From NCBI GenBank assembly GCA_000004695.1, contig CM000150.2:4672001-4736000 (forward strand): a DNA stretch of 64,000 nucleotides. Reading direction: 5' to 3'. A program made the translations under genes and the position numbers. The notes under the pieces were generated by a model, which ran no database searches, was not told where the DNA came from, and worked only from the letters and a program-made list of their open reading frames with translations. Source of the stretch: Dictyostelium discoideum. Its lineage: Eukaryota. Below, piece by piece: positions 1 through 64,000 of this stretch; within the stretch, counting starts at the first letter, position 1; each line of letters begins with the position of its first letter.

Positions 1-1019
1 TCTTTTGATATACAAGTGTATGAATTTGTTAATTGATAACAGTAATAATGAGGTGGGCAAGAATCATGACTACATTTTGCAAGGTCAATAGGTGGTATTG
101 TTCCAGTGGAACCTGTTGTTGGGGTTGTTGTTGTTCCTGTTGCTCCTGATGTCGAAATTGATGTTGAAATTGTTGGTATTCCCGTTGTTGAAGTTGATGA
201 AGCAGTGGTTAATATACCAGTTGTTGAGGTTGTTGAAGCAGTGGTTAATAAACCAGTTGTTGAAGTTGTTGAAGTTATGAAACCAGTTGTAGTAACAATG
301 CCAATCGTTGAAGCTGTTACACCAGTGGTAGTTACAAAACCAATTGTTGAAATTGATAAATCAGTTGTTGATACAGGACCAATTGTAGATATAGAAATGC
401 CAGTGGTTGTAACTATACCAGTGGTTGAAATATCAACAGAGCTTGAATCAACTTCACAAACTGAACATTGACCATCAAAACATACAGATGTTGGACAATC
501 TGGTTCTAAATTTGCACAATCAATTGGAATTGTTAAACAAAGATCACCAGAACAATACTTTGGATAACATAAATCTTCAGTGAAACAAGTTGTAGAGTTA
601 CATTGACAATTTGGAATCATTTCATGTGAACAACCTAATAAATCATCACAGGTGTCAATAGTACATGCATTAAGGTCATCACAAATTGTTTTATTTTCAA
701 TTGTACAACCAAAACCTTCTAAACAAACTGGTACTGTACAAAAAGTTTCACTACCCGGACAAATTCTTGGTATATCTCTAACACAATTACCACAAATTTC
801 TTTTGGTTCAACACATTGTGTTGGGTCATCAACACATGGAGCACTTAAATCTAAACCATTACAAACGCCACCATCATCAACCCAACTACAAAAGAAATTA
901 CCTGATGCCATTATTGTTAATGGTGTTGATTCTGGATCAACATCAATTGATCTAACACATGAATAAAGATCAATGGGATAAACATAATTCTAATATTTGA
1001 ATTGATTTTAATTTTAGTA

Positions 1020-1052
<33 letters not shown>

Positions 1053-1828
1053 TTTTTAAAACTTACTTCATCATTGTAAACAACACCATCAATTGTATTT
1101 GGATAGAAATTAACTGAGCCTGAAAATCCATTTGATTGACCAGCTTGATCAGCTATTAAAGTATTATTGAAGAAAACCCAAATTTCACCCATAATTGAAA
1201 AACGGAAAAAGTCATTATATTCATCGAGTGGAATATATGAGAGATGAAGCTCAAAACAATGATACTGATTGAATCGATCACTTGCATACTCAGGGAATAG
1301 ATTAGGGTCACCAAATCCAACACCATCAGTTGGTGCAAATGGTCCACCACCACCTATTATATTAAAATTATCCCAAAGATCTAGATCTAATTGATAACTT
1401 AAAAAATAATTTGAACAAAGATCATCACTATTGAACCATTTATTAAAGGATTGTTCATCATTTACAATTAAAACTCCTTGATCATCAACGACAGGATTTT
1501 CGCCACAACAATATTTTGGTCTTTTATCATCTCCCAAGGTTGGTTGCATAATACCAGTTACAAGATCATCACTTAATCGGATTCCAAAATCTGGATTACG
1601 ATCAGGTTTAAAATTTCTTATTATTAATTGTTGAGGTATTGGTCTTAATCTACCATCATCATCACTAGATTGACCTATAAAATTATTTTTTTTATTAAAA
1701 AAAAATTATTATAAAAATTAATAAACTTTGTTAGTTTTTTATATTTTTATATTTTTATTTTTTTATTTATTTTTACCAAAAACATAGTTTATTAAAATAA
1801 TAATAAATATTAATATTATTAATTTCAT
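1..1828 (-). CDS. Secreted Cys-rich/Thr-rich modular protein, 5' part of a gene continuing beyond the window start. Model: complement(join(<1..989,1067..1674,1777..1828)).
   Basis: Exon 1 (1828..1777) encodes MKLIILIFIIILINYVF-G, a classic signal peptide, and ends at a GTAAAA donor. Exon 2 is joined in phase 1 (…F-G-QSSDDDGRLRPIP…VVYNDE) and ends at GTAAGT (rc of acttac, 1061-1066). A 77-bp intron ends at attag, then exon 3 starts at 989. Exon 3 reads NYVYPIDLYSCVRS… followed by repeated CxxDxNxCTxDxCxxxxGC units, which I recognise as the Dictyostelium CTDC Cys repeat. It continues with a long T/S/G/I-rich stalk (TTGIVTTTGISISTIG…) and a second Cys block (CSHDSCPPHYYCYQ…) running to position 1. 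The + strand ORFs 92..280, 106..471 and 652..966 are antisense/out-of-frame readings of this exon. The N-terminal globular domain (DDQGVLIVND…) may be PA14-like; this is unconfirmed. Confidence 0.7.
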
Positions 1829-2129
1829 ATTATTGATTTGGGAGTATATTGAATGATCCTAATATTTTTTAATTTTTTACTATTTTATATTCAAAAAAAT
1901 AAATCAACAAAAAAAAAAAAAATATTAATAAATAAATAAAAAAAAAAAAAAGTAATAAAATTGTATGTTTACAAATTAAAAAAATAACCACACTTTGAAA
2001 AAAAAATATATAAAATGTGGGAGGTGTGGTAAATAATTATTTTACAAATAGAAACATCATTTCCATTCTACAAAAATTTAATTTTATTATCCAAAGCCAT
2101 TGCAATATTTATTAATATTATAAATCTTT

Positions 2130-2714
2130 TTAATAGTTATCAAACTCTTCTATTAAAGAAATAATTTTTGATAAAATTTTATAATTATTAATATTAATAT
2201 TAATATTATTATTATTATAATTATTTTTAATAATTGAATTAATTATGGTTAGTTGATCTTCATCATCTAAAAATAAAAATTGGAATAGTAGATCACCATC
2301 CAACATATTCTTTGAGAAAGATAATTCAGACCTATAGAGTTGATGATCATTATTTAACAATGGTCTAGTATTATTTGATTTTTTTAAAATTTGTTGAATA
2401 TTATTAAGTATACGATATTCCCTTTTACTTAATTTACCAAACACAATTACACTTCCTAATAATGAACAAGTTATAATTTTATTTTTATTTGATAGTGGTG
2501 ATTTTAATTGATATAATTTCATACATGTTTCTTTTAAACTAAATTGTACTACAGGATCAAGAATAACTGGCATAAAATTATTTACAATCGGTGGTACAAT
2601 ATCTTCACCATCTTGTTGCTGTTGTTGTTGTTGTTGTAATGGTAATAATTTATGTTTTTGGTTCAAGTTTAAAATTTTAAAATTACCATACTTATCAACA
2701 GTTGCAATTAAATT

Positions 2715-2745
<31 letters not shown>

Positions 2746-3335
2746 TCAAAAGATAAAAATAAAGCATCTGTTATATATTTTGATTTATCAGAAGCAATTA
2801 CATTGAAAATATCATTTTCATCTTGTTCTTCCATTTCTTCCATTTCTTCATTATTGTTATTATTATTATTATTTATAGTCCAACTATAAATATCAGAACC
2901 ATTTAATTCAGTAGCTAAAAATATTTTATTTGTTGATTGATTAAATTTTGAAATTGTTATTGGATGAGGTGTTAAGATTTGAGAGTTTTGAGTGTCTTCT
3001 AAATTAATTTGTCTACCACTATTGTAATCAATTAATAGATTACCACCAGTTGTAAAAACCATATATTTTTCATTTGAAATTAGTAATACTGATGAGATTT
3101 GATCTGGAATTAATTTGGTTTTTTCTAATGTTAATGAAACATCTTCACTACCACCACTACTACTACTACCACTACCACCATTACCATTTAATTGAACAGA
3201 ATAAAATAAAATTGTACTTTGATTAATAAAATCAGTACCATAAACTATAATTAAATTCTTTTGTGACCAATATTTAATTGAATGTCCAAATTTAATATTT
3301 AAATTATTTTTTGTTGAATAAATTTCTTTATAAAA

Positions 3336-3378
<43 letters not shown>

Positions 3379-5672
3379 GATTCTGAAGCAGAAGTTAATA
3401 ACCAAATATTTGTATCACCTAATACAACGATAATATTATACTTTTCAATGAATAATATTCTATTTGGATTTTGTTTACTTCTACTATTATTATTGTTGTT
3501 ATTATTATTATTTGTGATTGAATTATCAATTTTTCTAATACTAATTCTTTTTGAGAAATCAATTGAAACTAAAGAGAAACCAAGATCAGGATTAATAAAT
3601 ATAAATTCTAATTTTGAACTACCATTTATAATATCAAGTGATGATTGTAATTCTAATTGAATTTGTTGTTCTGATTGTAATTGTAATTGTGGTTGTGGTT
3701 GTGATTGTGATTGTGAGTCACTTGAATTTAAAGATTGAGAATTTGGTATTGAATGAAAAGGTATTCTATTAAATAAAGAAGCACCACTAACCATTTGATC
3801 ATCTTTATAAGAGATTTTAATCATTGTTAAATGATTTTTTATACTTGTTAAATAGTATGGTAAATTAGTTAAAATGATTGCACCATGATTCATCACTGGT
3901 ATAATTGAAATTGGTGAATTTGAAATAGTCTTTGAATATAAATTACTAGAGAATTCAATCACTTTCTTCTTTTGGTGATGATGATGATCATCATCATGAT
4001 CATCATCATGATCATCATCATTATTTAATTTTAAATTAAAATTTAAATCCCATTTTAAAAGTTTACCATCTCTTAAACCACATAATAATTTAAATTTAAT
4101 TTTATTATCATTTTTTGATTGTTGTTGTAATGGTTGTTGATTTAAAATACTTAATAAAATTGAATGTGGTATTGCACTTAATTCAGTTCCAACTTGTTCT
4201 TCTCCTTCTTGTTGTTGATTAATTTTACTTGATGATGATGATGATGATGATAATGAAAATAATAATTTATTTAATTTAAAATCTAATAATATTATATCCA
4301 TTGAATAATTACCAATACAACATGTATTGAATAAATGATCATTATCAAAATCTATTACTTTACTATGATCAAAATGTGGTAATGATATACAAGAGATTTC
4401 ATAATCCAATGATATATCATTGATTGGTGTGAATTTGAAATTTGATGAATCATAATCATTATCTTGAATTGTGAATGATAATAATTTATTTGGTTTTGAA
4501 ATTGAAACTAATAATAGATTATCTCTTGAACATGAGTTAGTGATAACACTACCCTCCATTGTATTCCATCTAATGGTATTCTTTGTAACATTATATTTAC
4601 AATTATATAATATTATTGATTTTGGTGTCACTTGTAAAAATGTACCATTTGAAGTTCTACAACAATAGATTGTTGGTTGATTGGTTAAGAAATTTAAATT
4701 ATCAGGTTCACCACTACCACCACCACCACCACTACCACCACCACCATCAACTTGTGAAATTAAAGTTGACTCAACTAAACCAATTATAATGTATGGATTA
4801 AAACACCAAACATTTGTTGGAATACCATTTAATTTATTATCACCTAGAATATTTGTTGGTATTGAATTTTCAATGACTTTGACAGAACCAAAACTATTTG
4901 AACCACCACAAACACTATAAATCTTTGTTGAAAACTTTTGTTTATGAACATCGAAATCAATTATACCACCATGATTATCAAATGTTTCTATCATTTCCAC
5001 TGATTGATTATTACTTTTAAAATCAAATTTAAATATACCACCATCTGATAAATCACCAAGTATAAAGAAATAATCATCTTTTAAATTTATAATTGATTGA
5101 ATTGGATTAAATTTAAAATCGAATCTTTTTGCAAATTCATTTGATGATGATGATGATGATGAAGAATTACCACCACTACCATTACTAAATTTGATAATTT
5201 CAGAATATTTGAAATTAACATTATAAATTGAACCTCTTTCATTACCAATAATTAAATTAATATTGGATTCTGATGATAAATACCAACTCCAACCAGTAAA
5301 TAATTGATTATTACCTAATACTTTATAACCATCTTCATCATAAACATCATCATCACAAACATCATCATCATCATCATCACCGTCATCATCATGGTCTATA
5401 ATTTGTTCCTTTCCAACATTTACAATTTTTAAAATTTCAAAATTTGAATTTGAAAGTATAATTTGATTTGAATCATTTGAAAATAAAAGGAAATAATGAT
5501 GAAAATTAAAATTTGAAAGTTGATCATCCAATTTATTTGGTAATGTTATTATTTCATAATTAAATGTTGAATTAATTATTGATGATGGTATAATAATCTT
5601 TTCAATTTTATGTGTTGAAAAATTAAATTTATATTTTGTTAAAATCGTTGATATCGTTGTATTTGTATATGC

Positions 5673-5747
<75 letters not shown>

Positions 5748-6038
5748 ATTATTAATATTATAATTATAATTATAATAATTTTTATGATTTTTATCAATTT
5801 TACTAACTACAATTATATATAAATGATCACAAGTTGAATAATATAAATCCTCTTTATCATATGTAAAATTGAATGAATAAACATCACCAATTACATCAAT
5901 TTCAATTTGTTTTGAAATTATTGAAAATGGATCATTAATATCACCGTCATCATTACTATTTACTAAAAATATTGATAATTTCTTTTTTAATGCACATACA
6001 CCTATAACTCTATTACTAAAATAAATAAATTAATATAA

Positions 6039-6070
<32 letters not shown>

Positions 6071-6854
6071 GATTGTAATATATGTATTATACATACCATG
6101 GTGAAATTTGAATTTTTTCACCTAAATATTTAAAACTATAACCTGGTGGTGATATTTTAAAGTGTTGAACAAATAAAAATTGTTTTTTTAAATTTGACCA
6201 TGATAAAACTGATAAATAACCAGAATCTGATGTTAAGATTAAAAAATCTTTTTTTTTAAAATTTTTATCAAAATATTTTAATTCTTCTGCATTTCTTTTA
6301 AGATTATGTTGTGATTGTGATTGTGATTGTAGTTGTGATTGTGATTGTGGTTGTGGTTGTGGTTGTGGTTGTTGGTATGAATTAGTATTATATGAATAAA
6401 ATTGTGATAAATTTTGTGATGATGATGATTGTTGTGAATCTGATAATGAATTTGATTGTTGTTGTTGTTGCTTTTGTTGCTGCTTTTGTTGTTGATTCAA
6501 TTTTAAATAATTTGTAATTGAATTTAAAGGTAATGTTAAAACTTTAATATCTTTTACAATTGAGAATATAGGTTGATGATTAATAGATTCTAATGATTGA
6601 GAAGATGTAAAATATTCTAATATCTCTAAACAGTTATCTTTAATGAAAACCAATTCCCTTTGTTTCAATTCTTCATTATCATTTATTGAATTCCTAAAAT
6701 TACCACCTACACAATGTGTGATTATACTTGGATTTGAAACTGTCTTTGAATAGAAAAAAACATCTTCCACTTCTTCTTCTTCTTCTTCTTCTTCTTCCTC
6801 TTCCTCTTCTTTTCCCATTAAGATTGATGAAAATATATCATAGTCATTTTTCAT
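2130..6854 (-). CDS. DDB1/CPSF160/SF3b130-family beta-propeller protein (MMS1_N + CPSF_A architecture), about 1500 aa. First exon 6854..~6090, intron ~6013-6089, large exon ~6013..2130.
   Basis: The ATG at 6854 starts MKNDYDIFSSIL…VFFYSKTVSNPSIITHCVGGNFRNS…ELVFIKDNCLEILEYF, which matches the N-terminal propeller start of DDB1/CPSF1/SF3B3-type proteins. The C-terminus …ELSFSKNMLDGDLLFQFLFLDDEDQ matches the family's conserved C-terminal motif (DDB1 …IDGDLIESFLDIS…, CPSF1 …VDGELLNRYLYLS…). The track ORF 2130..5531 begins with TTG and is not a real start. The reading frame stays open upstream through the (AAT)n tract to an acceptor near 6013 (ttatag|GTGTATG). The exact donor choice near 6087-6092 (GTATGT vs GTATAA) is unresolved. 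Length suggests a CPSF160 orthologue but DDB1 is not excluded. Confidence 0.65.
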
Positions 6855-7814
6855 CTCGTTTTCTTTTTTTTTTTTTTAAAAGGTTGGTTTTCTATAGTAA
6901 CCCTGTTTTTTTTTTTTTTTAGTTTTTTAGTTTTTTAGTTTTTTAATTAATTAAAAAATGAATTTAAAAAAAAAAAAAAAATAATGACGAAAATGTGAAT
7001 TTAAAAAAAAAAAAAAAATAATTTCAGGGGGAAAATTTTTTTTTTTTATTTTATTTTTATTTTATTTTATTTTTTATTTTTTTTTTTTTTAACAATGATT
7101 TAATTTTTAATATTAATTTAGTATAAAAAAAAGAACACTCCCAAAGATACCCCAATGATATAAAAATATAAATAAAAATGAATGTAATCATTTTTTTTTT
7201 TTTTTTAAAATTTTTATAAATAAGATTTTCTTTTTTTTTTTTTTTTTTTTTTTTTTCATTTCTGAATAAATATATTATTAATTATTTATTAATAAAATTT
7301 TTTTTTATTTTTTTTAATCTAAAAATAAAAATTTAATTTTAGGGCTTTTATTATAATAAAATAATACCCTTTTACCATTTTCTTATTTTGGATATTTCCA
7401 GATTTGGCAATTTTCTTTTAGGTTTTTAGATTTTACTTAAAATAGTAAAAATTTCTTTTTTCTTTATTTCAAATAATTTAAAATTGAAAAATGGTCGAGT
7501 ATAAATAGAGTAAACTTTGAAAAAAAAAAAAAAAAAAAAATAATCATTCAAGCAAATATAAAAAAAAAAAAAAGTAAATCTAACTCTAACAATTAAAAAG
7601 AATTAGATAAAAAGTTGATTGTTTGTTTAAAATAAAATAAAAAAAATGGTAAAGCAATAAAAAAAAAAAAATAATGAAAAAAAAAAAAAAAAAAAAAAAA
7701 TAATTACCATTTTTATTCTACCTTTAATAGTATTATTTTTTTATTTATAAAGTAGTTTTTTTCCCAAATAAAAAGGGTTTACATTCAGTTATAATCTAAA
7801 TAATAATAATAATT

Positions 7815-7980
7815 TTTGAATCAATACCAATCAAATGATAGAGAAAGGAAAGATTTATCTATGCACTTTATCATAAAAAAAAGGTTGATGATCATCATAT
7901 AAATATTTTATTTCTAAAGTAATAAAATGAATCAATACTAATCAAATGTCAGAGAAAGGAAGGATTTATCTATGCACTGA
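7815..7980 (+). repeat. Two ~48-bp direct repeats (caatac[c/t]aatcaaatg[a/t][t/c]agagaaagga[a/g]ag[a/g]atttatctatgcact) ~65 bp apart in an intergenic region
   Basis: The copies are 7820-7868 and 7932-7978 at about 90% identity. They are non-AT-rich relative to the flanks. Confidence 0.7.
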
Positions 7981-8230
7981 GGCATTTTGAAAAGATGATA
8001 TCATTTATAAAAGAAAAAAAAAAAAATTATAAAACAAAAAATTAAAAATAAAATAAAAAAAAAAAGGTTTAAAAAAAATAAATATATATTTATTTTAATT
8101 AATATAAAATAAACTATTTCCTTTTATTCTATTATTAATAAAAAATTCAAATTATACAAATGATTTGTTATTATCATTTTCATAAAATTAAAACTGATCA
8201 ACAATTGTAAGTTGGTCCCTACCATTTTAT

Positions 8231-8274
<44 letters not shown>

Positions 8275-8331
8275 TTGATTGTGGTGATAATATTATTTAA
8301 ATTAAATTATTTATTAGATTTAAATTGATTA

Positions 8332-10412
<2,081 letters not shown>

Positions 10413-10428
10413 TTCTATAATTATTATA

Positions 10429-10463
<35 letters not shown>

Positions 10464-10680
10464 CTATATTATTGTAACTTTAATATATAAAAATATAAAA
10501 TAAATATAATTTGTGTAAATTGTGGAAATTAAAGAAATGAAAAAAAAAAAAAATAATAAAAAAAATTGAAAAAAAAAAAAAGTGAAAACTTGAAAAAAAA
10601 AAAAAAATTAAATAAATTAATTTTTTTGTATTTCTATATTTAGATTCATAGGATTCTGAGATAAGATGGGTGTCAAGATA

Positions 10681-10686
<6 letters not shown>

Positions 10687-10725
<39 letters not shown>

Positions 10726-11415
10726 TGAATTTTTCCAGATATCCAGAAAACTATTTTTATTTTTTTCTTGAAATAAACTGAAATTGTTTTCAAGTTGTAT
10801 TGGTTTCTTATTAAAAACTAATATTACAGAAGATTCTAATCTAAATGTTTTGAAAAATTTTTCATCTGGATTTGTAAAACAATGTGTGTGAGAAATTGGA
10901 GGTTTGGTGATTGATAATGTACCAAAATGATTTGAGATTTTGAATTTGAATTCTGTAATGAAGGTATTGATAAGATCATAAGTTACTTTTTCATTTTCAT
11001 ACATATTTTATGAGAATGTGGTTGTTCCTTCTTTACCATCATCTGATATCTTGATATTTAAATTTGAAGCAGATACAAAAGGAGAAAACAGAAAAACATA
11101 TTTTTGATCAGGGGATACCAATTCTTGAAAACTAAATGACTGACATTCTGGATGTTCCATTGGATAACCAAAATACCCACCACCACCACCATCATCATCA
11201 CTTATTTTTTGTTTTTTATATGGATTAATTTGATTATAATTATTGAATAGTTCACCAGAATAATTATAATTGGAAATGGTTTTTCCTACCTCTTTTACTT
11301 TATCTTTTTCATTTTTTGAATTCACATGTGAAGATAATATTGGTGTGGTGGTGGTGGTGGTAGTGGGATAGTTTGTAAGTTGTGTAAAGTTGTTAATTGA
11401 TTGATTAACTGCCAT
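10687..11415 (-). CDS. Conserved-looking gene of unknown function, interrupted by a single in-frame TAA (11008-11010); possible pseudogene or sequence error.
   Basis: ORF 11008..11415 (MAVNQSINNF…GGGGGYFGYPMEHPECQSFSFQELV…GTTTFS*) and ORF 10687..11004 (MYENEKVTYDLINTFITEFKF…) are in the same frame, separated only by TAA plus one codon. Codon usage is coding-like on both sides. Confidence 0.4.
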
Positions 11416-12535
11416 AGTCTTGTTTATTTTAAAAATGTTAGCTATAATATTTCCCTTTTTCCAGTTACTTGAATTCTTTGAATATTATTCAAAGTAACTG
11501 GATCTTTGAATTATATATAGTATTCCCTATTGGGTATTTCATATTAAATTAATTTAGTTGTATCATTGTTTATTATGGCACCTAATTTTGAAAGTGTGTT
11601 GTATATTATTAGTTTATCTTCTTTACTAATTTCATTTAAAAATATAATTTTAATTGATTTTGAATCTGACCAAGGAACAATTTCAAAATTTATAGATGTA
11701 AAAGCATATTCCCAAAAATAACTGAATATGACTTTTCATCAATTGACTCTTTAACTGCATATTCATTAGAAGTTGTATCAAATATTTCTTTTCCTTTTCC
11801 TTTTCTTTTTCTTAATATTACTACATTTTAAATTAATTTATTTATATATTATTTTATTTTATTTTTTATTTATTATTTTTTTTTTATTTTACATCTTTAT
11901 TTTTTTTATTTTTAAATATTAATTTCAAAAAAAAAAAATATGTATATTAAATTCAAACCATCTGCGTGAGTTGTAATAGTTTGTTAGGGGTTAAATTTGC
12001 CTAAAGATGAATTTTTGTAAGTAAAAAAAAAAATTTTTTTGTAAAAAAAAATGAAAAAAAATGTTAAATGTTATCCAAATCAAATGAAAAAAAAACTTTT
12101 AAATGCCAGAATGATAAGATTTTCAAAGATGAATTGATTCTACCTAAAAAAATAATAAAAAATTAATTTTACTTTTTATAGATATTTTTTATTCTTATAA
12201 AAAAGTTGTTTAAATAAATTTATTTGTGTAATTATTATTTTCAATTGAATTTTTATTTAATTTTTATATTATTTTTAAAAGAAATAAAAATGATAATAAA
12301 AAAAAAAAAATTAATATTATATTCGAATTTTCAAAAAAAAAAAAAAAAGGAAAATAAGAAAATAATAATATATAATGTTGTGAAAATATTTTAATAAATA
12401 TTATAATAAAATAAAGTTTAGATTCCTAAATGTCTATTAAAAATAGTAAAACAATAATAATTATTTATTGAACATAAATAAATATGAAATTTGTTTTTTT
12501 TTTTTTTTTTTTTTTTGATTTTGATTTTTTTTTTT

Positions 12536-13855
12536 TTACATATATAAACCTTCTGGAGCACCAGCTGTTTTTCTGTATAAAACTTTTTCTTTTGCTTTTT
12601 TAAAATCAGTATGAGTTACTCTCATTCTACGTTCTCTGAGTGCTAAAAGACCAGATTCAGTACAGATGGCTTTGATATCAGCACCGGATAAATCATCTTT
12701 AGACATAACAAACTCTTCAAGGTTAACATCTTCAGAGAGATTCATTTTAGCAGTATGAATTTCAAAGATCTTTCTCTTGGTCTTAATATCTGGAAGAGGG
12801 AATTCAATTTTACGATCGATACGACCTGGACGAATGAGAGCAGGATCTAAAGTTTCAATACGATTTGTAGCCATGATAACTTTTACATCGGTTCTAGCAT
12901 CGAAACCATCCAATTGATTCAAGAGTTCCAACATAGTTCTTTGAATTTCACGTTCACCACCAGATTGAGAATCATAACGTTTGGTACCAACAGCATCGAT
13001 TTCATCAATGAAAACAATTGATGGTGCACATTCATCTGCAACTCTGAATAATTCACGAACTAATTTTGGACCATCACCTAAATACTTTTGAATTAATTCT
13101 GAGCCTACAACACGTAAAAATGTAGCGGATGTTTGATTTGCTACGGCTTTGGCTAATAAAGTCTTACCAGTACCTGGCTCACCATAGAGGATGACACCCT
13201 TTGGTGGTTTGATACCAATCTCCTCATAGAGCTCTGGATGAGTCAATGGCAATTCGATGGCTTCTTTCATCTCTTGAACTTGTGCTTCCAAACCACCGAT
13301 ATCGCTGTAGGATTCGGTTGGTGCCTTTTCAACCTTCATTACGTTCACCATTGGGTCGACTTCACCATCGATTACACCAACCACAGAGAGGGTCTTGTTA
13401 TTTAATAAAACAGTTGCGCCTAGGTAAAGTTTTGATTTATCTACAAATGACATGATACGGACATAATGCTCTGGTCCTACGGTTGATGACACGATGGCGT
13501 GATTATCATCGATAATCTCCTCCAAATTACCAACTGTCAATGGATCACCACGGAGTTCCTCAATGATTTTCTCATCGGCTTGTTCTTTGCTATTTTCATC
13601 AACCTTTGGTTGATTGAGATCATAGTTTTGTAAAAATTCTTGTTCCATTAATAAATAATCTTTAATACGTTCAAGTTTCAATTGTTTTAATTTACATTTT
13701 GAATGTGGTGTAATAACTGGTAATTTAGTTGATGTCTCTGCTCCTCTTCTCTTTTTCTTTTTACCAAATTGTGTTGGTGGTGGTGGTGGTTGATACTTTG
13801 GCTGATCTTTTTTTTCACCTTTATCACCTTGGCCTTGTGATTGATTATTACCCAT
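12536..13855 (-). CDS. psmC1: 26S proteasome regulatory ATPase subunit 4 (Rpt2/PSMC1), 439 aa, single exon
   Basis: The N-terminus is [10 protein letters not shown] (myristoylation-type MG). The Walker A motif GEPGTGKT, the Walker B motif IVFIDEIDA and the run [22 protein letters not shown] are present, as is the C-terminal …[11 protein letters not shown]. It aligns end to end with human PSMC1. Confidence 0.95.
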
Positions 13856-14329
13856 TTATTTATTTAATCTTTTTTTTTCCTTTATTTTTCTTTTTATTTT
13901 AAAATTTATATGTTGATGAAAAAAAAAAAAATTATAAATATATAAAAGAAATATGAAAAAAAATAATTATATGTACAAAAAAAAAAAAAAATTATATATA
14001 TTTGAAAAAATTAAAATGAAAAAAATTAAAAAAAAAAAAAAAAAATTTTGGTGAAGTTAAATTTTTTTAATTTAGTTGTGAAAAAATTAAAAAAAAAAAT
14101 TAAAAAAAATTAAAAAAAAAATTTTAAAAAATAAAAATAAAAAAAAAAAAAATAAAAATTAAAAAAAAAAATAAATAATTAAATAAAAAAAAAAGTGAAT
14201 TTATCACTGTTTGATCAACAATCAGAAATTGTTTTTTTTTTCTTTTTTTTTTTTCCTAAACATAAACTTTTTTTTTTTATTTAAAAAATTTATTTAACAT
14301 TTTTTTTATTTTTATTTTTATTTTTTTTT

Positions 14330-14846
14330 TTAAACAATCCATTGATCATGTAATAAATTCATGATACGAATTGTAATGAAAGCAATTACAGAAAGAAAAG
14401 AGAAACAAGTAATAAATATGAAACCATCTTTTCTTTTTTTATATGGAATTATAATTGGTAATTTCAAATAAGCTAATGATACATAGGCAACTAAAATTTC
14501 TGTTACAACAGAGAAAGCCAATTGAATTGCCATAATTTTAAATTGTTTGGAAATATCATCTCCATAATTTGTTGTAAATACAAAAAAATAACAACAAACC
14601 ATATATGTTGAAACAAAAGTTGCTAAAAATTCAAAAAAATTAAAAAATTAAAAATTAATATTATTTATTTTTTTTTTTTTTTTTTAAAAAAAAAAATACA
14701 TACAAGTTAAATCATAAATCATTTCAAATGATTGATATTCAGTATATAATGGTAAATTTTGTTGCATTACAGCAGCTGCATTTCCAGAACATCTACATCT
14801 ATTATTTATAAATCTTAATTAGTTAGTTTGTGAATATTTTTAATAA

Positions 14847-14885
<39 letters not shown>

Positions 14886-16286
14886 CCAGAAAATAATATT
14901 AATAAAAATACTCACAAAAATCTAACAATAAATGAATCTCTAGCTCTTAAAGAACATTTCCAAATAATTTCTAATAATGAAAGTATTAAAGATGAAATTA
15001 CAACACCTTGTAAAGTATCCATAGTATTACCAAACAATCTACCGTAGAAAGAATTGAAACAAATTGGAATTAACATTAAGGAGATTACAGATCTTGGTTT
15101 TAAATAAGCCAATTGATTAATACAAAATCTTGATATTAAAAGTAAAATTGCAGTTATAACTGGATGAATTACAATTCTAACTACTGATTTTTCAAATTCA
15201 CCAGTTGAATCTTTAATATACCATTTAATAAGGAAATAATCATATGCTATTAAAATGACACCCATTGAAATGTATGGCAATGATACCCATAAACAAAATA
15301 ATTTACTCTTGAACGATTTATAACCAACTATGAATGATACAATGATGATATTACCAAGTGTGAGGAAATACTTTGGTATGAAATCGGCAGTACCCGTTAT
15401 TCCATACACTCTACCGCAGGTTGTGAATACAGCAGATGCAATTGAGAATAGTAAGGCAACTGGTAGGCCACATTTTGTATTTTTAAAACCAAATTGTGAT
15501 GTTAGTACAGAGTATGCAATTGTCACTAACAATTGCTCATTAATTACACCGGCGATAATCGAGACCGCTAGACCCCATCGGGGCTTACTATCATCAAATA
15601 CAAATCTATTACCCAATACAATATAAAATGTTAAATATACACACGCAATCACTGTGACAAGTATTGAAATCAATGTTAATTTTGAAAGATATGACGTTGT
15701 TGTAAACATTGTATCCAATTGCCACCATTTCTTTGGTTTTACAAATAGCTTCAATTCACCTTTTTCTGTATAATATTCATTATAATAATCTAATTCTTTT
15801 GGTTTCTTTTCACCGTTATTACCATCACCGTGATCATCATCACCATTATCACCACCAGCACCATTGGTTGTTGAATCACCACCTTCTTCCAAATCTGTAC
15901 CATCTCTTTCTACATCTTGTTCTTTATTAATTGATGGCCCTATTAATCCATCCATTAAAATTTTATTTCTTGGTGATTCAACCACACTTAATATACTACC
16001 ACTTCTACCATTATTATTATTATTATTGTTATTATTATTTCTCGGAGAACCATTATTACTTGAATTACTATTATTTCTATTTATTTTATTGATATTTAAT
16101 TGAAATTTTGCACCAGAAGCAGTCCTATTGATTTTTGAATCATTGGAAACTAAATCTGATCCATTATCAGCACTATCTTTTAAACTTTTTTGGTCATTTG
16201 ATAATATTGTTGACCCAACTTGACTTTCTGGATCTTGATTTTGTTCTTGTGAGCATTCAATTTCATTGGAATTATTTATTTGATGT

Positions 16287-16320
<34 letters not shown>

Positions 16321-16375
16321 CAACTGTATTTCTTCTTGCACCAGCCACAATATCGAAAAGTTCAAAAAAACTCAT
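14330..16375 (-). CDS. Multi-pass transmembrane protein of unknown family, 615 aa. Model: complement(join(14330..14622,14704..14798,14916..16375)).
   Basis: The N-terminal ~200 aa are low-complexity (poly-N, G/D-rich). About 10 hydrophobic helices follow (…LTLISILVTVIACVYLTFYIV…, …GLPVALLFSIASAVFTTCG…). Donor GTGAGT lies at 14915 and GTATGT at 14703; acceptors are aatag|ATG (14798) and ttttag|CAAC (14622). The phases are consistent (2→1→0). The track ORF 14330..14602 is the 3' exon. Confidence 0.6.
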
Positions 16376-16400
16376 TTTTTATATTTTTTTTTACAAAAAA

Positions 16401-16441
<41 letters not shown>

Positions 16442-16541
16442 CGGCAAAAAAATTAAAATTAAAAGACGAATCTAAAAATAAATTCTATTTTCAGTTTAAA
16501 AAATTTAAAAATTTAAAATTTATTTTTAGTTTAAAAAAAAA

Positions 16542-16578
<37 letters not shown>

Positions 16579-17326
16579 AATAAGTGTTTATATAAAAAAA
16601 AAAAAATTTTTGTGATATTATTTGTAAAAATAAATTATAATAAAATGAGTGGTGTTGATGGGAATTTACTGAAAATTGTTTTGAAAATAATTTTTGCAGT
16701 ATATCTAAAAAAAAAATTAGGAAAAAAAAAAAAAATTAAAAAAAAAAAAAAAAAAAAAGTAAAAAAGTGACTAGATATTTTTTTTTGGAAATCAAAAAAA
16801 AAGGAAAAATTAAAAAAAAATTAAAAATTGTTGATCATTGATTAATTTTACCGTGAGGAGATTATTTTATCCGTTCTGCAAATAATATTTTTTTTTTTTA
16901 TACAGCAAGCGAATCTTTGAAATTAAAAAGAAAAAAAAACTATAGTATATAACCAAGTACTTTTTCATTTAAAATAATATCTTTTTTTTTTTAATTTTAA
17001 TTTTTTAATTTTTTTTTTTAATTTTTCCTTTTTTTTTTTTTTTTTTTTTGGGCAAAAAAATATCTTTCCAATCATTGATTTATATAAATTATTTTATTGT
17101 TATTTTTATTTTTTTTAATAATTTTTTTTTTTTAACTTTTGCAAATTTGTGAATATCAAATTTTTTGTTTTGGTACTATGACAAATAATATCACAAAATT
17201 TATTATATAAATAAATTAATAAAATAAATTAATATAATATATTATAACATACTTTTATGTAAATATATAATTATTGGGGAAACAAAGAACCAAGAGTTAA
17301 AAAAAAAAAAAAAAAAAAAAAAAAGA

Positions 17327-17366
<40 letters not shown>

Positions 17367-18015
17367 CATGCCAAATCACATTTTATTATTATCGTGTGGC
17401 TTTGGGTTTTTTGTATAAATAAAAAAAAAATATGAAATACACGATTTTGTGCAGGATTGTGGAGCGAATATTAAAAAAAAAAAAAATACCATTTGACACA
17501 AAGAAATTGTTTCTAAAAATATATTTTTTTTTGTTGCTTCCATTTTATTTTCTTTTTTTTTTTTTTATTTTATTTTTAATTTTTTTTTTCATTTTTTTTT
17601 ATTTTTTTTGCTGTTCAAAGTTTGGGGTGCAATTTTCAGTTTTTTTTAGATTTTTGAGTGGAGTCTTAAAGTTTTTTTTTCATTGCAAAAAAAATTTTCA
17701 CTTTTTTATGAATAGAAAATTAATAATAAAAAAAAAAGGTATTTTTATCTTCTTTTAAATTTGTTTAAATCAAAATAAATTTATTTTGTTTATTTTATTT
17801 TTATTTTTATTTTTATTTTTATTTTTATTTTTATTTTTTTTATTTTTATTTTTTTATATAAATATATATATATGCTTATAAAAAAAAAAAAAAATAAAGT
17901 TAAATAAAAAAAAATAATGGAGCCATTATTATAAATAAAAAACATCAAAATAATACTATAAAAGGTAAATATTTTCTGGTTTTTTTTTCAATTTCTAATT
18001 TTTTAATTTTTAATT

Positions 18016-18046
<31 letters not shown>

Positions 18047-18186
18047 GAAATTGTTTTTTTAAATTTAAATTTAATTTTTTTTTCATATATCTCTTTTTTT
18101 TTTATTAATCTTATTTAATATTTATTATTATTATTTTTTTTGTTTAAGTAACAAAAAAAAAAAAAAAAAAAAAAAAAGTATTTAGA

Positions 18187-18444
18187 ATGACACAAAACAT
18201 AAAAGAAAAGAATACTCACAATCACCATTATCAGTAATCAATATATAGAAGATACTCAATTAATTAGAGCTTTACAAAGAGTATTACCAGCTAAAATTCT
18301 CAAAGAGATTGAAGGTGATTTAACACAATTTGGTGAACGTGTTGTTAAGGATATTTTAGAATTAGGTAGAGCTTCTGAAAATAATCCACCAAAATTAATT
18401 CAATATGATGCATGGGGAAAGTAAGTTTTTCATTTATTTCTTTA

Positions 18445-18481
<37 letters not shown>

Positions 18482-19199
18482 TAATAATAAAAAATATTAA
18501 AAAAAAATTAAATAGGAGAATTGATAAAATTGTAGTTGATGAATCATGGAATAAATTAAAAGATATTGGATGCTCAGAAGGATTAGTATCAATTGGATAT
18601 GAAAGAAAATATCAAGAATATAGTAGAATTTATCAATATATAAAGATTTATTTATTTGCATGTTCATCAGCAGTATTTGATTGTCCAATGTCAATGACTG
18701 ATGGTGCAGCACGTTTAATTGAATTGTATGGTGATAAAGGAATGAAGGAGGATGAATATAAACATGAAGGTCAATGGATGACAGAGAAAACTGGTGGATC
18801 TGATGTTTCAAAATCTGAGACCATTGCTGTTAGCAGTGGTAGTGGTGATGGTAAAACATGCAATCTTAGTGGTTACAAGTTATGAATGGCGATATGGAAT
18901 ACGCAGAATCTAATTCACGTAGATTCGCTTATTTAATGGCTCAAACTTATATGGCATCGCTTTTATTAGAACATGCAGTTTGGTCAAAGGATGAATTGGA
19001 TGCTCAGGTCGCTGAAAGATGGTGTTTTGTTAAACTTGAAAATGGAAAAACTAATAAAAACTCTACAATTTCATTCACTGATGTTGATGAAAAATGGAGA
19101 GAATTAGACATTAAATTAGCTTTGGATTTAAATGAACATGGTCAACCAAAATTAGGTACCTATGATATTAATTCAACAAAATTAAGATCAAAATATTAA
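18187..19199 (+). pseudogene. Decayed copy of the AidB-like acyl-CoA dehydrogenase gene
   Basis: Exon 1 has a 34-bp deletion relative to 21545-21578, so it reads MTQNIKEKNTHNHHYQ* and stops. The same GTAAGT intron is present. Exon 2 has a 33-bp in-frame deletion at 18767. An ~905-bp internal deletion is flanked by (c)aagt microhomology (18868-18872 vs 22268-22272 and 23172-23176). The 3' end and 3' flank are near-identical to copy B. Confidence 0.85.
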
Positions 19200-19261
19200 T
19201 AAAACAATAAAATGTTGTATAAAGAAATTAAAAAAAAAAAAAAAAGATCCTTTTTAAATAA

Positions 19262-19295
<34 letters not shown>

Positions 19296-19304
19296 TATTT
19301 TTTT

Positions 19305-19592
19305 TTTATAAAAACTTTTGTTTAATAAACTTTATTATTAAATATTTAAGTATTTAATTTGATTAAATTTAATCATGAGTAATTTAATTTTACTCTTATA
19401 GTTTAAATTTTAATTTCTCTTGTTAGTTTTGAAGACCATGGGCACCAGAAGCAACTATCGAATTATTTATTTTTTATATATTTTTATTTTTTTTATTTTT
19501 TATTTTAAAAAAAAAAATTAGTAAATTAATCGAATTGTATTTTTCAAAATTTTATTTAATTAAATACATACCCTGGGAGGAAAGCTATTATT

Positions 19593-19600
<8 letters not shown>
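19305..19600 (+). repeat. Conserved ~270-bp element, copy 1 (in unit A)
   Basis: The sequence ctttattattaaatatttaagtatttaatttgattaaatttaatcatgagtaatttaatt…gttttgaagaccatgggcaccagaagcaactatcgaatta…aaatacataccctgggaggaaagctatt is about 90% identical to 23640..23910 and 43975..44232. Confidence 0.8.
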
Positions 19601-19658
<58 letters not shown>

Positions 19659-20188
19659 TATTAGTTTTAAATAAAAAGTTTAAATTTTATATGTTATAAT
19701 ACTCACCACCACAGGCCTCATCAAGGTGATCTTCTACATAAATAGTTGAAGCATCACAAACTTCAATAGCCATGGAAAAAAATGTGATTGTATCTGGGTC
19801 AAGAATAAAGGAATACTCTATAAGTGATGAAATGAAATTAATAAAATAATTATAAAATAATAATTAAAAGTCAATAGAATATTTACTTGGATTATAGCTT
19901 TCAGGTCTCTTTCTAATTCTACCCATTACATGAACTTCATTGGTTTCCTCTATTTTAAAAATTAAATAAAAATATTGTTAACAATATGAATGTTTTTTTG
20001 TTAAAAATAATATAAAACTTACTTCCAGACAAAATATCTCTGGCTTTTTTAATTTTTTCTGAATCTGTTAATTTGAAAATAAAATCATTATGGTCACCAT
20101 GGGTTTTTAAACCAAAATAGGCTGTTTCAGATTGTACCAATACTGAAAATATTAAAAGAAGAGATAATAAAACAAATAATAATTTCAT
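19556..20188 (-). CDS. Small secreted protein, paralog A (~122 aa). Model: complement(join(19556..19584,19707..19817,19887..19949,20023..20188)).
   Basis: Exon 1 reads [55 protein letters not shown] (signal peptide plus mature start) and ends at GTAAGT. Exon 2 reads [20 protein letters not shown] and ends at GTAAAT. Exon 3 reads …[37 protein letters not shown] and ends at GTGAGT. The short last exon (AFLPGYVFN*) lies inside the 270-bp conserved repeat; the alternative acceptor cccag|GG gives GYVFN*. All phases are 1. Confidence 0.65.
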
Positions 20189-20486
20189 TTTTTAATTGAG
20201 TTTTTAATTTGTTGTTTATAATTGAATTTGAATTTTAATTTGATAATGAAATAATTTAATTTTCAATTGTTTAAATACTTTTGGAAAAAAAAGAATAATA
20301 ATAATAATTATAATTAATATTAATTATTAATTAAAAAAAAAAAAAAAATAATAATATTAATTATTATTATTAATAAAAAATAATTTCCAAACTTCTAGGA
20401 TGATAAAAACGTAAAATAATTTTAACCCACACTTGCGAGATAATTACTCCAAAACTTGTAATTTTATCCAATTGGGTGTGTTATTA

Positions 20487-20557
<71 letters not shown>

Positions 20558-21372
20558 TTTTATTTGTTTTATTTTTCTTTTTTTTTTTCATAATAAAAAA
20601 ATCTTCACGCAAAAAACACCACACATCCAATTAAAAAAAAAAAAAAAAAATCTTTCTGTGAAGATTTAATAAATCTAATTATTATAATTTAATGACAAAA
20701 AAAAAAGGATAATTATATAATTAAATTGAAATTTCTTTGAATTTTTTATAGTGAAAATTATATATTATTAATTTTTTTTTTTTTGAAAAAAAAAGAAGTT
20801 CTTAAAAATAAAATTGATGACTTTTTTTTGAAAATCTTGTTTTGATGATTAGGGGAAAATATCTAAAAAAATCAAAAAAAAAAAAAAAAAAAAAAAAAGT
20901 TTTATTAAAAAAAAAACAAAAAAAAACAAAAAAAAAAAGTATTTTTGTCTTCTTTTAATTTGTTCAAATCAAAATAAATTTATTTTGTTTATTTTATTTT
21001 ATTTTTATTTATTTTTTATTTGATTTTATTTTTTTTATATAAATATAATTATTTTTTTTTTTTTTTTAATAAGCATATAAAGTTAAATAAAAAAAATAAT
21101 GGAGACATTATTATAAATAAAAACATCAAAAGAATACTATAGAAGGAAAATATTTTCTGGTTTGAAATTTCAATATTTTATTTTTTAATTTTTATTATTT
21201 TCCAAAAAAAAATTACGTTTTGATGATTTTTTTTTTATTACCATCTTTCTGTTTAGGATTAATAAATTAAGGAAAATATGTCGCTATTTTTTTTTTCAAT
21301 TTCTAATTTTTTAATTTTTAATTTATTTTATTTTTTTTTTTTTTTTTTTTAAAAATTTTTTTTTTTAAATTT

Positions 21373-21406
<34 letters not shown>

Positions 21407-21513
21407 CTTTTTTCATATATCTCTTTTTTTTTATTAATCTTATTTAATATTTATTATTATTATTTTTTTTGTTTAAGAAACAAAAAAAAAAAAAAAAAAA
21501 AAAAGTATTAAGA

Positions 21514-21806
21514 ATGGCCCAAAACATAAAAGAAAAGAATACTCAAACTGGTTATTCTGGTAGAGAGTATTTCCAACAACAATCACCATTATTAGGTAAT
21601 CAATATATAGAAGATACTCAATTAATTAGAGCTTTACAAAGAGTATTACCAGCTAAAATTCTCAAAGAGATTGAAGGTGATTTAACACAATTTGGTGAAC
21701 GTGTTGTTAAGGATATTTTAGAATTAGGTAGAGCTTCTGAAAATAATCCACCAAAATTAATTCAATATGATGCATGGGGAAAGTAAGTTTTTCATTTATT
21801 TCTTTA

Positions 21807-21840
<34 letters not shown>

Positions 21841-23492
21841 TAATAATAAAAAATATTAAAAAAAAATTAAATAGGAGAATTGATAAAATTGTAGTTGATG
21901 AATCATGGAATAAATTAAAAGATATTGGATGTTCAGAAGGATTAGTATCAATTGGATATGAAAGAAAATATCAAGAATATAGTAGAATTTATCAATATAT
22001 AAAGATTTATTTATTTGCATGTTCATCAGCAGTATTTGATTGTCCAATGTCAATGACTGATGGTGCAGCACGTTTAATTGAATTGTATGGTGATAAAGGA
22101 ATGAAGGAGGATGAATATAAACATTTCATATCACGTGATCCAAAGACATTTTGGACAAGTGGTCAATGGATGACAGAGAAAACTGGTGGATCTGATGTTT
22201 CAAAATCTGAGACCATTGCAGTTAGCAGTGGTAGTGGTGATGGTAAAACATGCAATCTTAGTGGTTACAAGTATTTCACATCAGCAACTACCTCAGAGGG
22301 TGCAATGGTATTGGCAAGAGATGTTGACGATGCAAAAACCATGAAAGGTGCAGTTGAGGGATCCAGAGGTTTATCAGTTTACTTTATAAAATTAAGAAAA
22401 CCAAATGGTGAACTCGATCGTATTCAAGTTCACAAGTTAAAGAATAAATTTGGAACAAAAGCAGTACCAACCGCAGAACTTGAGTTAATGGGTACACCAG
22501 CAGTTAGAGTTGGACCAAAAGGTAGAGGTGTACCAGTGATTGCCTCCATATTAAATATCACTAGAATTCATAATGTAATCCATTCAGCAGCCACAATGAG
22601 AAGATGTGTTGCAATTGTAAGAGATTTCGCTCATCGTCGTACTGTATTTGGTAAATTATTAAAAGATAACTTATTATATCTTTCAACATTGGCAGAGATG
22701 GAATTAGAATTTAGAGCTAGTTTACATTTACTTTTGGATGTTACCTTATTGTTGGGTAAGAGTGAACGTATTGTTGAAAAACAATCATCAAATAGTGAAG
22801 AACAAAAACAAATTGACCTCCTATTACGTATTGTTACACCACTTTCAAAATTGTATACTGCAAAACAAAGTGTTACAGTCGCATCAGAGGCTATTGAAGC
22901 ATTGGGTGGCACTGGTTATATGGAAGATTCCGATATGCCACGTCTATTTAGAGACACTCAAGTAACATCGATTTGGGAAGGTACAACCAACGTTTTATCA
23001 ATGGATATTTGGAGAACCTTAAAAGAACCATTAACAATTAAATTCTATTTCCAATCAATTGAAAATCGTTTAATTCAAGCAAATAAATTATTAAATAATG
23101 ATAACAATATTCAAAAAGTTATTTCAGTAATTAGAGAAGCAATGAAAACTATTCGTTCAGTTATTGATAAAGTTATGAATGGTGATATGGAATACGCAGA
23201 ATCTAATTCACGTAGATTCGCTTATTTAATGGCACAAACTTATATGGCATCGCTTTTATTAGAACATGCAGTTTGGTCAAAGGATGAATTGGATGCTCAG
23301 GTCGCTGAAAGATGGTGTTTTGTTAAACTTGAAAATGGAAAAACTAATAAAAACTCTACAATTTCATTCACTGATGTTGATGAAAAATGGAGAGAATTAG
23401 ACATTAAATTAGCTTTGGATTTAAATGAACATGGTCAACCAAAATTAGGTACCTATGATATTAATTCAACAAAATTAAGATCAAAATATTAA
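21514..23492 (+). CDS. Acyl-CoA dehydrogenase family protein, AidB-like; join(21514..21782,21875..23492), 628 aa
   Basis: Exon 1 reads MAQNIKEKNTQTGYSGREYFQQQSPLLGNQYIED…IQYDAWGK, with donor GTAAGT at 21783 and acceptor aaatag at 21874 (phase 2). Exon 2 carries …WTSGQWMTEKTGGSDVS… (the AidB-type GMTEK.GGSDV motif), …ELMGTPAVRVG…, …ALGGTGYMEDSDMPRLFRDTQVTSIWEGTTNV… (the ACAD C-terminal helical domain), and a C-terminal extension. The track ORF 21469..21786 starts at a non-ATG codon. Confidence 0.8.
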
Positions 23493-23555
23493 TAAAACAA
23501 TAAAATGTTGTATAAAGAAATTAAAAAAAAAAAAAAAAAGATCCTTTTTAAATAA

Positions 23556-23616
<61 letters not shown>

Positions 23617-23639
23617 TATTTTTTTTTTATAAAAACTTT

Positions 23640-23905
23640 TGTTTAATAAACTTTATTATTAAATATTTAAGTATTTAATTTGATTAAATTTAATCATGAG
23701 TAATTTAATTTTACTCTTATAGTTTAAACTTTAATTTCTCTTGTTAATTTTGAAGACCATGGGCACCAGAAGCAACTATCGAATTATTTATTTTTTATAT
23801 ATTTTTATTTTTTATTTTAAAAAAAAAAAATTAGTAAATTAATCGAATTGTATTTTTCAAAATTTTATTTAATTAAATACATACCCTGGGAGGAAAGCTA
23901 TTATT

Positions 23906-23910
<5 letters not shown>
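23640..23910 (+). repeat. Conserved ~270-bp element, copy 2 (in unit B)
   Basis: Collinear with 19305..19600. Confidence 0.8.
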
Positions 23911-24004
<94 letters not shown>

Positions 24005-24533
24005 TATTAGTTTTTAATAAAAAGTTTAAATTTTATATGTTATAATACTCACCACCACAGGCCTCATCAAGGTGATCTTCTACATAAATAGTTGAAGCAT
24101 CACAAACTTCAATAGCCATGGCAAAAAATGTGATTGTATCTGGGTCAAGAATAAAGGAAAACTCTATAAGTGATGAAATGAAATTAATAAATAATTATAA
24201 AATAATAATTAAAAGTCAATAGAATATTTACTTGGATTATAGCTTTCAGGTCTCTTTTTAATTCTACCCATTACATGAACTTCATTGCTTTCCTCTATTT
24301 TAAAAATTAAATAAAAATATTGTTAACAATATGAATGTTTTTTTGTTAAAAATAATATATAACTTACTTCCAGACAAAATATCTCTGGCCATTTGAATTT
24401 TTTTGGAATCTGTTAATTTGAAAATAAAATCATTATGGTCACCATGGGTTTTTAAACCAAAATAGGCTGTTTCAGATTGTACCAATACTGAAAATATTAA
24501 AAGAAGAGATAATAAAACAAATAACAATTTCAT
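23870..24533 (-). CDS. Small secreted protein, paralog B (duplicate of A within unit B)
   Basis: Exon 1 reads [55 protein letters not shown]; it differs from A at 3 residues. The exon structure is the same as A by collinearity. Coordinates are approximate. Confidence 0.6.
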
Positions 24534-24975
24534 TTTTTAATGGAGTTTTTAATTTGTTGTTTATAATTGAATTTTAATTTTAATTTGATAATGAAATAAT
24601 TTTATTTTCAATTGTTTAAATACTTTTGGAAAAAAAAATAATAATAATAATTATAATTAATATTAATTATTAATTAAAAAAAAAAAAAAAAATAATAATA
24701 TTAATTATTATTATTAATAAAAAAAATATTTTCCAAATTGCTAGGATGATAAAAACGTAAAATAATTTTAACCCACACTTGCGAGATAATTACTCCAAAA
24801 CTTGTAATTTTATCCAATTGGATGTGTTATTATTTTTATTATTATTATTATTATTATTAATAAAAAAAATAATTTCCAAACTGTTGGGATGATAAAAACC
24901 TAAAATAATTTTAACCCACACTTACGAGATAATTACTCCAAAACTTGTAATTTTATCCAATTGGGTGTGTTATTA

Positions 24976-25006
<31 letters not shown>

Positions 25007-25434
25007 TTTTATTTGTTTTATTTTTTTTTTTTTTTTTTTCATAATAAAAAAATCTTCACACAAAAAACACCACACATCCAATTAAAAAAAAAAAAAAAAT
25101 CTTTCTGTGAAGATTTAATAAATCTAATTATTATAATTTAATGACAAAAAAAAAGGATAATTAAATAATTAAATTGAAATTTCTTTGAATTTTTTAAAGT
25201 GAAAATTATATGTTATTAATTTTTTTTTTTTTTTTTGAAAAAAAAAGAAGTTCTTAAAAATAAAATTGATGACTTTTTTTTGAAAATCTTGTTTTGATGA
25301 TGATTAGGGGAAAATATCTAAAAAAAATCAAAAAAAAAAAAAAAAAAAAAAAAAGTTTTATTAAAAAAAAAACAAAAAAACAAAAAAAAAAAAAAAAACC
25401 CTCAAACTCAATTTCCAAAGCAAAATCTTAAACA

Positions 25435-27014
25435 ATGACTAGTTTAACATTATATTTGATTATATTTTCAATTATCTTATATTTGTTTGTAAATGTAATT
25501 TTTTATTTTTTTTTTTTTATTTTTTTTTTCAAAAATTGATTTATCTTTATCTTAAAACTAATTTTTTTTTTATTTATTTTAAATTAATTAACTAGAGAAA
25601 TAAAAGAAAAAATTTAAAAATTCCAGGACCTAATGGAATTCCAATTTTCGGTAATTTATTATCTTTAAGTGGTGAAATGCATTTAACACTACAAGAATGG
25701 TATAAAACTTATGGATCTGTATTTTCCATTAGAATGGGTAATATTGATACAGTGGTTTTAACTGAATATCCAACTATTAGAAAAGCATTTGTTGATAATT
25801 CATTAGCATTTGCAAGTAGATATCAATTGAAAAGTAGAGTTGTATTAACTGGTGCTAAAGATCTTGCTATTCAAAATGGTGAAATTCATTCATTATTGAA
25901 AAAAGTAGTTTTATCAGAAATGACTACAACCAAAATCAAAAGAATGGAAATTCATATAATTAAAGAAACTGAAAAAATTTTAAAAATTTTAGATAAACAT
26001 GCTGAACGAGGTGAACCATTTATAATTAATAATTATTTAAATATGTTTTCAATGAATGTTATACTTCGATTTTTATTAGGTATTGATTATCCATATGAAA
26101 ATGTTGATGAAACAGTTGGATATGTTAAAAGCATTAAAAGTTTCTTTGCAGTTGCTGGTCTCCCAATTCTATCAGACTTTATTCCTATCCCATTGAAAAA
26201 ATCTGGTGTTTTCTTTGACTCTTATAAAGAATTAGAAATTGAAACTGATAAATTAATTGAAAAATTTAAAAAATCTAGAAATGAGAAAATTGAAAATGGA
26301 ACATACAATGAAGAAGAAGATGAATCAATTCTATCAAAATTATTAAAAGAATATGAACATGGTAATATCACATGGGAATGTGTTTCACATACATGTATTG
26401 ATATAATTTCCGCTGGTACTGATACTTCTGCAAATACATTGGTTATGGCATTGATTGAATTAATAAATAATCAAGAAATTCAATCTAAAGCTTTTTCAAG
26501 TATTAGATCATCATGTTTAAATGATTCAAATGATGATGATGATGATGATGAAATTGTAATCACTCATAGTAAATATCGTTCATTATTACCTTACATTTCA
26601 ATGATAATTAAAGAAACATTTAGAAAACATCCAATTGCTTTACTTGGTTTACCACATGTTACAACTGAAGATGTTGAAATTGATGGATATAAAATTGAAG
26701 CTGGTACATATATCATTCAAAATATTTTCTCAAGTCATAGAAGTGATAAAATTTTCCAATCACCAAATGAATTCATTCCAGAAAGATTCTTTGAATCATC
26801 TCAAAATCAAGGTTTAATTCATTTTGGTTTAGGTGTTAGAGACTGTGTTGGAAAGTCATTAGCAGAGTGTGAAATTTTCACATTAATTGCAACCTTATTA
26901 AATAGATATCAATTTATTAATCCAAATAATTCAAAAAAATTAAATGATATTGGTACATTTGGTTTGGCTCAAGTTTGTCCAGATACTAATATTATTTTAA
27001 AAAAAAGAATTTAA
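25435..27014 (+). CDS. Cytochrome P450. Exon 1 ~25435..25485 (membrane anchor), exon 2 ~25575/25627..27014.
   Basis: Exon 1 reads MTSLTLYLIIFSIILYLFVN and is followed by GT donors (gtttgt/gtaaat/gtaatt). Exon 2 reads …KNLKIPGPNGIPIFGNLLSL… (the P450 proline hinge). Further downstream are …AGTDTSANTLVMALIEL… (I-helix AGxDTT), ETFRKHP (ExxR) and FGLGVRDCVGKSLAECE (heme-binding FxxGxRxCxG). An in-frame TAA just upstream of 25600 bounds exon 2. The exact exon 1/2 junction and phase are not resolved. Confidence 0.85.
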
Positions 27015-27500
27015 AATAAAAATAAAATAAAATTAAAAAATTAAAAAATAAAGAAATATTAAATTAAAATAAAAAAAATAAAAAAATTAATTAATTGGTA
27101 CTAGATATTTATTATTGTCGATATTAATTAATTTTTTTTTTTTTTTTTTTCTTTATTAATAAAATAAAAATATCCTGGTTATTTTTTTTTTTTTTTTTTT
27201 TATATGAACAAATTTCATGATTTTATTTTAAAAAAAAAAAAATTATTAATAACTCACATCGGTAATGAAATCAAAAATCAAAAAGGTTACAAATTATAAA
27301 ATGCAGGGTAAGATTTTAAAATTACAATAAAAAATGATGAATGATGGTGAAACACGACAAGATATTTTCAAGTCAAATTATTTTTTATTTTTTTTTTTTT
27401 TTTTTAAATTTTTTTTTTTTTGCGAGTTTATTCGTGTTTTTTTGTTTTTTTTTTTTTTTTTTTTTTTTTTTAATCAATTGATTAAATAATAATAATAAAA

Positions 27501-28297
27501 ATGGATTATTTTAAAACATTAGAAATTAATAATTTTAATGATTATTTAAATCATTTGATTCAAGGTAATAAAGTTGTAATTGGTACAAGTATCCTTGGTT
27601 TGGTAATTGCAATTTTCATTTTCATTAAAATCAAGTTAATGAGATGTATTGAATTGGATACCAAAATATTACATGAATGCACTAAAAAAGGTGTTGGTTT
27701 ACCAATTGATGAGGCCTTTGAAGCTATCCATAAAGAATTAATTAAACACTATCCACAATTCATTACTGCTAAACGTAATTGGTTATTATTTAATGGTGGT
27801 GGTGCTATGGTAAATATAAATAACTATTTAAAAAAAAAAAAAAAAAATTAGTAATCAATCAATAAATAAATTAATAAATAAATAAATATATATATATTTT
27901 TTAGGGTCAAATGTGTGTATTACATGCATCATTATCAGAGTATCTTATTTTCTATGGTACTCCATTATACAGTCAAGGTCATAGTGGTCGTTATTTAATG
28001 GATGTTTATGATTTTATGATTCAAGGTACTACTAAACAATTCTTCCCAGGTAAATTCCAATCAATTGATTTCCCAGCTGGTAAATTCTCTTATTTACCAA
28101 TGATGGTTGCAAAAGGTTACTGTTGTGAACCAAATTCATGGATGTTGGAATATGGTCGTGGTGTTATCCCATTGGCTTTACCATACTTTTTATTCTCTTC
28201 AATCTTTGTTACTCTTGATATCGTTCCTTGGATTTCTGCTGTATTTTATGTTGGTAGAGAAGTTACAAAGAATTTATTAATTAGAAGAAAGATTTAA
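27501..28297 (+). CDS. Sigma-1 receptor / ERG2 (C-8 sterol isomerase) family protein; join(27501..27818,27905..28297), 237 aa
   Basis: Exon 1 has an N-terminal TM (VVIGTSILGLVIAIFIFIKI) and ends …FNGGGAM|gtaaat. Exon 2 reads GQMCVLHASLSEYLIFYGTPLYSQGHSGRY…SWMLEYGRGVIPLALPY…. It aligns with the human sigma-1 receptor motifs LLLHASLSEYVLLFGTA…GHSGRY…WMVEYGRG. Confidence 0.85.
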
Positions 28298-28391
28298 AAA
28301 ATACCACCTAAAATCTCTATATTGAGATTTATCCATTTTTTTTTTTTTTTTTTTTCAAAAAATAATTACAAATTATTTTATCGATCAATTT

Positions 28392-28428
<37 letters not shown>

Positions 28429-28482
28429 AATTAGAATTGATTCAAATAAATATTTTTAAAAAATTATTCAATATTACCCGTA

Positions 28483-28538
<56 letters not shown>

Positions 28539-29032
28539 ATTAATTATTAATTATTATTAATTATTAATTATTATTTTTTTTTTTTTTTACCCACAAAATC
28601 CAATCAAAAAAAAATAAAAAAAAAAATTAAAAAATAAAAAAAAAAAAAAGTTTTATAAATATAATAATATAATAATATTTGATAAATAATTTATTATATT
28701 TATTTCCTTTATTTTATTTATTGTTTTTTTTTTTTTTTTTAATTTTTTTTTTTTTTTTTTTTTATATTTTTTTTTATAATATTCTTTTATTTATTTTTCA
28801 GAGTAGAAAAATTAAAATTAATTTGAAAATTATAAAAAAAATGAAATTCCTTTTTTATTTTTTTTATTTTTTTTTTTTTTTTTTTTTTTTTCATTTTTTA
28901 TTTTTTAATTTTTTTATTTTTAATTTATTTTTTTATTTTCAACAACACACAAACTCATAAACAATTACAACTATAGGGGTTTAATATTACAATACCAATA
29001 GCATATATATAATTTTAAAATAAATAAAACTA

Positions 29033-30819
29033 TGGAAGACCCTGATATTTTATCAAACTTTTTATCAATTACAGGTTGTGATGATTCTTCATTGGCTACA
29101 ACCATTTTAGAGGTAACGTAATTATGGAAAAATAAAAATAAAAAAAAAAAAAAAAAAAAATTAAAAAATTAAAGGCTAACTTCAAATAAACATATTTTAA
29201 AAAAATATTTGCACAAAAAAAAAAAAATTAAAAAAATAAAAATAATAATTAAAAAATAGAACAATAATTGGGATGTTGAAAGAAGTGTAGATTTCTTTTT
29301 TACAATGAATGATCCATCAAATGTGAAACCAACAACATCATCAAAAAAGACATCATCCCCACCAACAGCATCATCATCATCAGCATCATCAGAATTTGAC
29401 TACAATGAAGATGAATTCAGAGATCCAATTCCTCAGAAAATGGATAAATTAGTAGATCACTATTATCAACCAACTCAAAGAAGTTACCAAAAACAAACCA
29501 ATGTCTTTGAGGCATTTAGAGATTTTGAGAAAGAAAGAGGTATAAGTATGTTTATTAATATTTTTTAAAATTTGATTTGATTTTATTTTATTTTAAATTT
29601 AATATTTATATATTTTTTTTTTTTTTTATTTTTTATTTTTTATTTATTTTTATAATTTTTTTTTTTTACAAAAGATCAAGATAAGGCAACAGAAAAACAA
29701 AAATCACTATCAGAATTATTTAAACCACCATTAGATATATTAACATTTGGAACATTTGATGAAATTAAAAAGATGGCGGAACAAAAGAAATATTTTGTAT
29801 TAGTAAATATTCAAGATGTTCAAGAATTTGATTGCCAAAAATTGAATAGAGATACATGGTCAAACAAAGATTTAAAAGAGTTAATAGGTGAAAATTTTGT
29901 ATTTTGGCAAGTGAATAGTGCAAATCCTGAAGGAAAATGGTTCACTCAAATCTATCCAGTTTTTAAATTTCCTTATATTGCAATCATTGACCCAAGAACA
30001 GGTCAAAAATTACAAGATATGACTGGATTTATAGATGCAGAAGAGATGGCTCAATATTTGGTTACATTTTTATCAACAAATTCTTTCAGTGGTCAAATTG
30101 ATCCACCACCATCATCCTCTTCATCTGGTGCCTCTAAAAAACAAAAGAAATACAACACAGAAGATGAAGAATTAGAATTAGCAATTGCGTTATCATTAAA
30201 ACAAGAACAAGAGAGAAATTCAAAAAGTGGTTCAACCTCACCACTATCACAACAACAACAACAACAACAACAACAAAATAATAATAATAATAATAATAAT
30301 AATAGTAACAATAATAATTCAACTTCAACAACAACTACAACATCAACTACTACTACTAAAATATTGGGAACAAATAATAAAAAAGATGAAAAAGAAGATG
30401 AAGATGATGTTGAAGAAAAAGATGAAGATTTTGAAGATGATGATGAAATTGAAGAGGATAACTATGATGATAATTATTATTACGGAGAAACAGTTCAAAA
30501 AGAAATATCAGAAGAAGAACAAAAGAAAGTTGAAATTAAACAACTCGTTGAGAAAATACAAGTTACCAGTAAAATTGGTACTGAAGGTGATTGCATCATT
30601 CAAGTTAGATGTCCCGGTGGTGAAACATTAAAAGGTCAATTCCATAGCCATGATCAAATTAAAAATATCTACTATTATGTTCAAGTTAAAACTGGTATTT
30701 CAAATTTCAAACTATTTACCTCTTTTCCAAAGCTTGACTTGTCTGGTGAATTAATGTCCAAAACTTTAAAAGAATTAGATTTGGCACCAAGAGCTGTTCT
30801 TAATATGCTACAAGAATAG
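29033..30819 (+). CDS. UBA-UAS-UBX domain protein (UBXD7/UBXN7-like); join(29033..29113,29260..29545,29675..30819)
   Basis: Exon 1 (MEDPDILSNFLSITGCDDSSLATTILE) and exon 2 (NNNWDVERSVDFFF…) form a UBA-like domain. Exon 3 contains the UAS/thioredoxin-like segment (KYFVLVNIQDVQEFDCQKLNRDTWSNKDLKELIGENFVFWQV…YPVFKFPYIAIIDPRTGQ), a UIM-like EDEELELAIALSLK, an acidic region, and a C-terminal UBX domain (…IQVRCPGGETLKGQFHSHDQIKNIYYYVQV…FPKLDL…). The donor at the end of exon 2 is ambiguous between 29539 and 29545; both are phase 1. Confidence 0.8.
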
Positions 30820-31720
30820 ATTTTTTTTTTTTTTTAAAAATCTTTTTTTATTGTATAATTATTTTTTTTTTTTGAAAAAAAAAAAAAAAAAAAAAGAAAA
30901 CTTGGTTAAATAAATACATATTGAACAAACATATAAATGAATCTATTTAGTGCTTGATTTTAATATATTCTAGTTTTAAAAATTTTTTTTTTTTATTTTA
31001 GATAGGGTAATCATAAAAGGTTTTAAAATTTTTTTTTTTTTTCTACAGATATTAATTAATTATTTGTGAGATCTAGAGCAATAGTAAATGTTTTTTTTTT
31101 TTTTTTAATTTATAACACTAAATAATTAGATAATAAAATTAAAATTAGGATTTAAAAAGGCTATTATTATTTTTTTTTTTATCATTATTTTTGATACCCA
31201 GTTTTAAATATTGTATCTAGAATTTTATAAATTTATCAAACAATAAAACTTTCTTTAAATGAATTGATTGAAGGAGACTATTATCAGAATCACTTGACTT
31301 GAAAAATATAAACTTTGCAAGTTACTTTTCTTAGTTATTTGTTTTAGGAAATGGTTTGAATATTTAAAACTTATTAGAACTTTTGGATTAATTTTAAATT
31401 TTTTTTTTTTTTTCTATTTTTTATACTAAAATCCTTTAAACTATCTAAATTAACATACAACTCATACATAGAAAGTTTTAATGATGAAATTGATCAAATT
31501 TAACAATTGGTTGAATGATTTCAATACCAAATAGTAAGAAACTTAAAGAGGTTTCAAGATAAATATAAGCCAACGAAAAAAGGATCAATATCATATGAAA
31601 AAAGGAGTGGAATACCTAGAGCATTGACCAGAGACAAAACGCTCAAAACTCTAGATAATAAACCAATTCATATACCAACAAAAATCTGGAAAATCAATTG
31701 AAGAATAACATGGATTTCTT

Positions 31721-31761
<41 letters not shown>

Positions 31762-31858
31762 TGGATTAACAAGATTGATATATGTCTATCTGTGTTAATA
31801 CGAGTTTTATTTAATATTTATTTAAAGGCTTATCATTTAAGCTGAAGGGTTATTTTAA

Positions 31859-34800
31859 TCATATGAATTGATCAAAAGATATAATATTTGGGAGAGATGA
31901 TTCTGGAATACAATAGTAATTAGCTGTTTTTTTTCTTAGCTTGATCGTTGAAGTGAGAAGGATCTTAGGATCTTTGAAGTTATTATGGTCTTTTGCTGAT
32001 AAGTTTTTCAGATCTTTTGCTTTTTTGATGTATTCTAGAGTGGCCAATTTGTGCCATTTCTTTAGAAGGGAGCTGTATGATAGTGATTCATCTGTTAAAG
32101 GATCTTCACTGTATATTTGATTGCAAATCCAAATCCAAATGTTGTGGAGGATAAGGGCCATTAGGTTTCTATATGCGAATGATCTGGTTAGATCATATTC
32201 TATTGCTTTATAGTTCCATTCAAAGTATTCTTTGTGGAATCTGTCGTTGGCGTAATCTGCATTCACTTCTTGATCTTTTTTGGCTGTCGGTGATAATTTT
32301 GGAGTTATTCTATTAATGAAATTGTTATTTTGCCTAATTCTTGTATGGTGCCAGTTTTTACCTTTGCCTGTGGTAATATAGATGAAATTTTTGAGTTTAT
32401 TTATTTTTATGAATTGTTTTGTTTTCTTGCATGAGAAGAACAGGTGACCGTATGGGTCTTTGCTCATATCTTCTTTGCAGAGTGGGCATTGTTTGTTGTG
32501 AAGGTAGTTTATTGGAAGGCATCTGGCATGGAATCTAAACATTGTGTCTCTTGTTTTAGGGTCTTTTATCTTCAGTATGTTGTTGAAGAGTTGATTATAG
32601 CTGTAGCCTCTTAAGTTTAGAGATGATTGGAATTCCGTTTTAGGGATGGTTGGATTTTGGTCTTGAATTGTGGTATACCATTCTGCCAGTGAAAGTGGTC
32701 GTCCATTTTCGTTTTTTATGGATGTGAGATTATTGTTGAAGATTGCTTTTTTTATTCTTATTTTGTTCCATTCGTCTAAGTTTTCTTTTAGGTATCTGGA
32801 TGTGAATTTGTTTTTTTGAATCTGATATTCCCAGCTTTTGTGATGAGATGAGTTTGTTTGTTTGGTTTCTAGTGCTAGGATGAACTGGTTTATGATCCAA
32901 AGTTTCTGCGCCAGTTGTCTCAATTCTATATTCCAAATGTTCCAGCCCCCTACTTTTAGTGGGTATCTTGCTCTTTTGGTTCTCATTAAATTAATAACTT
33001 GAAATCCACTAGCATTTTTGTTGTTTGGTGCCGATAAAAACCATTCGACTAATTAATTGATTTGGTTTAATTCCTCTTCCTTAAAGTTCTCTACATATGA
33101 ATAGTAGGTTAATTTAGAGAGTGCGAATGCTTTGAGGATGTTGGTTTTGGTTTTGATTGTTGAGTCAGTGGTTTTCCATAGTACTAAGGATGATCTTATT
33201 GTGTTTAATATTTCTGGCATTTTTCTTGTTATCCCTTTACCTGTGAAGAAGTATCCCAAGTATCTTTCTGGATTTGTAGATATTGGAATTCTTTGGTTGG
33301 TATTGTCTGGGTTGCCTATAAGAATTGATGAAGATTTGTCCATGTTAAGTTTTGAGGAAGTGGCTTTGCAAAATGAATTGAAGTGTTGTAGTACTAATTC
33401 AAGTTGTTGAGAGTCTGGGACCATTGAAGCCGAGTCGTCTGCAAAGCTTTGGAATTTCTCTCTGTGGTTGCTGTTGTTTAGAGGAAGGCCAGTAATTCGG
33501 TCATCTTGTAAAATTTTTCTAGCTAAAGCCTCTATTACAAGGACGAACAGGGTGGGTGATAGTGGATCTCCTTGTTTAACTCCTCTTTTGATCTCAAAGG
33601 GTATAGTAGTTCTACCATTAATTTCAATTCTTGCTTCAGATTTGGTGAGTAGATTCATTATCAGGTTGATTATATTGGTTGGAATGTTGATGTGTTGTAG
33701 TGATCTAAGTATTGAACCGTGTGAGATCGAGTCAAAAGCTTTTTCGAAATCATATAGTGTAATTATTCCGTTAATTCTTTTATCATTACAATAGTTGATT
33801 AATTCGTTCATTGATATGATATTATCTAGAATGAATCTGCCTGGTACGAAACCTTTTTGATTGTGGTTGATCACTTTCGTTAGTATTGGGATTATTCTAT
33901 TGTTTATTAGCTTTGAGTGGATTTTATATATACAGTTAGCCAGTGTAATTGGTCTTCTGTTTTTGATTAGTTCGGGGTCTCCCTTTTTAGGTATCGTGAT
34001 AATGAGGCCTTCTTTGTAATTTTTGCTAATTAGATGAGGATTTCTTAGAGTGTCGTTGAATGCTGAGGCCAGTATTGGAGCTAGTTTTTCTTTGTGTGTT
34101 ATGTAGAATAAGTTTGGAATTCCATCTGGACCTGGAGATTTGTGTGGGTTCAGTTGTTTTATTACTTCTAGGATCTCTTGTGAGGTGAATTCATTTTCAA
34201 GGTTGTCCCATGTTGAGTCCCTGGTCACTGTCCAATTTTCCAACATTTCGTAATGAGATGGTGGGTCATCTTCTTTGTAGTCATAAAGATTTGAGTAATA
34301 TTTTACGTATTCTTCTTCGATCAATTCCTGTTTGTTGATTGTTCTACCTTGTGCATCTTTTACTGCGTTGATGGTGAAATCATTGTGTCTTTTCTTGATT
34401 CTCGCGGAGATGTACTTGAGTGAGGTTTCTTCGCAATAGTTGTTCAATTCTTGTTTAAGTTGTTCTTCTCTTTTTTTAGATTCATTTATTGCTGAAAGGG
34501 TTGCGAAGGCTTGGTCTTTAAATTCTGTCTCTAGTAGGGAGATTAGATTTTTGATGTTTGCCTTATTGTTGTAGTCGTTTTGTTTTTGAAATTCGGTGTA
34601 TAGTTGTTTTATTTTGTTCAGTAAGCTGTTGAGTTGAGAGAAGGAAATAGAGTTATGGTTGGCTGACAGCTCCCTTGAATAATCGTTAAGTAGGAAGTCT
34701 ATTTTCTTAAGCATTATGCTTGAGAGGATTGAGGATTTTTTTAATCTCCATCTGCGCTTGTTCATCTGTATGTTGGGTAGAGTGAAAGTGGTTGATAGGA

Positions 34801-35458
34801 AGTTGTGATCTGATAGAGGTATGTCGTTAATTTTTGGGGGGATTAGGTTCCTTAGGTATAATTGGCTGTAGTTGATTAAGCTATTGTTAAGGTATATTCT
34901 GTCTAGTCTCCTTTCCAAGATTCTTGTGAGGTTATTGTTTGTGTTGTGTATCGTTCTTGAGAAGGTGGGTCTTTTATTTAGTTGGTCCATATCCATTAGG
35001 TTATTTGAAATTCTGATGGCTTCGATTACTGTGGCCATCTCATCTGGGGATTGTGTTGTCAAGTTGCCTTGGTCATCATTTGATGTGTGATTGTCATTGA
35101 AGTCTAAACAGTTGAAGTCTCCTGCTATGATGTCGATGTTTTTATTAGGGTTAGACGTTAGGTTGTGGTATTGGTTGTTGAAGTGTTTGTTTAGTGTTGA
35201 AGCTAGTGTTTTTCTTTTATCAGGTTGGGCCGGGGTGTATATGGCCAAGATTCTCGTTGTGGTATCTTTTATTAGAATGTCTGATATTATTAGTCTACCT
35301 TCTATTATGAATATTGGTGAGAGTTTTATGTTTTGGTTGTTGTGGTTTAGTATTCCTATTCCGTTGCCTCTGTTGGTTGCACTAATGATGGAGCCAGGAA
35401 ATAGCTGGTGTGCTTGTGTTGCGTCAGCATTGAGTTCATTGACTATGGTTAGTGCCAA
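31859..35458 (-). CDS. Retrotransposon ORF2 (APE endonuclease - RT - Zn knuckle), split over two frames (33053..35458 and 31859..32986)
   Basis: See the mobile_element entry. The frame change near 32987-33052 indicates a frameshift in this copy, or a natural frameshift site. An intact copy is needed for comparison. Confidence 0.7.
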
Positions 35459-35907
35459 TGAGTTTGGGGGGGATTGGGATTTGATAAAGTCTGTTTTGTT
35501 TTTGAAGGAGGTGTCAGTGCCCCAACCTCTGACATTCCATTGGTTGATTTTGATTACTACTATTATGAGATGATATCGATCTCCTCTTGGGAGTCGTATA
35601 GCTGCGGTTTGGATGGTGAAGGGTAGATACTCTCTATGAAGCTCTCAATGATTCCTTTACTTTCTTTTTTGACAGGTGTCTTAGGGGTGGATGGGATGTA
35701 AGGGTTGCTTCTGTTTATTGTTGGTGAGAGTTGGGTGACTTCATTGTTTGAGTGGATTTCCTCGTTCTTGCGTTTATGTGATGGAGGGATGTTTAGTGTC
35801 TTCTCTCTGTTTTCCGAGGATGAATGGATGTTATTGCTCGTTTTGTTGGCATTGTCTTTTTGGATGGCGTTGGATGTTGTGGTAGTGGTTGTGGTGGGTT
35901 TAACAGA

Positions 35908-36813
35908 TTAAGATTCTGCTGGGTTTTTGGGGGGAAGAGGTTGAGATGACTTTTTTGCTTGGGCTTTTTTCTCTTGTGTTGATTGTTTTTCAGACTGATT
36001 GTTTGCTGGGTTGTTTGTTTGTTGTTGTGGTTTTGGTTGAGAGGATTTGATTGCTATCCTGTTTTGGGTGTTAGGAGGATCTGTCATCTCATCTTCTAAT
36101 GGTTCCTCCGTGTTGTTTGTCTCTACTTTCTTGTTTTTCTTTTGTGAGGAGTAGGTTTTGGTGGCCGTTCTGATGGTAAAGTTTGCGATTTCTGTAATGT
36201 GTTGGCCAGATTTCATTTGATCGCCTATTTTGCATTCTATTAGACCGAATACTATGAGGTGGTCGGTGGAGTATATAGTATTGTATATTGCATAGGGTAT
36301 TTCTTCTGCAAAGGCAGTTTTGATGAGGGCGTCCACTATTCCTGCCTTTTCTCTGGGAATTCTTACTCTTCCTGTGAGGACGTGGAAGTCTCTACTGGAG
36401 GTGATGAAGGTTCCCAATTTGCTTCTATCTCTAATGATATTTAGGAGAGATTGTTCGTTTTTAATCATCAGGTGGATCATTTTTCTAGTTCCTTTGCCTA
36501 TGTATATCTTGTCGAATGGGATATCGTAGTTTGAGAGTGTTTTTCTCATTTCTTCTAACCCCTTGAGATCCATTTTGGGGAATTCGAGTGTAATTGGGTA
36601 GAATCCGTTGTTCTTCTCATAGGTTGAGAGCGCAGTCATGTTCAATATGGTCTCGCAGTATTTGGAGATGTCTTTGAGGCCTATTGATAGTTTGGGGTAG
36701 GTCTCCTTTATCTCTGCTGTTTTTGTGGAGAATTCCTTAATGAAGTTCTCCGATGCCTCGTCCATATGGGTGGAGGGGTTGGCCATTTTAGCCGCGTCTG
36801 CGTAGGAATTCAT
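35908..36813 (-). CDS. Retrotransposon ORF1 protein (301 aa)
   Basis: The ORF reads MNSYADAAKMANPSTHMDEASENF… and ends in a basic/Q-rich C-terminus. It lies immediately inside the element 5' end. Confidence 0.7.
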   Translation of the reverse strand: MNSYADAAKMANPSTHMDEASENFIKEFSTKTAEIKETYPKLSIGLKDISKYCETILNMTALSTYEKNNGFYPITLEFPKMDLKGLEEMRKTLSNYDIPFDKIYIGKGTRKMIHLMIKNEQSLLNIIRDRSKLGTFITSSRDFHVLTGRVRIPREKAGIVDALIKTAFAEEIPYAIYNTIYSTDHLIVFGLIECKIGDQMKSGQHITEIANFTIRTATKTYSSQKKNKKVETNNTEEPLEDEMTDPPNTQNRIAIKSSQPKPQQQTNNPANNQSEKQSTQEKKAQAKKSSQPLPPKNPAES

Positions 36814-37020
36814 CTCGATGGGATTCCTTTGAATCGGCGATTTGGTATGTTAGATCTGTAGATCGTGGGATTGGTGATTTTTTTTGAAAAATTGGTTAAA
36901 ATTGACCGAGATTAAAGATAGAAAAGGATGAATTACTTTTCACGTGTATCTTGTATCCTCTTGATCGCGGTACGGTTTTTTTTTACATGGATTTCTTAAT
37001 ATTTTTAAACCATTAAAGGT

Positions 37021-37031
37021 TTCGAACCTGC
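37021..37031 (-). promoter_or_regulatory. External B box (exB) downstream of tRNA gene
   Basis: On the tRNA strand, GGTTCGAAACC lies about 21-31 nt past the tRNA 3' end. This is a second B-box-like element, as typically found downstream of Dictyostelium tRNA genes. Confidence 0.6.
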
Positions 37032-37051
37032 GATCCTTCTTTTCATTTAAA

Positions 37052-37123
37052 AGGCTCCAATGAGGATCGAACTCATGACCTCTTCCTTACTAGGGAAGCG
37101 CAATACCACTATGCTATGGAGCC
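37052..37123 (-). tRNA. tRNA-Thr (anticodon AGU)
   Basis: The reverse complement reads GGCTCCATAGCATAGTGGTATTGCGCTTCCCTAGTAAGGAAGAGGTCATGAGTTCGATCCTCATTGGAGCCT. The 7-bp acceptor stem is GGCTCCA/TGGAGCC. The A box is TAGCATAGTGG. The anticodon stem is CTTCC/GGAAG with loop CTAGTAA (U33, anticodon AGT, A37). The T arm is ATGAG-TTCGATC-CTCAT. A T-run follows on the coding strand as terminator. Confidence 0.9.
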
Positions 37124-37163
37124 ATTTCTGAAATTATAATATTTAATGAAAGATCCAGTCCGT

Positions 37164-37167
<4 letters not shown>

Positions 37168-37208
<41 letters not shown>

Positions 37209-37375
37209 CATTAAGTATCAAATCAAAGCAACGGCCAGAAGAACAAAATAAATTAGACTCACTAATCTCGCTAAAGCTATTACAATTTAGCAGACAATGG
37301 AACTCACCTCTTCACGCAATAGAACTTCCTAAACATCTCAAAAAATACAATAATTCACTCAGTACTTTCTATAAA
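37168..37375 (-). mobile_element. Putative 5'-truncated retroelement remnant (TRE5-type position) upstream of tRNA-Thr
   Basis: On the tRNA strand, a non-AT-rich segment (…gcgtgaagaggtgagttccattgtctgctaaattgtaatagctttagcgagattagtgagtct…) ends in a ~35-nt oligo(A) (37168..37202). The oligo(A) finishes about 45 bp upstream of the tRNA 5' end, which is the characteristic TRE5 insertion distance. The element is only ~200 bp long. Confidence 0.4.
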
Positions 37376-37378
37376 TAA

Positions 37379-37429
<51 letters not shown>

Positions 37430-37739
37430 AAAAAAAAAAAAAACTGTGGGACCCCAGTTTATTCAGAAATTTTCCGAATTTTAATCTTTTTAAGAAAAAT
37501 TTTAAAAATTTGAAGAAAATTAAATGGAAATTCACAACAACACCACAATTTTTAAGCAACACAAATGCCTACAAAAAATAAGCGAAATTGTGGATAAAAC
37601 TCAATTAAAAAAAAAACAATTCAAATACGTCATAAACATCAATCACGAACCAGACGATAAAATAAAAAAAGATTTAGAAAAAAGTTTGGACAAAAAAGAT
37701 GTTTTAATCAAAAGTAATAATACAATTCAAAATTCGAAA

Positions 37740-37789
<50 letters not shown>

Positions 37790-37908
37790 TAAACCAACCC
37801 CTCTTTTAGAGACCCTGTAAAAAAAAAAAAAAAATAAAATAAAATGAGATCTAACATCTCAAGGAGAAGCAAATAATAATTGCGTTATCCAATTCAAAAA
37901 AAAAAAAA

Positions 37909-37972
37909 GTCCGTAATTTTTTATTAAAGACTTTTCTTGGATAATGCAATTTAAAAAATTACGGACTTTTTT
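37909..37972. repeat. Perfect 13-bp inverted repeat hairpin (gtccgtaattttt …35 nt… aaaaattacggac)
   Basis: The sequence reads agtccgtaattttttattaaagacttttcttggataatgcaatttaaaaaattacggact. The same motif ccagtccgtaatttttt also occurs at 37160-37176, directly abutting the oligo(A) of the putative TRE5 remnant. Confidence 0.8.
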
Positions 37973-38294
37973 TTTATTATTTTTTTATTATTTTTTTTAT
38001 TTAAATAAAAGATAAAGTCCATTATAATTGTATTAACATTTTTAATTAAAATAAATAAAAACCTCTGATGTATATAAAATAAAATTATAAAATAAAATGA
38101 AAAAAAAAGATAAAAAAATGAATATTTAGATAAATAAAAAAATTGTAAAAAAAAAATAGGAATGAAAATTTGTTTAGATAAAGTAAATTTGGTTAAATAA
38201 AAGCTAGCTAGAAGGTTGAATAAAGTTTTTTTTTTTTATTTTAAAGTATAGGAAATTTTACACGTAAAAAAAGGACATACAATCCTGTATTTTA

Positions 38295-38456
38295 TTAACT
38301 TTCATTTTCGCTTTCATTTTCGCTTTCATTATCGCTTTCATTTTTTTGATTTCCATCAATTTCACTATTACTATTTTTTTTTTTATTATTATTATCTTTT
38401 TCTCTTTCTTGATTACTATTGCTATTATCATTATCATTATCACCATCATTATCGTT

Positions 38457-38503
<47 letters not shown>

Positions 38504-39059
38504 TATTATTTTTATTATTTTTATTTTTATTTGAAAAAGCACCAGCACAACCTTTACAACCACAACTGGAACATTCTAAAATTGTTCCTTTAGTCAAATC
38601 CTTTTTAGGCACTCTACAAATACAGATATGGCTTAAATCTTGAATACATTTAAGACAACAAAGTCTTTCATATCCAGGTTTTTTCCATTTTGCAATTAAA
38701 TTCTTATCTGCATAACCTTCTGTCAAACAAAATTCATATAATTCTCTTGAGATTTCTTTGTTTTTATAAAATTTTTCATATACATATCTTGATCTTTGAT
38801 GATGAATTCTAAATATTGGCCAATTTACTTCATTTTTACGTTTACCTTCGTATGGGCTTGCTTCGACTGTATAAAAAAAAAAATGAAAAATAAAATAATA
38901 AAAATTAATATATGTGTTAATAAATCAAATTAAAAAAGGAATTGTATAATAAAGTAGTTAATTACCTTCTCTCATTTTTATATCAAATTCATCCAATGTC
39001 GGTGATATAATATCCCATCCTCTAGGATATTTCTTTTTGGATGTTTTTATTTTTGGCAT
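38295..39059 (-). CDS. bud31: BUD31/G10 splicing-associated protein with acidic C-terminal tail; complement(join(38295..38866,38966..39059))
   Basis: Exon 1 reads [31 protein letters not shown]|GTAATT. Exon 2 (phase 1) reads [76 protein letters not shown]…[10 protein letters not shown]…[12 protein letters not shown]. This is near-identical to human BUD31 over about 140 aa. A long N/D/E-rich tail follows. Confidence 0.9.
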
Positions 39060-40272
39060 TACTTTATGCTGAGAAATATTTAATTACCAAAATAAAAAAT
39101 AAAAAAAAATAAAAAAAATTTCGAAATTTTTAGGGGTTTTTTTTTTTTTTTTTTTTTTTTTATTTGTTTTTTTTTTATTTTTCACCAAAAAGATTAAGAA
39201 ATCCAACAAAAAAGATTTAGAAATTGCACAATTAAATAAAAAATGTAAAACATTTATGGTAAAGATTCAAAAAAAATAAAATAAAATAAAAAATAAAAAT
39301 ATTTGTTTTTCTCAACACTTATTTTTGGTTTCAATTTCCAAAATAAAAAATTTATAAGTTTTATTATGGTATATATATAGAAAATCAAACTAATTTTTTT
39401 TTTTTTTTTCACATAATTTCTATTCATGACATTTTATATCTATTTTACTTATTTGAGCATCCAGATGAGGTAAGTCATTTAAATATATCCAACAAAATAA
39501 TAACAATTAGTAATCAAAAAATAAAAGTAAAACTCTTTTGGTAAAAAAAAAAAAAAAAAAAAAAAAAAATTATTATAACAATAAAAAAAAAATATTATAA
39601 TAAAAAATATTTAATATAACCAATTACTATTATCAAATTATTTTTTTTTTATTTTTTTTTTTTATTAACTCCCAATTTAATTATACAAATAATTTGTTAT
39701 TTTTACTTTTTTTTTTTTTTTTAATTTTTTTTTATTTCTTTTTTTTAAAATTTTTAGTTGTTGCTATAATAAATTTTTATTATTATAACGAAATTTTACC
39801 TGTTTAAAATCAGATTACTGCCCCACACTCCCACATTTTATTTTTTTTTTTAATTTTTTTTAATTTTTTTAATTTTTTTTTAATTTTTTTTTTTACACCC
39901 AACTGGTGAGATATTTATTTTTAATTTTGTAGGCTGGTGTCAAAAAAAAAAAAAAATAAAAAAAAAACAAAAAAAAACAAAAAATTTAAAATAGTATGAC
40001 ATTAACTTATTTTCAGACTGGTATATGATTTTTTTTTTGTTTTTTTTTTTGTTTTTTATTTTTAAAAAATATTGTATAGAAAAAAAAAAAAAAAAAAACT
40101 TTTCAAAGCGATCAAAAAAAAAAATATAAATTAATATTTTTTTTTTTTTTATTTTTTTATTTTTTCTAAACCATCAACCACTGTCAAATAAAATTAATTA
40201 ATTAATTAATATAAATAAATATCTAATTTTTTTTTTTTTTTTTCAAAAAATATCTAAATACAATATAATAAA

Positions 40273-41103
40273 ATGAGCTCACAAAATACACCATCAGCTA
40301 CATCACCAACTATTGAACCACAAAATACTAATAATAATAATAATGAATCACAAACCACTCAAGTAGCAGCACCAGCAAATACATGCGTACCAAATTGTAA
40401 TAGTTGTACATCACCAAGTGTTACCAATTCCATTGAGATTGAACAATTGATTGCAAATAATCATGCATGGTCAACTAGAATTAAACAAGAGGATCCAGGA
40501 TTCTTTGCTCATTTAGCTCAAGCACAAAAACCACGTTTCCTTTGGATTGGTTGCTCAGATTCTCGTGTACCAGCTGAACGTTTAACCGGTTTAGAAAGTG
40601 GTCAAATCTTTGTACATCGTAATGTTGCCAATTTAGTGATTCACACCGACTTGAATTGTTTATCAGTACTCCAATATGCCGTTGAAGTTTTACAAGTTGA
40701 ACATATCATCGTTTGTGGTCACTATGGTTGTGGTGGTGTTGCAGCATCTTATGACAATCCAGAGTTGGGTCTTATCAATAATTGGTTACTCCATATTAGA
40801 GATCTCACTTTCAAACATGCCGAATTAATCGAAATGACTAAATCAAATAGAAAACGTTTATTATCTACCCTTTGTGAATTAAATGTCGTCGAACAATGTA
40901 ACAATTTGGGTAACACAACCATTATGCAATCTGCTTGGAAAAAAGGTCAAAATGTTAAAATCCATGGTTGGATCTATGGTATCCATGATGGTTATCTCCG
41001 TGATTTAGGTGTTTCCGCTTCATCTCGTGAAACTTTAGAATTAAATTATAAAAATGCTATTCTTAAATTAAAAGATAATTGTTCATTAGGTGATAGTAAT
41101 TAA
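40273..41103 (+). CDS. Beta-class carbonic anhydrase (276 aa)
   Basis: The motifs …[14 protein letters not shown]…, …VHRNVANLV… and …[15 protein letters not shown]… match the Cys-Asp-Arg / His-x-x-Cys zinc-ligand signature of beta-CAs. It is a single exon with an S/T/N-rich N-terminal extension. Confidence 0.9.

Positions 41104-64000: not shown

Follow-up and report, generated by a model that had tools for sequence, protein, structure and literature searches.

A tandem duplication on Dictyostelium discoideum chromosome 1 pairs a deletion-ridden dehydrogenase copy with two apparently intact BP74_N genes

Nonfunctionalisation is the classical fate of a redundant tandem duplicate, which ends as a non-processed pseudogene, as described by Ohno and by Lynch and Conery. 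The locus analyzed here lies on chromosome 1 of D. discoideum AX4, in a window (the whole stretch of DNA that was analyzed) of 64,000 nucleotides. It shares with non-processed duplicated pseudogenes a direct tandem arrangement, a retained intron, an intact adjoining paralogue, multiple independent lesions and single-copy sister lineages, and it does not differ from them in kind; its distinctive details are the opposite fates of two genes of one unit and a decay consisting almost entirely of deletions instead of point mutations. Large duplications are also known in D. discoideum laboratory strains, among them that of AX4 chromosome 2 (PMC12745789). These are likewise segmental and belong to the same strain lineage, but they span hundreds of kilobases, are of laboratory origin and are essentially identical, whereas the present duplication measures 4.5 kb, has diverged by ~0.7% and carries five deletions.

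Two protein families are involved. Among the ACAD10/ACAD11/AidB-like dehydrogenases, copy B has all four domains and Dictyostelia-wide orthologues (58–95% identity), while copy A is missing the middle domain and the first C-terminal one and cannot be such an enzyme. The BP74_N family (PF23621) comprises small secreted proteins that occur in Dictyostelia, in Mucorales and in myxobacteria or actinobacteria and go by the name of 'calmodulin' or 'calmodulin-binding protein'. Both small genes of the locus match this family end to end (E = 1e-39 to 1e-40) and share a signal-peptide-like N-terminus and a C-terminal CFWCPW motif. The full-text literature yielded nothing relevant on DDB_G0269116, DDB_G0270788, DDB_G0270352 or CaM-BP15, and in the literature on tandem duplication or pseudogenes in Dictyostelium we found no description of this locus.

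Extent, authenticity and age of the duplication

Self-BLAST and global MAFFT alignment delimit two adjacent, collinear units that share one orientation and meet at a definable junction: unit A at ~17738–20938 (+ strand; 3.2 kb after deletions) and unit B at ~20939–25398 (+ strand; 4.46 kb, near the original unit length). An earlier note on this DNA had proposed a tandem segmental duplication with collinear, highly identical units at 17745–20934 and 20935–25380; its arrangement was borne out and its limits have been redrawn. Identity is 96.3% over 3220 aligned columns (~99.3% with low-complexity sequence excluded), and the units are set apart by 119 substitutions and by 31 indels, of which five are large. 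Each unit carries an ACAD11/AidB-like dehydrogenase (ACAD, + strand) and a convergently oriented gene for a BP74_N secreted protein (− strand), and the segment also spans nearly all intergenic DNA up to the neighboring P450 gene. The left breakpoint of unit A falls in an A10 run (17728–17737), the junction in an A11 run (20928–20938) and the right breakpoint of unit B in an A17 run (25382–25398), 37 bp upstream of the P450 ATG at 25435. With poly(A) at both outer breakpoints and at the junction, the duplication would most likely have originated when two A-runs separated by 4.46 kb underwent unequal exchange or template switching; poly(A) is so abundant between Dictyostelium genes that its presence at breakpoints constitutes weak evidence of mechanism.

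A mis-joined or artificially expanded repeat could in principle mimic such a structure, and prior caution about AT-rich Sanger-era assemblies is all that speaks for it. The many substitutions and indels separating the units do not fit a duplicated read pile. Moreover, a second assembly, GCA_054883475.1 of BioProject PRJNA1300491, built de novo from Nanopore and Illumina reads (PMC12745789) and almost certainly representing a sibling laboratory strain, presumably AX2, is collinear with positions 9351–30223 of the window (99.5% over 20.8 kb). This independent assembly reproduces the entire region, with the same two units, the same lesions and a truncated ACAD, so that the duplication is not an assembly artefact. 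The long-read check suggested in the earlier note has therefore come out in favor of two units; the artefact reading is effectively already refuted, and we attach next to no credence to it.

In the four outgroups ACTFIW, ACTFIR, ACTFIZ and ACTFIY, one ACAD/BP74_N unit is found between matching flanking genes (an AAA ATPase and a ~610-aa gene on one side, P450 and ERG2 on the other), and D. firmibasis and D. citrinum each have a single ACAD. A search of these six other Dictyostelium loci for concealed remnants or further copies found none; as all six are single-copy, the duplication is confined to the AX4 lineage. The outgroups also identify two derived features of unit B. A 143-bp tandem repeat upstream of its small gene (24699–25001; 2.1 copies, 94% matches) is single-copy in unit A (20375–20516) and in one outgroup (L006), so its tandem state arose in B. 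Likewise, a ~23-bp segment upstream of ACAD-B (21052–21074) is inverted relative to unit A (17874–17894), whose orientation the outgroups share, which places the inversion in B.

Divergence along the unit is patchy, amounting to ~4% in alignable upstream blocks, ~0.7% in gene bodies and 3% in small-gene exons, and a single neutral clock therefore fits poorly. At their 5' ends the units are 82–84% identical, which had raised the possibility of an older or composite duplication; this was rejected, as the low identity there is mostly low-complexity misalignment together with a 127-bp deletion and the small inversion. The ~0.7% background corresponds to about 5–9% of the depth of the splits from the outgroup lineages, and in such relative terms the duplication is recent, as the earlier note had it. 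Given this divergence, the five independent deletions and its presence in a second NC4-lineage assembly, however, the event long predates laboratory culture.

Decay of dehydrogenase copy A

The intact dehydrogenase, ACAD-B (DDB_G0270352, 628 aa), is encoded at 21514–23492 (+ strand) by two exons (21514–21782 and 21875–23492) separated by an intron (21783–21874). Its AidB_N, Acyl-CoA_dh_M, Acyl-CoA_dh_1 and ACDH-11_C domains all score above the Pfam gathering scores, and omega between orthologues is 0.08–0.15; on these comparisons it is a strongly constrained, normally single-copy gene.

The remnant in unit A (pseudo-ACAD, 18187–19199, + strand) reads MTQNIKEKNTHNHHYQ from its ATG and then stops, giving 16 codons with a stop at codon 17. 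Each of the three segments that survive is in a different reading frame, and tblastn to copy A matches only residues 26–222 and 522–628 of the dehydrogenase. The intron is kept without a mismatch (18421–18515 in A, against 21783–21874 in B), and its retention together with flanking non-coding DNA marks the remnant as non-processed instead of a retrocopy.

Three deletions had been listed for this copy in the earlier note. All three are present, but their sizes and make-up required amendment, and a fourth had been overlooked. The 34-bp frameshifting deletion in exon 1 (A 18217/18218, + strand; B 21545–21578, codons 11–22) is accompanied by a separate 1-bp deletion about 16 nt downstream, and it is the pair that shifts the frame. 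The event described as a 33-bp in-frame deletion is a replacement of 36 bp (B 22125–22160) by a GAA filler (A 18766–18768, + strand), through which codons 174–185 (FISRDPKTFWTS) become a single E with a net in-frame loss of 33 bp. The internal deletion estimated at ~905 bp measures 901 bp (A 18876/18877, + strand; B 22269–23169); it removes codons 222–521 plus 1 nt, is by itself out of frame, and takes most of Acyl-CoA_dh_M, all of Acyl-CoA_dh_1 and the start of ACDH-11_C. The additional lesion, a 127-bp deletion (A 17979/17980, + strand; B 21161–21287), lies upstream and removes a block conserved in the four outgroups.

The junction of the 901-bp deletion has 4 bp of microhomology, with AAGT at both flanks, and that of the 127-bp deletion has 3 bp (TTT); the two others show 1 bp each, and the 3-bp filler belongs to the 36-bp event. 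A repeat of 4–5 bp had been claimed for the largest deletion; the base before AAGT differs (C versus A), which limits the microhomology to 4 bp. By our own estimate, chance would produce 4 bp or more at about 5% of random junctions in DNA of such composition.

Every indel in the dehydrogenase could be polarised, with 4/4 single-copy outgroups carrying the state of B, and only 3 A-derived point substitutions occur in ~0.9 kb. By this polarity, all lesions of the copy A dehydrogenase are best read as derived deletions in A, and the copy itself as a non-processed pseudogene made by deletions, as the earlier note had proposed. Might splicing around the lesions nevertheless yield a useful truncated protein? 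About 203 and 107 codons of open reading frame remain, in two different frames, and the automatic annotation of the second assembly contains a 281-aa product with AidB_N and ACDH-11_C matches. That model, however, has to invent introns and to begin in low-complexity sequence upstream; codons 222–521, which encode the FAD-binding and catalytic middle and C-terminal domains, are physically missing, and the conserved promoter block is deleted. Furthermore, AX4 RefSeq has no protein here: XP_646729, XP_646730 and XP_646731 run consecutively over small gene A, ACAD-B and small gene B. We consider a functional truncated product very improbable.

Structure and divergence of the BP74_N gene pair

The opposite-strand gene is intact in both units, as had been claimed, with five exons and 134 aa in each. 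Small gene A (DDB_G0270788; 19403–20188, − strand), which encodes a signal-peptide-like N-terminus, has exons at 20188–20023, 19949–19887, 19817–19707, 19584–19572 and 19454–19403. Small gene B (DDB_G0269116; 23724–24533, − strand) has exons at 24533–24368, 24294–24232, 24163–24053, 23897–23885 and 23775–23724, and is listed in UniProt as 'putative calmodulin-binding protein CaM-BP15', a depositor's label. The fifth exon was recognised from the deposited proteins, and the 77-aa open reading frame of the earlier note is exon 1 read through into intron 1, as a list of bacterial-type open reading frames misleads in a eukaryote whose introns are short and AT-rich. With 134.1 and 137.2 bits, the two copies exceed the BP74_N gathering score of 27, and both matches cover profile positions 1–100 of 114. 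Small gene A retains all its splice sites, its signal peptide and the conserved C-terminal exon with CFWCPW; both genes are structurally intact and very probably expressible. They differ at 12 of 405 nucleotides and at 8 residues (E44K, K47Q, K48M, T58S, R68K, Y78F, S91A and I134V) over the 134 aa, instead of the three previously counted.

On the evidence of omega values of 0.5–0.9 between orthologues and of adjacent BP74_N locus tags in D. dimigraforme, P. violaceum and Parasitella, the family appears as a fast-evolving one that repeatedly occurs in tandem pairs in other taxa. A further member in the window, DDB_G0270796 (44417–44915), looks truncated.

The earlier note held that selection keeps this passenger gene. 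The pair dN/dS it called for is 0.62, indistinguishable from 1 (Fisher p = 0.70), and exons diverge faster than introns: the 12/405 differences in small-gene exons compare with 11/1582 in introns, 3' intergenic DNA and ACAD (p = 0.0007), i.e., 4.4 times the non-coding and ACAD background. Such an excess is the opposite of a conservation signature and would suit diversification or ectopic conversion; the sequence data give no demonstration that purifying selection has kept the small-gene copies. Conversion between units A and B was rejected as a cause of the uneven divergence within the small gene, where low-divergence introns alternate with higher-divergence exons.

Small gene A could also simply be a young redundant copy that drifts neutrally, its 405 coding bases as yet unhit. 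Its pair dN/dS agrees with this, family members do decay, as the truncated appearance of DDB_G0270796 illustrates, and about one large deletion would be expected in a target of that size. By our own estimate, four large deletions per ~2.5 kb of pseudogene translate into ~1.3 in the ~0.8-kb small gene, with P(0) ~0.27, so the absence of a lesion there is unsurprising. On the other hand, the splice sites, signal peptide and CFWCPW exon of copy A have all survived, it carries fewer derived replacements than B, and drift leaves the faster divergence of exons than introns unexplained. We regard neutral drift as a tentative possibility.

A second account holds that the exon excess stems from ectopic gene conversion, in which A or B would receive short patches from other BP74_N paralogues on chromosome 1, homologous in the exons only. 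Synonymous and nonsynonymous sites are both raised and introns are not, and 4/9 polarised derived states match the base in DDB_G0271074 (L009, some 37 kb distant) or in the paralogue that begins the window's 44417–44915 stretch (P = 0.002 with a per-site null of 0.07). Paralogue-variable sites are, however, the least constrained, so that parallel substitution inflates the matches, and under a conservative bound P is 0.10. No tract was seen in which flanking bases specific to a paralogue had been transferred along, and a cluster of changes at codons 43–48 of B is unlike both sampled paralogues save at one site. The paralogue at 44417 was rejected as donor of this cluster, as it holds the ancestral state; TCCAAAAAAATTCAAATG at codons 43–48 exemplifies what a donor paralogue would carry. 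We consider conversion from these paralogues rather doubtful.

Alternatively, the pair may be under positive or diversifying selection (neofunctionalisation), in which case the duplication would have been kept for the small gene, with the dehydrogenase as collateral cargo. The exon excess itself, a nonsynonymous density of 8/319 against 11/1582 (p = 0.008), the family's high omega and its recurrent tandem pairs all point this way, as does the cluster at codons 43–48, where four B-derived nucleotide changes produce three amino-acid changes, next to one unpolarised synonymous change. Against it, the pair dN/dS lies below 1, and synonymous sites are equally raised (4/83, p = 0.005), which argues for mutational input and not for protein-level selection. 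The counts are very small, and the signal weakens to p = 0.04 when the cluster is treated as one event and to p = 0.07 without it. Taken by itself, we think diversifying selection unlikely.

A polarised case of duplication and loss

We consider it highly probable that the locus arose by a single direct tandem duplication, after which dehydrogenase A decayed by deletion and both small genes stayed intact. In the history we propose, a 4.46-kb segment was duplicated once in the ancestry of the NC4-derived laboratory strains. As the dehydrogenase appears strongly constrained and normally single-copy, its extra copy would have been redundant; it was presumably inactivated and is being removed through five or more independent deletions, of which the largest has microhomology of a type that end-joining or slippage could leave and another has filler DNA.

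The locus is a real yet ordinary case of the well-known process of duplication followed by loss. It provides a fully polarised textbook example, in which one duplication left two passengers with opposite fates and decay proceeded almost wholly by deletion, and several long-read Dictyostelium genomes make dating relative to sister lineages possible. For annotation, the AX4 model of DDB_G0270788 ends in a wrong C-terminus, the ACAD remnant deserves a pseudogene flag, and the 281-aa 'protein' of the second assembly is most plausibly a pseudogene artefact. No new question is opened, and the sole mildly unexpected result is the faster divergence of small-gene exons than introns. It is conceivable, if on balance improbable, that the young BP74_N pair is being actively diversified, through positive selection on a surface patch (codons 43–48), through ectopic conversion confined to exons among clustered paralogues, or through both. 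In that event it would be the small gene, and not the dehydrogenase, that gives the duplication its importance, and the locus would offer a tractable snapshot of a fast-evolving secreted family expanding in a social amoeba.

A tandem duplication specific to the AX4 lineage

Protein searches assigned the window to Dictyostelium discoideum AX4 chromosome 1, so that it requires eukaryotic gene models with short GT..AG introns rather than a bacterial ORF list; its composition is ~20% G+C, and the intergenic DNA is homopolymer-rich with (ATT)n runs. Self-BLAST and global alignment recovered two collinear, direct copies with 96.3% identity over 3220 aligned columns, which bears out, with numerical corrections, the tandem duplication claimed in an earlier note on this DNA. 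Each unit comprises an ACAD11/AidB-like acyl-CoA dehydrogenase (ACAD) on the plus strand and a small secreted-protein gene on the minus strand. By reading the flanks, we placed unit A at ~17738-20938 and unit B at ~20939-25398. All three boundaries sit in A-runs, namely A10 (17728-17737) on the left, A11 (20928-20938) at the A/B junction and A17 (25382-25398) on the right, and each is therefore ambiguous by ~10 nt. The duplication may have originated by unequal exchange or template switching between such runs. A cytochrome P450 gene follows, its ATG lying 37 bp downstream of the right breakpoint.

A second D. discoideum assembly, GCA_054883475.1, shows the same order of BP74_N gene, 628-aa ACAD, BP74_N gene and truncated ACAD, and is collinear with window 9351-30223 (99.5% over 20.8 kb, only 14 mismatches). 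Holland et al. 2025 (PMC12745789) produced their assemblies, this one included, de novo from Nanopore and Illumina reads and included AX2 in their strain list; based on this list and the near-identity to AX4, we infer that GCA_054883475.1 comes from AX2, a sibling strain that derives from the same wild isolate as AX4. The two-unit order is thus reproduced from long reads, and the assembly artefact considered in the earlier note is excluded, though by a genome that does not count as an independent sample from nature. Four further assemblies (two labelled D. discoideum, two D. cf. discoideum) contain a single ACAD-BP74_N unit with the same flanking genes, and D. firmibasis and D. citrinum have one ACAD each; tblastn searches of all six 22-kb loci recovered neither a further copy nor a remnant. 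There was one tandem duplication, and it is confined to the AX4 lineage. The single-copy lineages are ~8–12% diverged from AX4 in this region (ACAD dS 0.08–0.14), and the divergence between A and B is ~0.7% across unique sequence (non-coding and ACAD), which dates the duplication to roughly 5–9% of the age of those lineage splits. It is evolutionarily young, yet far predates laboratory culture.

Decay of the dehydrogenase in unit A

Using the four single-copy loci as outgroups to set indel polarity, we found that all large indels are deletions in A. The three deletions previously described in ACAD-A (remnant 18187-19199) are all present, with amendments. Exon 1 has lost 34 bp (B 21545-21578) and, separately, 1 bp, causing a frameshift; the supposed 33-bp deletion is a replacement of 36 bp by GAA (B 22125-22160; net 33 bp, in frame, FISRDPKTFWTS to E); and the large deletion measures 901 bp (B 22269-23169), removing codons 222-521 plus one base, so that the middle and first C-terminal domains are gone together with the beginning of ACDH-11_C. 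Overlooked was a 127-bp deletion (B 21161-21287), which has taken out upstream sequence that all outgroups conserve. Read from its own start codon, copy A meets a stop after 16 codons, and the surviving pieces are spread over three frames. Promoter, reading frame and catalytic domains are lost, and the proposed pseudogenisation holds, with frameshift, stop and catalytic-domain loss all derived in A. Since the intron is kept with no mismatch, ACAD-A is, judged by its sequence, a classical non-processed pseudogene, here inside a tandem duplication. Only three point substitutions in ~0.9 kb are A-derived, and decay has therefore proceeded almost entirely by deletion.

The microhomology noted at the large deletion (AAGT) is confirmed at 4 bp; the 127-bp deletion shows 3 bp and the others 1 bp. 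Such microhomology does not strongly indicate the mechanism as claimed, since we estimate that at least 4 bp occurs at ~5% of random junctions of this composition; the junctions are compatible with end-joining or slippage, and the deletions may have arisen by microhomology-mediated repair. In GCA_054883475.1, a 281-aa protein (AidB_N and ACDH-11_C) is auto-annotated on the pseudogene (10990-12845 of the extracted locus L001, equivalent to ~window 17380-19235). The start of this model lies in low-complexity DNA upstream, and the model is probably an artefact of gene prediction; its product cannot be a dehydrogenase because the catalytic core is physically missing.

ACAD-B (DDB_G0270352, annotated 'acyl-CoA dehydrogenase family member 11'; plus strand, exons 21514-21782 and 21875-23492) is an intact two-exon gene of 628 aa with AidB_N, Acyl-CoA_dh_M, Acyl-CoA_dh_1 and ACDH-11_C domains. 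Strong constraint between orthologues (omega 0.08–0.15) is consistent with a single-copy gene, dosage-insensitive or dosage-averse, for which a second copy was simply superfluous; copy A would have decayed owing to this redundancy.

Upstream of its small gene, unit B has acquired a tandem repeat of 143 bp (24699-25001), and a ~23-bp inversion lies upstream of its ACAD (21052-21074). Across the alignable upstream blocks (21085-21160) and the first ACAD codons, eight substitutions could be polarised, seven of them derived in the functional copy B rather than in the pseudogene; those near the ACAD start (21510-21519) include Thr to Ala at codon 2. The upstream region of ACAD-B now adjoins copied small-gene/P450 intergenic DNA. 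This excess may reflect regulatory adjustment or mere chance, the numbers being small.

BP74_N genes and their neighbourhood

The small gene, initially read as a 77-aa ORF, is in each unit a five-exon, 134-aa BP74_N gene (PF23621, E ~1e-39) whose product has an N-terminus resembling a signal peptide and whose C-terminal CFWCPW exon is conserved. Copy A (19403-20188, minus strand) is DDB_G0270788; copy B (23724-24533, minus strand) is DDB_G0269116, labelled 'putative calmodulin-binding protein CaM-BP15' in UniProt. Both copies keep the splice sites of all four introns and the open 134-codon frame and, as the earlier note stated, are intact at the sequence level; like ACAD-B, they are already annotated in AX4. 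The AX4 model of DDB_G0270788 has 133 aa and ends ...GAFLPGYLLLVPMVFKTNKRN (exon 4/5 boundary, 19556-19584 and 19403-19454). This ending differs only because the model splices at GTATTT, 4 nt downstream from the GTATGT donor of its twin, which shifts the last-exon frame. With copy B's donor, the window DNA encodes the conserved ending ...GAFLPGCFWCPWSSKLTREIKI, identical to the second-assembly protein; the deviant C-terminus is probably an annotation error.

A third member, DDB_G0270796 (plus strand, ATG 44417; window 44058-44915), is apparently truncated at 111 aa. No conserved CFWCPW exon was found downstream of it, an orphan exon-5-like fragment lies just upstream on the opposite strand (44108-44058), and the region looks like another partly decayed or rearranged BP74_N copy. 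The position of BP74_N relative to ACAD varies between species loci: downstream and convergent in the discoideum clade, upstream on the same strand in D. firmibasis (locus L004, 8657-9485), and absent from the whole D. citrinum locus (L005). BP74_N has moved or been gained and lost repeatedly around a stable ACAD-P450-ERG2 backbone.

Elsewhere in the window, a minus-strand non-LTR retroelement (31859-37123) adjoins a tRNA-Thr(AGT) gene (37052-37123), the usual layout of Dictyostelium tRNA-targeted (TRE) retrotransposons. Its ORFs encode 801 aa with a reverse-transcriptase domain and 375 and 301 aa without Pfam match, and it accounts for the GC-rich, strongly skewed 32–37 kb block.

Exon divergence of the secreted-protein pair

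Between the small-gene copies there are 12 differences in 405 nt, and eight residues differ, not three as first reported. Selection keeping this passenger gene, as had been proposed, is unsupported: dN is 0.027, dS 0.043 and omega 0.62 (Nei-Gojobori), indistinguishable from 1 (p = 0.70). As omega between orthologues is 0.5–0.9, the BP74_N family as a whole is under weak constraint or evolves fast, and the intactness of 405 bp is therefore no evidence of selection.

Unexpectedly, divergence is higher in the exons (12/405, 3.0%) than in the introns of the same gene, the 3' intergenic sequence and ACAD (11/1582, 0.70%; Fisher p = 0.0007), with p = 0.04 when a cluster at codons 43-48 is counted as one event and 0.07 when it is removed. 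This cluster packs five of the 12 coding differences into 16 nt (24390-24405, small gene B), one of them unpolarised; it may stem from a multinucleotide mutation, from conversion by a paralogue outside the two examined, or from selection. Most polarised changes are derived in B, namely the other four cluster changes (E44K, K47Q, K48M), Y78F and one synonymous change, with K68R, a codon 91 change and one synonymous change derived in A. Synonymous and nonsynonymous densities both exceed background, and four of nine polarised derived bases are shared with a nearby paralogue, either DDB_G0271074 (~37 kb off) or the copy at 44417 (null P = 0.002; conservative bound 0.10). Exon-restricted ectopic conversion thus fits at least as well as positive selection, although a clean conversion tract is not visible and neither paralogue examined offers a donor for the codon 43-48 cluster.

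Our literature search found no description of this locus, and tandem duplication of gene families is commonplace in the Dictyostelium discoideum genome. The one mildly interesting lead is that divergence within the secreted-protein pair is accelerated specifically in the exons.

Follow-up and report, generated by a model that had tools for sequence, protein, structure and literature searches.

The tRNA-gene-targeted non-LTR retrotransposons (TREs) of Dictyostelium discoideum comprise two classes, TRE3 and TRE5. [quoted passage not shown] Their B-module of 290 bp is duplicated to the 3' UTR (PMC3159450), and the reference element, TRE5-A.1, is GenBank X57034 (cited in PMC5006619). TRE3 elements insert 40-150 bp downstream of tRNA genes (PMC5911963), with a range of 14-228 bp for TRE3-A (PMC5006619), and keep the same transcriptional orientation as the tRNA gene; a -1 offset between ORF1 and ORF2 is the norm for the family, and an external B box (ex B) has been described (PMC5911963). 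In all, one or more TREs are present at 61% of the tRNA genes of D. discoideum, and 13% have both a TRE3 and a TRE5; 13 intact TRE3-A copies are present in the reference genome (PMC5006619).

We analyzed a 64-kb stretch of D. discoideum DNA, hereafter the window, and conclude with high confidence that it contains a tRNA-Thr(AGU) gene hit independently by both classes, with a TRE3-A downstream, a TRE5-A upstream, and an older TRE3-like fragment in the left flank. The source species is supported by a 100% match to a D. discoideum protein. The locus is a typical example, given the published frequencies of 61% for any TRE and 13% for both classes (PMC5006619), and the arrangement of tRNA gene, TRE3-A, and TRE5-A is textbook, its biology being already known. 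The original prediction, made from the sequence of the window, had placed a TRE3-class LINE in the canonical position and orientation and a TRE5 remnant upstream, both of which we recovered, but it had the remnant on the wrong strand and attributed a frameshift to ORF2 that we did not find. The tRNA gene itself was called, as proposed, at 37052-37123 on the minus strand with the anticodon AGT, by ARAGORN and by Rfam RF00005 (66.4 bits, E 3e-13), and ARAGORN found no second tRNA gene in the 64-kb window that could account for the orientation of the left-flank fragment. Its internal B box, GAGTTCGATCC, occupies tRNA positions 50-60 (37074-37064, minus strand).

On the 3' side of the tRNA gene lies a full-length TRE3-A-type non-LTR retrotransposon of 5261 bp (31724-36984), as indicated by its length and by alignment to the copies at another locus, L001. 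The element and the tRNA gene are both on the minus strand and hence share the same transcriptional orientation. From its 5' end, the element consists of a 5' UTR (36814-36984), ORF1 (35563-36813; 416 codons in intact copies), ORF2 (31859-35644; in the -1 frame with respect to ORF1, which it overlaps by 79 bp), a 3' UTR (31757-31858), and an A33 poly(A) tail (31724-31756). It is flanked by a perfect 16-bp direct repeat, acatggatttcttaat, with just two copies in the 64-kb window, the tRNA-proximal one (36985-37000) adjoining the 5' end and the distal one (31708-31723) adjoining the poly(A) tail; the boundaries of the element, set independently by alignment to other copies, coincide exactly with the inner edges of these repeats. 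The target-site duplications anticipated around an element of ~5.26 kb are thus in place. The first base of the element (36984) is separated from the tRNA 3' end (37052) by 67 bp, predicted as ~68 bp, a distance inside the published TRE3-A range of 14-228 bp.

ORF2 encodes a reverse transcriptase (RT) domain (33251-33994, minus strand; Pfam RVT_1, E 1.3e-34) and, by its sequence motif, a CX2CX10HX4C zinc knuckle (32429-32488, minus strand). An APE domain was assigned at 34805-35539 (minus strand), where the Pfam Exo_endo_phos match (E 0.0019) is below the curated threshold but spans the whole profile, and where the catalytic motifs WNVRG, GDFN, RLDRIY, and SDH can be read in the sequence. A PDB sequence search for an endonuclease with the ORF2 N-terminus returned just spurious interferon-gamma matches and was uninformative, so the APE assignment rests on the sub-threshold Pfam alignment together with these motifs.

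The large element is most probably TRE3-A, a subfamily letter that we derive from its length, its copy number, and its distinctness from a sister family (P0005) with 58% amino acid and 67% nucleotide identity to it. It is 99.1% identical over 5256 bp to L001:8053-13308 and 98.2% identical to L001:2758-8011, and an intact 416-aa ORF1 is present at L001:8226-9476. Copy 1 in L001 begins 61 bp downstream of a same-strand tRNA, and a 5'-truncated relative in L011 lies 106 bp downstream of a tRNA-Ile on the same strand; for one relative, located within a cluster of transposons (L014), there is no tRNA nearby. There is a small chance, about which we are skeptical, that the element belongs to subfamily B, C, or D, as A was set apart by published lengths rather than by alignment to a curated consensus and the cluster members, all named “hypothetical protein” and none “TRE”, are uninformative. 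However, the element without its tail measures 5228 bp (2 bp more in the L001 relatives), as compared to consensus lengths of 5229 bp for TRE3-A (PMC5006619, Table 1), 5279 bp for TRE3-B, 4734 bp for TRE3-C, and 1559 bp (partial) for TRE3-D (PMC5006619). Its ORF2 cluster is the most populous, with 79 members (37 for ORF1), as expected of the most abundant subfamily, and the sister family exists separately.

Compared base by base with an intact copy, this TRE3-A copy has no coding indels. ORF2, which had been described as split across two frames, is a single frame with one in-frame TAA at 33053-33055 (AAA>TAA, an A>T change at codon 864), a position across which an intact relative reads NQINKLVEWF. 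ORF1 is truncated at codon 302 by a CAA>TAA change at 35908-35910, and the 5' UTR has lost 2 bp that the L001 copies have. Both nonsense codons and both duplications are also present in an independent assembly of the locus. Consequently, the copy can no longer make its own proteins, and it is indeed inactivated as proposed, by the two nonsense codons rather than by a frameshift.

An external B box, GGTTCGAAACC, is present on the minus strand at 37029-37019, about 23 nt past the tRNA 3' end, where it had been predicted. The consensus of B boxes is GGTTCGANNCC, which this sequence fits. The TRE3-A insertion is ~90 bp from the internal B box, and the spacing is equal in a TRE3-A copy at a tRNA gene that has no external B box; therefore, the external B box need not have guided the insertion.

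Upstream of the tRNA gene, sequence comparisons identify a TRE5 remnant, specifically TRE5-A, on the plus strand (37172-37908), 5'-truncated and with its 5' end towards the tRNA. It is flanked by 14-bp target-site duplications, gtccgtaatttttt, at 37158-37171 and 37909-37922, the first of which stops 48 bp short of the tRNA 5' end (37123). A TRE5 origin had been guessed from position, and the insertion exactly 48 bp upstream bears this out. After 32 additional T residues at its 5' border (37172-37203), the remnant starts at its truncation point with the C-terminal 57 codons of ORF2 and a stop (37204-37378). Next come an internal A-rich stretch (37381-37443), a 3' B-module of ~297 bp that includes the ORF1 start codon at 37524 (37444-37740; 91% identity to L012:6158-6498), an internal A47 run (37741-37787), a C-module (3'-terminal 108 bp) with terminal hairpins (37788-37895; 92.9% identity of 37810-37907 to L012:8191-8282), and an A13 oligo(A) tail (37896-37908). 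In the C-module, T15, C26, A35, and C38 from the 3' end, the nucleotides named for TRE5-A.1 in PMC3159450, are all present and located in predicted stems (MFE -11.3 kcal/mol, z -3.0). The features that point to TRE5-A are the -48 bp position, the 5'-to-5' orientation, the B-module followed by the C-module, and these stem-loop nucleotides.

The remnant has no other copy in the 64-kb window by self-BLAST and was identified by comparison with other D. discoideum loci. Its ORF2 C-terminus aligns with that of an ORF2 located at a TRE5 position in L001 (E 7e-6), and its ORF2 end shows 94.7% nucleotide identity to L011:6326-6458 and 85% to L010:6052-6209, with peptide relatives at 75-89% identity. 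In both L011 and L010, the match lies on the strand opposite to a tRNA, with flanking duplications that end 49 and 44 bp from it. The same ORF2-end sequence precedes the BC-module in a TRE5-A.2-like element of L012, where the B-module match precedes a 444-aa ORF1 and includes its ATG.

The original prediction had instead taken the upstream segment as the 3' remnant of a TRE5 on the minus strand, reaching no further than 37380 and ending in ~35 A's, with this oligo(A) tail aimed at the tRNA and stopping ~45 bp before it. The homopolymer does begin 42 bp upstream of the tRNA gene, near the canonical -48, but it is a T38 run on the plus strand (37166-37203; T31 in the independent assembly) where the 5' end of the element meets the target, and the actual tail of the element occupies 37896-37908. 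Within 37205-37371, one plus-strand frame is open for 57 codons and ends just before an A-run, while all three minus-strand frames are full of stops. Every homologue aligns on the plus strand, as do the B-module, the C-module, the A13 tail, and the remnant's own duplication, and the published orientation of TRE5-A has the 5' end towards the tRNA (PMC3159450). We regard the minus-strand reading as refuted by this evidence and give it practically no credence. BLAST detected no similarity between the upstream segment and the TRE3-A 3' end, a candidate we also rejected. Nor does TRE5-C, whose elements likewise end in a C-module, have much to recommend it: the TRE5-A and TRE5-C C-modules are alike in fold and 78% identical over the compared 3'-terminal 87 bp, but neither TRE5-B nor TRE5-C has a 3' B-module (PMC3159450), whereas ~297 bp of B-module lie between ORF2 and the C-module here, and all four TRE5-A.1 nucleotides are present. 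An origin from TRE5-C is very improbable, and we retain TRE5-A.

The left flank, suspected earlier to be an older nested element, is retroelement-derived as well. A decayed TRE3-like ORF2 fragment with stops and frameshifts (31427-31680, plus strand), corresponding to about aa 840-920 of ORF2, was recognized by blastn (66.5% to 33122-32880 of the window; 69.4%, E 2e-16, to L013) and by tblastn (E 3e-6). Its orientation is opposite to that of the tRNA and the TRE3-A copy, and it was already in place, as part of the target DNA, when TRE3-A inserted. It is unlikely that the fragment and an A16-ended stretch (31398-31440, minus strand) are the remains of one old TRE3 insertion that underwent 5' inversion; a rearranged relic is the preferred reading. 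The fragment does run antisense to a canonical TRE3 on the tRNA-proximal side, followed by ~25 nt and A16 on the minus strand, and such a layout is what twin priming gives in mammalian L1. However, the ~25 nt before A16 have no similarity to the TRE3-A 3' end by BLAST, no convincing target-site duplication was found around the fragment, ~1.2 kb would be missing between the two parts, and A16 runs are common in a genome of 22% GC.

These observations are consistent with the following history, in which the decayed TRE3-like fragment was part of the TRE3-A target. TRE3-A presumably integrated by target-primed reverse transcription: the plus strand may have been nicked after ...CTTAAT, its 3'-OH priming cDNA synthesis on the poly(A) tail, and a second nick 16 bp away would have given rise to the 16-bp duplication. 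The copy has since gained a nonsense codon in each ORF. A TRE5-A RNA gave rise to the upstream insertion, in head-to-head orientation and exactly 48 bp from the tRNA gene, with reverse transcription stopping early after 705 bp (57 ORF2 codons, B-module, C-module, and tail), and the T-run at its 5' junction may have expanded or been added. We sought an empty-site allele via a neighboring single-exon gene and found none, as the sole other long assembly carries both insertions.

Two details are not accounted for by this simple model, namely the additional 32 T's at the 5' border of TRE5-A and the inverted orientation and absent 3' end of the left-flank fragment. The extra T's could reflect stuttering or template switching of the reverse transcriptase on the T6 target end, and an inverted TRE3-like fragment without a 3' end could reflect a 5' inversion resembling twin priming. 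That both untidy junctions are footprints of atypical target-primed reverse transcription by TREs seems doubtful to us, and in the literature searched we found no description of such junctions (T-run, 5' inversion) for TREs. The value of the locus is chiefly in its annotation, which now has the exact boundaries and orientation of the elements, their duplications, and the inactivating mutations, without new biology. It illustrates two position rules, namely insertion at -48 bp in head-to-head orientation for TRE5-A and, for TRE3-A, insertion ~90 bp past the B box with the orientation of the tRNA gene.

The downstream element agrees with TRE3-A (formerly Tdd-3) in lying 67 bp beyond a tRNA gene that is transcribed in the same direction, in having two ORFs, of which ORF2 is in the -1 frame, and the APE-RT-zinc-finger order, and in its poly(A) tail, target-site duplication, and high copy number. 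Its length differs by 1 bp from the 5229-bp consensus, and its two nonsense codons and 2-bp 5' UTR deletion place it outside the intact copies. The upstream remnant shares with TRE5-A (formerly DRE) the -48 bp insertion, a 5' end facing the tRNA 5' end, a 14-bp target-site duplication, and the succession of ORF2 end, B-module, C-module, and oligo(A), with the published nucleotides in its terminal hairpins, but it is 5'-truncated to 705 of 5647 bp and has 32 extra T's and long, length-variable internal A-runs. Mammalian L1 elements resemble both in having APE and RT in ORF2, a poly(A) tail, 5' truncation of variable extent, and target-site duplications, here of 14-16 bp. In contrast, L1 sites are set by a loose TTTT/AA nick consensus, whereas TRE integration is directed by the RNA polymerase III transcription complex of tRNA genes, and the TRE ORF1 is unrelated to that of L1 (PMC5006619).

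The window has a G+C content of about 22%, with an island of 35–40% at 32–37 kb; its source organism is Dictyostelium discoideum, one of whose proteins matches ORF2 of the island at 100% identity. ARAGORN placed the sole tRNA gene of the 64 kb, tRNA-Thr(AGT), at 37052–37123 on the minus strand, where it was also matched by Rfam (66.4 bits), and an external B box, GGTTCGAAACC, lies 23 nt past the gene on that strand (37029–37019). This gene is flanked by a full-length element of TRE3-A type downstream (31724–36984, minus strand) and a 5'-truncated remnant assigned to TRE5-A upstream (37172–37908, plus strand).

The window contains just two copies of the 16-mer acatggatttcttaat, at 31708 and 36985, and between them lie 5261 bp that terminate in A33 (31724–31756) on the minus strand. 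Because these copies adjoin both element ends, whose positions come separately from alignments with further copies of the element, they are a genuine target-site duplication; a gene duplication at 18.5–24.6 kb accounts for nearly all remaining exact 16-mer pairs in the window. The segments at ~18500–20300 and ~21900–24600 are tandemly duplicated paralogues with many exact 16-mers in common, and an inverted region at ~43900–44900, bearing a BP74_N-domain gene, matches them at ~80% identity. On the minus strand, the large element comprises a 5' UTR (36984–36814), ORF1 from the ATG at 36813, ORF2 in the -1 frame (opening at 35644, overlapping ORF1 by 79 bp and ending at the stop at 31861–31859), and a 102-bp 3' UTR (31858–31757) before the A33 tail. 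ORF2 matches the Pfam profile RVT_1 at E 1.3e-34, while its N-terminus aligns, sub-threshold, across the whole Exo_endo_phos profile; the sequence shows the endonuclease motifs WNVRG, GDFN, RLDRIY, and SDH, and a CX2CX10HX4C knuckle is located close to the C-terminus.

We filed this element as TRE3-A because of its length, the abundance of that family, the tRNA positions of its relatives, and the distinctness of a sister family, the subfamily letter resting on length and abundance rather than on alignment to a reference sequence. Its length without the tail is 5228 bp, the consensus lengths of TRE3-A, TRE3-B, and TRE3-C being 5229, 5279, and 4734 bp, and TRE3-A is the most abundant, with a distance range of 14–228 bp (PMC5006619 Table 1). 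The protein clusters hold 79 members for ORF2 and 37 for ORF1, from D. discoideum and D. citrinum. Among the D. discoideum loci compared, L001 carries two full-length copies, the first beginning 61 bp downstream of a same-strand tRNA, and L011 a 5'-truncated copy 106 bp downstream of a same-strand tRNA-Ile; the separate sister family (protein P0005, locus L013) shows 58% amino acid and 67% nucleotide identity. The two L001 copies (2613–13308), likewise of apparent TRE3-A type, stand in direct tandem on the downstream side of a tRNA gene that contains an intron; ataatgcat borders the distal copy at either end, and the proximal one has no duplication of its own.

Compared with an intact copy (L001:8053–13308), the large element is 99.1% identical over 5256 bp and has two nonsense substitutions: CAA>TAA at 35910 cuts ORF1 at codon 302 of 416, and AAA>TAA at 33055 interrupts ORF2 where intact relatives read ...NQINKLVEWF... 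across the stop. An independent assembly of the same locus (99.3–99.8% identical, with other homopolymer lengths) contains both stops and both duplications. The original prediction had ORF2 split across two frames, a view that the comparison corrects, as there is no coding indel and the only frame change is the -1 offset between ORF1 and ORF2, which is normal for TRE3-A and TRE5-A (PMC5911963). Since stops are present in both ORFs, we infer that this copy cannot be autonomous. Its insertion point is ~90 bp away from where the internal B box begins, and a similar distance is found for the L001 copy, which adjoins a tRNA gene without an external B box. Judging from these two loci, the internal rather than the external B box may thus have been the reference point.

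Beyond the distal duplication, 31427–31680 (plus strand) shares 66–69% identity with the ORF2 region of TRE3-family elements, and its translation, with stops and frameshifts, reads LSKLTYNSYIESF...QLVE*F.... It is an old TRE3-like fragment and, as it lies outside the TRE3-A duplications, was part of the target. Its orientation is the reverse of the tRNA's and a 3' end is missing; past it, in minus-strand direction, come ~25 nt and an A16 run (31398–31413). A twin-priming-like inversion is a possible but unsupported origin of this orientation.

Upstream of the tRNA gene, only one of six frames is open across 37204–37378, on the plus strand, and its 57 codons lead to a stop just ahead of an A-run. 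Over its full length the peptide can be aligned with the C-terminal end of a 5'-truncated ORF2 at L001 (E 7e-6), which sits about 45 bp upstream of a tRNA-Thr, and it has relatives at 75–89% identity in several Dictyostelium assemblies. DNA matches to the remnant at L011:6326–6458 (94.7%) and L010:6052–6209 (85%) are both opposite-strand to the adjacent tRNA gene, and homology runs past the A-run, the entire 37205–37908 aligning to L010. The segment 37444–37740 is 91% identical to L012 sequence preceding and containing the start codon of a 444-aa ORF1, and this L012 counterpart recurs 3' of that element's deleted ORF2; by sequence, 37444–37740 corresponds to the B-module as defined in PMC3159450. 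The C-module, 37788–37895, shares 92.9% identity with the L012 3' end, and its last 54 nt are predicted to fold into stems (-11.3 kcal/mol, z -3.0) holding exactly T15, C26, A35, and C38, the nucleotides mutated in TRE5-A.1 (PMC3159450). An A13 tail (37896–37908) is followed by gtccgtaatttttt, and the same 14-mer at 37158–37171 ends 48 bp from the tRNA-Thr 5' end. Both this distance and the orientation, with the 5' end toward the tRNA, are canonical for TRE5-A (PMC3159450); the L011 and L010 remnants are arranged alike, their duplications stopping 49 and 44 bp short of the respective tRNAs. A 3' B-module is absent from TRE5-B and TRE5-C (PMC3159450), which assigns the element to TRE5-A, of whose 5647 bp it retains 705. 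The original prediction was borne out in both family assignments, TRE3-class and TRE5, and was mistaken on the strand, extent, and tail of the remnant: a minus-strand reading, as a non-AT-rich segment ending in ~35 A's, is ruled out by the plus-strand frame, the homologues, the modules, and the A13 tail.

At L001 13769–15436, upstream of a tRNA-Thr, a 5'-truncated TRE5-type ORF2 has its stop abutting the poly(A) with no C-module, and for this reason the element is TRE5-B-like. Behind it comes a tandem of three very short TRE5-A tails that consist of the C-module only, an illustration of repeated hits on one tRNA gene. A non-autonomous TRE5-A.2-like element at L012 (5800–8282) combines duplicated A-modules and a shortened BC-module with the intact 444-aa ORF1 and an ORF2 that carries a large deletion; ARAGORN found no tRNA gene in that 17.6-kb locus.

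At the TRE5-A 5' junction, the T38 run (37166–37203) consists of T6 of the duplication and 32 extra T's, which were either added at integration or gained by later slippage. The independent assembly has T31 here, so the run is length-unstable; other lengths, window versus that assembly, are A47/A21 (37381–37427), A47/A36 (37741–37787), and A33/A28 for the TRE3-A tail (31724–31756), differences due either to true polymorphism by slippage or to errors of assembly. The arms of a perfect 15-bp inverted repeat, agtccgtaatttttt / aaaaaattacggact, lie at 37908–37922 and 37952–37966 with a 29-bp spacer, the left one being the right-hand copy of the TRE5-A target-site duplication. This repeat, which could form a hairpin, would have sat ~35–93 bp upstream of the tRNA prior to the insertion. 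The sequence GTCCGTAA has no further occurrence elsewhere in the window.

The ends of the elements, their tails, duplications, orientations, and distances, and the inactivating mutations can be read directly at the locus; the mechanism is inferred from the established model of target-primed reverse transcription and from published TRE5-A experiments, in which the B box is required and the ORF1 protein binds TFIIIB (PMC5911963, PMC5006619). Both elements would have arisen by nicking near the tRNA gene while the RNA polymerase III transcription complex sat on it, with priming on the poly(A) tail and a second-strand nick 14–16 bp away; in the TRE5-A copy, cDNA synthesis would have stopped early. 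The locus is an instance of known biology, as in a published survey 61% of D. discoideum tRNA genes have TREs and 13% have both classes (PMC5006619).
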